Shown: positions 1 through 64,000, counted from the first letter of the stretch. The stretch is 64,000 nt of DNA from an uncultured Actinomycetes bacterium (GCA_963785765.1 CAWAWM010000009.1:46281-110280), one strand, 5' to 3'. Program-made: numbers and translations. The notes: a model not told the origin generated them from the letters alone.

Positions 1-18
1 ACCGCTTACCCTTGATGC

Positions 19-1197
19 GTGTTCGTCATCTACGCCTGGCTTCGCCGGCATCCGCAGCTCGTGGATAGCCTGCTCGCCCTGGTGATCGCCGGGCTCGGCA
101 GTGGCTCGATCGCCCACCAGCCGGCGGTGCTGGGACCATTGACCCTGCTTCTCGTGGTCCCGGTGGTATTCCGGCGACGAGCGCCAGTGGCCGCCTTCGC
201 GGTGGCAGCGACGGCCGGCGCCATTCAGGTTCTCCTCACCAGGGCCGGCCCGTCCGCATCAGACCTGGCCATCGTGGTGCTCCTGTACACCCTCGCCGCG
301 TACCGGCCGCGCCGGGAGTCGGTCGCCGGCCTGCTCATCTGCCTGCTCGGCGGGGCCGTCGCCGCTGCGGCCTTCCGGCCCGCCGTCGAGGCCCCGACTG
401 TCCAGCGGCTGTTCATCGACGCCGTCATGTTCGGCGGGACGGCTCTCATCGCCTGGATTTTCGGCGACTCGATGCGCTACCGGCGCGCGTACTACGTCGC
501 CCTGGAAGAGCGCGCCGCGCGGCTCGAAGCCGAACGTGACGCGCAGGCGAAGGTCTCCGCAGCCGCTGAGCGGGCCAGGATCGCCCGCGAGCTGCACGAC
601 GTGATCGCGCACAACGTCAGCGTCATGGTGGTCCAGGCGGATGGCGCGTCCTACGCGCTGCGCACCGACCCGGAGCGGACCCGGCAGGCGCTAGCAGCCA
701 TCTCCAGTACCGGCAGGCAGGCCCTCGCCGAGATGCGCCGCCTGCTCGGCGTGCTGCGGTCCGGCGACACCAGCGCGGACCTGGCCCCGCAGCCGGGTCT
801 GGACCAGGTCCGTGAGCTGCTCGATCAGGCCAGGGGGGCCGGGCTCTCGGTATCACTCACGCTGGAGGGAGCGCCGCGCCCGCTCAGCGAAGGAGCCGAG
901 CTGGCCGCCTACCGGGTTGTGCAGGAATCGCTGACCAACACGCGTAAGCACGGCGGCGTCCTGGCGGCCGCGGCCGTGACCCTGCGCTATGAACCGGACG
1001 GGCTGCTGGTCAAGGTCACCGACGACGGCCGGAGCGATCCGGCGCCCGGCTGCGGGACCGGCCACGGGCTCGGCCTCACCGGGATGCGCGAACGGATCGA
1101 GATGTACGGCGGCTCCGTCCAGGCTGGACCCTTGCCGGCCGGCGGCTATCAAGTAGTGGCCAGGCTGCCTGCCGCCGAGGCGGGGAGCCGGGTATGA
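19..1197 (+). CDS. Two-component sensor histidine kinase, HisKA_3 (NarL-partner) type
   Basis: 392-aa ORF. An in-frame TGA at 13-15 makes GTG 19 the first possible start. Hydrophobic N-terminal half, H-box ELHDVIAHNVSVMVVQ, and HATPase motifs NTRKHG / DDG / GHGLGLTGMRER. ATGA start/stop overlap with the next gene. Confidence 0.85.
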   Translation: MFVIYAWLRRHPQLVDSLLALVIAGLGSGSIAHQPAVLGPLTLLLVVPVVFRRRAPVAAFAVAATAGAIQVLLTRAGPSASDLAIVVLLYTLAAYRPRRESVAGLLICLLGGAVAAAAFRPAVEAPTVQRLFIDAVMFGGTALIAWIFGDSMRYRRAYYVALEERAARLEAERDAQAKVSAAAERARIARELHDVIAHNVSVMVVQADGASYALRTDPERTRQALAAISSTGRQALAEMRRLLGVLRSGDTSADLAPQPGLDQVRELLDQARGAGLSVSLTLEGAPRPLSEGAELAAYRVVQESLTNTRKHGGVLAAAAVTLRYEPDGLLVKVTDDGRSDPAPGCGTGHGLGLTGMRERIEMYGGSVQAGPLPAGGYQVVARLPAAEAGSRV

Positions 1198-1862
1198 CGA
1201 TCCGGATCATTCTCGTCGACGACCAGGAGCTGGTCAGGACCGGATTCCGGATGGTGCTTGATGCGCAGCCCGACATGACCGTCGTCGGCGAGGCCTCCGA
1301 TGGCCTCGCGGCCGCCGAACTGGCCAGGCGCCAGCCCGCCGATGTAGTGATCATGGACGCCCGGATGCCCAGGCTCGACGGCGTCGCCGCGACCAGGCGG
1401 ATCAGGGAGGCCGGGGACCGGCCGCGCATTCTCATGCTCACCACCTTCGATCTTGATGAATACGCGTTCGCCGCGCTCAAGGCGGGGGCCAGCGGATTCC
1501 TGCTCAAGGACGTCCCGCCCGACGAGCTGCTGTTCGCGATCCGGGCCGTGCATTCTGGCGATGCCGTGGTTGCGCCGTCCACCACCCGGCGGCTTATCGA
1601 CCAGTTCGCGCCGATGCTCCCCGCCGGGGAGGCCGCGGCGGCGCCGGGTTTCGCCGAGCTCACCGAGCGGGAACGGGAGGTGCTGGTCCTCGTCGCGCAA
1701 GGGCTGTCGAACTGCGAGATAGCGGAGCGGCTCTTCGTCTCCGAGGCTACGGTCAAGACGCATGTCGGCAGGATCCTGGCCAAGCTGGCGCTGCGGGACC
1801 GGGTCCAGGCAGTGGTCTACGCGTATGAGAACGGCCTGGTCAGGGCAGGCGGCCAAGGCTGA
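1194..1862 (+). CDS. NarL/LuxR-family response regulator (canonical receiver)
   Basis: 222 aa. Receiver residues are intact (VDDQ, IMDARMP, LTTFD, LLKD). C-terminal LuxR HTH (LTEREREVLVLVAQGLSNCEIAERLFVSEATVKTHV). Translationally coupled to the kinase. Confidence 0.9.
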   Translation: MTIRIILVDDQELVRTGFRMVLDAQPDMTVVGEASDGLAAAELARRQPADVVIMDARMPRLDGVAATRRIREAGDRPRILMLTTFDLDEYAFAALKAGASGFLLKDVPPDELLFAIRAVHSGDAVVAPSTTRRLIDQFAPMLPAGEAAAAPGFAELTEREREVLVLVAQGLSNCEIAERLFVSEATVKTHVGRILAKLALRDRVQAVVYAYENGLVRAGGQG

Positions 1863-1921
1863 GCCCGCGAGCCGGCCGGCACTGCGCCCGGCCGGCGGCG
1901 CGCTTGTAGGACAATGATCGC

Positions 1922-2476
1922 ATGGCCGACGGTGGCGAAGCGGGGAGTGGCGGCTGGCTGCTCCTCATCTACCGGGTACCGTCCGAGCCGACCAGGCTCC
2001 GCTCCACGGTATGGCGCAGGTTGAAGAGCCTGGGCGCCATTTACCTGCAGAACTCCGCCGCAGCGCTGCCCGCGAGCGTCGGTGCCGAGCGCGCCCTCCG
2101 CAAACTCAGGAGCGAGATTATCGGCATGTCGGGGACCGCGGTGCTGCTGTCCTGCAATGTGCTGGCCGGGCAGCCGGAGATCCTGGCCGCCTTCCAGGCG
2201 GCCCGCGACGACGAGTATGCCGAGATCGTCGACAAGTGCGAGGACTTCCTCGGCCAGGTCAAGAAGGAGTACGTGGCCGAGCACTTCAGCTACGCCGAGC
2301 TCGAGGAGAACGAGGTCGACCTGATCAAGCTGCGTAACTGGCTGGCCAGGGTACGCGACCGGGACGCATTCGGTGCCGCCGGCCGCGAGCCCGCCGAGGT
2401 GGCGCTGGCCAGATGCGAGCAGGAACTGGAGAGCTACGCGGCCCGGGTCTACGCCGAGGAGGCGGAGAGCCGCTGA
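1922..2476 (+). CDS. ChrB N-terminal-domain-like protein
   Basis: 184 aa. The N-terminus WLLLIYRVPSEPTRLRSTVWRRLKSLGAIYLQNSAAALP matches my memory of the ChrB_N signature. No ChrA transporter is nearby. Confidence 0.55.
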   Translation: MADGGEAGSGGWLLLIYRVPSEPTRLRSTVWRRLKSLGAIYLQNSAAALPASVGAERALRKLRSEIIGMSGTAVLLSCNVLAGQPEILAAFQAARDDEYAEIVDKCEDFLGQVKKEYVAEHFSYAELEENEVDLIKLRNWLARVRDRDAFGAAGREPAEVALARCEQELESYAARVYAEEAESR

Positions 2477-2506
2477 GCACGCACCGTCGGTGCAGGCCGG
2501 AGGACG

Positions 2507-2580
2507 CGGGCCGAAGACACTCGGGCGGAGAGCGCGGGCCGGAGACGCTCGGGCCGGAGAGCGCGGGCCGGGGACGCGCT
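2507..2580. repeat. About five tandem copies of a ~14-nt unit CGGGCCGGAGACGC
   Basis: Read directly: cgggccgaagacact/cgggcggagagcg/cgggccggagacgct/cgggccggagagcg/cgggccggggacgcg. Lies between convergent genes. Confidence 0.7.
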
Positions 2581-2593
2581 GGCCAGCCGGACG

Positions 2594-2851
2594 TTAGCCG
2601 GAGGGGTGCTGCCCGGACGAGCGCTGCGCGGACGAGTTCTGCCCGGCGTATTGCTGTCGGACGGCTCGCCACAGGCTCAGCGGGAGCAGCACCAGCAAGC
2701 ACAGCGGGAGCAGCCACCAGGCGGGAACGGCGGCCCGGCTCAGCAGATAGGTGAGCGCGAGACCGGCCGCCACGCCAGCCGCCACCCACCAGTCGTCCCC
2801 GATCACGAAGTCGTACCAGAACGCGAGGAACGCTCGCAGCCGCGTTGCCAT
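2594..2851 (-). CDS. Small integral membrane protein
   Basis: 85 aa with two hydrophobic helices (WWVAAGVAAGLALTYLL, WWLLPLCLLVLLPLSLW). Its start lies 1 nt after the stop of the upstream membrane gene, which suggests an operon. Confidence 0.5.
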   Translation of the reverse strand: MATRLRAFLAFWYDFVIGDDWWVAAGVAAGLALTYLLSRAAVPAWWLLPLCLLVLLPLSLWRAVRQQYAGQNSSAQRSSGQHPSG

Positions 2852-2852
2852 G

Positions 2853-3626
2853 TCAGCCCGCCTCTCTGGAGGCCGCCACCGCGGCCGCCCGTCGCGGGCC
2901 GCCCGCGGTCCCGCGCATCACGGCCACCATTCCCAGCCCGAGCAGCGCGACCGCCGGCACCAGGGCCAGCAGTGCCGCGTCGGAGCCAGGCCAGTGCGCG
3001 CCGGCGCCCTCCGCGCCCCAGAAGGTGCCGAACGCCGTCAGCATGATCCCGACCGCGAACTTCAGGGTGTTCTCTGGCACCCGTGACAGTGGCGCGCGCA
3101 CCGCAACGCCAATCGCCGCGACGGCCACTACCGCGCATCCCGCGGCGATCGCGGCCAGGCCGATGTTACGGGCATTGCTGCCGAAGGTGAGCGCGATAAA
3201 GACCACCTCCAGCCCCTCCAGCAGGACTCCCTTGAAGGACAGGGTGAAGCCATACCAGTCGGGCACCAGGACCCGCCGCGCGCGCTGCTGCGACGCCGCG
3301 GCAGCCAACTGCTCAGCGTAGATTTTGTCCTCGTCGTGCAGGGCCTTGTAACCGCTGGCCCGCAAGATGGCCTTCCGCAGCCACTGCAGCCCGAAGACCA
3401 GCAGCAGGGCACCCACCACCAGGCGCAGGCCGCGCAGTGGGACGGCAGATACGGCCGGGCCAAGCACCGCTACCACGACCGCGAGGACCAGCAGCGCGAC
3501 CGTCAGCCCGGACACCGCTGAGCGCCAGTCCCTGGCGGTGCCGGCCGCCAGCACGATGGTGGTGGCCTCCACGGCTTCGACCGCACAGGCCAGGAAGACC
3601 GCGATGAACAGTGCCCAGGCTCCCAT
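2853..3626 (-). CDS. Polytopic membrane protein (COG4280-like, function unknown)
   Basis: The ORF runs to 3662, but ATG 3626 is preceded by AAGGAGG. About 6 hydrophobic segments. The family call is from memory only. Confidence 0.6.
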   Translation of the reverse strand: MGAWALFIAVFLACAVEAVEATTIVLAAGTARDWRSAVSGLTVALLVLAVVVAVLGPAVSAVPLRGLRLVVGALLLVFGLQWLRKAILRASGYKALHDEDKIYAEQLAAAASQQRARRVLVPDWYGFTLSFKGVLLEGLEVVFIALTFGSNARNIGLAAIAAGCAVVAVAAIGVAVRAPLSRVPENTLKFAVGIMLTAFGTFWGAEGAGAHWPGSDAALLALVPAVALLGLGMVAVMRGTAGGPRRAAAVAASREAG

Positions 3627-3643
3627 GGCCCTCCTTGAGGGTG

Positions 3644-3701
3644 CACCGGCCTTAACTTTCACCGGCCTTCACTGTGCACCGGCCCTGACTGCGCACCGGC
3701 C
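3644..3701. repeat. Four copies of CACCGGCC(Y)T.ACT at 16-17-nt spacing
   Basis: CACCGGCC occurs at 3644, 3660, 3677 and 3694, immediately upstream of the membrane-operon start. Confidence 0.7.
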
Positions 3702-3736
3702 GCCCGGGCCGCGCAGGATCCGTCCGGCCACGCAGG

Positions 3737-3821
3737 GCCGCAACCCGCCACGGACTGGTGCCGCAACCCGCCACGGACTAGTCTAGTGTAACAGTCGTCT
3801 TACTCAGCATGTGACAGTCGT
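3737..3821. promoter_or_regulatory. Two pairs of direct repeats, each with 23-nt spacing, in the divergent pepA / membrane-operon region
   Basis: GCCGCAACCCGCCACGGACT at 3737-3756 and 3760-3779. TGT(A/G)ACAGTCGT at 3787-3798 and 3810-3821. The second pair lies in a locally AT-rich stretch (about 43% GC by hand count over 3781-3850). Confidence 0.4.
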
Positions 3822-3961
3822 TATTTCTGATACCTGACTAACGTTTAACCGGGCGAGCGCGGCTGCGATGCGCCGCGCTGGTGGCCCGCACCGCCGGCCC
3901 AGCTGACCGCGATGCGAACGGGCGGTGATCGGCTAGCGCGGGGAGGCATTAGGCTCGGACC

Positions 3962-5479
3962 GTGACCGCGAAGCTTCTCACCAGCCAGGCACGCCCCCGC
4001 GCGGTGCAGGCGGATGCCATCATCATCGGAGTTACCCAGGGCCCTGACGGCCCGGTTCCCGCGCCAGGTGCCGAGGATATCGACGCCGCACTGGGCGGTC
4101 GCCTGGCGGCGACGCTCACCGCGCTCGGCGCGACCGGCAGGGCGGAGGAACTGACCAAGGTGCCCGGAGCCGACCTGGTCGCCGCCCCGCTGATCGCGGC
4201 GGTCGGCCTCGGCGAGGGCCCCGACAACGGGGCCGGTTTCAGCGGCGAGACGCTCCGCCGGGCCGCGGGTGCAGCAGTCCGGGCCCAGGTCGGCGTGCCC
4301 CAGGCTGGCTCGCCGGGCAGCCGGATCGCGCTGGCGCTGCCAGCCCGCGACGAGGCCGAAGCAGAGGCCGTCGCGCTCGGGGCCCTGCTCGGCGGCTACG
4401 TATTCGGCCGGTACCGCAACGGCGGCCAGCAGCCGGACACCGAGCTGACGGTGCTGGCCGACGGTGCTGACGCCGCCGCCGGGGTAGCCCGCGCCGAGGT
4501 CATCGCCGCTGCGGTGGCACTGGTGCGCGACCTGGTGAATACCAGCCCGGCACAGCTGTACCCGGCCAGCTTCGCCGCCGAGGCGGAGCGGGTGGCCGCG
4601 GCGTCCGGGCTTGACGTCGAAGTGCTGGATGAGCACGCGCTGGCCGACGGCGGCTACGGCGGGATCGTCGGCGTGGGCCAGGGCTCCGTGCACCAGCCCC
4701 GGCTGGTGCGGCTCAGCTATACGCACCCGGACGCCACCAAGACGATCGTCTACGCGGGCAAGGGCATCACCTTCGATTCTGGTGGCCTGTCCCTGAAGCC
4801 GCCGAAGGCGATGGAGACGATGAAGTCCGATATGGGCGGGGCGGCGGCGGTATTGGCCGCACTGCAGGCCATCGCCGCGCTCGGCCCGGCGGTCAACGTG
4901 GTCGGCTACCTGCCGCTGGCCGAGAACATGCCCGGCGGCACCGCGCAGCGCCCGTCGGACGTGATCACCATCTACGGCGGCAAGACCGTCGAGGTGCTGA
5001 ACACCGACGCCGAGGGCCGCCTGGTCCTCGCCGACGCGTTGGCCAGGTCCGCGGCTGATTCCCCCGACCTGCTGGTTGATGTCGCCACCCTGACCGGCGC
5101 ACAGGTCGTCGCCCTGGGCAAGCGGACCTACGGCGTGATGTCCAATGACGACGCGGTGCGCGACGGGATCGTGGCCGCGGCAGCCCGGGCCGGTGAGGCC
5201 GCCTGGCCGATGCCGCTGCCCGAAGAGCTGCGTAAAGGCCTGGACTCGACGGTGGCCGACCTGGCCAACGTGGCGCCCGAGGCGCAAGGCGGCATGCTGG
5301 TCGCGGGGCTCTTCCTGCGGGAATTCGTACCTGACGGGGTTCGTTGGGCACATCTGGATATCGCGGGTCCCGCGTACCATTCGGGCGAGCCGTACGGGTA
5401 CACGCCGAAGGGTGGCACTGGCGCGGCAGTACGAACTCTCATCCAGGTGACTATGGACGTTGCAGATGGGCAGCTGTAG
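3962..5479 (+). CDS. pepA: Leucyl aminopeptidase (M17)
   Basis: 505 aa. M17 signature NTDAEGRLVLADAL, plus GKGITFDSGGLSLKP and MKSDMGGAAAV. Confidence 0.9.
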   Translation: MTAKLLTSQARPRAVQADAIIIGVTQGPDGPVPAPGAEDIDAALGGRLAATLTALGATGRAEELTKVPGADLVAAPLIAAVGLGEGPDNGAGFSGETLRRAAGAAVRAQVGVPQAGSPGSRIALALPARDEAEAEAVALGALLGGYVFGRYRNGGQQPDTELTVLADGADAAAGVARAEVIAAAVALVRDLVNTSPAQLYPASFAAEAERVAAASGLDVEVLDEHALADGGYGGIVGVGQGSVHQPRLVRLSYTHPDATKTIVYAGKGITFDSGGLSLKPPKAMETMKSDMGGAAAVLAALQAIAALGPAVNVVGYLPLAENMPGGTAQRPSDVITIYGGKTVEVLNTDAEGRLVLADALARSAADSPDLLVDVATLTGAQVVALGKRTYGVMSNDDAVRDGIVAAAARAGEAAWPMPLPEELRKGLDSTVADLANVAPEAQGGMLVAGLFLREFVPDGVRWAHLDIAGPAYHSGEPYGYTPKGGTGAAVRTLIQVTMDVADGQL

Positions 5480-5562
5480 GCACGAGGCAGCACGAACACC
5501 AGCCCGCAGGCCAGGCGGCGCTAGCCGAGCCTGGGCTGGCCGATCGAGCAAGGAGCATTTCA

Positions 5563-6942
5563 GTGGCTGATAGCGGCGGCTACGACATTGTCATTCTCGG
5601 CGGCGGCAGCGGCGGTTACGCATGCGCGCTGCGCGCGGCCGAACTGGGCAACCGGGTCGCGCTCATCGAGCAGGGCAAAGTGGGCGGCACCTGCCTGCAC
5701 CGGGGCTGTATCCCGACCAAGGCGCTGCTGCACGCCGCCGAGATCGCCGACCAGACCAGGGAGAGCGAGTCCTTCGGGATCCGGGCCAGCCTGGACGGCA
5801 TCGACATGGACGGGGTCAACGCCTACAAGGACAAGGTGGTCACCAGGTTGTGGAAGGGCCTGGTGGGGCTGGTCGGCAGCAGGCACATCGATGTCATCGA
5901 GGGCGAGGGCCGGCTGGTCTCCCCCACCGCGGTCCAGGTCGGTGACACGCTGGTCGAGGGCGCGCACGTGGTGCTGGCCAGCGGCTCACAGGCCCGCAGT
6001 CTGCCTGGACTGGAGATCGACGGCACGCGCGTGATCACCAGCGATCATGCCCTGCAGCTCGACCGGGTACCCGCGTCGGTGGTCATTCTGGGCGGCGGGG
6101 TGATCGGGGTCGAGTTCGCCAGCGTATGGCGGTCCTTCGGCGCCGAGGTGACGATCGTTGAGATGCTGCCCCACCTGCTGCCGGCCGAGGATGAGTCAAG
6201 TTCCAAGCTGCTGGAGCGGGCCTTTAGGCGGCGTGGCATCGGCTACAAGCTCGGCGCCAAGTTCGAGAGCGTCAAGGAGACCGACTCCGGCGTCACGGTC
6301 ACGCTCGAAGGCGGCACTACCATCGACGCCGAGCTGCTCCTGGTCGCGGTGGGCCGGGGACCGGTGTCCGCGGGCCTCGGTTATGAGGAAGCGGGCGTCG
6401 CGATCGAGCGCGGCTATGTGACCGTCGACGGGTACTGCCAGACGAATGTGCCCACGATCTCGGCGGTGGGCGATCTTACGCCGGGGCCGCAGCTGGCGCA
6501 TGCGGGATTCGGCGAGGGCATCCTGGTCGCCGAGCGCCTGGCCGGGCTCCAGGTCACGCCGATCGACTACGACGGCGTCCCGCGGGTGGCCTACAGCAAC
6601 CCAGAGGTCGCGTCGGTGGGCATCACCTCGGCTACCGCTGCTGAGCGCGGCATCGAAACCACCGAGTTCACCTACGACCTGGCTGGCAACGGCAAGAGCC
6701 AGATCCTGCAGACGCAGGGCGCCGCCAAGGTCATCGCGACCGCGGGCGGCGGCCCGGTACTCGGTATTCACCTGGTGGGCGCCCGGGTGGGCGAGCTGAT
6801 CGCCGAAGCCCAGCTGATCTACAACTGGGAGGCCGCGCCCGCCGAGGTCGCCCAGCTCATCCATCCGCATCCGACCCAGTCCGAGGCGATCGGCGAGGCG
6901 CATCTCGCGCTGGCCGGAAAGCCCCTGCACGTGCACGGCTGA
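5563..6942 (+). CDS. lpd: Dihydrolipoyl dehydrogenase (E3)
   Basis: The ORF opens at 5344, but GTG 5563 follows AAGGAG (5550-5555). GGGSGGY FAD motif, redox disulfide GGTCLHRGCIPTK, C-terminal HPHPTQSE. Confidence 0.9.
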   Translation: MADSGGYDIVILGGGSGGYACALRAAELGNRVALIEQGKVGGTCLHRGCIPTKALLHAAEIADQTRESESFGIRASLDGIDMDGVNAYKDKVVTRLWKGLVGLVGSRHIDVIEGEGRLVSPTAVQVGDTLVEGAHVVLASGSQARSLPGLEIDGTRVITSDHALQLDRVPASVVILGGGVIGVEFASVWRSFGAEVTIVEMLPHLLPAEDESSSKLLERAFRRRGIGYKLGAKFESVKETDSGVTVTLEGGTTIDAELLLVAVGRGPVSAGLGYEEAGVAIERGYVTVDGYCQTNVPTISAVGDLTPGPQLAHAGFGEGILVAERLAGLQVTPIDYDGVPRVAYSNPEVASVGITSATAAERGIETTEFTYDLAGNGKSQILQTQGAAKVIATAGGGPVLGIHLVGARVGELIAEAQLIYNWEAAPAEVAQLIHPHPTQSEAIGEAHLALAGKPLHVHG

Positions 6943-6948
6943 CCGAAA

Positions 6949-6964
6949 CCCGCCGCGAGGCGGG
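6949..6964 (+). terminator. Short GC hairpin after lpd (CCCGCC-GCGA-GGCGGG)
   Basis: 6-bp perfect stem with a GNRA-like loop and no U-tract. Followed by a purine-rich leader (GAAAAGAAAAAGAAGGAG) before sucB. May only be an attenuating or processing structure. Confidence 0.25.
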
Positions 6965-7027
6965 GCCCGCGGCCAGGCACGTGCCACCGTGAGCGCTGAA
7001 AAGAAAAAGAAGGAGTAACGGAACGTC

Positions 7028-8989
7028 ATGTCGGTCTCGGTATCCATGCCACAGCTCGGCGAGAGCGTAACCGAGGGCACCGTAACGCGCTGGCTGAAGC
7101 GGGAGGGCGAGCGCGTCGAGGCTGACGAGCCACTGCTCGAGGTCTCGACGGACAAGGTCGACACTGAGATCCCGTCGCCGGTCTCGGGAATTCTGCGCGG
7201 AATCACTGTCGCCGAGGATGAGACCGTCGCGGTCGGCGCCGAACTCGCCGTCATCGACGACGAGGGATCCGGTGCCGGTGCGGTGGACGCGTCAGACGGC
7301 CAAGCCGCCGAGGCGCCAGCCGAGGCGCCCGCCGATGCGGCGGCCGCGCCGTCAGCTACCCAGTCCGCTCCCCCGGCCGCCGGGCCGGCCGCCGGTCAGG
7401 ACGGGCAGATCGCCGACGACACGGTGAACCAGGAAGAAGAAGAAGAAGCGGACCAGGAAACGGCAGCCTTCGCGTCGCCTGAAGCTCAGGACCAGCAGGC
7501 CGCAGCGAACGACGCGGCGCAGCCGCCGGAGGCTGCGCCGTCAGCTGAGCAACAGCAGCCCTATCCGCAGCAGGGCGATCAGCAGCCGTACCAGCAGCCG
7601 TACCAGCAGCCCTATCAGCAGCCGTACCAGCAGCGGTCCTACCAGCAGCGGTCCTACCAGCAGCCGTACCAGCAGCCGTCCTACCAGCAGCCATATCAGC
7701 AGCCGTCCTACCAGCAGCCGTACCAGCAGCAGCCATCGGGTTACCAGCCGCAGTCCGCCCAGTCACCGGCACAGGACGCCCCCGCCGCGCCGCCGCAGGC
7801 CTACCAGGCCCCGGCCGGGGCCCAGCCGCCTGCTTACCAGCCGGCCGGCGGCTCGCCGGGACAGGCCCAGGGCGGGCCGCCGGGGAGTGACGTTTCGACG
7901 TCCATCGCCGGTCCTGAGGGTCCCTACGTGACGCCCCTGGTCCGCAAGCTGGCGTCGGAGCACGGGATCGACCTGGCGTCGGTGACTGGCACCGGGGTCG
8001 GCGGGCGCATCCGCAAGCAGGACGTTCTCGACGCCGCCAGCGCGCGCCGGGGCCAGGCGGCTGGCGCCGCCCAGCAACCGGGAGCCCCGCAGCAGCCCGC
8101 AGCCCAGCAGCAGCAGCCTGCGACGCAGCAGCGGGGCCCCGCCGCGCAAGCCGCCCCGCCCAGGTTCGGTGCGGCATCAGGGCCGGCCGGGCCGGTGATC
8201 GCCCAGCAGCCGGAACCGGCCGGCCCGGACCAGCCCGCGTCCCGGTCGGGCATTGTGCCCTCGCGGCTGCGCGGCACGACCGAGAAGATGTCACGGTCCC
8301 GCCAGCTGATCGCCCAGCGGATGGTCGAGTCGCTCCAGACCTCCGCCCAGCTCACCACGGTGGTCGAGGCGGACGTCACGGCCATCGCCAGGCTCAGGGA
8401 GCGCGCTAAGGCGCCCTTCGAGGCCAGAGAGGGCGTCAAGCTCTCGTTCCTGCCGTTCTTCGCGCTGGCCGCCGTCGAGGCCCTCAAGGAGCACCCCAGG
8501 CTTAACGCGGTCGTGGATGCCGCCAACGCGCAGGTGACCTATCACGACGCCGAACATCTGGGGATCGCGGTCGACACTGAGCGCGGGCTGATGGTGCCGG
8601 TCATCCGCAAGGCCGGCGACCTGAACATCGCCGGTCTGGCCAGGAAGATCGCCGACCTCGCGGCCCGCACCCGGGCCGGGCAGGTCAGCCCGGATGACCT
8701 GTCCGGCGGCACCTTCACGCTCACCAACACCGGCAGCCGAGGCGCGCTTTTCGACACGCCGATCATTAACCAGCCGCAGGTGGCGATCCTCGGGACCGGC
8801 ATCGTGGTGAAGCGGCCCGTAGTGGTGGATGACCCGGCCCTGGGTGAGGTGATCACCGTCAGGTCAATGGTCTACCTGGCCCTGACCTACGATCACCGGC
8901 TGGTCGACGGGGCGGACGCCGCGCGGTTCCTGGCCACCATGAAAGGCCGCCTGGAGGAGGGCGCCTTCGAGACCGGCCTCGGCCTTTAG
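7028..8989 (+). CDS. sucB: 2-oxoacid dehydrogenase E2 (dihydrolipoyllysine succinyl/acetyl-transferase)
   Basis: 653 aa. One lipoyl domain ([15 protein letters not shown]), PSBD ([33 protein letters not shown]), and catalytic domain with DHRLVDG. Unusually long Q/P/Y linker. Confidence 0.9.
7549..7750 (+). repeat. In-frame 12/15-nt tandem repeats encoding (QQPY / QQRSY / QQPSY)n
   Basis: cagcagccgtac units read directly. The protein stretch is [68 protein letters not shown]. Confidence 0.85.
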
Positions 8990-8992
8990 CCG

Positions 8993-9019
8993 GGCGGCCC
9001 GGGTCCCGTCCGGGCCGCC
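8993..9019 (+). terminator. Hairpin after sucB (10-bp perfect stem GGCGGCCCGG / CCGGGCCGCC, 7-nt loop)
   Basis: Starts 4 nt after the TAG stop. GC-rich stem without a clear U-tract, which is common in actinomycetes. Confidence 0.5.
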
Positions 9020-9132
9020 GCGGTCCCGCCCGGTGGGTGTCGGACGCCGGCGACCGGCTGCCCTTGGGTAGCGGTCTGGCTGTGCTGCTCCGTTCGCTCG
9101 GTACGTACTGCGTGTATGTGATCCAGCACGCT

Positions 9133-9162
9133 GCGTAAGAATTAGCCGCGTAGGAACTAGCT
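9133..9162. repeat. Two adjacent 15-nt units GCGTA(A/G)GAA(T/C)TAGC(C/T) upstream of the epimerase gene
   Basis: gcgtaagaattagcc / gcgtaggaactagct, followed by a degenerate third unit. Lies 18 nt upstream of the AGGAGG RBS in a locally GC-poor segment. Confidence 0.5.
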
Positions 9163-9189
9163 GCGCAGACTTCCGGATCAGGAGGCGCC

Positions 9190-10116
9190 ATGAAGATCGC
9201 AATCACCGGATCGTCCGGCTTGATCGGTGCTGCCTTCGCCGACGCCGTCCGCCGGGACGGCGATGAGGTGATCCGGCTGGTCCGGCGCGCACCGACGGCC
9301 GCTGATGAGATCCGCTGGGATCCGGCGGCGCCCCGCGGCGTCGACCCGACCGCGCTGGCCGGCCTCGACGCCGTCCTCAACCTGGCCGGCGCTCCGATCG
9401 CGGCCAGCCGCTGGACGCCCGCCCGCAAAGCCGAACTCCGGGCCAGCAGGATCCAGGCCACGGCGAGTCTCGTCGCCGCCCTCACCGCGGCGGACCGGCC
9501 GCCCGCCACGCTGCTGTCCGGATCCGCCATCGGCTGGTACTCCGACACCGGCGGCCGCGAGGTGGACGAATCGGCGCCTGCCGGTTCCGGATTCCTGGCC
9601 GATCTGGTCAAGGACTGGGAAGCGGCCGCGGAGCCGGCCCGCGCGGCGGGCATTCGCGTGGTCACCCTGCGCACCGGCATCGTGCTGGCCCGCCAGGGCG
9701 GAATGCTGGCCAGGCTGGCCCCGATGTTCCGGCTCGGGCTCGGCGCCCGGATCGGGCCCGGGACTCAGTACCTCAGCTGGATCGCGCTCACCGATCACAT
9801 CCGTGCGCTGCGGTACCTGCTGGGCAACCCGGCTATCGAAGGCCCGGTCAACCTCACGGCTCCGAATCCGGTCACGAACAACGATTTCACTGCTGCGCTC
9901 GCGAAGGCGCTGGGACGGCCCGCGCTCCTGCGGGCGCCCGCGCCGGTGCTCAGGGCGGCCCTGGGAGAGCTCGCTACTGACCTACTCGCCAGCGCCAGGG
10001 TCGTCCCCCGCGCGCTGGTCACTGCGGGCTTCACCTTCGAGCACGGTCACATCGCCAGCGCGCTGGCCGCGGAACTCCGGCCTGACGGTCATCCAGACAG
10101 CCGTCCCGCGGCCTGA
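9190..10116 (+). CDS. TIGR01777/YfcH-like NAD-dependent epimerase family protein (DUF1731 C-terminus)
   Basis: 308 aa. MKIAITGSSGLIGAAF Rossmann start with AGGAGG RBS. Occupies the position after the E2 gene seen in other actinobacteria. Confidence 0.75.
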   Translation: MKIAITGSSGLIGAAFADAVRRDGDEVIRLVRRAPTAADEIRWDPAAPRGVDPTALAGLDAVLNLAGAPIAASRWTPARKAELRASRIQATASLVAALTAADRPPATLLSGSAIGWYSDTGGREVDESAPAGSGFLADLVKDWEAAAEPARAAGIRVVTLRTGIVLARQGGMLARLAPMFRLGLGARIGPGTQYLSWIALTDHIRALRYLLGNPAIEGPVNLTAPNPVTNNDFTAALAKALGRPALLRAPAPVLRAALGELATDLLASARVVPRALVTAGFTFEHGHIASALAAELRPDGHPDSRPAA

Positions 10117-10800
10117 CGCCTGACCGTTTCCTGAGTTCATCCGCCCGCTCAGGCTCGTGCCGCCGGCCGGGCCGGGCAGGCCGACCCGGGCTGGCCAGCC
10201 GTGGGCGCGCCGCGGGAGCAGGTCACGCAGGTGCGCGTCGGAGCCCATGCCGAGCAGCGGTATCTGCCACAGCGGCGGCACCGGTCCCGGATAGCCCGCC
10301 TGCCGGCTGACGGTCCCGATGGTCAGCCGGAACAGGCGGCGGGCACCAGCGATCGCCAGCGCGGCCAGCGGAAGCTCGATGACCAGCGCCGACAGCAGGC
10401 TCTCCCAGAAGCCACTAGTGTGCGAGTCCAGCACGACATCGAACCAGGCGTCGCAGCACAGCAGGGTGGCGAGCACCACCAGGCAGATGATCAGCACCTG
10501 ACGGCGCCGCCAGGCAGCCCAGCCGGTGGCCACGAATGCCGCAAGCAGGACGATGTCGAAGCCAACCCAGGCGCCGCGCCAGCCTCCGGCCCGGTAGTAG
10601 TGCGGCAGGGTGACCGCCAGCAAGCCCGTCCAGGCCGCCAGCGCGACGCAGCACGTCACGATGAGGGCCAGCGCGACCGTACGCCGCCGCTCGTACCGTG
10701 TAGTTCCGCCCCGGCGCGGCCCGGCCAGGTCGGCCAGCGCCCGCTGGAGCCCGGCTAGTTCCGCTGCGCTGATGCTCCGTAGCTGCACTTCGTCGAACAC
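9982..10800 (-). CDS. Membrane protein of unknown function
   Basis: 272 aa. GTG 10800 is preceded by AGGAGG at 9-nt spacing. At least 4 hydrophobic helices. The low-complexity C-terminal tail overlaps the 3' end of the convergent epimerase gene by 135 nt. Confidence 0.5.
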   Translation of the reverse strand: MFDEVQLRSISAAELAGLQRALADLAGPRRGGTTRYERRRTVALALIVTCCVALAAWTGLLAVTLPHYYRAGGWRGAWVGFDIVLLAAFVATGWAAWRRRQVLIICLVVLATLLCCDAWFDVVLDSHTSGFWESLLSALVIELPLAALAIAGARRLFRLTIGTVSRQAGYPGPVPPLWQIPLLGMGSDAHLRDLLPRRAHGWPARVGLPGPAGGTSLSGRMNSGNGQASGRGTAVWMTVRPEFRGQRAGDVTVLEGEARSDQRAGDDPGAGE

Positions 10801-10939
10801 CAGGCGTCACCTCCTGGAATCGGTAACCACGCTCACTTCGCAGTCATTACCGCGCTGCCGCCAATATCACGGCCTGGTCGGATTTGCTTTCCCCGGCCAG
10901 CGCGGCCGGCCTGGGCAATCAGGCGTTTACGCTGGTCTG

Positions 10940-11659
10940 GTGAGCACTTCCCGAGATGCCGAGCTGATCTTCGTGCGGGCCGGATTCGGGGCTGCGGCGG
11001 TGCCGTACGCCCAGGCCTGGGATGAGCAGCGGCTGCTGCACGAACGACGGGTGAGCGGCGCGATCCCCGACTGCTGCCTGCTCCTGGAACACCAGCCCGT
11101 CTACACCGCTGGTAAACGGACCAGCCCGGTGGACCGGCCGGTCGGTGACCCCGGAGCGCCCGTGATCGAGGTGGACCGGGGGGGGAAGATCACCTGGCAC
11201 GGCCCTGGGCAGCTGGTGGGATACCCGATTGTCCGGCTGGGCGAGCCCATCGACGTTATTGCCTACGTCAGGGCCATCGAGGAGGCCCTGATCAGGGCCT
11301 GCGCTGACCTCGGCGTCGAGGCCACCAGGGTGGCGGGGCGCAGCGGAGCCTGGGTCCGCGGGGCGGTAGACCGCAAGGTCGGCGCGATCGGCATCCGCAT
11401 TGCCGGGGGCGTGACCATGCACGGCTTCGCGCTGAACTGTGACTGCGACCTGTCCTGGTTCGACCGGATCGTGCCCTGCGGCATCAGCGACGCCACCGTC
11501 ACCACCCTGTCGGCCGAGGCCCGGCCGATCAGCGTCGCTGCCGCCCTGGACGTGATCCAGCCCCATGTCGCCGAGGCGCTCGGTGCCCGGCGCTGGCGCA
11601 GCATCGCCGGCACTGCCGAGCTCATGCCGCTCACGGCCACCCGAAGCGCGGGCGCCTGA
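10940..11659 (+). CDS. lipB: Octanoyl/lipoyl transferase
   Basis: The ORF opens at 10610. GTG 10940 gives a protein of ordinary LipB length. Motifs LLLEHQPVYTAGKR, RGGKITWHGPGQLVGYPI, KVGAIGIRI. Confidence 0.85.
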   Translation: MSTSRDAELIFVRAGFGAAAVPYAQAWDEQRLLHERRVSGAIPDCCLLLEHQPVYTAGKRTSPVDRPVGDPGAPVIEVDRGGKITWHGPGQLVGYPIVRLGEPIDVIAYVRAIEEALIRACADLGVEATRVAGRSGAWVRGAVDRKVGAIGIRIAGGVTMHGFALNCDCDLSWFDRIVPCGISDATVTTLSAEARPISVAAALDVIQPHVAEALGARRWRSIAGTAELMPLTATRSAGA

Positions 11660-11703
11660 CGCTCCCGCGCCCGAGCTCAGCGCCCAAACTCCGCGCCTGG
11701 CCG

Positions 11704-11740
11704 CGCGGTCTATCAGCCGCGGGCCGGCTGATAGACCGCG
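11704..11740. terminator. 16-bp perfect inverted repeat (CGCGGTCTATCAGCCG / CGGCTGATAGACCGCG, 5-nt loop) between convergent lipB and NUDIX genes
   Basis: Read directly. The right arm and loop contain the last codons and stop of the NUDIX gene. Candidate bidirectional terminator. Confidence 0.5.
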
Positions 11741-12195
11741 ACGCCCGCCGCCCGCCCGGCCAGTGCGGCGCGAACCCGGGCCTCAACGTGCGGCGGTAGG
11801 TAGCTCGCGAATTCCGCCGGATCGGTGAACCGGAAATCGTCCAGCTCCTCGCGCTGCAGGACGATGCCGGAGCCGCCGTCCAGCGTCCCGCCATCGAACA
11901 AGAAGTGCATGATCGGCCGCTGCTGGCGGCCGAACGGCTGCGACCAGTCAATCGCCAGCAGCGGCCCGGGCACCAGATCCAGGCCGATCTCCTCGGCAAT
12001 CTCCCTGGCACAGCCCGCGTGCGGCGGCTCACCGTGCTCGCAGATGCCGCCCGGCACCGTCCAGTGGTCCCGGTAGTTCGGCTTGACCAGCAGCGTGCGC
12101 CCGGGCGGATCGGTGATCAGTGCGCCGGCGGCCAGGACGACGCCTGGCAGTTGCGCGAACCAGAGGTCAGGCTCGAGGTAATCGCTGCTGGTCAT
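11713..12195 (-). CDS. NUDIX hydrolase
   Basis: 160 aa. Nudix box GGICEHGEPPHAGCAREIAEEIGL. Confidence 0.8.
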   Translation of the reverse strand: MTSSDYLEPDLWFAQLPGVVLAAGALITDPPGRTLLVKPNYRDHWTVPGGICEHGEPPHAGCAREIAEEIGLDLVPGPLLAIDWSQPFGRQQRPIMHFLFDGGTLDGGSGIVLQREELDDFRFTDPAEFASYLPPHVEARVRAALAGRAAGVAVYQPARG

Positions 12196-12206
12196 CGCCC
12201 GCGGCC

Positions 12207-13520
12207 TCAGCCCGCAGCCAGCCGGGCCAGGTAACCGCCCAGGTCACCTGCCGCGACCGCGGTCTGCTCGCCGCTGACCATGTCGCGCACCGTCACGGTG
12301 CCGGCGTCGGCCTCGGCGCTGCCGTAAATCAGGCTCCAGCGGGCCCCCTGGTCACTGGCCCATCGAAGCTGCCTGCCCAGCTTGGCGGACTGACCCAGGT
12401 AGACGCCTGCCCGCAGGCCCGCGGTCCGCGCCACGGCCGCCCAGCCCGACGACTGCTCGGCGAGCGCCTCGTCCATCACCGTGACCGCCACATCCAGGCG
12501 TCCCTGTCGCGCTTTCTCGTCATCGGGAAGCATCAGCAACAGCCGCTCGATGCCCAGCGAACCGCCGGTCGCGGGCACGTCCGGGCCGCCCAGCTGCTCG
12601 ATCAGATGGTCGTAGCGGCCGCCTCCGGCCAGCGAACCTGGGACACCAGGCGCGGTGACTTCCCAGATCGGGCCGGTGTAATAGCTCAGCCCGCGCACCA
12701 TACGCGGCGAGAAGGCGATCCGGTCAGCCGGAACCGCCTGCGCCGCCAGGCCAAGCAGCCGGTCAACCTCGTCCAGGCCTGCCATCCCGCGATCGCTCAG
12801 CTTCAGCGCCAGCCGGACCCGCTCCACCGCGTCCGGACCGGCCATGGCCTGAACGAGCTCGGCGGCCGACTCGGTCGGCAGGCCCCGGTCCGCGAGTTCC
12901 GCCGTGACCGCCTCAGGACGCAACTTGTCCAGCTTGTCCAGGGTGATCAGCACCCCGGGACCCAGGTCCTCTGCCACCCCGAATGCCTCAAGCAGCCCGG
13001 CCAGCACCTGGCGTGAATTGAGCTGGATGCGGAACTCGCCGATGCCCAGGGCGGCCAGCACATCGTGGACCGCGGTGATGATCTCGGCATCGGCCAGCAG
13101 CGAACGCGAGCCGAGCGTGTCGACGTCGCACTGGACAAACTCGCGGTACCTGCCCTTGCCCGGCCGGTCGGCCCGCCAGACCGGACCCATCGCGTAGCGC
13201 TTGTAGGGCGCGGGCAGCTGGCTTCCGTAGGCGGCGGCCACCCGGGCCAGCGGCACGGTCAGGTCATAACGCAGCGCCAGGTCAGCCTCGCCGGACGCCT
13301 CATGCTCGCCGCGACGCAAGATCTTGAAGATCAGCTTGTCGCCATCGTCGCCGTACTTGCCGAGCAGCACCTCCAATCGCTCGAAGGCCGGTGTCTGCAG
13401 CGGTTCGAAACCGTAGCTGGCGAAGACGGTCCGGATCACGGCGAAGGCCCGCTCCCGCCGTTCAAATTCCGCGGCCAGAAAATCGCGCGTCCCTGACGGC
13501 GGGTCAAACTGGGTTGGCAT
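12207..13520 (-). CDS. hisS: Histidine--tRNA ligase, archaeal/eukaryote-like sequence type
   Basis: Motifs PSGTRDFL, LRYDLTVPLAR, RPGKGRYREFVQCDVD (motif 2), GGGRYDHL, GGSLGIERL (motif 3), plus a C-terminal anticodon-binding-like domain. Start is ambiguous (GTG 13547, ATG 13529, ATG 13520). Confidence 0.8.
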   Translation of the reverse strand: MPTQFDPPSGTRDFLAAEFERRERAFAVIRTVFASYGFEPLQTPAFERLEVLLGKYGDDGDKLIFKILRRGEHEASGEADLALRYDLTVPLARVAAAYGSQLPAPYKRYAMGPVWRADRPGKGRYREFVQCDVDTLGSRSLLADAEIITAVHDVLAALGIGEFRIQLNSRQVLAGLLEAFGVAEDLGPGVLITLDKLDKLRPEAVTAELADRGLPTESAAELVQAMAGPDAVERVRLALKLSDRGMAGLDEVDRLLGLAAQAVPADRIAFSPRMVRGLSYYTGPIWEVTAPGVPGSLAGGGRYDHLIEQLGGPDVPATGGSLGIERLLLMLPDDEKARQGRLDVAVTVMDEALAEQSSGWAAVARTAGLRAGVYLGQSAKLGRQLRWASDQGARWSLIYGSAEADAGTVTVRDMVSGEQTAVAAGDLGGYLARLAAG

Positions 13521-13561
13521 GCGCCCCATGTTCCCCGAATTTGGCACTGCGCGTCACATCG

Positions 13562-14422
13562 TTATGCACCTGGGCGTGTCCTGCGAGCCCGGCTCAGGGG
13601 CTTTCTGGCCACACCGCCCCACATCGCCGCCGGGCTGGCCGCCTCCACATCGGTGGCCGGCCGCCAGTGCTGCACGGCTGTCACCCCGGGATCGACCAGT
13701 TCCAGTCCGTCGAAGAACTTCGTGACCTCGGCATGGCTCCGGTAGGTGCCCTTCTGGGCCACCATCAGGTTGAGCCGCCTCGCCACCTCGGCCATCGCCG
13801 CGGGCGCAATATCGGATGCGACGTGCGACAGCGCGAGGTAACTCCCCGGCGCAGCGGCCGCCAGCAGCCGCCTGATGATGTGGTGCGGGTGATCCTCATC
13901 GCCGACCAGGTGCAGCACGGCGATCAGCATGACGGCCACCGGCCTGGAAAAGTCCAGCAGCTCCGCCGCGCCGGCCAGCACCTTGTCGGTATCGCGCAGA
14001 TCCGCGTCGACGTAAGCAGTCGCGCCCTCGGGTCCGCTGGTCAATAACGCTCGGGCATGCGTCAGCACGATCGGGTCGTTGTCCACGTAGACGACCCGGC
14101 TGGAGGGAGCGACGGACTGCGCCACCTCGTGGGTGTTGCTGGCCGTCGGAATGCCCGTGCCGATGTCGAGGAACTGCCTGATGCCGGCCTCGTCGGCCAG
14201 ATAACGCACGACGCGGACCAGGAACCGCCGGTTGGCGCGGACCGAGGAAATCAGGTCGGGATAGGCGTCCAGGGCCTGATTCGCGGCCTCCCGGTCGGCT
14301 GCGAAGTTGTCCTTGCCGCCCAGCCAGTAGTCATACACCCGGGCAATATGGGCAACGCTAGTGTCGAAAGGGATCGGCCCGTCCTCGTGCGGAGGGGCCG
14401 CACCCGGCCAACTGTCTGACAC
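13562..14422 (-). CDS. SAM-dependent methyltransferase (DUF574 / Methyltransf_19-like)
   Basis: The ORF opens at 14713 and would run into lipA. GTG 14422 gives 286 aa. Signature [19 protein letters not shown] ... FLDIGTGIP ... VVYVDNDP. Confidence 0.75.
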
Positions 14423-14557
14423 TGGCCCGCCTTCCACGCGGCGCGGCGGTCGGCTCCCCTGAGTCCCCTGGCCCGGATGTCTGCAGCGTCCCTCAGATGG
14501 GATTGCAGCGCAAGCAGCCCGTTTCGATGCCAGGCCGACCGGACGTACCCTGGAGCA

Positions 14558-15487
14558 GTGGTACTCGCTCCCGGCGAACGCCGTCTCCTCAGGCTTGAAG
14601 CCCGCAACAGCCAGACGCCCATCGAGCGCAAACCTGCCTGGATCAAGACGCGGCTGCGCACCGGGCCTGAATACACCCAGCTGAAGCAGCTGGTGCGGCG
14701 TGAGGGCCTGCACACGGTCTGCGAGGAAGCCGGATGCCCGAACATCTTCGAGTGCTGGGAGGACCGCGAGGCGACCTTCCTCATCGGCGGCGACCAGTGC
14801 ACGCGGCGCTGTGACTTCTGCCAGATCGCGACCGGCAAGCCGGGCCCGCTCGACCGTGATGAGCCCCGCCGGGTCGCCGAGTCAGTGGCGGCCATGGGGC
14901 TGCGGTACGCGACGGTCACCGGGGTTGCCCGTGATGACCTGGCCGATGGCGGCGCGTGGCTGTACGGGCAGACCTGCCGCGAGATCCATCGGGCCGTGCC
15001 TGGCTGCGGCGTCGAGCTGCTGATTCCGGACTTCAATGCCGATCGCGAGCAGCTCGCTGAGGTCTTCGCGGCCAGCCCCGAGGTGCTCGGGCACAATATC
15101 GAGACAGTGCCCAGGATCTTCCGGCGGATCAGGCCGGGATTCCGGTACGAACGATCCCTCGAGGTGCTCCGGCTGGCCAGGGGGGCCGGGCTGGTCACCA
15201 AGTCCAACCTCATCCTGGGCATGGGCGAGGAGCGGCCGGAGATCAGCGCGGCCCTGGCGGACCTGCGGGCGGCCGGCTGCGAGCTGCTGACGATCACCCA
15301 GTATCTGCGTCCGTCGCCGCGGCACCACCCGGTCGACCGCTGGCTGCCGCCCGCGGAGTTCGAGGAGCTGGCCGCCGAGGCCAGCGAGCTGGGCTTCGCG
15401 GGTGTGATGGCGGGCCCGCTGGTGCGCTCGTCGTACCGGGCGGGCCGGTTGTACCGGCAGGCGATGGATCGTCGCGCAGTGGGCTGA
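14558..15487 (+). CDS. lipA: Lipoyl synthase (radical SAM)
   Basis: [13 protein letters not shown] and [10 protein letters not shown] cluster motifs. GTG 14558 gives the same 7-residue lead before RRLLRLE as I recall for mycobacterial LipA. Confidence 0.9.
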
Positions 15488-15555
15488 CGCGATGACAGCC
15501 CCCGGTTGACGGGGGGATTTCGCGCAGCGGTCCCGGTACTCGTATCCTCACGTGC

Positions 15556-16272
15556 ATGGTGAACAAGCCCGGAGCCCCCGCGGGCCGGAAGGCCGCAGCA
15601 GACGCTGACTCCCCCGGACGTATTAAGCAAATCCGCATGGTCGCCGGGATTGTCCACAAGACCAACCCGAAAGCGCTGCCGATCGTGGCCGCCACCGGGA
15701 TCGGGATCGTGATCCTCGCGGTGATCCTCGGCCTGGTGCTCGGGCTGCTGCCGTTCCTGGTCCCGCTGGGGGTCCTGATCGGGCTGTCCGCCGCCATGAT
15801 CCTCTTTGGCCGGTTCGCCCAGTCGGCGCAGTACGCGGCGATTGCCGGGCAACCGGGCGCGGCGGCGGCAATCCTGCAGAGCATGCGCGGCAACTGGACC
15901 GTCACGCCCGCGATTTCAGCCAACCGGAACATGGACGTGGTGCACCGTACGGTGGGCAAGCCCGGGGTGATCCTGGTTGGCGAGGGCTCGCCGACCCGGC
16001 TGCCGAGCATGCTGGCCGCCGAGAAGAAGCGGATCGCGCGCGTCGCCTATGACGTCCCGATCTATGACATCCAGGTCGGTGACGAGACCGGGCAGGTGCC
16101 GATCCGCAAGCTGCAGCGGCACATCATGAAGCTGCCCCGCAACCTGAAGCCGGCGGCTGTTACCGACCTGAACTACCGCCTGAAGGCGCTGCCGCAGTCG
16201 ATGCAGATGCCGAAGGGCCCGCTGCCGAAGACCGGCCGGATGCCGAAGGCGCCCCGGCCGAAGTTCCGCTGA
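15556..16272 (+). CDS. DUF4191 membrane protein (conserved lipA-glnA spacer gene)
   Basis: 238 aa. Basic N-terminus followed by two TM helices. Syntenic position after lipA. Confidence 0.75.
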   Translation: MVNKPGAPAGRKAAADADSPGRIKQIRMVAGIVHKTNPKALPIVAATGIGIVILAVILGLVLGLLPFLVPLGVLIGLSAAMILFGRFAQSAQYAAIAGQPGAAAAILQSMRGNWTVTPAISANRNMDVVHRTVGKPGVILVGEGSPTRLPSMLAAEKKRIARVAYDVPIYDIQVGDETGQVPIRKLQRHIMKLPRNLKPAAVTDLNYRLKALPQSMQMPKGPLPKTGRMPKAPRPKFR

Positions 16273-16290
16273 CCAGCGGTCGCTCGCAGT

Positions 16291-17244
16291 TCAGCCCCAC
16301 TCGCCCGCTCCAGCCCGCTCGCGCAGCCAGCCGCCGATCAGGTAGCTCTCGATCGAGTCACAGCGGGCTGGATGCCGCGCCAGCATGGCGGACACCTCCG
16401 CCCGGGTGAACCAGCGTGCCTCGTCGAGTTCGGCACGATCCACCACAATCGCCTCGCTGACCGCGCGGGCCCGGAAGCCGATCATGAGCCCGGCCGGAAA
16501 CGGCCACGCCTGAGATGCCTGGTAGCTGACTTCGCCGAGCAGGAGTCCGGTCTCCTCGGCGACCTCCCTGCGAACTGCGTCTTCGAGGCCTTCACCAATC
16601 TCGACGAAGCCTGCCAGCGTGGCGAACGCGCCGGGCGCGGCGCCGCGGTGCCTGGCGAGCACGCAGCGGGCCGGCGGCCCCGGCGCCTCGACGAGCGCGA
16701 TCACGGCCGGCTCGATCCGCGGAAAGAGCAGCCGGCCGCAGTCCGCGCCGGTGCAGCGCCGCTGCGTCCCGCCACTGCAACTGGCCGCCAGCTGCCCGCA
16801 GGCGCCGCAATAACGCTGATCACGGTGCCAGCGCAGGATGCCCCGCGCGTATCCGAGCGTCGCCGCCTGCTGCGGGTCCAGCGATGCGAACATGGCTCGC
16901 ACGTCGATGACATCGGCCGCCCCGGTCAGCCGGATGGCATCGGCACGCTGCAGCGGGGACAGGTCCACGGCGAATACCCCGGCCCCGCCCGCCAGCCCGA
17001 GCAGCACCGGCTCCGCTGCGACCGCCAGCACGGCCACCGCGGCGGGCCCGGCCAGGATCGCGGGCTGGTGTCCGGCGCCAGGCGTACCTTGCACTAGGCA
17101 GTTATCCCACCAGAACGGGATCAGCCGGGCACTCGGGCGGTCCAGGACGCTCTGCACCCACGCGGGGTCCCCGCGCTGGCCCGCCGCCCGATCCAGGGCC
17201 AGGCCGTTATAGGCGAGCCCGGGCCCGCCTTGATCACCGCGCAC
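16291..17244 (-). CDS. nudC: NAD(+) diphosphatase (NADH pyrophosphatase), NUDIX with zinc ribbon
   Basis: 317 aa. CGACG...C..C..CG zinc-ribbon cysteines followed by Nudix box GFVEIGEGLEDAVRREVAEETG. GTG start overlaps the stop of the Lrp gene by 11 nt. Confidence 0.8.
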   Translation of the reverse strand: MRGDQGGPGLAYNGLALDRAAGQRGDPAWVQSVLDRPSARLIPFWWDNCLVQGTPGAGHQPAILAGPAAVAVLAVAAEPVLLGLAGGAGVFAVDLSPLQRADAIRLTGAADVIDVRAMFASLDPQQAATLGYARGILRWHRDQRYCGACGQLAASCSGGTQRRCTGADCGRLLFPRIEPAVIALVEAPGPPARCVLARHRGAAPGAFATLAGFVEIGEGLEDAVRREVAEETGLLLGEVSYQASQAWPFPAGLMIGFRARAVSEAIVVDRAELDEARWFTRAEVSAMLARHPARCDSIESYLIGGWLRERAGAGEWG

Positions 17245-17800
17245 GCTGGTCGGCCGTCGCGGGCTCAGCCCGCCGCCCCGGCTGTCCGGCCGGCTCGGCC
17301 TGCCCTGCTGGCTCGGCCTGCCCGGCCCTCCAGGCAGGCTCGGCCGGCTCTGCCTGCCCCGCGGGATCGGTCGGGCGCTCGAAGAACGTCTCCAGCACCA
17401 CGATCGCCTCGGTGCTGGCCACGCCGTCGACCGTGAAGATCCGCCGCAAGATGCCCTGCAGGCCGGCCGTGCTGGTCGTCCTGACCTTCAGCAGCAGGGT
17501 CGCGCTCCCGGCGACGACGTGCGCCTCCTGCACCTCGGGGAGCGCGGCCAGAGCGTCCCGGGTGCGCTGATCACCCATCCAGGCGCTGGCCCGCACCATG
17601 ACGAACGCCAGCACGCCGCGGCCCACAGCCGCCGGATCGACCTCGATCGTGGTGCGCAGGATCACCCCCCGCTCCCTGAGCTTGCGCACCCGCTCGTGCG
17701 CTGCGCCAGGTGACAGGCCGACGGCCCGGCCGAGAGCCGCGTAAGGCTGCGACGCGTCGCGCTGCAGCAAGGCCAGCAGCTCTCTATCAAGATCGTCCAC
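17234..17800 (-). CDS. Lrp/AsnC-family transcriptional regulator
   Basis: HTH (LDRELLALLQRDASQPYAALGRAVGLSPGAAHERVRKL) plus an RAM domain. The ORF track starts at TTG 17818; I prefer GTG 17800. C-terminal AGQAEP repeats. Confidence 0.8.
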   Translation of the reverse strand: MDDLDRELLALLQRDASQPYAALGRAVGLSPGAAHERVRKLRERGVILRTTIEVDPAAVGRGVLAFVMVRASAWMGDQRTRDALAALPEVQEAHVVAGSATLLLKVRTTSTAGLQGILRRIFTVDGVASTEAIVVLETFFERPTDPAGQAEPAEPAWRAGQAEPAGQAEPAGQPGRRAEPATADQRAR

Positions 17801-17928
17801 GTATTGCCCCAGACACAAGACCAGATCTGGCTATATCAGTCCCTAACCATATCTCGTCTGGCTGCTGGGCCGTGTCACAGAGAAACCAATCGCGGCGATA
17901 GCGCAGCGCTGCGGACTCCGGGCCCGCT

Positions 17929-18366
17929 TCAGATCCGCAGTACGATCGTGTTGGCCGCCTTGTCATGCAGCCCCCGCAGGTCGGCGTCGAAGATGACCGC
18001 CGGCACCACCACGAGCAGCAGGAGCGTACGGACGAACGACCAGATCAGGCCGACGGGCTTGCCGTCGAGGCGAATTACCCGCAGTCCGAGCAGCCGTTTG
18101 CCGACGGTGAAGCCGGTCAGCGCCGTCAGCAGCCACACCTCGACGCCGAAGATCGCGATGGTCCAGAACTGGGAGTGGAACGCAGCGAGCGCGATCACCG
18201 TGCACAACAGCCAGTCGATGACCAGCGCGCCCAGGCGTCGGCCGATTCCGGACACCGAGCCCGAGCCGGACTCCGGCAGCCCCAGCTGCTGACCGGGATA
18301 CTCGCTGTCCTGCGCGGGCGAGCGCGCCCCCGACAGCCACGACCCGGTCCATCGTCGGTCAGTCAC
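17929..18366 (-). CDS. RDD-family membrane protein
   Basis: 145 aa. GRRLGALVIDWLL motif and three hydrophobic segments. Conserved position upstream of glnA. Confidence 0.75.
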   Translation of the reverse strand: MTDRRWTGSWLSGARSPAQDSEYPGQQLGLPESGSGSVSGIGRRLGALVIDWLLCTVIALAAFHSQFWTIAIFGVEVWLLTALTGFTVGKRLLGLRVIRLDGKPVGLIWSFVRTLLLLVVVPAVIFDADLRGLHDKAANTIVLRI

Positions 18367-18523
18367 GAACTAAAGGTATCCGGGCCTGAGCGCCGGAGCG
18401 ACCGGCACCAGGGCGGGCGGGGCAGGAAGCCTGGCCGGCGCGGCCCAGGCGGCTGACGGGCACGCAACATGGCCGCGCAGCGCGGCGGCGCAACGGGAGC
18501 CTGGCGGGAGCCCCGAGCCCGGC

Positions 18524-18561
18524 TTAACACGGGCGAAACACTGGGGACACGGGTCGGAAAC
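18524..18561 (+). promoter_or_regulatory. GlnR box (a-n6-b-n6-a-n6-b): TTAAC-acgggc-GAAAC-actggg-GACAC-gggtcg-GAAAC
   Basis: Read directly, 76 nt upstream of the glnA ATG. Matches the published actinomycete GlnR consensus gTnAc-n6-GaAAc-n6-GtnAC-n6-GAAAc in spacing and in both b-sites. Confidence 0.6.
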
Positions 18562-18636
18562 CGCCGCCCGCTAGCCTTGCTAGGGCGCCGGAATGCGGCG
18601 CGGGTCAGGACAGGCAAGCGGCAAGGGAGGAGCTGG

Positions 18637-20061
18637 ATGTTCACCAGCGGCGAGGAGATCCTGCGATTCATCGGGGACGAGGAGGTCGAGTTCGTCGATG
18701 TACGGTTCTGCGACCTGCCGGGAACCATGCAGCACTTTACGGTCCCCGTTGAGTCTTTTGACGAGAAGGTCTTCTCCGATGGACTGATGTTCGACGGCTC
18801 GTCGATCCGCGGGTTCCAGCAGATCCATGAGTCGGACATGCTGCTGCTGCCGGACGCCACGACCGCCGTCGTAGACCCGTTCCGGGCCCGCAAGACGCTG
18901 AACCTGACCTTCTTCGTGCATGACCCGCTCACCGGTGAGCCGTACACCAGGGACCCGCGCAACATCGCCCGTAAGGCCCAGGATTACCTGCGGGGCAGCG
19001 GGGTCGCTGACACCGCGTATTTCGGGCCCGAGGCCGAGTTCTACATCTTCGACTCCGCCCGCTTCGAGACCTCTCCGCAGGCCAGTTACTACTACATCGA
19101 CTCGATCGAGGGCGCGTGGAACTCCGGCCTCGACGAGCCGGGCGGAAACCTCGCCTACAAGCCGCGCTATAAGGGCGGCTACTTCCCGGTCCCGCCGACT
19201 GACCATTTTGCGGACCTTCGCGCCGACATGGTCAGGGCCCTCATCGACTCCGGCATCATGGTCGAGATGCAGCACCACGAGGTCGGCACCGCCGGGCAGT
19301 CGGAGATCAACATGCGGTTCGGCGGCCTCCTGGAGATGGCCGACAACCTGATGCTCTACAAGTACGTGATCAAGAGCGTGGCCAGGGCGGCGGGCAAGAC
19401 CGTGACGTTCATGCCCAAGCCCATCTTCGGCGACAACGGCTCCGGGATGCACTGCCATCAGAGCCTGTGGAAGGACGGCTCGCCGCTCTTCTACGACGAG
19501 GTCGGCTACGCCGGACTGTCCGACACCGCTCGCTACTACATCGGCGGGCTGCTCAAGCACGCGCCGTCGCTGCTGGCGTTCACCAACCCGACGGTGAACT
19601 CCTACCACCGGCTGGTTCCCGGCTTCGAGGCACCGGTCAACCTGGTCTACTCGCAGCGAAACAGGTCGGCCTGCGTCCGCGTGCCGATCACCGGACCCAG
19701 CCCCAAGGCCAAGCGGATCGAGTTCCGGGTGCCCGATCCGTCCTGCAACCCGTACCTGGCCTTCTCGGCGATGCTGATGGCCGGCCTGGACGGCATCAAG
19801 AACAAGATCGAGCCGCCCGAGCCCGTCGACAAGGACCTGTACGAGCTTCCGCCCGACGAGGCCCGGTCGATCCCGCAGGTGCCAGGCTCACTGGACAAGG
19901 TGCTCGACACACTCGAGGCCGATCACGAGTACCTGATCGAAGGCGGCGTCTTCACGCCGGATCTCATCCAGAACTGGCTGGACTACAAGCGCACCAACGA
20001 GATCGACCCGATCAGACTGCGCCCGCACCCGCACGAGTTCGAGCTCTACTTCGACGTCTAA
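18637..20061 (+). CDS. glnA: Glutamine synthetase type I
   Basis: The ORF opens at 18469. ATG 18637 follows GGGAGG and gives [29 protein letters not shown], a typical GSI-beta N-terminus of 474 aa. An adenylylation-loop region is present near the C-terminus. Confidence 0.95.
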
Positions 20062-20071
20062 GCACCGTCGG

Positions 20072-20116
20072 CTGCGCCCCCGCCGCGGGGAGGTCCTCTC
20101 CGCGGCAGGGGCGCAG
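20072..20116 (+). terminator. Long GC hairpin after glnA (17-bp stem with one C.A mismatch)
   Basis: CTGCGCCCCCGCCGCGG ... CCGCGGCAGGGGCGCAG, starting 11 nt after the TAA stop. Confidence 0.55.
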
Positions 20117-20517
20117 TCCTGCCTCGGCTTGCCGTCACGAGTCCCGGCGGCCCGGGGGGCGACATCCGTCATCGATAACGCCAGCGCTGGGTCAGTGGCC
20201 CCGTCAAATCGGCTTAAACGTAGCCCAATTAGGCCTGTTCTAATTGCATGAGGCTTGCTGTAATTGCGCGACTCTACCAACGCACCTGACTTACCCCCAT
20301 ACTTATCCGCAATGGTAGCCACCGGCGAGCCCCTTGGATGTCTTCGGAGATCCACCATGACCGGCCCGGCCGGCCCGGGGACTTGCCATCGCACTGACCG
20401 ATCTCCCCGCTGCATGCGGCGGCCCGGCCCTACGCGGCAGGTGGCCAGCATCATCGGGCGACGTCTCAGCACCTTGGTCAGGCGAGCAGGCTCAGGCACT
20501 CAGGGAGGGACCGATCG

Positions 20518-21606
20518 ATGGAGGGGACCTGCGGAAACTGCGGCCAGCCGTTAGCGGCTGGCGACACGTTCTGCGGCAGTTGCGGCCAGCCGGCCGAGAC
20601 GGCGGCGGGGGCACCGACCGTGCTGATCGATGATGTGGTGGGGACGACATCGAGCGCGGCAGCGACACCCTGGCCAACCAGCGGCGACCGGACCTCCAGC
20701 AGCAGCAGCAGCAGCAGCGACCGGACCTCCAGCAGCGGCGGGCGGACCTCAAGCAGCGGGCGGGCAGCTACGAGCGATACGGCGCTGGGCGGCTGGGCGA
20801 CGAGAATCGGCGGGGCCATCCCGGCCGACGCAGCGCTCGGACAGCGGACGCCGAATGCGCAGTATCTCGGTCTGCGGCTCGCCTACGACAAGGTCCCTGA
20901 GCCGTCGTTCGATCCCCTGGTCAATCGCTCGCTGCTGGTCCAGTACCTCGTGCACTACCTCGTGTACGTCGTGGCCTATCTTGTCGGCGCCGTGGTAGCT
21001 GGCATCGTGCTGCTGATCCTCGCCTTCATCGGGCTCGGCTTCGACACCGCGTCCAGGCTGTGGCTCATCGGCGCCGTACTGGCCGGAATCCTGTTCGGCT
21101 GCCTGTACTGGCTGATCCCGGTACCCGCGCTGCTCTCGGAATGGAAATTTGCCGTCGATGACCAGGGAGCGGCCGCTCCGGTCGCTTTCGAGCACATCAT
21201 CTGGGCGTTGCGCCGGCGTGAGACACCGCTCGACTCCCTCGAGGTACGCCGCCTTAAGCTCGCTGGCGGTGAGAGCCGTGACTACCTGGAGCTGCGCCGC
21301 GGGCTGTTTACCGGGTTCATCTCCTGTTTTGCCTACGGGCAGGACCTGTACGTGGGCTGGACGTTCTGGCTGCGGATTTCTCCGCTGCGCTGGCTGCTGA
21401 TGACCCTGGCGCGCCTCTGGCAGACCCTCATGCGACGGGGCACGAATCTTTACGTGACGCTCCGCTATGACTATGCCAGGGCGATGCGCGAGGCCATGCA
21501 CAGCGTGGCCCGCGAGGGCGTTGATGTCGCCGTTGGCCGCGTACAGGCCCAGGGTCAGGGCATGGCGGCCCAGACCCACGTCGCTGTGTCAGAAATCGAC
21601 GCCTGA
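20518..21606 (+). CDS. Zinc-ribbon membrane protein of unknown function
   Basis: 362 aa. AGGGAGGG RBS. N-terminal CGNCG..x..CGSCG ribbon, a Ser-rich repeat (SSSSSSSDRTSSSGGRTSSSGR), 2-3 TM helices, and an unrecognised ~170-aa C-terminal domain. Confidence 0.6.
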   Translation: MEGTCGNCGQPLAAGDTFCGSCGQPAETAAGAPTVLIDDVVGTTSSAAATPWPTSGDRTSSSSSSSSDRTSSSGGRTSSSGRAATSDTALGGWATRIGGAIPADAALGQRTPNAQYLGLRLAYDKVPEPSFDPLVNRSLLVQYLVHYLVYVVAYLVGAVVAGIVLLILAFIGLGFDTASRLWLIGAVLAGILFGCLYWLIPVPALLSEWKFAVDDQGAAAPVAFEHIIWALRRRETPLDSLEVRRLKLAGGESRDYLELRRGLFTGFISCFAYGQDLYVGWTFWLRISPLRWLLMTLARLWQTLMRRGTNLYVTLRYDYARAMREAMHSVAREGVDVAVGRVQAQGQGMAAQTHVAVSEIDA

Positions 21607-21834
21607 CGCCGCGGCAGGGCGGCGATAGCCGGATACATAGCCAAGAAACTGGGGTATCAGCCCGCCGGAGCCTGATCGGAGGATGGGGGCGCTCGGATTG
21701 AGGTTCTGTACGTCGTGTGCAGCGCGCTGGGGCGACGTCTGCCGGCGCCCGTCGCAGGCGCGGCGGGCGTTACCTGGGTCACAATGACCCAGGTACTGTG
21801 GAGCGCGGTCGGGCGGGCAAGTGCTGGAGGCACG

Positions 21835-23565
21835 GTGAGCGGCGAGGTCCCTTCGGCACCCGATAACTCCGCCGCCCATTCAGCTGAGCTTCCTGGCCGA
21901 GATGGTGATGCGGCGGCCGGGCCCGGCCAGCTCGCGGCCGGTTCGCAGATCGCCGGCTACCGCCTGATGGAGCAGATCGGCCGGGGCGGCATGGCGGTCG
22001 TCTATCGCGCGATCGATCTGCGGCTCGACCGGCCGGTGGCGCTCAAGATCCTGGCCCCGGAGCTGGCCAGGGACGAGTCGTTCCGGCATCGCTTCATCAG
22101 GGAGTGCCGGGCCGCGGCGGCGGTCGATCATCCGTGCATCATTCCGGTGTTTGACGCGGGCGAGGCGGGCGGCGTCCTGTTCATTGCCATGCGCTACGTC
22201 AGCGGACGGGACGTGCGCACGCTGCTGGACCGGGAAGGATCGCTGCCTGCCGACCGGGTGGTCAGCATCATCGAGCAGGTGGCGTCGGCCCTGGACGCCG
22301 CCCACGCGCGCGGGCTGGTCCATCGCGACGTCAAGCCGGCCAACATGCTGCTGGACTCGTCGGCCAGCAGCGGCCAGCTTGATCACGTCTATCTGTCTGA
22401 CTTCGGGCTCACCAAGCAGTCGCAGCTGACCTCCAGCCTGACCTCGACCGGTCAGTTTCTGGGCACCCTGGACTACATCGCGCCGGAGCAGATCGAGGGC
22501 AGCAAACTGGTCGACGGTCGTGCTGACCTGTACTCACTCGGCTGTGCCGCGTTCGAGATGCTGTCCGGCGCCCCGCCGTTCAGGCGCGATCAGGGAGTGG
22601 CGGTCATCTGGGCCCAGATATCGGCCCCGCCGCCGCGGCTGACCGACCTGCGGCCGGATCTCCCGGCCGCAATCGACAGCGTGCTGGCGAAGGCGCTGGC
22701 CAAGGCACCCGGTGACCGGTACCAAACCTCCCTGGAGTTTGCCGCCGCGCTCCGCGGCGCGTGCGAACTCGGGGCCGGCTCGGCCGCGAGCGCGGCCGGA
22801 CCGTACCGGCCGACCACCCAGCCAGCGCGGTGGGCGGGCATGGCCGACGACTGGCCCGATCGCTCGGCCGCTGCCGCCTTCGCTGCGGAACCGCCCACCA
22901 GGGCCTCGAACCTGTCCCCGGCCCGGCGCAGCAACCCAGATCCGAGCTACCCGGCAGCGCAGGCGCCATCCAGCCAGCCCTACCCTCCGGCCAGCCAGCC
23001 CTACCCTCCGGCCAGCCAGCCCTACCCTCCGGCCAGCCAGCCCTACGCCCCGCCCCGCCAGCCGTATCGACGGGGCCCATCCAGGCGCCTGCCGTGGTGG
23101 CGCTCCCACGCTGTCTTGCTGGCCGGATGCCTGGCCGTTGTCTGCCTCGCGGCGGCCGCCATCGCCGCGGTGCGCAGCGGCGCGTTCCGCTCGTCGAAGG
23201 TTCCGCTGACGAGCGCCTCCTCGGTGCTGCGGACCGGCGGCCCGGCCGGTTCCGCCGGAACGGCCGCGCATCTTCCCCGTGGTCCCTCCCGCACCGTGCG
23301 AGCGTATTTCGCCGCCATCAATGCGCATAACTATCTGCGGGCCTGGGATCTGGGCGGCCGCGACACCGGCTCCAGCTACGTCGGCTATGTCAACGGCTTC
23401 GGTACCACCGTCAAGGACACCGTCACCATCGTGTCGGTCTCAGGCAGCGTGGTCACCGCCCGCATCACGGCGATGCAGACCGACGGCGCGGTCAAGACCT
23501 ACCAGGGCACGTACACGGTCATTAAGGGCGTCATCACCCAATTCAACGTGCAGCAAGTCGGGTGA
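21835..23565 (+). CDS. Transmembrane Ser/Thr protein kinase (Hanks type)
   Basis: The ORF opens at 21715. GTG 21835 follows GGAGG. Kinase motifs GRGGMAVVYRA, HRDVKPANMLL, DFGL, APE. Then a Pro-rich repeat linker, one TM helix, and a ~110-aa extracytoplasmic domain. Confidence 0.85.
   Translation: MSGEVPSAPDNSAAHSAELPGRDGDAAAGPGQLAAGSQIAGYRLMEQIGRGGMAVVYRAIDLRLDRPVALKILAPELARDESFRHRFIRECRAAAAVDHPCIIPVFDAGEAGGVLFIAMRYVSGRDVRTLLDREGSLPADRVVSIIEQVASALDAAHARGLVHRDVKPANMLLDSSASSGQLDHVYLSDFGLTKQSQLTSSLTSTGQFLGTLDYIAPEQIEGSKLVDGRADLYSLGCAAFEMLSGAPPFRRDQGVAVIWAQISAPPPRLTDLRPDLPAAIDSVLAKALAKAPGDRYQTSLEFAAALRGACELGAGSAASAAGPYRPTTQPARWAGMADDWPDRSAAAAFAAEPPTRASNLSPARRSNPDPSYPAAQAPSSQPYPPASQPYPPASQPYPPASQPYAPPRQPYRRGPSRRLPWWRSHAVLLAGCLAVVCLAAAAIAAVRSGAFRSSKVPLTSASSVLRTGGPAGSAGTAAHLPRGPSRTVRAYFAAINAHNYLRAWDLGGRDTGSSYVGYVNGFGTTVKDTVTIVSVSGSVVTARITAMQTDGAVKTYQGTYTVIKGVITQFNVQQVG
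22970..23050 (+). repeat. Three perfect copies plus one partial copy of a 21-nt unit CCAGCCAGCCCTACCCTCCGG (encodes PPASQPY)
   Basis: Perfect copies at 22970, 22991 and 23012, with a diverged copy at 23033. Confidence 0.9.
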
Positions 23566-23699
23566 GACCGGCCGTCCGGCGGACAAGCACCGAAGACGTG
23601 GTCGACAGTGGAAGCTAGCCCTGTTCTCTGCAGGGCCTGCTCTGCAGGAGCCGGAATGCCGAGCCACGGCCATCGCCGCGGCGGGAAAGGTAGGTAGGC

Positions 23700-24509
23700 G
23701 TGTCGAAGCTGTGGCGGATGGCCGCGATCGGGATCGTGGCCGGCAGCTTGCTGGCGGCGGGCGGGCTTCCGGCGCTGGCCTCGACCAGGGCCGCAGCGGT
23801 CTCGATCACCATCGCGGCCACGTCGAAGCTGGAAGTCACCGGGGACGCCGTCGTCCTGTTCCGAGCCGCGAACAGTGCGTACACCACCGCCAAGATCTCC
23901 GGCAAGATCTCCGGCGCGCCCAGCGGCAGCGCCGTCAAGCTGTACGCCCAGCCGTTTCCCTACCGGAAACCAGCGCGATCGGTCGCGTCGGCCCCGGCCG
24001 GGTCGCAGTACTCGTTCACCGTGAAGCCGGCCATCGCCACCCGCTACTACGCGGTGCTCAACACCAGCCCGGCCGTCACCTCCGCCAGGACGACCGTGTA
24101 CCTGAGCTCAGGCACGCGGGTGACCGTCAAGCGCGACTGCGTCTCCGGACCAGTCTGCAGGCCCCAGTACCGGCTCTATGTCTTCCTGCCGGCCGCGCTG
24201 ATCAAGCCCTACGTCTCCAGGCACTGGTTTACCTACCTCGGCGTGAGCCGGTCCGCCACGTCCAATAACCCGCCCCGGCCGAAGTGGCTCGACCTGGACA
24301 AGCGCGCCACGGTCTCCAAGCCCCGCCGCATCGCGGCCGACGAGTACGAGCGGACGATCGGCATGACGTTCTGGGTCGGCAATGACGCGGCCCGGTGGAA
24401 TTTCCTGGTCTGCGCTCAGGACTCCGAGGCCAGGGACGGCATCGGGCTGCCCGGTCGGCACAGCTGCGGGATCCAGCGCGTGAGCGCCGGGGTCGCCTAT
24501 CTCGGCTGA
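23700..24509 (+). CDS. Secreted protein of unknown function
   Basis: 269 aa. GTG start and signal peptide MSKLWRMAAIGIVAGSLLAAGGLPALAS. Beta-rich sequence with four Cys. Confidence 0.55.
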   Translation: MSKLWRMAAIGIVAGSLLAAGGLPALASTRAAAVSITIAATSKLEVTGDAVVLFRAANSAYTTAKISGKISGAPSGSAVKLYAQPFPYRKPARSVASAPAGSQYSFTVKPAIATRYYAVLNTSPAVTSARTTVYLSSGTRVTVKRDCVSGPVCRPQYRLYVFLPAALIKPYVSRHWFTYLGVSRSATSNNPPRPKWLDLDKRATVSKPRRIAADEYERTIGMTFWVGNDAARWNFLVCAQDSEARDGIGLPGRHSCGIQRVSAGVAYLG

Positions 24510-24698
24510 GGACAGGGCGCCAGAGTCACCGGGGGCGGCCGGGGCGCCTGGGGCGGCCGGCATCATGGCCGGCGCCACGGGTAGTGACGGCGCTGCGGGG
24601 CCAGGCGAATCCGGTTGAATGTGTTCTTCTCGGATAATGACCTGACTGGATAGCTGCCGTAATATCGGCAGTGATCTCGATTCCTTCCTATCGGATCT

Positions 24699-24730
24699 GG
24701 CCCCGTCCGGGTTGCGCACCGGGCGGGGCC
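24699..24730 (+). other. 12-bp GC hairpin (GGCCCCGTCCGG / CCGGGCGGGGCC, one G.U pair) 24 nt upstream of the AlkD-like start
   Basis: Read directly. Preceded at 24654-24671 by a second small hairpin CTGCCG-taatat-CGGCAG inside a GC-poor stretch. Confidence 0.4.
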
Positions 24731-24753
24731 GCAACTTTCGCAGCTGGAGGGCG

Positions 24754-25518
24754 ATGGGCAGCTCCGCCGGGGCGGCCGGTGCCGAGGCCATCGAGCAAGA
24801 GCTGCGCGCCCTCGGCACCCAGGAACGCGCCGCGCACGAGAAGGCGTACCTGAAGAGCGATCTGGAGTTCACTGGCACGGCCGTGCCCGCGATCCGCTCG
24901 GTGGTCAGATCCTGGCGCCGTCGGCAACCTGGCCTGGATCACGACGGCCTGGTCGCCGTGACCCGGCAACTTTGGGCGCGGCCCGTGCATGAGTGCCGGA
25001 TGGCCGCCGCCGAGTTGCTGACGGCCGATGGCCCGCTACTGGACGCCGCCGACATCGGCCTGGTGGAAGGCATGCTGCGCACCGCACGTACCTGGGCCTT
25101 GGTCGACGGCCTGGCCGCGAACGTCACCGGTGACCTGGTCCTGCGCTACCCCGAGCTGACCGCCACCCTGGACCGCTGGGCCGCTGACCAGGACTTCTGG
25201 ATCCGGCGCTCGGCCATGCTCGCCCTGCTGGTCCCGCTGCGGCAAGGCGCAGGTGACTTCGAGCGGTTCAGCCGGTACGCCGACCAGATGCTGACCGAAA
25301 AAGAGTTCTTCATCCGCAAGGCCATCGGCTGGATCCTGCGGGAGACCGCCAAACGCCGACCGGACCTGGTCGCGCAGTGGCTTGCGCCGCGGGTGCAGCT
25401 GGCCTCCGGCGTCACGGTGCGCGAGGCGGTCAAGCCGCTGCCGGCCCCCGTGCGAGACCAGCTGCTGGCCGGCTACCGCGCCAAGCACCCAGTCGCTGTG
25501 CCTCCTGTTAGCCGGTAA
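24754..25518 (+). CDS. DNA alkylation repair protein (AlkD-like HEAT-repeat family)
   Basis: ATG 24754 follows GGAGGG. Reads EKAYLKSDLEFTGTAVPAIR ... FFIRKAIGWILRE, typical of this family. Confidence 0.7.
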   Translation: MGSSAGAAGAEAIEQELRALGTQERAAHEKAYLKSDLEFTGTAVPAIRSVVRSWRRRQPGLDHDGLVAVTRQLWARPVHECRMAAAELLTADGPLLDAADIGLVEGMLRTARTWALVDGLAANVTGDLVLRYPELTATLDRWAADQDFWIRRSAMLALLVPLRQGAGDFERFSRYADQMLTEKEFFIRKAIGWILRETAKRRPDLVAQWLAPRVQLASGVTVREAVKPLPAPVRDQLLAGYRAKHPVAVPPVSR

Positions 25519-25520
25519 AT

Positions 25521-25544
25521 TCGCCGGTCGGATCCGACCGGCGA
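25521..25544. terminator. Perfect 24-nt palindrome TCGCCGGTCGGATCCGACCGGCGA between convergent AlkD-like and glnE genes
   Basis: Starts 3 nt after the TAA stop of the AlkD-like gene. 10-bp stem with a GATC loop. Confidence 0.5.
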
Positions 25545-25607
25545 GTCCGGCCCTGCTCGGCCGGCTGCCGTCCGTCGGCCGGCCGCTGAGCCCGGCGCTG
25601 CGTGCAC

Positions 25608-28571
25608 TCAGCCGTAGAACAGCTCCTCCATGACCGCCCTGGCCCGCCGGGCGGTACGCCGGTAGTCCTGCACCAGATCCTGCACGGAGTCAGGCGCATA
25701 ACCGAGCAGCCTGGCCACCCCGCTCAGCTCAGGCTGCGACGACGGCACCGTGTCAGACGCACGGCCGCGCACCAGCATCACCGCGTTCCTGATCCGGGTG
25801 GCCAGCCGCCACGCCGACTCCAGGACCCGCGCGTCGGGATCGGTCACCAGGCCCGCGTCCCTGGCGCCCGCCAGCGCGGCCAGCGTCCGGGTGGTCCGCA
25901 GCGCGGGGATCGCGTGCGCATGCCTGAGCTGCAGCAGCTGAACCACCCACTCCACGTCCGCGAGGCCGCCCGGACCGAGCTTCAGCTGCAGGGCCGGGTC
26001 GACGCCCCTGGGCATCCGTTCTGCTTCCATCCTGGCCTTGAGCCGCCGGACCTCGCGGACGGCCGCCTCAGTCATCCCGCCCGCCGGATAGCGGAATTCA
26101 TCCGCCGTCGCGATGAAGGCAGCGCCGAGGGCCTGATCGCCGGCGACCGGTTCGGCGCGCAGCAGTGCCTGCGCTTCCCAGGGCAGCGACCACCGCCGGT
26201 AATAAGCCAGGTACGAGGCCAGCGTGCGGATCAACGGGCCCTGCCGTCCTTCCGGACGCAGGCCGGCGTCGATGGGCAGGGCCGGGTCAGGTCCAGGTCG
26301 GGACAGCAGGCCGCGCAGCTCCTCCGCGATGGCGTGCGCCGCGCGGGTGGAACTCTCCTCATCCGTACCGGGCAGCGGATCGTGCACGAACATCACGTCA
26401 GCGTCACTCGCGTAGCCCATCTCATGGCCGCCGAACCTGCCCATGGCCAGCACCGCTATCCGGGTCGGCAGCGGTCCGGTCTGCTGCTCGACCTTTCTCG
26501 CCGCGACCTCGAGCGCGGCCCCGACCGTTACCGCCGCGACGGTACTGAGCGCCTCGCCGGTCTCCTCGATATCCGAGATGCCCAGCACGTCGGCAGCGGC
26601 CGTGCGCAGCAGCTCCCGGCGGCGCAGCGCCAGCGCAGCGGCGACCGCGCCCGCCGCGTCCGCATGCCTGCGTGCCGCAGCGGCGGCTTCCGAGCGCAGG
26701 GCCGGCGCGGGCCGCGGCGCGAGCTGCGCGTCGTCGGCGAGCATCGCGACCGCGTCCGGGGCGCGCAGCAGCAAGCCGACGGCGTACCTGCTGGAAGCCA
26801 GCAGCCTGGCCATCCGCCGCGCCACCCTGGTGTCGTCCCGCAGCAGTCTCAGGTACCAGGGCGAATCTCCGAGGGCCTCGCTGACCTGGCGGAAGGCGAG
26901 CAGCCCGGCATCGGGCTGCGCGGCGTCCGCGAACCAGCCGAGCATGACGGGCAGCAACGTGCGCTGAATGGCGGTCTTCCGGGAGACGCCCGCGGTGAGC
27001 GCGCCGATGTGCCGGAGTGCGCCGGCCGGGTCACTGTAGCCGAGCGCCTCGAGCCTGGCTTGCGCCGCCTGCGGGGTGAGCCTGACATCCTCGCCGGGCA
27101 GCCGCGCGACCGCCTCGAGCAGCGGCCGGTAGAACAGTTTCTCGTGCAGCTGCCTGGCCTGGCTGGCATGCTGCCGCCACTGCGCGGTCAGCTCCGCGGC
27201 GGGATCGGCGCGCTGGCCGGAGCCACCCGCCAGGTGCATTGCCCGGCCGATCCGGCGCAGCACGGCCGGGTCCTCGGGCAGCGTGTGCGTCCGCCGCAGC
27301 TGGTAGAGCTGGAGCAGGTGCTCCACGCCGCGCAGGAACCTGTAGGCGCTGGCCAGTCCCGCCGCGTCCTGCCTGCCCACGTAGCCGCCCGCGGCCAGCG
27401 CGGCCAGGGCCGCCAGGGTGTCCTGGACCCGCAGCGTCTCGTCGGTCCGGCCGTGCACCAGCTGGAGCAGCTGGACCGCGAACTCGATGTCACGCAGGCC
27501 GCCCGGGCCCAGCTTGAGCTCACGGCCGGCCTGATCGGCGGGCAGGCTGTCGAGTACCCGGCGCCGCATGGCCTGCACGTCAGCGACGAAATGGTCACGC
27601 TGGGCGGCTTGCCAGACCAGCGGGGCGAGCGCCTGCAGGTAGTCCCGGCCAAGCCCGGCGTCGCCCGCCACCGGCCTGGCCTTGAGCAGCGCCTGGAACT
27701 CCCAGGTCTTGGCCCAGCGCTCGTAATACGCCCGGTGGCTGGCCAGCGTCCGCACCAGCGGCCCGTCCCGGCCCTCGGGGCGCAGGTTGGCGTCGACAGG
27801 AAACAGCGGGCCCTCGGCCGCCGGCTGGGAGCAGATACCGATCATCGCGGCGGCCAGCTGGGTCGCGGCCCGCAGCGCGGCGTCCTCGGTCGCGGCGCCG
27901 GCCGGCGCCGCGACGAAGATCACGTCGATGTCGCTGGCGTAATTCAGCTCCCGGCCGCCGCACTTGCCCATCGCGATCACCGCCAGCCTGCACTGGCTCG
28001 CTTCCCGCTCCAGCCTGGCCGTGGCGATCGCCAGCGCGGCCTCCAGCGCGGCGGCGGCCAGGTCGGCCAGCTCCGCCGCGGTCTGCTCGATCGTGACCGC
28101 GCCGGTCAGGTCCCGGGCCGCCAGCCGCAGCAGCCGTTCCCGGTAGGCCACCCGCAGCGCGGTGACCGGGTCGTCCCCGGCTCTGGCCACGGCCAGCAGC
28201 TCGGATCGCAATTCGCCTGGCTCAGGCCGGCGGAGCGCCTCGGGTCCGGCCAGCACCCGCCAGTGCCCGGGATGCCTGGCCAGGTGCTCGCCCAGGGCGA
28301 CGCTGGCACCGAGCACCGCGAGCAGCCGGTCCCGCAGGCCGTGGTCATCGCGCAGCGCGGCCCGCAGCGCCGCCTCGTGACGCAGCCGGGCCAGGGCGGT
28401 GAGCGCCAGGTCAGGATCGGCTGCCGCGGCGATGGCATCGACCAGACCCGAGTCGGCGTCGGCCACATCGAGCTGCAGATCCTCGGTGAGCAGGCGCTCG
28501 GCGCGTGCGGTGTCAGCGAATCCCAGCACGGCCAGCCTCCCAGCCAGCGTCGTCCCTCGCGGCATCCCCAC
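25608..28571 (-). CDS. glnE: Bifunctional glutamine synthetase adenylyltransferase / adenylyl-removing enzyme
   Basis: 987 aa. Two nucleotidyltransferase modules (GKCGGRELNYASDIDVIFV and GRFGGHEMGYASDADVMFV). Confidence 0.95.
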   Translation of the reverse strand: MGMPRGTTLAGRLAVLGFADTARAERLLTEDLQLDVADADSGLVDAIAAAADPDLALTALARLRHEAALRAALRDDHGLRDRLLAVLGASVALGEHLARHPGHWRVLAGPEALRRPEPGELRSELLAVARAGDDPVTALRVAYRERLLRLAARDLTGAVTIEQTAAELADLAAAALEAALAIATARLEREASQCRLAVIAMGKCGGRELNYASDIDVIFVAAPAGAATEDAALRAATQLAAAMIGICSQPAAEGPLFPVDANLRPEGRDGPLVRTLASHRAYYERWAKTWEFQALLKARPVAGDAGLGRDYLQALAPLVWQAAQRDHFVADVQAMRRRVLDSLPADQAGRELKLGPGGLRDIEFAVQLLQLVHGRTDETLRVQDTLAALAALAAGGYVGRQDAAGLASAYRFLRGVEHLLQLYQLRRTHTLPEDPAVLRRIGRAMHLAGGSGQRADPAAELTAQWRQHASQARQLHEKLFYRPLLEAVARLPGEDVRLTPQAAQARLEALGYSDPAGALRHIGALTAGVSRKTAIQRTLLPVMLGWFADAAQPDAGLLAFRQVSEALGDSPWYLRLLRDDTRVARRMARLLASSRYAVGLLLRAPDAVAMLADDAQLAPRPAPALRSEAAAAARRHADAAGAVAAALALRRRELLRTAAADVLGISDIEETGEALSTVAAVTVGAALEVAARKVEQQTGPLPTRIAVLAMGRFGGHEMGYASDADVMFVHDPLPGTDEESSTRAAHAIAEELRGLLSRPGPDPALPIDAGLRPEGRQGPLIRTLASYLAYYRRWSLPWEAQALLRAEPVAGDQALGAAFIATADEFRYPAGGMTEAAVREVRRLKARMEAERMPRGVDPALQLKLGPGGLADVEWVVQLLQLRHAHAIPALRTTRTLAALAGARDAGLVTDPDARVLESAWRLATRIRNAVMLVRGRASDTVPSSQPELSGVARLLGYAPDSVQDLVQDYRRTARRARAVMEELFYG

Positions 28572-28608
28572 GACAGAACCGTAGCGAGGGCGGCGTCCCC
28601 GAGGGCAT

Positions 28609-29970
28609 TCAGAGCACGTTCAGGTAGCGGTCCAGCTCGAACTCGGTGACCTGGCGCCGGTAGTCCAGCCATTCCTCGCGCTTGTTGCGCAGGAAGAAGT
28701 CGAAGACATGCTCGCCGAGCGTCTCCGCGACCAGTTCACTGCGCTGCATAACGTTGCACGCGTCCGACAGGTTCTGCGGCAGCGGGTCAATGCCGAGCGC
28801 CCGGCGCTCGGAATCGGTCAGCGCCCAGACGTCGTCCTCGGCACCGGGCGGCAGCTCGTAGTCGGCCTCGATGCCCTGCAGGCCGGCCGACAGGATCACC
28901 GCGAACGCCAGGTAGGGATTGCAGGCCGGGTCGATGGACCGGAATTCGATCCTGGTCGCATTGCCCTTCTGCGGCTTGTACATCGGCACCCTGATCAGGG
29001 CCGACCGGTTGTTGTGGCCCCAGCAGACGTAGGCCGGCGCCTCTCCCCCGGCGCCCGCGATCCGCTCGGTCCCGCCCCACAGCCGCTTGTAGGAGTTCAC
29101 CCACTGGTTGCACACCGCGGTGATCTCGGCCGCGTGCCGCAGCAGCCCGGCGATGAACGCCCGGCCCAGCTTGGAAAGCTGGAACTCCCCGCCTGGCTCG
29201 TGGAACACGTTCCGGTCGCCCTCGAACAGCGACATGTGGGTGTGCATGCCCGAGCCAGGGAACTCGGTGAACGGCTTGGGCATGAAGGTCGCGTAGACGC
29301 CCTGGTCCAGCGCCACTTCCTTCATGGCCAGCCGGAAGGACATGATGTTGTCCGCCGTGCTCAGCGCGTCGGCGTAGCGCAGGTCGATCTCCTGCTGCCC
29401 GGGTGCGCCCTCATGGTGGCTGAACTCGACCGAGATGCCCATCTGCTCGCACATCACGATCGCGTTGCGCCGAAAGTCGTGCGCGATGGTATGCGGGGTG
29501 TGGTCGAAGTAGCCGCCCGTGTCGATCGGCTGCGGCTTGGCCCCCGGCTCCGGCTTCTGTTTGAGCAGGAAGAACTCGATCTCGGGGTGAGTGTAGAAGC
29601 TGAAGCCGAGCGCCGAGGCCCGGGCCAGGGCGCGCTTGAGCACGTGCCGCGGATCGGCGTACGACGGCGTTCCGTCGGGCATCAGGATGTCGCAGAACAT
29701 CCGCCCGACCCCGGCCGCGTCGCCGCGCAACGGCATCACCTGGAAGGTCGACGGGTCCGGCTTGGCGATCATGTCCGCCTCATAGACCCGCGCAAAACCC
29801 TCGATAGCGGACCCGTCGAACCCGATGCCCTCGGCGAATGCGCCCTCCAGCTCGGCCGGAGCGACGGCGACTGACTTGAGATAGCCGAGCACATCGGTGA
29901 ACCACAGCCGGACAAAACGGATGTCACGCTCCTCGAGCGTGCGCAGCACGAACTCTTCCTGCCTGTCCAC
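28609..29970 (-). CDS. glnA2: Glutamine synthetase-family protein GlnA2
   Basis: The ORF opens at 30060. GTG 29970 gives VDRQEEFVLRTLEERDIRFVRLWFTDVLG, colinear with the mycobacterial GlnA2 N-terminus as I recall it. Confidence 0.9.
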   Translation of the reverse strand: MDRQEEFVLRTLEERDIRFVRLWFTDVLGYLKSVAVAPAELEGAFAEGIGFDGSAIEGFARVYEADMIAKPDPSTFQVMPLRGDAAGVGRMFCDILMPDGTPSYADPRHVLKRALARASALGFSFYTHPEIEFFLLKQKPEPGAKPQPIDTGGYFDHTPHTIAHDFRRNAIVMCEQMGISVEFSHHEGAPGQQEIDLRYADALSTADNIMSFRLAMKEVALDQGVYATFMPKPFTEFPGSGMHTHMSLFEGDRNVFHEPGGEFQLSKLGRAFIAGLLRHAAEITAVCNQWVNSYKRLWGGTERIAGAGGEAPAYVCWGHNNRSALIRVPMYKPQKGNATRIEFRSIDPACNPYLAFAVILSAGLQGIEADYELPPGAEDDVWALTDSERRALGIDPLPQNLSDACNVMQRSELVAETLGEHVFDFFLRNKREEWLDYRRQVTEFELDRYLNVL

Positions 29971-29992
29971 CCCGACATTCTGCCCGCCCCGT

Positions 29993-30030
29993 GTTTCCGG
30001 CACGTTACGCGGCCCATGCTTGATCGTTAA
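29993..30030 (-). promoter_or_regulatory. Candidate GlnR box: TTAAC-gatcaa-GCATG-ggccgc-GTAAC-gtgccg-GAAAC (minus strand)
   Basis: One perfect a-n6-b pair (GTAAC-n6-GAAAC) and a TTAAC a-site identical to the glnA site; the first b-site is weak. Lies in the 80-nt glnA2/nadE divergent gap, only 22 nt from the glnA2 start. Confidence 0.35.
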
Positions 30031-30050
30031 CGGGCCCCTAAGCTGGACAC

Positions 30051-31922
30051 GTGCCCACATTGCGGATCGCGCTCGCCCAGGTGAATGCCACCGTCGGAGA
30101 TCTGGCCGGCAACGCTGAGCAGATCGTGAACTGGACCAGGCGCGCCGCCGATCAGGGCGCCAGCCTGGTGGTGTTCCCCGAGATGATGCTGACCGGCTAC
30201 CCGGTCGAGGACCTGGCCCTGCGCTCCTCGTTCGTCGAGGCCTCGGTCACCACCCTGCATGAGACGGCCGGCTGGCTGGCCGCCGAGGGCCTGGGCGGGA
30301 TCGCCGTCGTGACCGGTTACCTGGACCGGCGGACCGGGCTGCAGCCGCGGCTGGGCCTGCCCGCCGGGGCGCCGCTGGACGCCGCGGCGCTGCTGCACGG
30401 CGGCCTGGTCGCCGTCACCTCGGCCAAGCATCACCTGCCCAACTACGGGGTCTTCGACGAGTACCGGATCTTCGTCCCCGGAGACAGCGTGCCGGTCTTC
30501 CGGCTGCCGCTGGCCGGCCAGGACCCGGTCGATGTGGCCATCGCGATCTGCGAGGACCTCTGGCAGGACGGCGGCCCGGTCACGGTGACCCGCGAGGCGG
30601 GGGCGGGGCTGCTGGTGGTACCCAACGCATCCCCCTACGAACGGGGCAAGGATGACACCAGGTTCGAGCTCTGCCAGCGGCGGGCCACTGAGGCAGGCGC
30701 CACGCTCGCCTACGTGAACATGGTGGGCGGCCAGGACGAGCTGGTCTTCGACGGCGATTCGATCATCGTCGGCGCGTCCGGTGCGCTGCTGGCCCGCGGC
30801 CCGCAGTTTGCCGAGGCGCTCATCGTTACCGACCTCGAGGTGCCCGCCGCCGACCCCGCGGTACCAGGCGCCGGCGCGGCTCCCGTCGATGCGCAGGATG
30901 GCACCGTGATCACGCTGCAGCGCCTGACGCTGCCGCCCCTCCCGGTTCCCGCCCCGATCTCCGCAGCCGCACCGAACTCCGCAGCCGCACCGAGCTCCGC
31001 GGCCGCACCGCCTTCCCCCGCCCGGTCAGACACCGAGCCGGGGCTGGTCTGGCCGCGGCTGTCCGAGCTCGCCGAGGTGTACGCGGCGCTGGTCACCGGC
31101 GTCCGGGACTACGTGCGCAAGAACGGCTTCAGCTCGGTCATCCTCGGCCTGTCCGGCGGCATCGACTCGGCGCTGACCGCGACCATCGCCACCGACGCGA
31201 TCGGCCCCGATCGGGTCCACGTGGTGCTCATGCCGAGCCGCTACTCATCCGAGCACTCGATCGGCGACGCGGAGGACCTGGTCAAGCGCCAGGGCCTGCA
31301 CGCCAGGACGGTGCCGATCGGGCCCATGGTCGAGGCGTACGACGCCGAACTTGACCTGCACGGCCTGGCCGAGGAGAACCTGCAGTCCAGGATCCGCGGC
31401 GTGATCCTGATGGGGCTGTCCAACGCCGCTGGCCACCTGGTGCTGACCACCGGCAACAAAAGCGAGCTGGCCACCGGCTACTCGACGCTCTACGGCGATT
31501 CGGCCGGCGGGTACGGCCCGATCAAGGACGTCACCAAGACCCTGGTCTGGGAGCTGGCCCGGTGGCGGAACCAGCAAGCCGCCGAGCGCGGCGAGGTGCC
31601 CCCGATCCCGGAGAACTCGATCACCAAGCCGCCCAGCGCCGAGCTCGCTCCCGGCCAGCTGGACAGCGACTCGCTACCCGACTACGCGGTCCTCGACGCG
31701 CTGCTCGACGACTACGTCGAGAAGGACCTGGGCGCCGCCGCCCTGGTCGCCGCCGGCCACGACCCGGTCCTGGTCGAGCGGGTGATCCAGCTGGTGGACC
31801 GGGCCGAGTACAAGCGGCGCCAGTACCCGCCCGGCCCGAAGATCAGCGCCAAGAACTTCGGCCGGGACCGCCGCCTGCCTATCACCAGCCGCTGGCGCGA
31901 GCCGCTCCGCACGGCCGACTGA
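30051..31922 (+). CDS. nadE: Glutamine-dependent NAD(+) synthetase
   Basis: 623 aa. N-terminal C-N hydrolase domain (VVFPEMMLTGY, CEDLW). C-terminal synthetase domain (LGLSGGIDSAL, GNKSELATGYSTLYGD). An Ala/Ser/Pro repeat lies between the domains. Confidence 0.9.
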   Translation: MPTLRIALAQVNATVGDLAGNAEQIVNWTRRAADQGASLVVFPEMMLTGYPVEDLALRSSFVEASVTTLHETAGWLAAEGLGGIAVVTGYLDRRTGLQPRLGLPAGAPLDAAALLHGGLVAVTSAKHHLPNYGVFDEYRIFVPGDSVPVFRLPLAGQDPVDVAIAICEDLWQDGGPVTVTREAGAGLLVVPNASPYERGKDDTRFELCQRRATEAGATLAYVNMVGGQDELVFDGDSIIVGASGALLARGPQFAEALIVTDLEVPAADPAVPGAGAAPVDAQDGTVITLQRLTLPPLPVPAPISAAAPNSAAAPSSAAAPPSPARSDTEPGLVWPRLSELAEVYAALVTGVRDYVRKNGFSSVILGLSGGIDSALTATIATDAIGPDRVHVVLMPSRYSSEHSIGDAEDLVKRQGLHARTVPIGPMVEAYDAELDLHGLAEENLQSRIRGVILMGLSNAAGHLVLTTGNKSELATGYSTLYGDSAGGYGPIKDVTKTLVWELARWRNQQAAERGEVPPIPENSITKPPSAELAPGQLDSDSLPDYAVLDALLDDYVEKDLGAAALVAAGHDPVLVERVIQLVDRAEYKRRQYPPGPKISAKNFGRDRRLPITSRWREPLRTAD

Positions 31923-32022
31923 GCCCGGCCCGCCAGTTGAGCCCGGCCTACCAGCAACAGCCCGGCCCGCCAGCTGAGCCCGGCCCCGCCTGCTGAGCCC
32001 GGCCCCGCCAGTTGGGCCGGCC
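31920..32022 (+). repeat. Tandem ~19-nt units TGAGCCCGGCCC(C)GCC(A/T)G(T/C) beginning with the nadE stop codon
   Basis: TGAGCCCGGCC occurs at 31920, 31938, 31975 and 31994, with a degenerate TGGGCCGGCC at 32013. C-rich on the nadE sense strand. Confidence 0.8.
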
Positions 32023-32054
32023 TGAAATCCAATGGAGGCGATGGCCGCGATTCG

Positions 32055-33044
32055 TCAACTGGCGGGCTGGGCACCGGCCTGGCGGATCGCCGCGGTCTTG
32101 GCCAGCGCCAGGGCGGTGGGCAGGTCCGGACAGCTGGCGGTGCCCCCGGCGCCCTGGGTGGACGCCGCGCCTGTCGCACAGCCCAGGGCCGTGGCCTGGG
32201 CCAGGTCCAGCCCGCGCAGCAGCCCCGCAATCAGCCCGGCATTGAAGCAGTCGCCGGCGCCGGTGGTGTCGACGGGCCGCACCTCGGGGAGCGCGACGTG
32301 ACGCGGGCGGCCGCCGTCCACGCACAACGCGCCGCGCGCGCCCAGCTTGACGACCAGCCTCGGCCCGGCGGCGGCCAGGACCGCCGTCGCGGCCGCCAGC
32401 GTCGCCTGGCCGCTGAGCCGCAGCACCTCCGCCTCGTTGGGCAGCAACAGGTCGGTCACGGCCAGCGCCGCGCGCAGCCGGTCGTCGCCCCATTGACCTG
32501 ACGGGTCCCAGTTGGTGTCGAGGGAGGTGCCGACGCCTGCCGCTCGCGCGGCCGCGAACAGCGCGGCCAGCCCGGGCCCGAGCGACCGCTCCAGCAGGAA
32601 GTACGAGCTGACGTGCAGATGCCTGGACCTCGCCAGCAGCGCGCCCGGCACATCCTGAACGGTCAGCGTGGTGATGGCACCGGTGGCGGTGAGAATCGCG
32701 CGGTCGGCCCCCTCGGACAGCGCCACCGTCATGCCGGTCGGGACAGCGGGGCGCACGGCCACGGCCGTGACGTTCACGCCCTCCGCCGCCACCTGACCGA
32801 GCATCAGCCGGCCGACCGGGTCGTCGCCCACGGCGGCCACCAGGGCCACCCGCAGCCCGAGCCTGGCCGCGGCCACCGCGGTGATCGCGGCCGACCCGCC
32901 GATCACCAGCGACATGCTGGCCACGATCTTCTCTTGCTGGCCGAACCGCGGCCTGACATCGTCGCCGAGCACGAGCACGTCCGGGTTGCAGTCGCCGACC
33001 ACGAGCAGGTCGGTGTCCCGGACGGGGTCGGCGGGATCGGTCAC
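32055..33044 (-). CDS. PfkB-family sugar kinase (substrate unknown; proposed aminosugar kinase)
   Basis: 329 aa. Motifs GGSAAITA and DTTGAGDCFNAG. GTGA overlap with the DeoR gene. Confidence 0.8.
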   Translation of the reverse strand: MTDPADPVRDTDLLVVGDCNPDVLVLGDDVRPRFGQQEKIVASMSLVIGGSAAITAVAAARLGLRVALVAAVGDDPVGRLMLGQVAAEGVNVTAVAVRPAVPTGMTVALSEGADRAILTATGAITTLTVQDVPGALLARSRHLHVSSYFLLERSLGPGLAALFAAARAAGVGTSLDTNWDPSGQWGDDRLRAALAVTDLLLPNEAEVLRLSGQATLAAATAVLAAAGPRLVVKLGARGALCVDGGRPRHVALPEVRPVDTTGAGDCFNAGLIAGLLRGLDLAQATALGCATGAASTQGAGGTASCPDLPTALALAKTAAIRQAGAQPAS

Positions 33045-33826
33045 GCCGTGATGACCTGAACGCCGGACTCGGTGAACATGGCCGCGTCGTCGGCGCTGAT
33101 CCCGGTGTCGGTGACCAGCACGTCCAGCTCCGCGATGGCGCAGATCCTGGCGAACGCGCGACGGCCCACCTTGGAGCTGTCGGCCGCCACCGCGACCAGG
33201 TCGGCCCGGTCGGCCATCAGCCGGTTGATGCTGGCCTCGCCCTCGTGATGAGCGGTGGCCCCGGCCGCCGCGTCGATCCCGTCGACGCCCAGGATCGCGA
33301 TGTCGAGCGTGACCTGCTCCAGCACGCCGGTGGCCAGCGGGCCGATCATCTCGTAGGACTGCGGCCTGGCCACGCCGCCGGTCACCACGATCTTGATGTG
33401 CTGGCGGACCGCCAGCTCGGTGGCGATGTTGAGCGCGTTGGTGACCACCGTGACGGCGGGCGACGCGGCCCCGGCGGTCAGGTCGGCCCGCATGGCCAGC
33501 GCCCTGGCCACCTCGGTGGTTGTGGTGCCGCCGTTGAGCCCGGCGACCTGGCCTGGCCGGATCAGTCCGGCGGCGGCGGCGCCGATGCGGTGCTTCTCCG
33601 AGGGATGCCGCTCGCTCTTGTACCGCAGCGGCAGGTCATAGTTGATCCCCTGCGCGACGGCACCGCCCCTGATCCTGGTGAGCATCTGCTGGCTGGCGAG
33701 CTCATCGAAGTCGCGCCGCACCGTCGCCGCCGAGACGCCGAGCGCCTTCGCGGCCCGTTCCACCTGCAGCTGACCGTCGGCGGCGAGCAGCTCGAGCAGC
33801 TCATTCCAGCGGCGATACTTGCTCAC
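33041..33826 (-). CDS. DeoR-family transcriptional regulator
   Basis: 261 aa. N-terminal HTH (VERAAKALGVSAATVRRDFDEL) and a DeoR C-terminal sensor domain. GTGA overlap with the aldolase gene. Confidence 0.85.
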   Translation of the reverse strand: MSKYRRWNELLELLAADGQLQVERAAKALGVSAATVRRDFDELASQQMLTRIRGGAVAQGINYDLPLRYKSERHPSEKHRIGAAAAGLIRPGQVAGLNGGTTTTEVARALAMRADLTAGAASPAVTVVTNALNIATELAVRQHIKIVVTGGVARPQSYEMIGPLATGVLEQVTLDIAILGVDGIDAAAGATAHHEGEASINRLMADRADLVAVAADSSKVGRRAFARICAIAELDVLVTDTGISADDAAMFTESGVQVITA

Positions 33827-34686
33827 CTGGGACTGCCCTCCCGGCCGCCCACTGCGCCGAGCACGGCGAGCAGCCGCCGCACCTCCGCCGCGATGGCGTC
33901 CCGGCCCGCCGCGCAGTACCGCCGCGGGTCGACGAGCGCCTGGTCGGCCGCCAGCAGCGCGCGGATCGCCGCTGTGTACACCTTGTTCAGCTGGGTGGCA
34001 ATGTTGATCTTCGTCATGCCGGCGGCGATCGCGGCCGCCAGGGCCTGGTCCGGGACGCCTGACGAACCATGCAGCACGAGCGGGACCGGGACGGCCGCGT
34101 GAATCGCGGCGATCAGCTCCAGGTCAAGAACGGCATCCCGGGTGAGCATCGCGTGCGAGCTGCCCACCGCCACGGCCAGGGCATCCACTCCGGTCGCGGC
34201 GGCGAAGGCAGCTGCCTCGTCCGGCCGGGTCCTGGTCACCGGGTCGTGCGCGCCGTTCTTACCGCCGATCTCGCCGATCTCGGCCTCGACCCAGATCCCG
34301 CGCTCGTGACACCAGCTGGCCATCCCCGCCGTGGCCTGGACATTCGCCGCGTACGGCAGCGTCGACGCGTCGAACATGACCGACCCGAAACCCAGCTCCG
34401 CGGCCTCCTGCACCAGGTCCGCGCTGGTCGCGTGATCCAGGTGCACCACGACGGGCACGTCCGCCGAGCGCGCGATCGCGAGCGCCGCCGCACCGACCGG
34501 CCCCAGCGCCCCGTGGTAGGCGACGCAGTTCTCACTGATCGCCAGCACGACCGGCGCGCCCGCCGCCTCGGCACCGCTGACGATCGCTTCGGCGTGCTCG
34601 ATGCCGATGAGATTGAACGCGCCGACCCCGCGGCCCGCCGCGGGGCCGGCCTGGACCACGATGGCGGCCATCCCGACGGCCGGCAT
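33823..34686 (-). CDS. Class II ketose-1,6-bisphosphate aldolase (tagatose/fructose-bisphosphate aldolase family)
   Basis: The ORF opens at 34920. ATG 34686 overlaps the stop of the kinase gene (TGATG). Motifs VVVHLDHA, EIGEIGGK, GSSHAM, LVLHGSSG. Confidence 0.85.
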   Translation of the reverse strand: MPAVGMAAIVVQAGPAAGRGVGAFNLIGIEHAEAIVSGAEAAGAPVVLAISENCVAYHGALGPVGAAALAIARSADVPVVVHLDHATSADLVQEAAELGFGSVMFDASTLPYAANVQATAGMASWCHERGIWVEAEIGEIGGKNGAHDPVTRTRPDEAAAFAAATGVDALAVAVGSSHAMLTRDAVLDLELIAAIHAAVPVPLVLHGSSGVPDQALAAAIAAGMTKINIATQLNKVYTAAIRALLAADQALVDPRRYCAAGRDAIAAEVRRLLAVLGAVGGREGSPR

Positions 34687-35639
34687 CAGCCCGCCTCGCC
34701 AGGGGCGATCCGGACGCCGCTGAGCAGCTCGTGGTAGTCGGCGTGCTGGAACTCGCCAGCGACGGGCGCGGCCGCCGCGGCGGTCCCGAGCGCCACCGCG
34801 TGCCGCAGCCGCTCCCGCCAGCAACGGCCGAGTACCAGCCCGTGCGCCAGCCCGGCCACCACGGCATCCCCGGCGCCGGTCGGGTTGCCCGGCGTCTGGT
34901 CCGGCGGCGCGGCATGCCACAGCCCGTCGCCGGTGACCGCGAGCAGCCCGTCGGCGCCGAGCGACACCACGACCGACTGTGCGCCCGCGGCCATCAGCTC
35001 GCGGGCCGCGCCGATCACCGCCGCGCGGTCGAAGCCCGCCGGGGTCGACAGCGGCCGGCCCATGCTGCGCTCCAGCTCGGCCAGGTTCGGCTTGACGATC
35101 GCCGGGCCGCCAGGCGCGCCGCGCAGCAGCGCCTGGCCCTCGGCGTCCAGCACGGCCGGCACCGACGCCGTGGCCGCCATGGCGGTCAGCTCGGCGTAGC
35201 TGTCCGCGGGGACCCCGGGCGGCAGGCTCCCGGACAGCACCACCGCCGCGCAGCCGGGCAGCGCGTCCGCGTACCTGGCGCGGAACCGCTGGTACTCACC
35301 CGCCGACACCCGCGGCCCGGGCTCGTTGAACAGCGCGGTCCTGCGGCGCTGATCGTCGACGACGGCGAACGTTCGCCTGGTCTCCCCGGCGATGTCGGTG
35401 AACGCAGCGGGCACCCCCGCCTTGCTCAGCCCGGACCGCACCGCAGCCCCGGTCAGCCCGCCCGCCAGTCCGACGGCCAGCACGTCGGCGCCCAGCGCGT
35501 GCAAGGTACGCGCCACATTGACGCCCTTGCCGCCCGGCCGGGCCGCCGCCGCGGTCGGCCGGTTGACCCCGGACCAGTCGACCCGGGGGACGTGGTGGGT
35601 CACGTCCAGGGCCGGGTTGAGGGTGACGACCAGTATCAC
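34686..35639 (-). CDS. 1-phosphofructokinase-family hexose-phosphate kinase (tagatose-6-P kinase / 1-PFK type)
   Basis: 317 aa. MILVVTLNPALDVTH ... GGKGVNVARTL ... PTGAGDAVVAG. Confidence 0.8.
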   Translation of the reverse strand: MILVVTLNPALDVTHHVPRVDWSGVNRPTAAAARPGGKGVNVARTLHALGADVLAVGLAGGLTGAAVRSGLSKAGVPAAFTDIAGETRRTFAVVDDQRRRTALFNEPGPRVSAGEYQRFRARYADALPGCAAVVLSGSLPPGVPADSYAELTAMAATASVPAVLDAEGQALLRGAPGGPAIVKPNLAELERSMGRPLSTPAGFDRAAVIGAARELMAAGAQSVVVSLGADGLLAVTGDGLWHAAPPDQTPGNPTGAGDAVVAGLAHGLVLGRCWRERLRHAVALGTAAAAAPVAGEFQHADYHELLSGVRIAPGEAG

Positions 35640-35645
35640 GGCTGC

Positions 35646-36578
35646 TCAGCCCGGTTTGGCTGGGGTGAGGATGACCGAGCGGCTCAGGTTCCTGGGCCGG
35701 TCGGGGTCCAGGTCACGGTCCCGCGCGGCGGCCGCCGCGAGCCGGTGGACCAGGACCAGCTCGGCCATCGGGTCGCCGGCAGCCTGCCTCGCGACGCCGC
35801 CCGCGGCGGCGATCTCGTCGGTGAGCCCGGCCGGGGCCTGCCCGAGCAGCCATACGACACTGCCAGGCCTGGTCACCGCGATCGGCCCGTGCCGGAACTC
35901 CATCGCCGGGTAGGCCTCGGTCCACAGGCCCGCGGCCTCTTTGAGCTTGAGCGCGGCCTCGCTGGCCAGCCCGCACGTCCAGCCGGTGCCCAGGAAGGTG
36001 AACTGGCCGGCGCCGGTCAGCGTGGCGGGCAACGGGACATCCAGCATGCGCCGGGCCGCCGCCGCAGCCGGGCCGATGTCCTCTCCGAGGTGCGCGCGCA
36101 GCAGGGCCAGCTCGGAGGTGGCGAACCTGGTCTGCACCACGGACTGCTCGTCGGCGAACTCCAGCGCGATCACCGCGCCCGCCGCCGTCGCGACCGGACT
36201 GTCCGCCGCGGCGGTGATGGCCACCGTCGCCGTGGACCCGTCCACCCGGGCCAGCAAATCCAGGATCTCGGTGGTCGTCCCCGACCTGGACAAGATGACC
36301 ACCCGGTCATAGCGCCGGCCGGCGGGCATCTCGGAGGCGGCGAACGCGTCGGTCTCGCCCTGCCCGGACGCCTCGCGCAGCGCCGCATACGACTGCGCGA
36401 TGAACCAGGACGTCCCGCAGCCCGCCACCGCGACCCGCTCACCCGGCGCCGGCAGCATGGCAGCCACGTCCGCGGCCAGCCCGGCCGCCCGCAGCCAGCA
36501 GTCCGGCTGGGACGCGATCTCCGCGTCGATACTGCCGGTCCCGGCAGCCCTGTTACTCTCCCCGCTCACCCTGCGCAC
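35646..36578 (-). CDS. SIS-domain sugar-phosphate isomerase/deaminase (AgaS/FrlB-like)
   Basis: 310 aa. EIASQPDCW ... VAVAGCGTSWFIAQ, with a second SIS-like half. Shorter than E. coli AgaS. Confidence 0.7.
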   Translation of the reverse strand: MRRVSGESNRAAGTGSIDAEIASQPDCWLRAAGLAADVAAMLPAPGERVAVAGCGTSWFIAQSYAALREASGQGETDAFAASEMPAGRRYDRVVILSRSGTTTEILDLLARVDGSTATVAITAAADSPVATAAGAVIALEFADEQSVVQTRFATSELALLRAHLGEDIGPAAAAARRMLDVPLPATLTGAGQFTFLGTGWTCGLASEAALKLKEAAGLWTEAYPAMEFRHGPIAVTRPGSVVWLLGQAPAGLTDEIAAAGGVARQAAGDPMAELVLVHRLAAAAARDRDLDPDRPRNLSRSVILTPAKPG

Positions 36579-36642
36579 CTCAACTCTCCAGGTTCCTTAC
36601 TGATAGGGATCACTGGCCCGCGGACCACCGGCGGCTGCGCTG

Positions 36643-37554
36643 TCATGTGCCGGTGAGCCCGGTACTGGCGACTGACCTGACGAAGTACCGTTGCGCCGCG
36701 AAGAAGATCGCCAGCATCGGCACCAGGCTCATGACGTTGCCGGCCATCAGCAGCGTCCACTCAGTCGAATGCGCGCTCTGGAAGGTGGCCAGCCCGAGCG
36801 GCAAGGTCATCTGGTTGGTCGAGTCGATCACGATGAGCGGCCAGAGGAAGTTGTTCCACGAGTCGAGGAAGGTCAGCGCGGCCAGCGTGGCCAGGGCCGG
36901 CGCCGACAGCGGCAGCACGATGCGCCACAGGACGGTCAGCCTGCTCGCCCCGTCCACCCGCGCCGACTCCTCATACTCGATCGGCAGGGTCCGGAAGAAC
37001 TGACGCAGGAAGAAGATCCCGAAGGCGGTCGCCGCGTTGGGCAGGATGAGCGCGCCGATGTGATTGACGCCCACCGCTTCCAGCACATTGGTCCCGAGCC
37101 ATTTGGTGATGATGAACTGCGGGATCATCGTCACCTGGAAGGGCACCATCAAGGTGGCCATGATCACGGCGAACAGGACCCCGCGGCCCAGGAACCTGAA
37201 GCGCGCGAATCCGTAGCCGGCCAGCGCGCACAGCACCAGGTTGCACAGCACGGTGACCACGGCCACCACCGAGCTGTTGATGAAGAACCGCCCGAACGGA
37301 GCTGCCTTGAGCGCGTCCGAGTAATTAGCCGGCCTGAGCACGTGCGGGGTGAGAATCGGCGGGAAGTGCAGCGCCTCGGCCGGGGTCTCCAGGGACGTCA
37401 CGATCAGCCACACGAACGGCAGGATCAGCACCAGGCAGGCGGGCAGCAGCACCAGGTGCCAGGGGCTGAACGGCAGGCGGCGCCTGCGGCGGCCGGGCGC
37501 CAGGCGGGGCCCCTGGGCGGCGGCCTGGGTGGTCACGCTCACCGACGCGCTCAT
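36643..37554 (-). CDS. Carbohydrate ABC transporter permease (MalG-like)
   Basis: 303 aa, six TM helices, EAA-like loop (ESARVDGASRLTVLWRIVLP). ATGA overlap with the upstream permease. Confidence 0.9.
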   Translation of the reverse strand: MSASVSVTTQAAAQGPRLAPGRRRRRLPFSPWHLVLLPACLVLILPFVWLIVTSLETPAEALHFPPILTPHVLRPANYSDALKAAPFGRFFINSSVVAVVTVLCNLVLCALAGYGFARFRFLGRGVLFAVIMATLMVPFQVTMIPQFIITKWLGTNVLEAVGVNHIGALILPNAATAFGIFFLRQFFRTLPIEYEESARVDGASRLTVLWRIVLPLSAPALATLAALTFLDSWNNFLWPLIVIDSTNQMTLPLGLATFQSAHSTEWTLLMAGNVMSLVPMLAIFFAAQRYFVRSVASTGLTGT

Positions 37555-38492
37555 GACCGGTAGTACGTGAAGCGCCTGCCGACCCGGAACTGGATCGCAG
37601 TGACCACGATGATAACGAGGAACAGGAGGTAGGCAATGGCGGACGCGTAGCCGAAGTTGAAGTTCACGAAGGCCTGCTCGAAGAGGTAATAGACCAGCAC
37701 GGTGGTGGCGTTGAGCGGGCCGCCCTGGGTGCTCAGGTACACCTCATCGAAGAGCTGCAACGCGTTGATGGTCAGCCAGACGGCCAGGAACAGCGACGCC
37801 GGGCTGAGCAGCGGCAGCGTGATCCGGCGGAAGGTGGCCCAGCGGCCCGCACCGTCGGTCGCGGCCGCGTCGATGAGGTCGGCCGGGATGCCCTGCAGCG
37901 CCGCCAGGTAGATCACCACCGAGAAGCCGCTCCAGCCCCAGATCGTCATGATCACGATCACGTACAGGGCCTGCGACGGGGAGTTGAGGAACTGCTGCTG
38001 CGGGATGCCGACCAGGCCGAGGAAATAATTCACCAGGCCGTAGGACGGATCGAACAGCCAGATGAACACGATCGCCTCACTGATCGTGGAGATCGCCATC
38101 GTCGCGTACGCGGCGGTCCGGTACAGCGAGATGAACCGGATCTTCCGGTTCATCGCCACCGCCAGGAACAGGCCGACCACCATGGTGCCCGGCACGAACA
38201 GGGCCGTATAGACAATGGTGTGCTCGATCGCCTGGCCGACCACCGGGTCGTGCAGCAGCGCGCGGTAGTTACGCAGCCCCACGTACGGGGTGCTCGGCGA
38301 GAGCAGGTTGTTCTGCTGGAAGGACATGATCGCCGACCAGACGATCGGCACCGCGCCGAACAGCAGGATGATCGCCACGCCCGGGGTCACGAACGCCCAC
38401 CCGGTGAAGTGCTCCGACCGGGCTACCCGGCGGCGCGACCTGGAGGCAGCGCTCTGGCTTCGGCGCCGCAGCGATGCGGAAGGTGCGGCCAC
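37551..38492 (-). CDS. Carbohydrate ABC transporter permease (MalF-like)
   Basis: 313 aa, six TM helices, loop DAAATDGAGRWATFRRITLP. Confidence 0.9.
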   Translation of the reverse strand: MAAPSASLRRRSQSAASRSRRRVARSEHFTGWAFVTPGVAIILLFGAVPIVWSAIMSFQQNNLLSPSTPYVGLRNYRALLHDPVVGQAIEHTIVYTALFVPGTMVVGLFLAVAMNRKIRFISLYRTAAYATMAISTISEAIVFIWLFDPSYGLVNYFLGLVGIPQQQFLNSPSQALYVIVIMTIWGWSGFSVVIYLAALQGIPADLIDAAATDGAGRWATFRRITLPLLSPASLFLAVWLTINALQLFDEVYLSTQGGPLNATTVLVYYLFEQAFVNFNFGYASAIAYLLFLVIIVVTAIQFRVGRRFTYYRS

Positions 38493-38493
38493 G

Positions 38494-39789
38494 CTACTGG
38501 CTGGGGTTCGCGAGAACCTGGTTGACCTGCGCGGCGGCGCTGGAAAGCGCGGCGGCAGGCTGGGTCTTGCCGAGCAGCACGGACACGACCATGGTGCCGA
38601 GGATCTGGGAGATCTTCGGATAGGTGGCGATCTGCGGGCGGGCCTGATGGACGTTGCCCAGGTTCGTGATGAAGGTGTCCACGCCGGGCAGCGCCTTGTC
38701 CATCTGCTGCGAGAACCCGGCCGAGTTGGTCACCGAGGCCCGGGTCGGCAGGTCGCCGGTGGCCAGCGAGAAGTACCTGACCTGGGCCGGGGCGGTGAGC
38801 CAGAGCAGGAACTTCTCCGCCGCCGCCACCTTGGCGGAGCCGTTGTTGAAGATCACCCAGTTGTCCGGGCCCGAAATGGTCTGGTGACCGCCGCTCGTGC
38901 CCGGATAGGACGGCATGACCTGCACGCCATAATGCACGTTCGGGAAGGTGGACAAGTCCCAGGGGCCGGTGACCACCATGCCGATCCTGCCTGAGTTGAA
39001 CAGAGTGTCGTAAGCCGAGTCGGTCGGGTCCAGGTACATGGAGTGGTCGGTGACGGCCATCTGCCGCAGGGTGTTCAGCGACTGGAGCCCGGCGGCCGAG
39101 TCGAAGGCGGCCTTCTTGTTGTCCGGGGTGAGCAGCTTGCCGCCCGCCTCCCACAGCAGCGCCTCCCAGTGCCACACGGTGTCCTCGTTGCCCGGCGTGA
39201 CGTAGGCCGTCCCGTACTGCTTCTTGGCCGCGTTGGTGAGGCGCTGGGCATCGGCCGTGAACTGGGACCAGGTCCAGTCCGGCCCGGGCGGCTGCAGTCC
39301 AGCCTGGGCGAACAGCGTCTTGTTGTAGACCACCGCCAGGTTGTCGACGAGGGCCGGGATCCCGATGACCTTTCCGTTGACGGTCGCCACATCCCGCTCG
39401 CCCACCCAGAAGTCGTTCCAGTTGACACCGGGCCGTTGCACCACGTTGGTCAGGTTGACCACCTGCGGGATCTGGGCCACGTTCGGCGCCCAGGAGCCGT
39501 ACAGGTAGGCGATGTCGGGCGTGCTGCCGCCGCGCACCGCGGTCAGCACTTTCTGCAGCGAGTCGTCGTTGTCGACGTACAGGCTGGTCACGGTCTGGCC
39601 GGTCTGCTTCTGGTACTCGCTGAGCAGATGAGCGAACGCCTTCGCCTCGGTCTGGGTGTAGCCCTCCCAGATCTGGATGGCGGTCCCGCTGCTGCTCGAG
39701 CTGCCGCCGCCGCTGCCGCTCCCGCAGGCCGCCAGTCCGAGCGCGACCAGTGCGGCTGCCACTGCCGTCTTGAGCCAGTAACTTCTCAT
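38494..39789 (-). CDS. Extracellular sugar-binding lipoprotein (ABC family-1 SBP)
   Basis: 431 aa. Lipobox LGLAAC followed by a Gly/Ser linker. No ATPase gene in the locus. Confidence 0.9.
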   Translation of the reverse strand: MRSYWLKTAVAAALVALGLAACGSGSGGGSSSSSGTAIQIWEGYTQTEAKAFAHLLSEYQKQTGQTVTSLYVDNDDSLQKVLTAVRGGSTPDIAYLYGSWAPNVAQIPQVVNLTNVVQRPGVNWNDFWVGERDVATVNGKVIGIPALVDNLAVVYNKTLFAQAGLQPPGPDWTWSQFTADAQRLTNAAKKQYGTAYVTPGNEDTVWHWEALLWEAGGKLLTPDNKKAAFDSAAGLQSLNTLRQMAVTDHSMYLDPTDSAYDTLFNSGRIGMVVTGPWDLSTFPNVHYGVQVMPSYPGTSGGHQTISGPDNWVIFNNGSAKVAAAEKFLLWLTAPAQVRYFSLATGDLPTRASVTNSAGFSQQMDKALPGVDTFITNLGNVHQARPQIATYPKISQILGTMVVSVLLGKTQPAAALSSAAAQVNQVLANPSQ

Positions 39790-40089
39790 GCCGCCCTCTG
39801 TCTCTGTGGGCCTGACCGGACATACGACGACTCATGCGCGAATAGTCGATGTTTCAGACATCATTGCGCGCGGCTACCGGTCGGTGTCAAGCCCGTCGGC
39901 AGGACTTCGCGTTCATCGGACCGACTCGAAATAGTGACAATACTCTCTATAACGGATCCCGGTCACCAGTCATGTGATTCTCCCTAGCTCCTTCAGCACC
40001 AGAACACTTCTCCAGTCACTCTTCAGCTAGCTCGCCGTCGCTCTCCAGGGCTGCAATATTCTGCGTGCTCTTGCTCATAGACATACAAA

Positions 40090-41403
40090 ATGCGACACTG
40101 TCGAGCTGTGATCAAGGTTGCGTTCATCAGCGCCGGCAGCATCGAGTTCACCCGCAACGTCGTGACCGACTTGTGCAGCTACCCCGAGTTCCGTGGCGGC
40201 GTGCACCTTTCCCTGCACGACATCAGCGCCCCCCGCCTGGCCTTTGCCGAGCGGCTGGCCAGGCAGATCGTCGCGCAGACTGGGTCTGGTGCCACCGTGA
40301 CCGCCTCGCTCGATCGCCGGGCGGCGGTCAAGGGCGCCCAGTACGTGATCAACGAGGTCCAGGTCGGCGGCTACGACGCGACCCGGGCGGACTTCGACAT
40401 CCCGGCTCGCTACGGCGTCCGCCAGACCATCGCCGACACGCTCGGCATCGGCGGCATCTTCCGCGGCCTGCGCACCATCCCGGTGGTGGTGGGGCTCGCC
40501 CGCGACATGCTCGACCAGTGCCCGGACGCGTACCTGCTCAACTACTCCAACCCCATGGCCATGCTCCCCTGGGCGGTCTACCAGGGCACCGACTTCGGCC
40601 GGGTATTCGGCCTGTGTCACTCGGTCAGGGACACCCACAAGTTCCTGGCCGGGCTGGTCGGCCTGGATCCCGCCGAGGTCACCTTCCGCACCGCCGGCTT
40701 CAACCACCAGGCGTTCGTGCTGACCTTCGAGCACGCGGGCCAGTCCCTCTACCCGCGGCTTACCGAGATCATCGACGGCTCGCCCGAGCTACAGCGCCGG
40801 GTGCGGGTCGAGCTGTTCCGCAGGTTCGGCTACTTCCCGACCGAGTCAAGCGAGCACTCGGCCGAGTACGTGCCCTGGTTCATGCGGCACGACGGCGAGA
40901 TCGAGCGGTTCCGGATCTTCGTCGGCGATTACCTGGCCCGCTCCGAGGAGAACCTGCGCGAGCTCGAGTCGCTGCAGGTCCAGCTGGAGGCGGGCACGCC
41001 GCTCGACCTCGAGCCCACCGACGAACTTGCCTCGCAGTTCATCCACTCCCTGGAGACCGGCACCGGCCGCGAGCTGTACGTCAACGTCCGTAACGACGGG
41101 CTTATCACCAGCCTGCCCGGCGAATGCTGCGTCGAGGTGCCGTGCGCGGTCGGCGCGGGCGGCGCCAAGCCGCAGGCCATCGGCGCATTGCCGGCCCAGC
41201 TGGCCGCGCTCAACCGGACCTTCCTGAACGTGGTCGAGCTGACCGTGCGGGCCGCCCTCGACGGCCGCAGGGACCACGTCTACCAGGCCGCCCTGCTCGA
41301 CCCGAACACGGCGGCCACGCTGACCACGTCGCAGGTGATAGCGATGTGCGATGACCTGCTCGAAGCTCACCGGGCGCTGCTGCCGCCCGCACTGGCCGGC
41401 TGA
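40090..41403 (+). CDS. GH4 NAD(+)/Mn-dependent glycosidase (alpha-galactosidase/alpha-glucosidase family)
   Basis: KVAFISAGSIEF Rossmann N-terminus, NYSNPMA, GLCHSV. The start may be GTG 40108 instead of ATG 40090. No clear RBS for either. Confidence 0.85.
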   Translation: MRHCRAVIKVAFISAGSIEFTRNVVTDLCSYPEFRGGVHLSLHDISAPRLAFAERLARQIVAQTGSGATVTASLDRRAAVKGAQYVINEVQVGGYDATRADFDIPARYGVRQTIADTLGIGGIFRGLRTIPVVVGLARDMLDQCPDAYLLNYSNPMAMLPWAVYQGTDFGRVFGLCHSVRDTHKFLAGLVGLDPAEVTFRTAGFNHQAFVLTFEHAGQSLYPRLTEIIDGSPELQRRVRVELFRRFGYFPTESSEHSAEYVPWFMRHDGEIERFRIFVGDYLARSEENLRELESLQVQLEAGTPLDLEPTDELASQFIHSLETGTGRELYVNVRNDGLITSLPGECCVEVPCAVGAGGAKPQAIGALPAQLAALNRTFLNVVELTVRAALDGRRDHVYQAALLDPNTAATLTTSQVIAMCDDLLEAHRALLPPALAG

Positions 41404-41445
41404 AGCGGCCCGCTCCCGGCAGGCCCGCACCACGAAAGAGGCGCC

Positions 41446-43314
41446 ATGACAGCCAGGCAGGCACTGCGATGGTCGGTCATCCGCGGGAGTGAGCGCGGCA
41501 GGCGCCGGGCGCCGCGGATCGTGGCGACGGCTGGCCTGACCGTCATGCTGGCCGCGGGCCTGGCGGCCGGGCCAGGCATCGCTCTGGCGCGGCCGGGCGC
41601 CACGGTCACGGCCACGGTGACCGCCGCGCGAACCGGCGCCACCGTCACCGCTGCTCGGACCGGCGCCACGGTGACCGCCGCGCGGACGCGCCAGGTCAGC
41701 CGGACAGCGCCGATCCCGCGGCCCGGCCATCGGGGCAGGCTGCGGGTGACCGGGCGGCTGCGCGACGGCGGCACGGTGACCGCGGCCGGGCTGTCCTGGC
41801 GGCCGCCGCGGCTGCCGCGCGGTGACCGGCTGCTGAGCTTCGAGGTCGGGTACTACTGGCGGTCCTGCCCGGCGCACGGGTCCTGCAAGACCGCGCCGGA
41901 CAGCACCGCGACGCCGTTCGCGGCCCGGTCCTACATCGTCGGCCACGCCGACACCGGCCAGCGGCTGAAACTGACCGAAACGGCGACCGAGGTGGTCGAG
42001 ACCGATCCGGCCACGTTCTCGTTCAGCGTCATTCGTGCCTCCGTGAGCGCCGAGACCAGCCGGACCGCGGGCGGTTACCGCGCCGGCCTGCCGCCGCGGA
42101 CCGAGTTCGTAAACGGGACGCCCGAGGCCCGCACCGCGTCCCGCGAGGAGTACTTCCAGGTCGATCCGCCGCACTACAACAGCCGTGACGGCCGGCCTGT
42201 GCAGCGGTACCGGATCGACGAGCGGCGGTGGCGGGCGCTGCCGGCCAGCGGCGTGTTCTACACCGGCACGCTCAGCATCGGCCGGCACCGGGTCACGGTC
42301 CGAACGGCCAACCTGGCGGGCGCGACCACGACGGCGTTCGGCTGGCGAGTGGTGCCCATGCCCGCACCGGCCCGGTGTCGCGGCACCTGCTGGTATCCGC
42401 CGCACCTGGCCGCCAACCACCGCCCGATGCGCTGGGACTGGCAGATCGGCCGGGTCACCCCGCTGCAGCGCACCGGTACACGGGCCGTCGACATCTACGA
42501 CATCGACGGCTTCCTGACCACCAGGGCGCAGGTACACGCGATCCACACCAGCTGGCAGGCGAGCACGCTGCCGCACCCCAAGGCGGTCTGCTATATCGAC
42601 CTGGCCTGGGAGGACTACCGGCCGGATGCCAGCCCAGGCCGCCGCGGCGGCTACTTCCCCGCCGCGGCGCTCGGCAACGTCTACTACGGATACGCCGACG
42701 AGCGGTGGGTCGACTTCCGGCAGCTGGACGCGCTGAAGCCAATGCTCAACGAGCGGATCGGGATGTGCGCGCGGAAGGGTTTTGACGCCATCGAGCTCGA
42801 CGACATCGACAGCTTCGACCCGCCCTCGACCACCGGGTTCCATCTCACCCCTGGCGACGCGCAGAACCTGCTCGCCTACGCCTTCAACCAGATCCACCGC
42901 GACGGCATGACCGGCCTGTGGAAGAACTCCCCGTACCTGAGCTGGTGGGGACGGCGTTACGCGGACGGCGCGGTGGTCGAGGAATGCTACGTCGGGCACG
43001 CCTGCTTCGCTTCGCAGCTACGCGGCAGCAAGCAGTACGGGATCACCTGCACCGCGCTGTCCGGCCGCACGCCTTGCGGCTGGGACGACTTCAGCACCGA
43101 CGCCACCGTGAACCAGCCGTCCGGCAAGTGGGTGGGCGAGGCTGAGTACGACGCGGATCATTACGTCTGCAATCCGGGCCAGCACTGCCCCCAGGCCCGG
43201 CTATTCAGCACGTTCTGCCGGGTCGTGTACGCGCCGCCGTCCGGGTTCGCCGCCGTCAAGTTCGACGTGGACCTGGACGGGAAGATGTTCTACCCGTGCC
43301 CGCGCGGCCGGTGA
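41446..43314 (+). CDS. Secreted protein with C-terminal GH114-like (endo-alpha-1,4-polygalactosaminidase) domain
   Basis: 622 aa. Arg-rich signal peptide ending ALA. ATVTAARTG repeats, then ~280 aa unrecognised. C-terminal AVDIYDIDGF ... CYIDLAWEDYRPD ... ERWVDFR ... GFDAIELDDIDSF reads as the GH114 TIM-barrel signature as I recall it. Confidence 0.7.
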   Translation: MTARQALRWSVIRGSERGRRRAPRIVATAGLTVMLAAGLAAGPGIALARPGATVTATVTAARTGATVTAARTGATVTAARTRQVSRTAPIPRPGHRGRLRVTGRLRDGGTVTAAGLSWRPPRLPRGDRLLSFEVGYYWRSCPAHGSCKTAPDSTATPFAARSYIVGHADTGQRLKLTETATEVVETDPATFSFSVIRASVSAETSRTAGGYRAGLPPRTEFVNGTPEARTASREEYFQVDPPHYNSRDGRPVQRYRIDERRWRALPASGVFYTGTLSIGRHRVTVRTANLAGATTTAFGWRVVPMPAPARCRGTCWYPPHLAANHRPMRWDWQIGRVTPLQRTGTRAVDIYDIDGFLTTRAQVHAIHTSWQASTLPHPKAVCYIDLAWEDYRPDASPGRRGGYFPAAALGNVYYGYADERWVDFRQLDALKPMLNERIGMCARKGFDAIELDDIDSFDPPSTTGFHLTPGDAQNLLAYAFNQIHRDGMTGLWKNSPYLSWWGRRYADGAVVEECYVGHACFASQLRGSKQYGITCTALSGRTPCGWDDFSTDATVNQPSGKWVGEAEYDADHYVCNPGQHCPQARLFSTFCRVVYAPPSGFAAVKFDVDLDGKMFYPCPRGR

Positions 43315-43387
43315 GCCAGGCGGCCGGAAGAGGGTAGGGTCCGCGTTCGGGGCGGCAAGCCGGGGCGCTCCGCTCGCGCTGGCTGGG

Positions 43388-44026
43388 CTAGAGCTCGACG
43401 CTGGTGCCAGGCTCCAGGCGGCTGAAGGTGCCGCCGGACGGCCCGGCGGCTAGCGTCATGAGGTTCTGCATGAGCCCGAGCCCGTTGGCGTTCAGGAGCC
43501 CGTCGTGGATCGCGTAGCCGCGCTGCGGGTCCACCGCGCGGCCGTAGTCGATCATCTCGGATACCTTGAGCCAGGGCGCGTTGGCCGGCAGCAGCAGGGT
43601 CGGCACCGGGTCTTCCGGCACCGTCAGCGCGTCGCCGGGGTGGAAAATCTCGCCGTCGACCGCGAATCCGGTGTTCGCGACGATCGGGATGTCCCGGTGG
43701 ACCTCCGCGTGCTTCTGGCCGTAGACGTGCACGTCGAATCCGGCGGCCTGGAAGACGTCACCGTGGGCGACCGTATGGACTCGGCCGCCGAAGTCCGCGT
43801 ACTGGCTGGCCACCGCGGCGTTGGTCCACACCTCGAGTTCCGGGTTGCCGGTCATCGCCGTGCGGAGGAGCTCGTTACTCACATGATCAACGTGCTCGTG
43901 AGTGATCAGGACCGCGTCCGCGACGGCCAGCGCGTCCGGCCCGCTGAAGACGCCCGGATCGATAACCAGCGCCGCGCCGTCCTTCTCCAGGCGAACGCAC
44001 GCGTGTCCGAGCTTGGTCAGTCGCAT
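43388..44026 (-). CDS. MBL-fold metallo-hydrolase
   Basis: The ORF opens at 44248. ATG 44026 follows GGGAG. MRLTKLGHACVRLE ... LITHEHVDH. Confidence 0.75.
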   Translation of the reverse strand: MRLTKLGHACVRLEKDGAALVIDPGVFSGPDALAVADAVLITHEHVDHVSNELLRTAMTGNPELEVWTNAAVASQYADFGGRVHTVAHGDVFQAAGFDVHVYGQKHAEVHRDIPIVANTGFAVDGEIFHPGDALTVPEDPVPTLLLPANAPWLKVSEMIDYGRAVDPQRGYAIHDGLLNANGLGLMQNLMTLAAGPSGGTFSRLEPGTSVEL

Positions 44027-44252
44027 CGTCACTCCCTGCCGCTGAATCCCGGTGCTGCTGAATCCTGCATCCCCGCCCTCGCCGCTGACGATACCGAGCG
44101 CGGTCAGGTCGCTGGCTGCCGCCCCGGGCGGAACGCGAAGCTGGCGCCGCGACGCGCGGGCCGGGCGGCGCGCGAACCCGGCGCAGTGCAAACCAGGCGG
44201 AGCATAGGCCGGGCGGCGCGCGAAGCTGGCGGAGCGCGGGCCGGACACCGCA

Positions 44253-44294
44253 GTCAGCGGTCAGCGCTCAGTGGTCAGTGGTCAGCGGTCAGCG
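44253..44294 (-). repeat. Six tandem heptamers (minus strand C(C/G)(G/A)CTGA) beginning with the TetR stop codon
   Basis: Plus strand reads gtcagcg gtcagcg ctcagtg gtcagtg gtcagcg gtcagcg. The stop TGA is at 44289-44291. Confidence 0.8.
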
Positions 44295-45152
44295 GGACGC
44301 CAGGCCGCGCAGCAATTCGTCGACCACGCGACGGGCGTAGCCATCTTCGATCGGCTGCAGCCCGGACCTGCTCCGGATGAGCACAGCGCCGCTCAGCATG
44401 TACATCGCTGCCTCGATGTCGATCCCCTCGCGGAGCTCTCCGGTGCCAACGCCGCGGCGCAGCACCGACCGGATCACCTCGCGCCTGGGCTCGATGACCG
44501 TCTCGTTGTAGCGGGCCATCAGGCGCGGGTATTTCGCGCCCTCCCCCTGCAGCAGCGCGAACTGCCTGGCCCGCCGGGGATCGGCGGACTCCAGGCACAG
44601 CGCCTCCAGCAGAGCGATCAGGTCGCTGCGCACCGACTTGCCTTTCGGCTGCGGCAACGGGACCCGCAGCCCGGCCAGTGCGTCGAGGAGCAGCTCCTCC
44701 TTGCCCGGCCAGCGCCGGTAAATAGTGGCCTTGCCGACGCCCGCCCGGGCGGCCACCTTCTCGATGCACAATCCCTCCGGGCCCGACTCGGCGAACAGGC
44801 TCAGCGCTGCGTCGATGATCGCCCGGTCGGCGTCCTCGCTGCGCGGTCGGCCGGGCCGCCGGCGTTCGGCAGCCAGCTTCGGGTCGTCGGCCGCCGCGGC
44901 TGAGTCCACGGTGCTAGCTGAGTCCACGGTGCTAGCTGAATCCACGGTGCTAGCTGACACCGTGGCAGCTGAGTCCTCGGTGCTAGCTGAGTCCACCGTG
45001 GCAGCTGAGTCCACCGTGCTAGCTGAGTCCACCGTGGCAGCTGAGTCCTCGGTGCTAGCTGACTCCGTGCTGGCTGACACCGTGCTAGCTGACTCGGTGC
45101 TAGCTGACTCCGTGCTGGCTGACACCGTGGCGGCGTTACCTCGGCGCGTCAT
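44289..45152 (-). CDS. TetR-family transcriptional regulator with ~80-aa Ser/Thr/Ala/acidic repeat N-terminal extension
   Basis: The ORF opens at 45410. ATG 45152 overlaps the MFS 3' end by 17 nt. HTH is IEKVAARAGVGKATIYRRWPGKEELL. Confidence 0.85.
   Translation of the reverse strand: MTRRGNAATVSASTESASTESASTVSASTESASTEDSAATVDSASTVDSAATVDSASTEDSAATVSASTVDSASTVDSASTVDSAAAADDPKLAAERRRPGRPRSEDADRAIIDAALSLFAESGPEGLCIEKVAARAGVGKATIYRRWPGKEELLLDALAGLRVPLPQPKGKSVRSDLIALLEALCLESADPRRARQFALLQGEGAKYPRLMARYNETVIEPRREVIRSVLRRGVGTGELREGIDIEAAMYMLSGAVLIRSRSGLQPIEDGYARRVVDELLRGLASR
44898..45131 (-). repeat. About 13 tandem 18-nt units (plus strand GCTGAGTCCACGGTGCTA and variants) encoding (SASTVD / SAATVD / SASTES)n
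   Basis: Read directly. In frame within the TetR N-terminus. Confidence 0.9.
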
Positions 45153-46881
45153 GGGTCCTGTCCTCGATGCGCCCGGCCGTAACGGGTACCGGGACCGGTG
45201 CGCCAGGAGTGGCGGCGCGGTCGCGGTCCGTGCCGGTCCGGCCGTGGCCGCCTGCGATCTGATCGCGGCCGCTAGCGGTGCCTGGGTAGGCGGCGACGCC
45301 GGCCTCGCCGACGGTGGCGGCCTCGCCGGTCGTGGCGGCCTCGCCGGCGGCTTCGGTGCCTGACGGCACCGGCCGGCCAGGCATCCAAGCCCAGATGGCG
45401 ACCGAGCCAACCACCGCGATGATCACCGAGATCAGCGCGGTCACGTGCATGGCATGCACGAACGCGGCGTTGGCCGCGGCCAGCAGGCCGTTCCCGGCCG
45501 GGCCCAGCTGCTGCGCGATCGCCTGGGTCTGCGCGATCGATGCGGTAGCGGCGGTGCGAGCGGCCGGCGACAGCGCGCTGAGCTGCGGCGCGAGCTGGCC
45601 GCGGTAGGCCTGGGCCAGCACCGAGCCGAGCACCGCCACGCCGAGCGCGACCGCCACCTGCCTGGACGTGTTGGTGATCGCGGATCCGGCGCCGCTGCGG
45701 CTTCTCGGCACCACCGACATCACGGCCTCGGTGGCGGGCGGCATGACGCTGCCCATCCCGGCGCCCTGGATGAAGAAGATCACTTCAAGGACCCAGATCG
45801 GGGTACTGGTCCCGAGGAAGTGATAGCCGACCAGTGCGGTCGCCACCATCAGCACCCCGGTAGTGCAGACCGCCTTCGGGCCGAACCGCTTGACCAGCCC
45901 GGCACTCCGCGTTGAGGAGATGAGCTGGCCAGCAGCCAGCGGAATGGTCAGCAGGCCAGCGTGCAGCGGACTGTAACCGCGCACGTTCTGCATGTAGAAG
46001 CTGATGAAGAAGTAGACCCCGGCCATCGCGAAGAAGACCAGCGCGATCGCGGCGGCCGCGGACGACAGCCGCGGATCGCGGAACAGCCGCACATCGAGCG
46101 ACGGATTGGGGATCCGGCTCTCGTACCACCCGAAACCCACCAGCACGGCCAGCCCGCCCACGACCGGCACCAGCACGTCACCGCGGAGCCACGAGCCCGT
46201 GTCCCCGCCCTGGATGATCCCGTACACCACGAGCACCAGGCCGGCGATCGACAGCAGCACGCCGAGGTAATCGATCTTCCCCGGATTCGGGCTCTTGGAC
46301 TCCGGGACGATCAGCATGATCGCGACCACGCCGACGGCGGTCAGCGGCACGTTGATCAGGAAGACCGATCCCCACCAGAAGTGGTCGAGCAACAGCCCGC
46401 CCGCGATCGGGCCGACGGCGATCGCCACGCCGACGGCCGCGGCCCAGATGCCGATGGCCCGCGCGCGCTCCCGCGGATCGAAGACGTTGGTGATGATGGA
46501 CAGTGTCTGCGGCATGACCGCCGCGCCGCCCAGGCCCATCGCCGCCCGGGCCAGGATCAGCTGCTCGGGCGAGTGCGCGTAGGACGAGACCAGCGACGCG
46601 ATGCCGAACATCGCCATGCCGATCATCAGCATGCGCTTGCGGCCGATCCGGTCGCCGATGACGCCAAAGGTGAACAGCAGCCCGGCGAACACGAGCGTGT
46701 AAGAGTTGATCGCCCACTCAAGCTGGCTCTGGCTCGCGCCCAGGCCGCCTAGCGGCTTGGGCTCGGAGATCGTCTTGAGGGCGATGTTCAGCACGGTGTT
46801 GTCGAGGACGATTGCCACCAGGCTGATGATCAGGACGCTGAGGATGAGCCATCTGCGTCGCTGAATGAGCTGGGAATCCAT
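45136..46881 (-). CDS. MFS drug:H+ antiporter (DHA2 / EmrB-QacA type, 14 TMS)
   Basis: The ORF opens at 46962; I prefer ATG 46881. MDSQLIQRRRWLILSVLII ... GDRIGRKRMLMIG. Long unstructured C-terminal tail. Confidence 0.9.
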   Translation of the reverse strand: MDSQLIQRRRWLILSVLIISLVAIVLDNTVLNIALKTISEPKPLGGLGASQSQLEWAINSYTLVFAGLLFTFGVIGDRIGRKRMLMIGMAMFGIASLVSSYAHSPEQLILARAAMGLGGAAVMPQTLSIITNVFDPRERARAIGIWAAAVGVAIAVGPIAGGLLLDHFWWGSVFLINVPLTAVGVVAIMLIVPESKSPNPGKIDYLGVLLSIAGLVLVVYGIIQGGDTGSWLRGDVLVPVVGGLAVLVGFGWYESRIPNPSLDVRLFRDPRLSSAAAAIALVFFAMAGVYFFISFYMQNVRGYSPLHAGLLTIPLAAGQLISSTRSAGLVKRFGPKAVCTTGVLMVATALVGYHFLGTSTPIWVLEVIFFIQGAGMGSVMPPATEAVMSVVPRSRSGAGSAITNTSRQVAVALGVAVLGSVLAQAYRGQLAPQLSALSPAARTAATASIAQTQAIAQQLGPAGNGLLAAANAAFVHAMHVTALISVIIAVVGSVAIWAWMPGRPVPSGTEAAGEAATTGEAATVGEAGVAAYPGTASGRDQIAGGHGRTGTDRDRAATPGAPVPVPVTAGRIEDRTHDAPR

Positions 46882-46973
46882 GGGGCCCTTCACAGCTGCC
46901 GGGAAGGCCTGGCCTGCCGGCGGTGTAGTAGCCGGCACCCGCCGCTGCCCGGCGCCCGGCACTGCTTCATAAC

Positions 46974-46994
46974 GATACGAAACGTCATCGTATC
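46974..46994. promoter_or_regulatory. Inverted repeat GATACGA-n7-TCGTATC upstream of the MFS-TetR operon
   Basis: Read directly, in a GC-poor patch 93 nt upstream of the MFS start. Candidate TetR operator. Confidence 0.4.
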
Positions 46995-47116
46995 ATAATC
47001 ATGGCGCGAGGCGCCAGGCGCCAAAGTGCCTGGCCGGCTATCCGCGCCAGGTTACGCGTGTCATTATCGAAATGTCCGGGGACGCCGTAGGAGCGCCTCG
47101 AGACGTGGAGGACGTT

Positions 47117-48088
47117 ATGACTTCTCAGCAGGATGCCCATGCGCAGGCCGCGACCACAGCGCGGACCACACCCGCAGAGCCCGCCGTCGGCCCCGCCGCG
47201 CCAGGCGCCAGGACGACGGCCGCGCCCGGGGCACGGACCGAGGCGCTCGGCACCCGGACGCCCGCGCCAGAGCCGCTCTACGGTGGCCGCGGCACCCGCC
47301 GCATCACCGTTCGCGACATCACCATGGCCAAGGAGCGCGGCGAGAAATGGCCGATGCTCACCGCCTACGACGCACTGACGGCGCGGGTCTTCGACGACGC
47401 CGGGATCCCGGTCCTCCTGGTCGGCGATTCGGCCGCGATGGTCGTCTACGGCCACGACACGACCATCCCGGTGACCGTCGATGACCTGATCCCGCTCACC
47501 GCCGCCGTGGTCCGCGGCACCAGCCGGGCCCTGGTCGTGGCCGACCTGCCGTTCGGCTCCTACCAGGCCTCGCCGGAGGCGGCGCTGCGGGCGGCGGTCA
47601 GATTCCTGAAAGAGGCCGGCGCGCACGCGGTCAAGCTCGAGGGCGGCTACCGGGTGGTCAGGCAGGTCGAGGACATGGTGGCGGCCGGGATCCCGGTGAT
47701 GGCCCATCTCGGCCTGACCCCGCAGTCGGTCAATGCCTTCGGCGGCTACCGGGTCCAGGGCCGCGGCGAGGACGGTGAGCGACTGCTGCACGACGCCAAG
47801 GCGCTGCAGGCGGCCGGCGCGTTCTCGGTCGTGCTCGAAGCGGTACCTGCTGAGCTGGCGGCCCGGGTTACGGCCACGCTGTCGATCCCGACGATCGGGA
47901 TCGGCGCTGGCCCGGCCTGCGATGCCCAGGTACTTGTCTGGCAGGACATGGCCGGGCTCAGCCCGCGGACCGCCAAGTTCGTCAAGCGCTACGCGGATGT
48001 CGGCGGCGTGCTGCGGGACGCCGCGCAATCCTTCGCCACGGACGTGGTCGCGGGGAGCTTCCCGACCGAGGAGTACTCCTACCGCTGA
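47117..48088 (+). CDS. panB: 3-methyl-2-oxobutanoate hydroxymethyltransferase
   Basis: ATG 47117 follows [45 protein letters not shown] ... AHAVKLEGG ... [17 protein letters not shown]. Confidence 0.95.
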
Positions 48089-48138
48089 CCGGCCTGGTCC
48101 GCAGGGCGCGCCCAGGCCGTGCTGACCGGACGTGCGCG

Positions 48139-48873
48139 CTAGATATCGGTGATGCGCAGGCCGGCGTGGGACTTGTAGCGCCGGTTGATGGACACCAGAT
48201 TGGCGGTCAGCGCTTCGACCTGGGCGCAGTTGCGGAGCCGGCCTGCGTAGATCCCGCGCGCCCCGGGAATCCGCTCGGCCAGCGCCTGGACCAGATCGGT
48301 CGCCTGGCGGTCGTCGCCGAGGACCATCACATCCAGGTCCACCTCGGCTACCTCGGGGTCAAGCAGGAGCACCGCCGACACGTGGTGAAACGCGCCGACC
48401 ACGGTGCTGCCCGGCAGCACCTGAGCGGCCTGCTCGGCAGCGCTGCCTTCCTCGACGCGGATCGGGTACGCCCCGCGGGAGTCGAAGGCCAGCGGGTTCA
48501 CGCAGTCGATCAGGATCTTGCCATCGAGCGCGGCCGCGAGTTGCGCGAGTAGGTCGCGGTGGCCCTCCCACGGGACCGCGGCGATCACCACGTCACTGCC
48601 GCGCGCGGCATCCTCGTTGGATGCCCCGGTGACCTGCGGCGGCGAGCCGACGCTGGCCGCGGCGGCCACCGCCCGGGCCGGATTGCGCGAGCCGATGATC
48701 ACGCGGTTGCCGGCCAGCCCGAGCCTTCGGGCCAGGCCGCGGCCCTGATCTCCGGTGCCGCCGAGGACACCCACCGTCAGGCCGGCGGCCACGGTGGCTG
48801 GATCGGGCGCGGCACCGGCCTGGTCAGGGCGGGCGGCTCCGTGCGGGTCAGGCGTGCTGTGGTCGGCTGCCAT
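48139..48873 (-). CDS. npdG: NADPH-dependent F420 reductase-like oxidoreductase
   Basis: 244 aa. VGVLGGTGDQGRGLARRLGLAGNRVIIGSR. Confidence 0.7.
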   Translation of the reverse strand: MAADHSTPDPHGAARPDQAGAAPDPATVAAGLTVGVLGGTGDQGRGLARRLGLAGNRVIIGSRNPARAVAAAASVGSPPQVTGASNEDAARGSDVVIAAVPWEGHRDLLAQLAAALDGKILIDCVNPLAFDSRGAYPIRVEEGSAAEQAAQVLPGSTVVGAFHHVSAVLLLDPEVAEVDLDVMVLGDDRQATDLVQALAERIPGARGIYAGRLRNCAQVEALTANLVSINRRYKSHAGLRITDI

Positions 48874-48906
48874 GCCGACGATCCTGCCAGATCACCGGCC
48901 CGCGCC

Positions 48907-49590
48907 ATGATCCTGGCCCGGCAACCTCATCCAGGCGCCGGTGAAGCGTCACCGGGCTGTCACCGTCCTGCTGCGCCCGGCCATCGAGTCGGGCACCATG
49001 GACAAGTGGATGGCGATCAGGTGGCCGCGCTGCGCGAGCTGCTCGGCCCGAGCCGGTGGCTGGAGCGGACCCGGTCCCTCGCACGCGCGCTGCGCATCTC
49101 CGCACGGACCCCGGGCGGACTGCTCGTCGTCGGCACGCCTGATGACGAGCCATGGCACCTGGCCGCGCACCTGGATCTGGAGAGCCGCCTGGCCGACCTC
49201 CCCGGCCTCACGCCGACCCTGGTCAGGTGGTCGCCGCCGGCCTGCGCGCCCCCGCACCTGAGGGTGGGACTGACCCGCCTGGAGTCGGCCGGGCGCGGCG
49301 AGACGCTCTTCGTGGTGAGCCCGCAGGCAGCTCCGGTCCCGCTGCTGGAGCGGGTGCACGATGCCCGGCGGCTCGGCGCCACCATCCTGGCCCTCGACCA
49401 GGACGATCCGCAGCTTGACGAGATGGCGCACGAAGCGCTTGCGGTCTCTCCCGACCAGGCGCCGTTCTCCTTTGACGCGGCCCAGCACCTGGTCAGCATG
49501 GCGGCCGGCGAGCCGCAGCGCCCCGCCGCCAGCATCCGGGGCCGGCTGGCCCGGCTGCTTGACACGGTGAGCGGCGCGCCCGCCGACTGA
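48907..49590 (+). CDS. Hypothetical protein
   Basis: The in-frame ORF opens at 48559 but overlaps npdG antisense. ATG 48907 or GTG 49006 are possible starts. No recognised motif. Confidence 0.4.
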   Translation: MILARQPHPGAGEASPGCHRPAAPGHRVGHHGQVDGDQVAALRELLGPSRWLERTRSLARALRISARTPGGLLVVGTPDDEPWHLAAHLDLESRLADLPGLTPTLVRWSPPACAPPHLRVGLTRLESAGRGETLFVVSPQAAPVPLLERVHDARRLGATILALDQDDPQLDEMAHEALAVSPDQAPFSFDAAQHLVSMAAGEPQRPAASIRGRLARLLDTVSGAPAD

Positions 49591-49599
49591 CGCGGCACG

Positions 49600-49740
49600 G
49601 CCGGTCCGCGCTCAGGCACCCGGGCTCAGGAGCCGGGCTCAGGCACCTGGGCCCAGTCGCCGGCTCAGGAGTCGAGGCTGAGGAGCCGAGGATCAGGAGC
49701 CGAGGCTCAGGCTCGAGGCTCAGGAGTCGAGGCTCAGCAC
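49600..49740 (-). repeat. About ten degenerate 12-14-nt units (plus strand GAGGCTCAGGAGCC) between convergent genes, continuous with the 3' end of the YbjQ gene
   Basis: Read directly. On the minus strand the units read CTCGACTCCTGAGCC and similar, each copying the terminal LDS-stop codons. Confidence 0.75.
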
Positions 49741-50565
49741 CATGGTGGGACGCTCGATCACGTGGTCGTCGCGCAGCGGGCGGACCGCCGTGCCGATCGC
49801 GAAGAACTCGGTGGTGTGCGAGCCCCAGGTATGGCTGTGCTGGCGAAGCTGCACGCCGACGATGCCCTCCGCGTGCAGTTCCTCGGCTTCGGCCTGCATC
49901 CGGGTCATGGCCAGCTCACGCGCGTCATACAGCGCCTGGGTGAACTGCTCCAGCTCGACATTGCGGCCGATGTTGCCCAGCTTCCCGCCGAGCTTCTGGT
50001 GCGCGATGTGGTAGACGCACGATCCCATCACCATGCCGAGCGGGGCGTAACCGGCGCGGATCAGCGTCCAGAAATCCTGGCCTGACAGGTCCGACGTGAA
50101 CGGCAACTTCTTGTTGTTCCGCCAGTTCCTGACCCCGCCGCCGCCCGCGCCTTCCTCGGCGTGGACGGCGGTGCCGACAGCAATGAACTCGGCGATGTCG
50201 CTGCCGAATTCCTTCATCTCGACGTCCAGCCGGACGCCGACGATGCCATCCGCGCCCAGTTCCTGGGCCTCGGCCTCCATCCGGCTCATGGCCAGCTCAC
50301 GGGCGTGGTACATGGCCTGCGACAGGACGTCGAGTTCCTGGTTCTTTCCCCAGCGCCCGACCTGCAGCCCGACATGGTAGATAGAGCTGCCCAGCACCAG
50401 GCCGAGCGGACGGAAGCCGACCTCCCGCACCAGCAGGAACTCATTGACCGACAGATCCGAGGTGAAGATCGCGCCGGGACGTCCGGGGCGCAGTTCCGCC
50501 AGGCGCCGCATGGCGTCCTGCGGTACTCCCTGCAACCCGAGATCGGTGCTCTTCTGGTCAGTCAT
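49720..50565 (-). CDS. Double YbjQ/UPF0145-domain protein
   Basis: 281 aa. AAGGAG RBS. Two internal repeats, each with FTSDLS..(E/D)F...... G..P.G.V.GS.(I/V)YH ... ELA(M)(S/T)RM.AEA.E(L).A.GIVGV. Confidence 0.75.
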   Translation of the reverse strand: MTDQKSTDLGLQGVPQDAMRRLAELRPGRPGAIFTSDLSVNEFLLVREVGFRPLGLVLGSSIYHVGLQVGRWGKNQELDVLSQAMYHARELAMSRMEAEAQELGADGIVGVRLDVEMKEFGSDIAEFIAVGTAVHAEEGAGGGGVRNWRNNKKLPFTSDLSGQDFWTLIRAGYAPLGMVMGSCVYHIAHQKLGGKLGNIGRNVELEQFTQALYDARELAMTRMQAEAEELHAEGIVGVQLRQHSHTWGSHTTEFFAIGTAVRPLRDDHVIERPTMVLSLDS

Positions 50566-50607
50566 TGTGCTCCTTGGGCGAGTACAGCGAGCAGGCTGCG
50601 GCGGCCA

Positions 50608-51537
50608 TCATGGTCCCAGCCGCACCCGTGCCGCCTGGCGGCGCTGCGGGTCCAGTGAGAGGATCGCCAGGCTCGAACCGTGCAGCGGCCGGCCAGACCT
50701 AGCGAACTGGGCCGTGGCCGTGCCGATGATGGTGACCTCGACGATGTGATCTTTGCGATGCTCCTGCATGGTGCATTCCCGCTCGCGGATCCGGGTGTCG
50801 ATGCTGGTCACGACGACCCCGTCGGCACCGAGCCTGGTCACGTCCTTTTCCAGCTGGATCCGGGCGTCGTGCCTGGCCTGGTGCACAAGGTCGCTATAGC
50901 CGCTGACTTCGGCGCTGCCCGACCCCCAGCTGGTCTGGGTGACGGTCAGCCAGTCATCGTGCCTGGCCCCGACCGAGATTCCGAGCACCAGGCCCGCAGG
51001 TACCCAGCCCGCCATGATGAGCTTGGCGAAATCCTGTCCGGACAGGTCAGAGGTGAACGGCTGCTTGAGCGCAACCCCGCCCGGTGCTCGCACCGCCGTG
51101 CCGATGGCCTTGAACTCCAGGCCGCCCGCCGGGAACGCGCCGATCGTGAGGGAGACACCGACGATGCCATGGCCGCCGAGCTCCGCGCATTCCGCTGACA
51201 TCCGCCCGATCGCCCGGCGGCGGGCCTCATACAGCGTCCGGACCATGGGCGCGAACGAGCTCATTCCGCCCGATCCCGACACCGAGGTCACGCTGCGGTA
51301 AGGGGCGGCATACCCGCCGTACCCGGCCCACGCCCCTGGGCAGTTGAATCCGCCGGTGTAGCCGATGTTGTAGACGGCGGCACCGAGCACCTGACCGACC
51401 GGCTCGAAGCCCACGCTGCGGATCGCCGTGAACTCGTCGGCCGACAGCGCCGACCCCCAGGTACCACTACGGCGGATCTCGGCCAGGCGGGACTCGGCCG
51501 CCGGTGGCAGCTCGCTACCAGGCTGATCCTCAGTCAC
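50608..51537 (-). CDS. Double YbjQ/UPF0145-domain protein (paralog)
   Basis: The ORF opens at 51621. GTG 51537 follows AAGGGG. Same two-domain architecture ([20 protein letters not shown] ..., [22 protein letters not shown] ...). Confidence 0.7.
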
Positions 51538-51639
51538 CCGCACGCCCCTTTCGGCCCCAAAGGACCGCTCCGGCCCACGATACCGGGCAGGCTGGAGCCC
51601 GCGCCCGCCGAGCCTGGCCACGGCGGCCGTGGCGGCCGG

Positions 51640-51813
51640 CTAATCGTCGTCGGTGGCGTCCCATTCCTCGTTCCGCTCCCGAACGGTCTCCAGGGCGTGG
51701 GCCGCCTCCTCCCGGGTCTGGTACGGACCCAGCCGGTCCTTGGCCCGGCATGCGGTATCGGGCTCGACAGTGTTGTGCTTCAGGCAGTACCACCAGCGAC
51801 GCTCACCTTCCAT
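51640..51813 (-). CDS. Small conserved-looking protein, 57 aa (below the ORF-track cutoff)
   Basis: My own translation is [57 protein letters not shown]-stop. About 80% G/C at third positions. GGGAG lies 10 nt upstream of the ATG. Divergent from map with only 20 nt between the two start codons. Confidence 0.55.
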
Positions 51814-51833
51814 GGCAACTAGACTCCCAGATC

Positions 51834-52682
51834 ATGGCGACCACGCTCCAGCCCGGCCGGGTATCTCCGATGCGGCAGGTTCCTGCGACGATCGCAGCCC
51901 CCGAATACGTCGGCAAGAAATACCCCAGAGTCGGCGAACCCGATGTCAAGGATGCCGAGACGATCGAGCGGATGCGGATCGCCGGGCGCATCGCCGCCCA
52001 GGCCCTGGCTGAGGTGGGCCGGGCCGTCGCGCCCGGGGTCACCACGGACGAGCTCGACCGGGTGGGGCACGAGTTCCTCTGTGACCACGGCGCCTACCCC
52101 AGCACCCTCGGCTACCGCGGATACCCCAAGTCCCTGTGCACCTCGCTCAACGAGGTGATCTGCCACGGGATCCCCGACGATACGGTGATCGCCGATGGCG
52201 ACATCGTCAACGTGGACATCACGGCCTACATCGGCGGCGTGCACGGCGACACGAATGCCACCTTCCTGGCCGGCGCGGTCGACGAGGAGTCCAGGCTGCT
52301 GGTCGAGCGCACCAGGGAAGCGATGATGCGCGGCATCCGCACGGTGGCACCAGGCCGCCCGCTGAACGCGATCGGCCGGGTCATCGAGTCGTACGCACGC
52401 AGGTTCGGCTACGGGGTGGTCCGCGATTTCACTGGGCATGGCATCGGGACGACCTTCCACTCGGGCCTGATCGTCCCGCACTTCGACGACCCGGACGTGA
52501 CGTTGATCATGGAACCGGGAATGACCTTCACCATCGAGCCGATGCTGACGCTCGGCACGATCGCCTACGACATCTGGCCGGATGGCTGGACCGCCGTGAC
52601 CAGGGACCGCAAGCGCACCGCCCAGTTCGAGCACACCCTGGCGGTTACCGCGGACGGCTACGAGATCCTGACGCTGCCCTAG
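51834..52682 (+). CDS. map: Type I methionine aminopeptidase
   Basis: The ORF opens at 51504. ATG 51834 gives 282 aa colinear with mycobacterial MapB as I recall it. [39 protein letters not shown]. Confidence 0.95.
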
Positions 52683-52729
52683 CCCGGCGCCGCCCTAGCC
52701 GCGCCTGCGGCGGGCAGCGAGCCCGTTCC

Positions 52730-55210
52730 TCAGCTCGGCAGCAGCACTTCCTGAGCAGTCCCCTCGCCGGCCGCCGCCAGCCGGGACGCCGTAGCGGGCT
52801 GCGCCCCGTCGGCGGCCAGCCCGGGACCGGGCCCGGCCTCGGCCGCCGTGATCAGCCGCTTCGCAGCGGCCCCGGCTCCAGCCCCGGCCCCGGCACCGGC
52901 ACCGGCCAGCCGGTCCGCCGCCTCCCGCGGCTGCCCGTCGGCCACGGCACGCCGGGCGGACACCCGGGCGCTGGGCAGCCAGGACAGCCAGCGCGGCAGG
53001 TACCAGCTGCGCTCGCCCAGCGTGATCATGCAGGCCGGCAGCAGGATGCCGCGGACCACCGTCGCGTCGATCAGGATGGCGGACGCCAGGCCCACACCGA
53101 GCATCTTGAGATCGATCATGGACAGCGTGCCGAAGACCGAGAACACCGCCGCCATGACGACCGCCGCGCTGGTCACCACCCCGGCGGTGCGGGCGATGCC
53201 ACCGATGACCGCTTCGGGGTTGCTCGCCCCGCCTTTCCTGAGCTCGTGGATCCGGCTCAGCACGAAGACGTGATAGTCCATGCTGAGCCCGAACAGCAGG
53301 ACGAACATGAACAGCGGTATCCACGGGATGATCCCGCCGTAGGACGCGAAGCCGAGCAGCCCCTGCAGATGCCCGTCCTGGAAGATGAACGTGACGATGC
53401 CGCAGGCCGCCGCCACCGACAGGAAGTTGAGCGCGACCGAGATCAGCGGGAGCACGATGCTGCCGAAGGCCACCAGCAGGACGCCCACCGCGAGCAGGGT
53501 GACCGCCAGCAGCACGATCGGCGTCCGCTGATGCAGCACCTCCTTGAAGTCATAGCTGGACGCGGTGTCCCCGGTCACCGCATAGCTCGTCCCGCCGACC
53601 CGGCCGATGGTGGCGGGCAGCACCGTGTTGCGCAGGTCGAGCAGCGCGGCGTTGGACGCCGGATCGGTTCCGTTGCCGGCCAGCGGCACCTGGACGATCA
53701 GCGCGCGGCCGCCGGCCGCCGTGCTGGCGGTGATCGGGCCCTGGATCGGTCCGTGGCTGGTGGCCATGGATTGCAGCGCGGCGACGGACCGCTGCATGGC
53801 CGGCCCGGTCAGGCCGGTTCCCGATACCACGACCTCGGCGGGCGCCGGGCGGCTGGGGAAGTCCTGCTGGATCTCGTCGAGCGCGTGCACGGTCGGCAGG
53901 CTTGACGGCAGGTCGACCCACGGGTTGCCGAGCCGCATCCCGAACGCGGGCGTGGCCAGCGCGAGCATCGCGATGACGGCGATCCCGCCCCACAGCAACG
54001 GCTTCCTGACCACCCTGACTACCAGCGCGGTCCACATCCGGGACGGTTCGGCGGCCATCCGGTTGCGGCCGACCAGCGGAATCCGGCCGCGATCGGCCCA
54101 CGGGCCGAGCCAGGCGAGCATGGCAGGCAGCGCGGTCAGCGAGCCAAGGACGGCCACGCCGATGACCATGATGGTGCCGAAGGAGATCCCGGTGAACACG
54201 TCAATGCCGGTCAGGAACAGGCCCGCCAGCGCGATCATGACCGTCAGGCCGGACACGACCACCGCCCGTCCCGAGGTGGCAGCGGCAATCTGGATGGCCT
54301 GCAGCGGCGTTCGCCCCGCCGCTCGCTCCTCGCGTTCCCTGCGCAGATAGAACAGCGAGTAGTCGACTCCTACAGCCATCCCGATGACGAGGACGATCTC
54401 GGACGTGCCCGCATCCACCGGCAGCCAGTGCCCGGGAACGGCCAGCAGCCAGACCGTGGCGGCGACCGCGCTCCCGGCCAGCAGCACCGGGATGGCCGCC
54501 GCGATCAGCGCGCCGAACACCACCAGCAGCAGGATCAAGGTGATCGGCACCGAGGTCAGTTCCGCACGCTTGAAGTCCTGCGCGAGCATGGCGTTCCCGG
54601 CCCGGTCCGTGCTCGCGCCACCGGCCTCCTGCACGGTCAGCCTGGGGTACTGCGACTGGACCCTGGCTACCGCGGTCAGGTCGGCCGCCACCGTGGAGTC
54701 GGCGGCGGCATGCGGGCCAGCTACCTTGAAGGTCACCAGGGCCGACCGCCCGTTCGCTGAGATCAGGGACCGGCCACCAGGCCCGAACGGCGAACGGATG
54801 TCCATCGCGGCGCGCGGCAGCCGCGCAAGTCCCGCCACGACATCCCGTATTGCCTGCCTGATCTGCGGATCGTCGGCCACCGTGCGGCCCAGCCCCGTGA
54901 TGAGCACGCTCTCGACCGGCGCGCTCGTCACGTTCAGCCGGTGCAGCACCTGCTCGGCCTGCCCAGCCTGGCCGGGGTCGTACTGCTGCACGCTCGCGCC
55001 GGTGACGAACTGACCGGAGATGAACGCGGCCAGCAGGAAGCCGAGCCAGCCGAGGATGGCTGCTTTCCGGTGCCTGGCGCTCCATCCGGCGATACGCTCC
55101 ACGACCGGCGGACGGCGGGTGCCGGGCGGGGGCCCGGAGGCGCCGGCCGGGACAGGCTGCGCGGGTGGGGCAGGTGGGACAGGTGCTGCGAAACGAGTGG
55201 ACTCAAGCAT
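52730..55210 (-). CDS. MMPL-family (RND superfamily) membrane transporter
   Basis: 826 aa. Two 6-TM bundles with two large extracytoplasmic loops. GVDYSLFYLRRERE and GLSMDYHVFVLSRIHE motifs. (GA)n-rich tail. Confidence 0.9.
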   Translation of the reverse strand: MLESTRFAAPVPPAPPAQPVPAGASGPPPGTRRPPVVERIAGWSARHRKAAILGWLGFLLAAFISGQFVTGASVQQYDPGQAGQAEQVLHRLNVTSAPVESVLITGLGRTVADDPQIRQAIRDVVAGLARLPRAAMDIRSPFGPGGRSLISANGRSALVTFKVAGPHAAADSTVAADLTAVARVQSQYPRLTVQEAGGASTDRAGNAMLAQDFKRAELTSVPITLILLLVVFGALIAAAIPVLLAGSAVAATVWLLAVPGHWLPVDAGTSEIVLVIGMAVGVDYSLFYLRREREERAAGRTPLQAIQIAAATSGRAVVVSGLTVMIALAGLFLTGIDVFTGISFGTIMVIGVAVLGSLTALPAMLAWLGPWADRGRIPLVGRNRMAAEPSRMWTALVVRVVRKPLLWGGIAVIAMLALATPAFGMRLGNPWVDLPSSLPTVHALDEIQQDFPSRPAPAEVVVSGTGLTGPAMQRSVAALQSMATSHGPIQGPITASTAAGGRALIVQVPLAGNGTDPASNAALLDLRNTVLPATIGRVGGTSYAVTGDTASSYDFKEVLHQRTPIVLLAVTLLAVGVLLVAFGSIVLPLISVALNFLSVAAACGIVTFIFQDGHLQGLLGFASYGGIIPWIPLFMFVLLFGLSMDYHVFVLSRIHELRKGGASNPEAVIGGIARTAGVVTSAAVVMAAVFSVFGTLSMIDLKMLGVGLASAILIDATVVRGILLPACMITLGERSWYLPRWLSWLPSARVSARRAVADGQPREAADRLAGAGAGAGAGAGAAAKRLITAAEAGPGPGLAADGAQPATASRLAAAGEGTAQEVLLPS

Positions 55211-55389
55211 CGGGGCCTATCTCGTTGGGGGGCGGACAGGATCCAGCGCGCCCGCCGGCCGGACCGGCCGCGCGCAAAGCTGCCTCCAGTTGCAGCGTAC
55301 CGCCAAACCTGACACTGGCGTCACCCGTTCTGGGCAACACGCGCCTGGAGGCGCCTCCTGCCTGTCCGGCCCGGGCTGGCCGCGGCAGC

Positions 55390-56154
55390 TCAGGGGAGCC
55401 GGCTGACCGCCGACAGTCCGTCAGCGGCGGCCAGCAGCCGCTTCAGCGCGGCGGGTCCGCCGTGGCGCACGGCCAGATGCGTCTCCGCGAGCCCCAGCTG
55501 GGCGCTGCCGTCCCCGGCAAAGGCAGCACGGCAGCGCTCCGGCTCTAGGTTGGCCAGCGCCAGAATGGCGCCCGCCGCACCGGTCGGCCCGGCCAGCGTG
55601 AGCAGCGCTGATGAACCCACGTAGGTCGCACCCGAATAGTGCACGATCTCGTCAAGCAGCCGGTCGGGATCGCCGGATGAATCCTTGACCCCCGCGACCG
55701 GCAGGTTCTCGAGGTCGGCAACGGGCACGCCCGGCGCCGATACCCAGGGAATGTGGTAGGCGAGAACCGCGTGCCGGCCTGCGGCGGTGGCAATAGCCGC
55801 GAAGTACTCGTGCAGGTCGGTGCAGCCTGGCGGCGGCCAGGCGAGCACCGCATCGGCTCCGGCCCTGACGGCCCCGGTCGTGAGCTCGGCAGCGCGCTGT
55901 GTCGTGGTCGCACCGGTGCCTGCCAGGACCGGAATGCCAGGCGGCACCGCGCTGCGGACCGCCTCGATGATCTCGGCTCGCTCCGCGTCGGTGAGCGTCT
56001 GGGCCTCGCCGGTTGTACCGCAGGCCAGCACCGCACGCATGCCACGACCGGCCAGCTCGGCGGCCAGGGCGCCGGTAGCTGCCGAGTCGACGCTGCCGCC
56101 TTCGTCGAACAGCGTCACCAGAGCGACGCCTACCCCGGTGAACAGCTCGGTCAT
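55390..56154 (-). CDS. Dihydrodipicolinate synthase/N-acetylneuraminate lyase-family aldolase (short form)
   Basis: 254 aa. GTTGE, YHIP and VAGVKDSSGD (Schiff-base Lys) are present. 4-nt overlap with the GntR gene. Confidence 0.7.
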   Translation of the reverse strand: MTELFTGVGVALVTLFDEGGSVDSAATGALAAELAGRGMRAVLACGTTGEAQTLTDAERAEIIEAVRSAVPPGIPVLAGTGATTTQRAAELTTGAVRAGADAVLAWPPPGCTDLHEYFAAIATAAGRHAVLAYHIPWVSAPGVPVADLENLPVAGVKDSSGDPDRLLDEIVHYSGATYVGSSALLTLAGPTGAAGAILALANLEPERCRAAFAGDGSAQLGLAETHLAVRHGGPAALKRLLAAADGLSAVSRLP

Positions 56155-56801
56155 CTGGCCAGTCCCGTACCCAGCCGGGCCGGGAATCCGGCCAGATAGT
56201 GTTCTCTGAGCGCCTCGTGCAGCCGCTCATTATCCCCGCTCAGCATCGCGTCAAGAACCTGCCGATGCCGCTGTGCCGCTTCGGGAAGGCCAATTCCCTG
56301 CCGCTCCATTTCCGACCGCATGAGAGCGCCCATCTGGCTGTTCATCATCGACCACAGTTGCTTCAGCCGGTCCCGGCCCGAAACGGCAACGAGCAGCCCA
56401 TGAAACCGGGTGTCCCACTCGACCAGCAGGTCCATGTCATCGGCCTGGGCGGCGCTTTCCATCTGCTCGATGGCCGCCCGCAGCGCGCTGGTCAGCTCGG
56501 CGCCGCCGGGCCGGCATCCGGCGCTCAGGCTGGCGTCCTCCAGCACGTAGCGCGCATAGCAGACATCTTCCGCGTCCTCGACCGACATCCTGGTCACGAC
56601 GCTGTACCTGCGCGGCACGATGGCGATCAGGCCCTCGGCCTGCAGGTTGCGCATGGCATCGCGGATGGTTCCGCGGCTGACTCCGAATTCGGCCGCCAGA
56701 TTGGCCTCCACGAGCCTGGTCTCCGCGGGAATCTCGTTATTCAGGATTCGATGCCTGAGCGCCCGCCCGACTGCCTCAGGAAGAGAAACGTGCTCGAGCA
56801 T
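56151..56801 (-). CDS. GntR-family regulator (FadR/FCD subfamily)
   Basis: 216 aa. wHTH (LAAEFGVSRGTIRDAMRNLQAEGLI) plus an all-helical C-terminal domain. Confidence 0.85.
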   Translation of the reverse strand: MLEHVSLPEAVGRALRHRILNNEIPAETRLVEANLAAEFGVSRGTIRDAMRNLQAEGLIAIVPRRYSVVTRMSVEDAEDVCYARYVLEDASLSAGCRPGGAELTSALRAAIEQMESAAQADDMDLLVEWDTRFHGLLVAVSGRDRLKQLWSMMNSQMGALMRSEMERQGIGLPEAAQRHRQVLDAMLSGDNERLHEALREHYLAGFPARLGTGLAR

Positions 56802-56937
56802 CGCTCCCCGGCCTCCTCGGGCCCGCTGTGCTGTCCATCGCCCGTCACTGTAGCTTCAGCATCCTCGCGGTCAAGCCGACCTGGCCGACCTGGCCACGCC
56901 GACCTGGCCACTGTACGGCCGCGGGCGCGTACTCAGG

Positions 56938-56964
56938 TAATCACCAGGAACCTCGTGATCACCG
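56938..56964. promoter_or_regulatory. Two GT-n4-AC cores (GTAATCACC, GTGATCACC) 18 nt apart in the GntR / phosphatase divergent region
   Basis: Read directly. GTGATCAC is a perfect palindrome, and GntR operators generally have GT..AC cores. The region also contains three copies of GCCGACCTGGCC at 56875-56909. Confidence 0.3.
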
Positions 56965-57003
56965 GGAGGGGCCGGAGACGGCGGCCCGGGCTGGGCCGGG
57001 AGA

Positions 57004-57606
57004 ATGGTGCTTATGGGAGAGCTGATCCTGGTCAGGCACGGCCAGACCGAGTGGAGCGCGCAAGGCAGGCACACCGGGCGCACCGATGTCCAGCTGACCG
57101 CGACCGGCGAGGCCGAGGCGGCTGCGCTCGGCCCGGCACTGGCCAGGCGCCAGATCCGCACCGCGTTCGTCAGCCCGGCCAGCCGGGCCGAGCGCAGCGC
57201 CGGACTGGCCGGGCTCTCCGGCGCCAAGCGTGACCCCGACCTCCAGGAATGGGATTACGGCGGCTACGAAGGGATGACCGCGGCCCAGATCGGGGCGCAG
57301 CGGCCGGGCTGGTACCTGTGGCGGGACGGCGTCATCCCCGGCGATGCGGCTCATCCAGGCGAGACCCTGGACCAGGTCGGTGCCCGGGCCGATGCCGTGC
57401 TGACCCGGGTCCGCCCGCTGCTGGAGGACGGCGAGGTGGCGCTGGTGGCGCACGGCCACTTCCTGCGGGTGCTGATCGCCCGCTGGCTACGGCTCGAGCC
57501 GGTCGGCGGCCGCCTGTTCCGGCTGGAGACCGGCACGTTTTCGGTACTCGGCATGGAGCACGGCGAGCCGGTCATCATGTCCCTGAACGAGCCGCCCTGT
57601 GCCTGA
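57004..57606 (+). CDS. Histidine phosphatase (phosphoglycerate-mutase-like) family protein
   Basis: 200 aa. LVRHGQTEWS catalytic RHG motif and HGHFLR. The start may be ATG 57013. Confidence 0.85.
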   Translation: MVLMGELILVRHGQTEWSAQGRHTGRTDVQLTATGEAEAAALGPALARRQIRTAFVSPASRAERSAGLAGLSGAKRDPDLQEWDYGGYEGMTAAQIGAQRPGWYLWRDGVIPGDAAHPGETLDQVGARADAVLTRVRPLLEDGEVALVAHGHFLRVLIARWLRLEPVGGRLFRLETGTFSVLGMEHGEPVIMSLNEPPCA

Positions 57607-57669
57607 CCGCCTAGCGTCTGACTGCCCTGTGCCTGACCGCCCCGTGCCTGACCGCCCCGTGCCAGACCG
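57595..57669 (+). repeat. Five tandem 15-nt units (CCCTGTGCCTGACCG and variants); the first is the last four codons plus stop of the phosphatase gene
   Basis: Units at 57595, 57610, 57625, 57640 and 57655. The period is a multiple of 3, so the unit at 57625 repeats the in-frame TGA of the first unit exactly. Confidence 0.85.
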
Positions 57670-57726
57670 CCCGGGCAGAACGGCCTGACGGAGTCAGGTG
57701 CGGGCGGGCGCCGTCCGGTTCGCCGG

Positions 57727-58077
57727 CTACTCCGGCCTGGTCTCGTCCTCTATCCAACCCAGATACGCCGGCGAGCCCACCACAATGGGCGTCGCGACTA
57801 TCTCGGGCTCGTCATAGCTGTGCTGCAGCGTGAGGTATTCGGCGAGCGCCTCATACCGATGTGCCGGGAGCTTGAGCAGCAGCAGCCATTCCTCGGCCCG
57901 TTCGATGCCGTCTTCCCACCAGTAGGTGCTGGCAATCGGCCCGGCGACCTGCGCGCAGGCCGCGAGCCTGGCGGCGACAGCGCCGTGGCCGAGTTCTATC
58001 GCCTCGGCGCGCGAGTCGGTGGTGGTCTGTACCTGGAGGTAGCGAGCCTGATCGCCGGCCTCGCCCTGACTCGCCAT
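57727..58077 (-). CDS. cutA: Divalent-cation tolerance protein CutA
   Basis: 116 aa. AACAQV.GPI.S.YWW.G.IE...E..LLLK pattern. Confidence 0.8.
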   Translation of the reverse strand: MASQGEAGDQARYLQVQTTTDSRAEAIELGHGAVAARLAACAQVAGPIASTYWWEDGIERAEEWLLLLKLPAHRYEALAEYLTLQHSYDEPEIVATPIVVGSPAYLGWIEDETRPE

Positions 58078-58142
58078 GGCTCCCGATCGTACGCTGCGCT
58101 TGGCGTTTCCGCCCGGCGTAGCCTGGCCCTGGCCGAGGAGTC

Positions 58143-59093
58143 ATGATGAACGGTCCGTTCTGCATCGTCGTTAACCCTGCCGCGGGGCAGGGCCGCTCGC
58201 TGCGGGTGCTGTCGGTGCTCAGCGCCGCGCTGCAGGCGGCCGGGGCGGACTATCACGTCAGCGAGTCGTCCAGCCTCGACGATGCCGTTCAGATCGCGGG
58301 TCAGGCGGCGCGCCTCGGGCAGCTGGTGGTCGCGGTGGGCGGCGACGGCACGACGGGCGCGCTGGCCGGCGTGGTGGCCGACGCGAAGGGGCGGTACGGG
58401 ATCATCCCGGCCGGGCGCGGCAACGACCTGGCCCGGGTGCTGGGCATACCGCCCGACCCGGCCGCGGCCGCGGCGGTGCTGCTGCACGGGCAGCCGCGCA
58501 CGGTGGACCTGATCGGCGTGGGCGTGCCCGATCAGCCGGAAAACGTGGTCATGGGCAGCGTCTACCTGGGCATCCCGTCGATCGCGGGCGAGATCGCCAA
58601 CCAGCCCGCCCGGCTGCCCGGGATGCTGGTGTACCCGCTGGCGGCCTTGCGGGCGCTGGCCAGGTGGACGCCCGCTACGTTCCGCGCCGAGATCACCGGC
58701 GGGTCCGCCGCCGAGCCGGTCCAGCAGTTTCCCGGATACGGCATCGTGGTGGCCAACGTGGCGTACTTCGGCGCCGGGATGCAAGTCGCGCCGTCTGCCG
58801 AGATCGATGACGGCGTGCTCGACATTGTCATCATGCGGGACGGGCCCAAGCTCGCCTTCCTGCGCGCCCTGGCCAGGATCAGGAGCGGGTCACACCTCTC
58901 GCTGCCGCAGATCAGCGTGGAACGCGGCACCGAGGTGGTGCTGAGCATCGACAGGGACATGCCGGCCGCCGCCGACGGGGAGACGCTGCCGTGCGGCGGT
59001 CCGCTGCCCGCCGGGACACCGCTGCGGATCCGCGCGCTGCCCGGTGCCCTGAGCGTGCTGACCCCTCGCCCGGAGCGGCCCGACCGGCAGTAG
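58143..59093 (+). CDS. Diacylglycerol-kinase-family lipid kinase (YegS/BmrU-like)
   Basis: 316 aa. GAGGAG RBS. VVNPAAGQG ... VVAVGGDGTTG ... IIPAGRGNDLAR. Confidence 0.8.
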   Translation: MMNGPFCIVVNPAAGQGRSLRVLSVLSAALQAAGADYHVSESSSLDDAVQIAGQAARLGQLVVAVGGDGTTGALAGVVADAKGRYGIIPAGRGNDLARVLGIPPDPAAAAAVLLHGQPRTVDLIGVGVPDQPENVVMGSVYLGIPSIAGEIANQPARLPGMLVYPLAALRALARWTPATFRAEITGGSAAEPVQQFPGYGIVVANVAYFGAGMQVAPSAEIDDGVLDIVIMRDGPKLAFLRALARIRSGSHLSLPQISVERGTEVVLSIDRDMPAAADGETLPCGGPLPAGTPLRIRALPGALSVLTPRPERPDRQ

Positions 59094-59105
59094 CCCAGCT
59101 GAGCA

Positions 59106-60881
59106 TCAGCGCGGGTGGCGCTCCTGGAGTGCGGCCACGAGCGCGAGTCGGATCTGTTCGACGACCGCAGCGGGGCTGCCGGGCGGCAGTGCGGCCTCAG
59201 CGGCACCGAGGCGGGCAGCCAGTGCCTGGTCACGAAAGACCTCCGCTACCCATCGGGACAGGTCCCGGCCGGGGCAATGATGACGCAGCACGCCCCCGTC
59301 GCAGCGGGCGAGTTCGGCTTCCAGCTCGGCCAGATTGGCTGCGATCGCCCCGGTGGGAGTATCGGGCTCGGTCCGGAAGTAGAACCGGCGCGCGGGCTCG
59401 AGGCCAGCCTGCCCGTACTTATGCTCGTGGCGCAGATGGGGAGTAATCCGGGACCCGACGGTGAACGCCACCGCCTGGCGCGGATGCTGGCGCCAGGCCA
59501 GCACCGCGCGGCCGGGCTGCCCGTCGAGGAGCCTGGCCATCTCGGCGCGCGGCATGCCGGCCACAGCAGCCGTGAGGTCGACGAACCGGCTGGCGGGGTG
59601 CGGCGAGCCGACGGTGATCACCGCGTCGAGCGCGGCGAGCGCGTCGGCCGACAGTTCCTCGGGCTGCCAGGTGACCAGTAGGTATCCCTTGGCGGCCGGG
59701 TTGAACATGCGGTGCCCTGAGGTGCCCCGCCCGACGGGCAGGTGCGCCTCGTCGACGACCACCCACTGCGGCAGGCCTGACGCATCCCGGTGCGCCTCTA
59801 TCTCGCCGACCAGGCCCGCCGCGTAGCCGGCCTGGTCGGCGGCATTGAGGTGAGACAGGTCGATGACCACGGTGCCGGGACCGTCGCGCAGCAGGCGGAT
59901 CACCTCGGCGGGGTCAGCGAGGCGGCTCTCGTGGCCTCCGGTTACGAAAACGCCATGCAGTTCGCCGAGCCCCAGATGGTCGCCTTCGGGGTCAAAGACG
60001 ACCATCGAGTAGCCGAGCCGGACCAGCTGTTCGCAGATGAGCCCAGCCAGGTACGACTTGCCCTCTCCAGTGCTGCCGCAGACTGCGACGTTGAGCTGCG
60101 ATGCGGGCAGCTTCACCGCCTCGCCGCGGTCATCGATGCCCAGCGTGATCTGCCAGCGGCGCGGGTGGACGTGGACTCGCCCGCTGAGCAGCGGTCCGCG
60201 GATCAGGTCGGCAACCCCTTGACCATCCGGCAAGTCCAGCACTATATCGGCGTGCGTGCGGATGGCCTCGACCGCGTTGGCGACGGCCACGCCGATCTCG
60301 CAGACACTCAACAGGCTGTGGTCGTTCTCGGCATCGCCCACGCCAATGGTGTTGTGGTGCGAAAGACCGAGATCATCGAGCGCCGCCAACAGGCCAGCGC
60401 CCTTGGTCACGCCGGCTGGCAAGATCATCAGCTCGGCCCGGTTGCGGACGAGCCTGCAGTCCAGACCGAACTCCCGGATCACTTCCAGGGCAGCAGGCTC
60501 GTCGGCGGCGGCGCAGGCGATGAGCACCTCCCCCATGCGGTGAGCGACACCACGGGCGGCTAGCGCCGCGCTCACGGCCTGGCGGAGCGGAGCGGCCAGT
60601 TGGCGAGCACCGGCCGGGCTGGCCACCACGGCGCCGTTCTCGGCGACGACCGCGTCGACGTGGTCCTCGACATCCGGGAACACGGCGCGCAACTCGCTCA
60701 TGATCCGCCCGGTTACCAAGATCACCTGGATTCCCCTGGCGCGTGCCTCGGCGAGCGCCGCCAGCGTGTCGGGAGCGACCTGGCCCTCAGCCAGGGTGCC
60801 GTCGAAGTCGACAGCAACCGCGCGGAAGTAGGTGAGCGCGCCCTCGGTGAGGCGCTCCACCGGTAGGAACACGCCGGTCAC
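59106..60881 (-). CDS. Fusion protein: N-terminal HAD-IIB (Cof-type) phosphatase plus HerA/FtsK-superfamily-like P-loop ATPase plus unknown C-terminal region
   Basis: 591 aa, GTG start. HAD motifs AVDFDGTL, VTGR, GVGDAENDHSLL. Walker A CGSTGEGKS followed by VVFDPEGDH. Walker B VVVDEAH. Confidence 0.75.
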   Translation of the reverse strand: MTGVFLPVERLTEGALTYFRAVAVDFDGTLAEGQVAPDTLAALAEARARGIQVILVTGRIMSELRAVFPDVEDHVDAVVAENGAVVASPAGARQLAAPLRQAVSAALAARGVAHRMGEVLIACAAADEPAALEVIREFGLDCRLVRNRAELMILPAGVTKGAGLLAALDDLGLSHHNTIGVGDAENDHSLLSVCEIGVAVANAVEAIRTHADIVLDLPDGQGVADLIRGPLLSGRVHVHPRRWQITLGIDDRGEAVKLPASQLNVAVCGSTGEGKSYLAGLICEQLVRLGYSMVVFDPEGDHLGLGELHGVFVTGGHESRLADPAEVIRLLRDGPGTVVIDLSHLNAADQAGYAAGLVGEIEAHRDASGLPQWVVVDEAHLPVGRGTSGHRMFNPAAKGYLLVTWQPEELSADALAALDAVITVGSPHPASRFVDLTAAVAGMPRAEMARLLDGQPGRAVLAWRQHPRQAVAFTVGSRITPHLRHEHKYGQAGLEPARRFYFRTEPDTPTGAIAANLAELEAELARCDGGVLRHHCPGRDLSRWVAEVFRDQALAARLGAAEAALPPGSPAAVVEQIRLALVAALQERHPR

Positions 60882-61009
60882 CCTGCGGCCGCGCGGATCG
60901 CCCCGATCGGGGCAGAACTCATCGTGGTCGCAGCGTACCCGCGATGTATGCCGTGCCTCCCGGATCCCGTGCCTGGCGCACTAGGCCACTGGCGCCGTCG
61001 AGTTCGGGG

Positions 61010-61033
61010 CGTGCTCGTCATTCGACGAGCACG
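61010..61033 (-). terminator. 10-bp perfect hairpin (CGTGCTCGTC / GACGAGCACG, 4-nt loop) spanning the CBM48 stop codon
   Basis: Read directly. Lies between the CBM48 gene and the HAD-ATPase gene on the same strand. Confidence 0.4.
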
Positions 61034-61389
61034 ACCGAGTCGTCACTGCCGTACGGGTTGGGGACATAGCGATCGGCATGCCACGCGTTCTCCCAGCGTT
61101 CGCCGTCAACCAGGTACCGGTAGCGGTAACTGTGGCCTGGCTCCAGGGCGACCTCGACCCGCCAGGAGCCGTCGCGGTCGCGGGCGAGCTTGATGTTCTC
61201 GGCGGACCAATCGTTGAAGTCGCCGCACAACGCCACGCTCTCGGCCTGGACGTCCGCGGGAAGCGTGAAGGTGACCTTGACAGTGCGGGCCTTGACAGTG
61301 CGGGCCTTGACAGTGCGGGCCTTGACAGTGCTGGCCTTGACAGTACTGGCCTTGATGGCGCGGGCGTTGGCGGCACGTTCGACGGCCAT
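61018..61389 (-). CDS. Stand-alone CBM48 / AMPK-beta glycogen-binding-domain-like protein
   Basis: 123 aa. VTFTLPADVQAESVALCGDFNDWS ... DGSWRVEVALEPGHSYRYRYLVDGERW.N is the early-set/CBM48 pattern. N-terminal (KA(S/R)TV)n repeat. Confidence 0.75.
   Translation of the reverse strand: MAVERAANARAIKASTVKASTVKARTVKARTVKARTVKVTFTLPADVQAESVALCGDFNDWSAENIKLARDRDGSWRVEVALEPGHSYRYRYLVDGERWENAWHADRYVPNPYGSDDSVVLVE
61276..61365 (-). repeat. Six tandem 15-nt units (plus strand CTTGACAGTGCGGGC; 3 perfect, 3 variant) encoding (KARTV/KASTV)n
   Basis: Perfect copies at 61276, 61291 and 61306. Variants at 61321, 61336 and 61351. Confidence 0.9.
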
Positions 61390-61565
61390 TTCGGCTCCTC
61401 AATGGCAGGTGATGAGCTCGCGGGAATGACGGATCAAGGCCGCGCTCGGCGCCGGCCGCCCGGCCGCACGGCCAGCGGGCGCCAGCCACTGGTCGCGCGG
61501 GCCCCGGTCGCGAGTTTCTCAGCGCGCATGAATGGGAGCGTATGGCCGCCGCGAACCGTTGCAAA

Positions 61566-61600
61566 TAGGGCACACCCTCGTACTTTTAGGGCATACCCTC
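61566..61600. promoter_or_regulatory. Two copies of the 14-nt motif TAGGGCA(C/T)ACCCTC spaced 21 nt apart
   Basis: 61566-61579 and 61587-61600. Each contains the internal palindrome AGGG-n4-CCCT. Lies in the 320-nt divergent region between the CBM48 gene and the LuxR regulator. Confidence 0.45.
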
Positions 61601-61709
61601 ACGGCGAATCGCTGTCGCGCAGACCGGCCCGGCGCGATGTGAGAATGTCGAGAGATCATGCGCGGTCCGGCAGCACGGCCAACCCGATGCCGCTGCCGGG
61701 AGTGCGACG

Positions 61710-62438
61710 ATGATCGTTCCGTCTGACCCGGGAGCGCCCACCATGCCCGAGCCCTCCACCGTGCTGCGTGCCGTGATCGCGAGCGACAACTTTCTGACCC
61801 GTGAGGGCCTCGGCTGCCTACTCAGCGGCGTGCCCGGTATCGAGGTCGTCGCCCGGGTCGACAGCCACCCCGAAACTCTCGCCGCGGTCCGCAAATACCG
61901 CCCTGACGTACTCATCGTCGGCATCCGGACACCGCGGGTCGACGCCGAGGCGGCGCTGGGCGCTGCCCAGAAGCTGCGGGCGCTGCACCCGAACATCGGG
62001 GTCGTGGTCATCAGTGAAGCGTGCGACGGGTATGCCCTCGAGCTCCTGCGCAGCGGAGCCGCCGGCGTCGGCTACCTGCTCGACGACCGGATCGGTGACC
62101 TCGAAACGCTGCTCAGCGCCATCCACGGCGCCCACGCAGGTGATACCGTTCTCGACCCCGCGATCGTCAACGCCCTGGTGCGGCGCCGGCTGCCCTCCGT
62201 GCTCGACGGGCTCACCATCCGGGAACTCGACGTTCTTGCCGAGATGGCAACTGGTTGCGCCAACGAGGAGATAGGCCGACGCCTGGCGGTGTCGACAAAG
62301 GCTGTCGAGAGACACGTCACCAGCATCTTCCGCAAGCTCAGGGTGCCCGACGCCAAGCGGTTCGACCGCCGCGTGGCTGCGGTCCTGGCCTACCTGCAAG
62401 CCAGTGGCGAACTCGGCGGCCAAGATGCACTCCCCTGA
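61710..62438 (+). CDS. LuxR/NarL-family regulator with degenerate (pseudo-)receiver domain
   Basis: 242 aa (alternative start ATG 61743). The receiver fold is recognisable, but the phospho-acceptor position reads VLIVGIRTP (Gly in place of Asp) and the conserved Lys position reads GYLLDD. LuxR HTH is LTIRELDVLAEMATGCANEEIGRRLAVSTKAVERHV. Confidence 0.8.
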   Translation: MIVPSDPGAPTMPEPSTVLRAVIASDNFLTREGLGCLLSGVPGIEVVARVDSHPETLAAVRKYRPDVLIVGIRTPRVDAEAALGAAQKLRALHPNIGVVVISEACDGYALELLRSGAAGVGYLLDDRIGDLETLLSAIHGAHAGDTVLDPAIVNALVRRRLPSVLDGLTIRELDVLAEMATGCANEEIGRRLAVSTKAVERHVTSIFRKLRVPDAKRFDRRVAAVLAYLQASGELGGQDALP

Positions 62439-62492
62439 ATCGCGTGCTCGAAGCTGGATCAGCTTCGAGCTCTGACGGCTCGGCCCGGGCCG

Positions 62493-63749
62493 CTAGCCTG
62501 ACTCCTGCGCCGCCGGGTCGTAGTAGTGGGCATACTGCCAGACGCCCCGGGTGACCAGCTCCGCATCGGTCAGCGCGCCGAACCTGCCCGGCGCCAGCGC
62601 CGCCAGCCCGGCCAGTCCCGCCAGCCCGGGCGGCGGCTCGGTGCCGGTGATCGAGGCGGCCAGCGCCTCGCCGATCGCCAGCGACGAGGAGAAGCCCGAT
62701 CCGTTACAGCCGCTCGCCACCCACAGCCCGGGCACGTCCGGCAGCTGGCCCGCCACGAACCGCCCGTCCGGGCTCATCGTGAACAGGCCGCCGCGCAGCT
62801 CGGCCACCTTAGCCTCGGCCGCCAGCGGGACCTCGATGGCCAGCTGCCCGGCCAGCCGCCGCAGCGCGCCCTCATCCAGCGGCACGTCGTCGGTGCTGAA
62901 GGAGGCCGGCTGGGTCCGCGGGTCGACCGGCAGCGGGTCGGCCTCGAAGCCGCCGACCATCAGGCCGCCGCGGGCCGGCCGCAGGTAGACGGCCGCATCG
63001 ACGACCCTGGTGATCGGGTCGGCCGGATTGATTTCGGCGGCTGGCTCGGTCACCAGCAGCTGATGCCGGACCGGCGCTACGGCGGCCAGGCCCCCGGCCA
63101 GCTCGGCGACCTGTCGCGTCCACGCGCCCGCGGCGTCCACGGCAACTTTCGCAGCGATGGACCTGGCCGTGGTCTCGACGCCCGCGACCTGGCCGCGTGC
63201 GGTCGTGACCGCGATCACAGGCTCGGACTCCAGCACCGTCACGCCGGCCAGCCGGCAGCCAGCCAGATAGGCCTCGATGAGGCCGGTGGGCTCGGCGATG
63301 TAGACGTCTTCGGGGCACCAGATCACCTGCTCACGGCCCGGGCCGCGGTTGCCGGAACCGCGGTAGTAGGAGACCCGGTCAGCCAGCTCGGCGGCCGGGA
63401 CCTCCCGGACGTCGGCGCCCCAGCCGCGCGACGCGGCCGCCTCCGTGCGCAGGTAGTCCCGGTGCTGCGGCGTGCGCGCCACCAGGAAGCTGCCGCAGCG
63501 GGCGACGTCGAGCGGTACCCCGGCCCAGTCGGCGAAGCTGACCGCCCGCGCGATGCTGCGCCGGGCCAGGATCGTCCGCACCTCGTCGGCCTGAACCGAC
63601 TTGAACAGCCCGGCCGCCCGGCCGGACGCCTGCGAGCCCGCCGTGTGCCGCTCAACCACCACCACCGACCGGCCGGCCAGCGCGCAGTGCAGCGCCGTAC
63701 TCAGCCCGAGCGCCCCGGCTCCGATCACCACGATGTCGGCCTTCATCAC
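62493..63749 (-). CDS. FAD-dependent oxidoreductase (DAO / glycine-sarcosine oxidase-like)
   Basis: 418 aa. ADIVVIGAGALGLSTALHCALAGRSVVVVE dinucleotide fold. Confidence 0.85.
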   Translation of the reverse strand: MMKADIVVIGAGALGLSTALHCALAGRSVVVVERHTAGSQASGRAAGLFKSVQADEVRTILARRSIARAVSFADWAGVPLDVARCGSFLVARTPQHRDYLRTEAAASRGWGADVREVPAAELADRVSYYRGSGNRGPGREQVIWCPEDVYIAEPTGLIEAYLAGCRLAGVTVLESEPVIAVTTARGQVAGVETTARSIAAKVAVDAAGAWTRQVAELAGGLAAVAPVRHQLLVTEPAAEINPADPITRVVDAAVYLRPARGGLMVGGFEADPLPVDPRTQPASFSTDDVPLDEGALRRLAGQLAIEVPLAAEAKVAELRGGLFTMSPDGRFVAGQLPDVPGLWVASGCNGSGFSSSLAIGEALAASITGTEPPPGLAGLAGLAALAPGRFGALTDAELVTRGVWQYAHYYDPAAQESG

Positions 63750-63787
63750 GCCAGTCTGCCCCAGCGGCTAGCCGGTCATCGCGGCGG

Positions 63788-64000
63788 TCACGGCCGTCCT
63801 AGCCGGACCGGACGGCCGCGACCGTCCGGCGGCTCGCCTGATGCCCGCGGCAGCCGCCACCCCAGGACCCGGCGCGCCTGGACGGTGGGCGGACCGAACA
63901 ACTCGGTCAGCACCCGTCCTAGCGCCGAGCGCCTGCGGGTGACCGCGACCACGGCGGCCGGCCGCCAGTACGTCACAGCATGACGAAGCCGGGTGATCCA
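63788..64000 (-). CDS. 3' end of an unidentified gene continuing beyond the window
   Basis: The frame stays open from the stop at 63788 to the window edge, with mostly G/C third positions. No motif recognised. Confidence 0.3.
   Translation of the reverse strand, partial: WITRLRHAVTYWRPAAVVAVTRRRSALGRVLTELFGPPTVQARRVLGWRLPRASGEPPDGRGRPVRLGRP

Follow-up and report, generated by a model that had tools for sequence, protein, structure and literature searches.

What does a gene for a secreted GH114 glycosidase do beside a sugar importer and a set of catabolic genes? The question is raised by positions 32055-43314 of the 64,000-nucleotide stretch of actinomycete DNA analysed here (the window). Our answer is that this compact ten-gene cluster of a soil actinomycete most likely serves to cut, import and burn alpha-linked galactosamine (GalN) polymers, such as fungal galactosaminogalactan (GAG) or bacterial Pel. 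To our knowledge, no one has characterised an end-to-end route for the catabolism of such polymers. Genes were called from ORFs and translations, and domains from Pfam and NCBIfam scans, which bore out the coordinates and domains that a first-pass annotation had given to the ten genes:

38494-39789, minus strand: SBP lipoprotein (SBP_bac_1/8; lipobox LAAC)
37551-38492, minus strand: ABC permease, MalF/UgpA-like (PF00528, BPD_transp_1; UgpA, GlcT and MalF models)
36643-37554, minus strand: ABC permease, MalG/UgpE-like (PF00528, BPD_transp_1; UgpE, GlcU and MalG models)
35646-36578, minus strand: double-SIS protein (PF01380)
34686-35639, minus strand: 1-PFK/LacC-family PfkB kinase (TIGR03168)
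33823-34686, minus strand: class II ketose-bisphosphate aldolase (PF01116)
33041-33826, minus strand: DeoR-family regulator (HTH_DeoR and DeoRC)
32055-33044, minus strand: ribokinase-like PfkB sugar kinase (PF00294)
39790-40089, no strand: intergenic control region from which the SBP operon and the GH4-GH114 pair diverge (alignment of orthologous intergenic regions)
40090-41403, plus strand: GH4 glycosidase (PF02056 and PF11975; NF011657)
41446-43314, plus strand: secreted multidomain GH114 protein, 622 aa (PF03537, Glyco_hydro_114)

The motifs listed in that annotation (GCGTSW, HLDH, LVLHGSSG, DTTGAGD, DIYDIDGF and GFDAIELDDIDSF) are all found in the translations. Its description of the minus-strand genes as packed with overlaps or gaps of 1-6 nt holds for most junctions, which from the SBP gene onward are +1, -4 (ATGA), +64, +6, -1 (TGATG), -4 (GTGA) and -4 (GTGA), but fails between the second permease and the SIS gene, where the gap is 64 nt. 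For the aldolase, the start was moved from the GTG of the longest ORF, at 34920, to the ATG at 34686 (287 aa), which overlaps the stop of the kinase gene in the TGATG junction.

The C-terminal domain of the 622-aa protein, which had been assigned to GH114 from motifs, is by sequence GH114 proper. PF03537 matches residues 329-610 at 112 bits (cut-off 27), and a profile of 26 orthologues matched only the structures of Ega3 (6oj1, E-value 2.7e-13) and FsGH114 (9ep6, 1.3e-7) in the PDB, and no GH191 entry. Residues D452 and E512 align with the catalytic Asp189 and Glu247 of Ega3, and both are invariant in the 26 orthologues. We predict that the protein is an endo-alpha-1,4-polygalactosaminidase. 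Its N-terminus is signal-peptide-like, with an RRR motif, and its gene contains a repeat linker (27 nt x 2.9) at 41611-41687. The N-terminal region of about 230 aa had no Pfam match and no PDB sequence match; in a poor AF2 model (pLDDT 49.5) it was all-beta and FN3/Ig-like, matching tandem FN3 domains, and the best fold match of the model was nonetheless Ega3.

The double-SIS protein had been described as AgaS-type, and in this its sequence disagrees. Among NCBIfam models it fits GlmS and GlmD best, and AgaS (TIGR02815) gives just 25 bits against a cut-off of 529. In the PDB, its profile scored highest against GlcN-6-P deaminases (2cb0, GlmD, 116 bits; 2dec, 110 bits; 1j5x, the T. maritima deaminase, 100 bits), and lower against GlmS (about 80 bits), NagB-II (76 bits), AgaS-like proteins (52 bits) and FrlB (3eua, 29.5 bits). 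The protein keeps equivalents of GlmS Lys485, Glu488 and His504 and has an invariant Arg300 at the position of Lys603. By these comparisons it sides with the aminosugar-6-P deaminases and is distant from FrlB, with which it does not group. The reaction that we predict is conversion of GalN-6-P to tagatose-6-P and NH3; homology alone would bring the protein closest to GlcN-6-P deaminases rather than AgaS, a point against the GalN reading, and we infer its equivalence to AgaS from the displacements in related loci described below.

The 1-PFK-family kinase (TIGR03168, 298 bits, cut-off 216) scored 277 bits on the 1-phosphofructokinase model and 180 bits, below cut-off, on LacC models. The aldolase (PF01116, 270 bits; TIGR00167, 215.9 bits, cut-off 215.6) has class II FBA as its best NCBIfam model, lies below the cut-offs of the GatY and KbaY models and shares 35% identity with E. 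coli KbaY. Tagatose and fructose substrates are not separable by these NCBIfam models, another point against the GalN reading; we predict a tagatose-6-phosphate kinase and a tagatose-1,6-bisphosphate aldolase that yields DHAP and GAP. The ribokinase-like PfkB kinase (PF00294, 181 bits; 27% identity to E. coli FrlD), for which no NCBIfam equivalog scored above cut-off, is a predicted galactosamine 6-kinase. A GalNAc-6-P deacetylase had been reported as absent, and tblastn indeed found no NagA homologue in the 64-kb window or in any of the 80 related loci, a result in favour of the GalN polymer reading.

These 80 species-level loci were fetched via the GH4 gene, and a core of GH4, transporter, deaminase, kinase and aldolase recurs in them across actinomycetes. 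Part swapping was surveyed in clusters anchored by orthologous GH4 proteins (61-72% identical). A true AgaS (46-48% identity to E. coli AgaS; TIGR02815, 490 bits) stands in place of the SIS protein in loci L063 and L065, and a NagB/AgaI-like deaminase in L054; three aminosugar-deaminase families (GlmD-like, AgaS and NagB/AgaI-like) fill the deaminase step across the relatives. AgaZ/KbaZ (57-61% identical; TIGR02810, 653 bits, cut-off 569) is present in L050, L063 and L065, in which the 1-PFK-type gene is missing, and L033 is without the class II aldolase and has a LacD/DeoC-type aldolase adjoining the 1-PFK kinase. The PfkB kinase is replaced by a ROK kinase in ten loci (L050 among them), by a BadF/BcrAD-family kinase in L063 and L065, and by another PfkB kinase in L054. 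Collectively, the swaps for AgaS, AgaZ/KbaZ, a LacD-like aldolase and ROK or BadF kinases point to a route from GalN-6-P to tagatose-6-P. We know of no route other than tagatose/GalN in which AgaS and AgaZ/KbaZ take part. In the established Aga pathway, AgaS, AgaZ and AgaY account for the steps from GalN-6-P through Tag-6-P to Tag-1,6-BP (PMC4694137).

The same swaps bear on a glucosamine version of the pathway, which we regard as unlikely. Here the GH4 enzyme would free GlcN from alpha- or beta-linked GlcN oligomers, the PfkB kinase would make GlcN-6-P, the GlmD-like SIS protein would convert this to Fru-6-P, and the 1-PFK kinase and aldolase would be a private PfkB/FBA pair. The SIS, kinase and aldolase scores given above favour this version, as does the pairing of GH4 with GlcN oligomers in the Streptomyces chitosan system csnREFGHK (PMC6097792). 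However, a dedicated kinase and aldolase would be redundant if the product were Fru-6-P, AgaS and AgaZ/KbaZ occur in clusters whose orthologous GH4 is 68-69% identical, the adjacent secreted enzyme is a GH114 and not a chitosanase, and the GH4 resembles MelA, an enzyme for alpha-linked galacto substrates.

Both GH4 Pfam domains match the GH4 protein, no signal peptide is visible in its translation, and it exceeds the cut-off of the alpha-galactosidase model NF011657 (537 bits against 486). A full-length comparison with E. coli MelA gives 41% identity and aligns the FISAGS, NP, GLCHS and FNH motifs. Homology alone would name the window protein an alpha-galactosidase, which counts against the alpha-galactosamine reading. 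Its orthologues (at least 61% identity) adjoin aminosugar-6-P deaminase and tagatose modules, and a GH4 tied to de-N-acetylated hexosamine oligomers has a precedent in csnREFGHK, whose ABC importer (with MsiK), GH4 and kinase serve the use of (GlcN)2-3 (PMC6097792; bioRxiv 10.1101/2023.09.20.558697); the substrate of ChbF is monoacetylchitobiose-6-P (PMC9402603). We predict that the window protein is a cytoplasmic, NAD+/Mn2+-type, MelA-like exo-alpha-galactosaminidase acting on imported oligomers.

If the MelA-like sequence is taken at face value, the cluster would serve plain alpha-galactoside use, which seems to us quite unlikely. The GH4 would be a genuine alpha-galactosidase, with imported melibiose, raffinose or galactosyl oligomers as substrates; the galactose would be phosphorylated at C6 and converted by the SIS protein to tagatose-6-P without a PTS, and the GH114 would be unrelated or act on galactose-rich stretches. 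AgaS-family proteins have historically been annotated as tagatose-6-P ketose/aldose isomerases (the names of 3i0z, 3odp and 3c3j), in line with such a scheme. It needs, however, an SIS-type galactose-6-P isomerase and a bacterial galactose 6-kinase of PfkB, ROK or BadF type, and we know of neither. The three aminosugar-deaminase families at the deaminase step also argue against it. GAG contains alpha-1,4-galactose too, but the GH114 enzymes of known activity favour de-N-acetylated GalN stretches (PMC12054363).

The distribution of the GH114 gene was followed in 42 close relatives (species-level genomes whose GH4 has 73% identity or more and whose flanks are adequate). The SIS gene is present in all 42, the aldolase in 41, the 1-PFK kinase in 40 and GH114, following GH4, in 33, which upholds for close relatives the expectation that GH114, GH4, SIS and aldolase genes co-occur elsewhere. 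Since GH114 is missing from nine of the 42 and from most, indeed nearly all, distant relatives of the core, it is an accessory of one clade and the core is not dependent on it, which counts against the polymer reading. Flanking genes vary while the cluster persists as a unit; one locus (L068) has GH114 beside SIS, ATPase, DeoR and GH4 genes in a different arrangement, and two (L024 and L029) have an extra gene between GH4 and GH114.

That the core does without GH114 in many relatives would suit a role outside feeding, in which the enzyme trims a Pel- or GAG-like exopolysaccharide made by the cell itself, in the way of PelA, Ega3 and Sph3 during biosynthesis, and merely adjoins a GalN or alpha-galactoside operon; the characterised GAG and Pel hydrolases do act in polymer biosynthesis and remodelling (PMC12054363). 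We consider this very unlikely. The window holds no exopolysaccharide-synthesis genes, and the flanks examined, which are core housekeeping genes, gave no sign of genes for a synthase, a deacetylase or export near the cluster. The GH114 gene follows GH4 on the same strand after 42 nt, and its linkage to the catabolic genes survives rearrangements and changed flanks in at least 35 species-level genomes. Fructosamine (Amadori product) use of the frlBONMD type, with the SIS protein as FrlB deglycase, the PfkB kinase as FrlD and the ABC system as importer, is scarcely credible despite the frl-like gene content (ABC importer without ATPase, SIS, PfkB kinase) and the identity to FrlD, because the SIS protein is far from FrlB and E. 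coli FrlB had no tblastn match in the window or any locus, and it leaves no role for GH4, GH114, the 1-PFK kinase and the aldolase.

Returning to the GalN polymer reading, the SBP (SBP_bac_8 and SBP_bac_1, 116 bits each; lipobox VALGLAAC; 70-89% identity within the clade) is the lipoprotein of a CUT1-type sugar ABC importer, with GalN oligosaccharides as predicted ligand. The importer had been said to lack its own ATPase, and tblastn found no MalK-type ATPase in the whole 64-kb window; eleven related clusters contain a MalK-like one. A shared MsiK-like ATPase encoded elsewhere probably energises it.

The best NCBIfam model for the DeoR protein is AgaR (187 bits, below the cut-off of 260), and with 33% identity to E. 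coli AgaR it is a predicted AgaR-like repressor. Alignment of 55 orthologous intergenic regions revealed conserved boxes near the SBP start (about 39833-39866 and 39884-39893) and at 40061-40078, about 15 nt upstream of the GH4 start, which are candidate DeoR operators. The box TTGCNCGAA has 28 forward occurrences in 1.06 Mb of loci, 24 of them within the 11.8 kb of divergent intergenic regions (~190-fold enrichment). In the window itself, the box reads ATGCGCGAA at 39834 and, in degenerate form, CTTGCTCATA at about 40068; the degeneracy of the window's copies counts against the proposed DeoR control.

On balance, we think it fairly probable that the ten genes work together, under DeoR control, in the catabolism of alpha-1,4-GalN polymers (de-N-acetylated galactosaminogalactan, Pel-type polymers or poly-GalN). 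The overall interpretation of the first-pass annotation is supported, with the GH114 HMM, FrlB and co-conservation tests all favourable in silico. The sequences directly show which genes and domain families are present, that the GH114 catalytic residues and the cluster are conserved, and how parts are displaced in relatives; the substrate specificities, the regulation and the origin of the ATPase are predictions. Outside the cell, the exported GH114 would break the cationic polymer down to short GalN oligomers, which the SBP and two permeases would import, powered by the MsiK-like ATPase. GH4 would free GalN in the cytoplasm, the ribokinase-like kinase would make GalN-6-P, and the SIS enzyme would deaminate and isomerise this to tagatose-6-P. 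The 1-PFK-family kinase and aldolase would then give tagatose-1,6-bisphosphate and, from it, DHAP and GAP, and DeoR, acting through TTGCNCGAA-type boxes, would keep both divergent units repressed until an intermediate of the pathway builds up.

How does this cluster compare with known systems? Only three GH114 enzymes have a known activity, and no bacterial one has so far been produced in recombinant form (PMC12054363). The window enzyme shares the nucleophile Asp and acid/base Glu of the characterised ones (Ega3 of A. fumigatus, FsGH114 and the Pseudomonas sp. 881 enzyme; PMC12054363), but it resembles Ega3 only weakly in sequence (E about 1e-8, or 1e-13 with a profile), its catalytic domain has large insertions and many conserved Cys, it adds the 230-aa N-terminal region of no known family, its gene lies in a catabolic operon rather than a polymer-biosynthesis cluster, and its activity is predicted. 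The GH4 shares the Rossmann fold and Cys/His metal-site motifs of E. coli MelA; it is partnered by aminosugar-6-P deaminases and tagatose-pathway enzymes instead of a melibiose permease, and its predicted substrate is an alpha-GalN glycoside.

The Aga pathway of E. coli, Shewanella and streptococci (AgaR, AgaS, AgaZ, AgaY) has the same DeoR-type regulator and the same order of GalN-6-P deaminase/isomerase, tagatose-6-P kinase and class II tagatose-bisphosphate aldolase as is predicted here (PMC4694137), and its AgaS and AgaZ/KbaZ proteins occur in the relatives noted above. The window cluster differs from that pathway in pairing an ABC importer with a cytoplasmic kinase for uptake instead of using a PTS, and in lacking an AgaA deacetylase. 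It has a GlmD/GlmS-like deaminase in place of AgaS and a 1-PFK/LacC-type kinase in place of AgaZ, and its predicted substrate, an oligomer, requires a glycosidase.

The csnREFGHK-CsnA system of Streptomyces likewise has a secreted endo-hydrolase for a cationic de-N-acetylated hexosamine polymer, an MsiK-dependent CUT1 importer for oligomers without its own ATPase, a cytoplasmic GH4 hydrolase and sugar kinase (the activity of CsnH is only presumed), and one repressor over importer operon and secreted enzyme, as predicted for the window (PMC6097792; bioRxiv 10.1101/2023.09.20.558697). Its polymer is beta-1,4-GlcN and its enzyme a GH46-type chitosanase rather than a GH114, its regulator is ROK-type rather than DeoR, and its kinase is ROK rather than PfkB, although relatives of the window cluster use ROK; the deaminase, second kinase and aldolase of the window are not listed for csn in the cited sources. 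If our best reading is true, for which we judge the chances to be somewhat better than even, the cluster is the alpha-galactosamine counterpart of this chitosan system.

The ten genes of the cluster, in a window of high-GC actinomycete DNA (about 70% GC), were all recovered as open reading frames at the positions and with the domains assigned to them in the first-pass annotation, and every peptide motif quoted there was found in the translations.

Genes of the cluster, from ORF and domain scans
38494-39789, minus strand: solute-binding lipoprotein (SBP) of the ABC importer
37551-38492, minus strand: BPD_transp_1 permease 1
36643-37554, minus strand: BPD_transp_1 permease 2
35646-36578, minus strand: double-SIS protein (SIS)
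34686-35639, minus strand: 1-PFK-family PfkB kinase
start ATG at 34686, minus strand: class II aldolase, overlapping the kinase stop as TGATG
33041-33826, minus strand: DeoR regulator
32055-33044, minus strand: ribokinase-like PfkB kinase
40090-41403, plus strand: GH4 enzyme
41446-43314, plus strand: 622-aa secreted GH114 protein, with a Glyco_hydro_114 match at residues 329-610

For the aldolase this ATG was adopted and the longest-ORF start was set aside. The minus-strand junctions measure +1, -4, +64, +6, -1, -4 and -4 nt, and the tight packing claimed for these genes holds at all of them except that between permease and SIS, where the gap is 64 nt; the spacing of 42 nt between GH4 and GH114 was borne out by the same measurements. 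The cluster is set within a conserved actinobacterial housekeeping and core backbone, with pepA, an E2 acyltransferase gene, lipA, a DUF4191 gene, glnA, glnE, a second glnA and nadE on the left (window positions 1-32000) and genes for an MBL-fold protein, a TetR regulator and an MFS transporter, followed by panB, on the right (43388-48088). The SBP and the two permeases are those of a predicted CUT1 sugar importer and, as had been reported, tblastn found no match to a MalK-type ATPase anywhere in the window; we assume that the importer is energised by a shared MsiK-type ATPase. Scans of the window for consensus promoters and terminators gave nothing above chance, and no Rfam family was matched in it.

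The catalytic domain of the secreted protein scores 112 bits against PF03537 (cut-off 27), as expected of a GH114 enzyme. Because this model also captures members of the newly split family GH191 (PMC12054363), the match is in itself insufficient for assignment to GH114, and further tests were therefore applied. Searches of the PDB with the single sequence and with a profile of 26 orthologues matched only Ega3 (6oj1 and 6ojb; E 2.7e-13 with the profile) and FsGH114 of F. solani (9ep6), and neither query matched the GH191 structures (2aam, Env-GH191) even at E up to 1, which places the protein, as judged by sequence, closer to GH114 than to its sister family. The experimentally verified nucleophile and acid/base of Ega3, Asp189 and Glu247 (PMC12054363), align with D452 and E512, both invariant in the 26 orthologues. 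The predicted activity is that of an endo-alpha-1,4-polygalactosaminidase acting on de-N-acetylated galactosamine (GalN) stretches, and NCBI names the orthologues 'endo alpha-1,4 polygalactosaminidase'. Bacterial GH114 enzymes are uncharacterised and "remain elusive" according to the latest structural study, none having yet been produced as a soluble recombinant protein (PMC12054363).

An RRR motif and a hydrophobic, Ala-rich stretch give the N-terminus of this protein the look of an export signal. Next comes a linker in which a 27-nt unit is repeated in tandem (2.9 copies, 82% matches, 41611-41687); the repeat encodes ATVTAARTG peptides, and no majority residue is found there in the 26-orthologue alignment. 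Beyond the linker lies a conserved region of some 230 aa that contains Cys residues and for which neither Pfam nor PDB sequence searches gave a match at E up to 10. The search with the GH114 protein brought up close orthologues alone, with identities of 67% or more. The AlphaFold2 model of the full protein, built with 26 orthologues, is poor (mean pLDDT 49.5), so that its fold matches, the best of which is Ega3, give weak support; on this model the N-terminal part may resemble tandem FN3/Ig modules.

The GH4 enzyme matches PF02056 and PF11975 (171 bits each). A full-length alignment with E. coli MelA gives 41% identity and brings the Rossmann and metal-site motifs (FISAGS, NP, GLCHS and FNH) into register. 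The enzyme scores 537 bits against NF011657, the model of MelA-type alpha-galactosidases (cut-off 486); since this is a subfamily model and not an equivalog, the score leaves the substrate unfixed.

The SIS protein had been described as AgaS-type. Membership of that family failed at the sequence level, with 24.8 bits against TIGR02815 (cut-off 529), and BLAST aligned the protein with E. coli AgaS only in fragments. In PDB searches with a 27-sequence profile, the highest scores were those of archaeal GlmD (116 and 110 bits) and the glucosamine (GlcN)-6-P deaminase of T. maritima (100), followed by the GlmS isomerase domain (about 80), NagB-II (76), AgaS-like structures (42-52) and finally FrlB (3eua, 29.5). 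This ranking places the protein on the side of the aminosugar-6-phosphate deaminases, far from the deglycases, and outside the FrlB group, as the first-pass annotation required. Both SIS repeats are present, the equivalents of the GlmS catalytic residues Lys485, Glu488 and His504 are kept, and the ALKLKE and FRHGP motifs are conserved. The position of the GlmS Schiff-base Lys603 is an invariant Arg300 in the window protein and 26 homologues, whereas archaeal GlmD retains Lys. We dropped the idea that this Arg is a trait shared with AgaS, in which the alignment shows Gln or Lys.

Only broad subfamily or family models were passed by the kinase, the aldolase and the regulator. The 1-PFK kinase passes TIGR03168 and the aldolase TIGR00167, but no equivalog was passed: the kinase scores 180 bits against the LacC models (cut-offs 410-469), and the aldolase 210 bits against GatY (cut-off 383) and 164 against KbaY (cut-off 542). 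Homology alone cannot separate tagatose from fructose substrates for these two enzymes. The regulator is a DeoR-family member by domain match, and its top-scoring model is that of AgaR (NF040755), at 187 bits under a cut-off of 260.

To place the cluster among its relatives, we fetched 80 loci with 10-kb flanks by means of the window GH4 protein (numbered with the prefix L), each from a different species-level genome and mostly from Streptosporangiaceae or Trebonia-like MAGs of soil and peat; the cultured strain Trebonia kvetii 15TR583 (L062) is among them. Conservation was counted in the 42 loci with adequate flanks in which GH4 is at least 73% identical. SIS is present in 42/42 of these, the aldolase and the SBP in 41/42 each, the 1-PFK kinase in 40/42 and the PfkB kinase in 33/42, and GH114 directly follows GH4 in 33/42, in agreement with the co-conservation anticipated earlier. 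The genes outside the cluster mostly differ, and it is therefore retained as a unit. The right flank of the window is seen again only in L001, L008, L011 and L028, and so the cluster occupies other neighbourhoods in other species. The linkage of GH114 to the catabolic genes survives rearrangement: GH114 is divergent from SIS-ATPase-DeoR-GH4 in L068, GH4 and GH114 are separated by the gene of an additional secreted protein in L024 and L029, and the SIS-kinase-aldolase block is inverted in L008, L028 and L059. As a caveat, GH114 is an accessory specific to one clade, and the GalN-glycoside core to which it belongs is wider. In more distant actinomycetes, whose GH4 is 61-72% identical (among them Nocardioidaceae, Propionibacteriales, Actinoallomurus, Actinophytocola and Streptomyces sp. 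L7), this core is kept and GH114 is usually lacking.

The most informative result of the analysis is the pattern in which individual parts are displaced in related clusters.

Parts of the window cluster and their replacements in related clusters
Deaminase/isomerase: GlmD-like SIS in the window; true AgaS in L063 and L065, sharing 46-48% identity with that of E. coli (TIGR02815 490 bits)
Deaminase/isomerase: GlmD-like SIS in the window; NagB/AgaI-like protein in L054
Second kinase: 1-PFK-type in the window; AgaZ/KbaZ in L050, L063 and L065 (57-61% identical to KbaZ; TIGR02810 653 bits against 569)
Aldolase: class II in the window; LacD/DeoC-type aldolase in L033
First kinase: PfkB sugar kinase in the window; ROK kinases in several lineages, and a BadF/BcrAD-family kinase in L063 and L065
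Importer ATPase: no gene in the window; eleven related clusters include one of MalK-like type

The clusters of L063 and L065, which also carry KbaZ and a class II aldolase, are otherwise homologous to that of the window. Since true AgaS substitutes for the SIS protein in both, context evidence points to functional equivalence of the two, and the AgaS step of the earlier description stands as one occupied by displacement. The protein of L054 (12372-13127), a non-SIS homologue of NagB/AgaI-type deaminases encoded between a PfkB kinase and the second GH4, is a third family at this step. In the established Aga pathway, AgaS, AgaZ and AgaY account for the steps from GalN-6-P to tagatose-6-P and tagatose-1,6-bisphosphate, and LacC-type kinases have been proposed as substitutes for AgaZ (PMC4694137). 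Consistent with the deacetylase reported as missing from the window, tblastn found no NagA homologue there, nor was one found in any of the 80 loci. At GH4 identities under about 60% (L073, L074, L077-L079) the association is lost.

Several other genes vary between these loci. A second GH4 paralogue, 35-39% identical to that of the window, lies inside the cluster of several non-Trebonia actinomycetes (L049:11318-12664, L054:13238-14557, L057:7940-9259, L063:4226-5566, L065:4437-5780 and L066:4434-5768); the L065 paralogue, the only copy scanned, stays under the cut-off of the alpha-galactosidase model, at 343 bits. The presence of two paralogues suggests two linkage or residue specificities, e.g., GalN and Gal. 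Beside GH4 in L024 (11310-13049) and L029 (~11416-13095), where it is the protein that separates GH4 from GH114, and in L033 (12581-14395), which has no GH114, a secreted protein is encoded that is about 580-600 aa long and matches nothing in Pfam or NCBIfam; it may be an alternative, unclassified depolymerase of the same polymer. Its distant homologues are found at L069:17392-19392 (29-31% identical, with a right-handed beta-helix and an NPCBM domain) and L046:494-2059. In an Actinoallomurus MAG (L058:1742-4315) a gene for an 857-aa protein that combines CBM35/CBM6 modules with a catalytic part of no assigned family adjoins the SIS gene. Among loci without GH114, an aldehyde dehydrogenase gene lies directly 3' of GH4 in L037 (11335-12780) and a short-chain dehydrogenase gene in L066 (11334-12110) and L073 (11284-12060), while in L057 (9372-10139) the latter lies ~2.4 kb downstream.

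Alignment of 55 orthologous SBP-GH4 intergenic regions revealed conserved blocks beside each divergent start. The box TTGCNCGAA has 28 forward copies in the 1.06 Mb of loci, 24 of them within the 11.8 kb of intergenic regions; in the window it occurs as ATGCGCGAA at 39834 and, in degenerate form, at ~40068. These boxes are candidate DeoR operators.

Taken as a whole, we consider the following mechanism probable, with all specificities inferred. The secreted GH114 would depolymerise an alpha-1,4-GalN-rich polymer, and the oligomers would enter through the ABC system, driven by a shared ATPase of MsiK-like type. GalN would be released by GH4 and phosphorylated to GalN-6-P by the PfkB kinase, the GlmD-like SIS enzyme would convert this to tagatose-6-P and ammonia, and the 1-PFK kinase followed by the class II aldolase would yield DHAP and GAP, both transcription units being repressed by DeoR. 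Every in silico test proposed with the original interpretation came out in its support.

A glucosamine version of the cluster, which the homology of the SIS protein would fit, is unlikely: orthologous clusters carry AgaS and KbaZ, and both GH114 and the MelA-like nature of GH4 speak against it. We give still less credence to a plain alpha-galactoside route through a galactose-6-P isomerase: it agrees with the name of the GH4 family model, but it requires two unknown activities and leaves unexplained why three deaminase families fill one step. That GH114 trims the exopolysaccharide of its own host, in keeping with the known biology of Ega3 and PelA, is very improbable, as synthesis genes were not found in its vicinity and GH114 shares an operon with GH4. 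A fructosamine route of the frl type can be set aside almost entirely, given that the SIS protein (24% identical to E. coli FrlB) failed the FrlB test, that no locus has a tblastn match to FrlB and that four genes would be left roleless.

We favour the GalN polymer route over these readings, and tentatively advance, at somewhat short of even confidence, that it is the first complete bacterial feeding route for alpha-1,4-GalN polymers such as fungal galactosaminogalactan (GAG) or bacterial Pel. It would include three activities without a published description, namely a GH4 exo-alpha-galactosaminidase, a cytoplasmic GalN 6-kinase of PfkB type (ROK or BadF type in relatives) and a GlmD-like GalN-6-P deaminase that has displaced AgaS, and, in related clusters, interchangeable secreted depolymerases (GH114, the unclassified beta-helix protein and the CBM35 protein). 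GAG is a virulence and biofilm polymer of Aspergillus and Pel forms the biofilm matrix of Pseudomonas; enzymes that degrade them are sought for anti-biofilm use. If correct, the route would explain how Trebonia-like Streptosporangiales, abundant in acid soil and peat, use a cationic fungal or bacterial exopolymer for carbon and nitrogen, and would add candidate kinase and exo-acting activities to families in which these are new. A direct test is possible, since the cultured strain Trebonia kvetii 15TR583 carries the cluster in full.

In the searchable literature we found no paper that ties GH114 to an import or catabolic pathway or describes a GH4 alpha-galactosaminidase, and none on the catabolic fate of released GalN oligomers. 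Taken singly, the parts are of known kinds: a tagatose route of the Aga type, an importer of the CUT1 class, an endo-hydrolase that is secreted, and a repressor of the DeoR family. For GH4 enzymes on partly de-N-acetylated substrates, ChbF, which acts on monoacetylchitobiose-6-P (PMC9402603), is a second precedent besides the chitosan system. The overall logic of the cluster is already familiar from chitosan: the closest known system is the Streptomyces route in which a secreted chitosanase is followed by CsnEFG-MsiK import of (GlcN)2-3 and by the GH4 protein CsnH and the kinase CsnK (PMC6097792; bioRxiv 10.1101/2023.09.20.558697), and the present cluster would offer a testable parallel for the poorly understood GH4 of that csn system.
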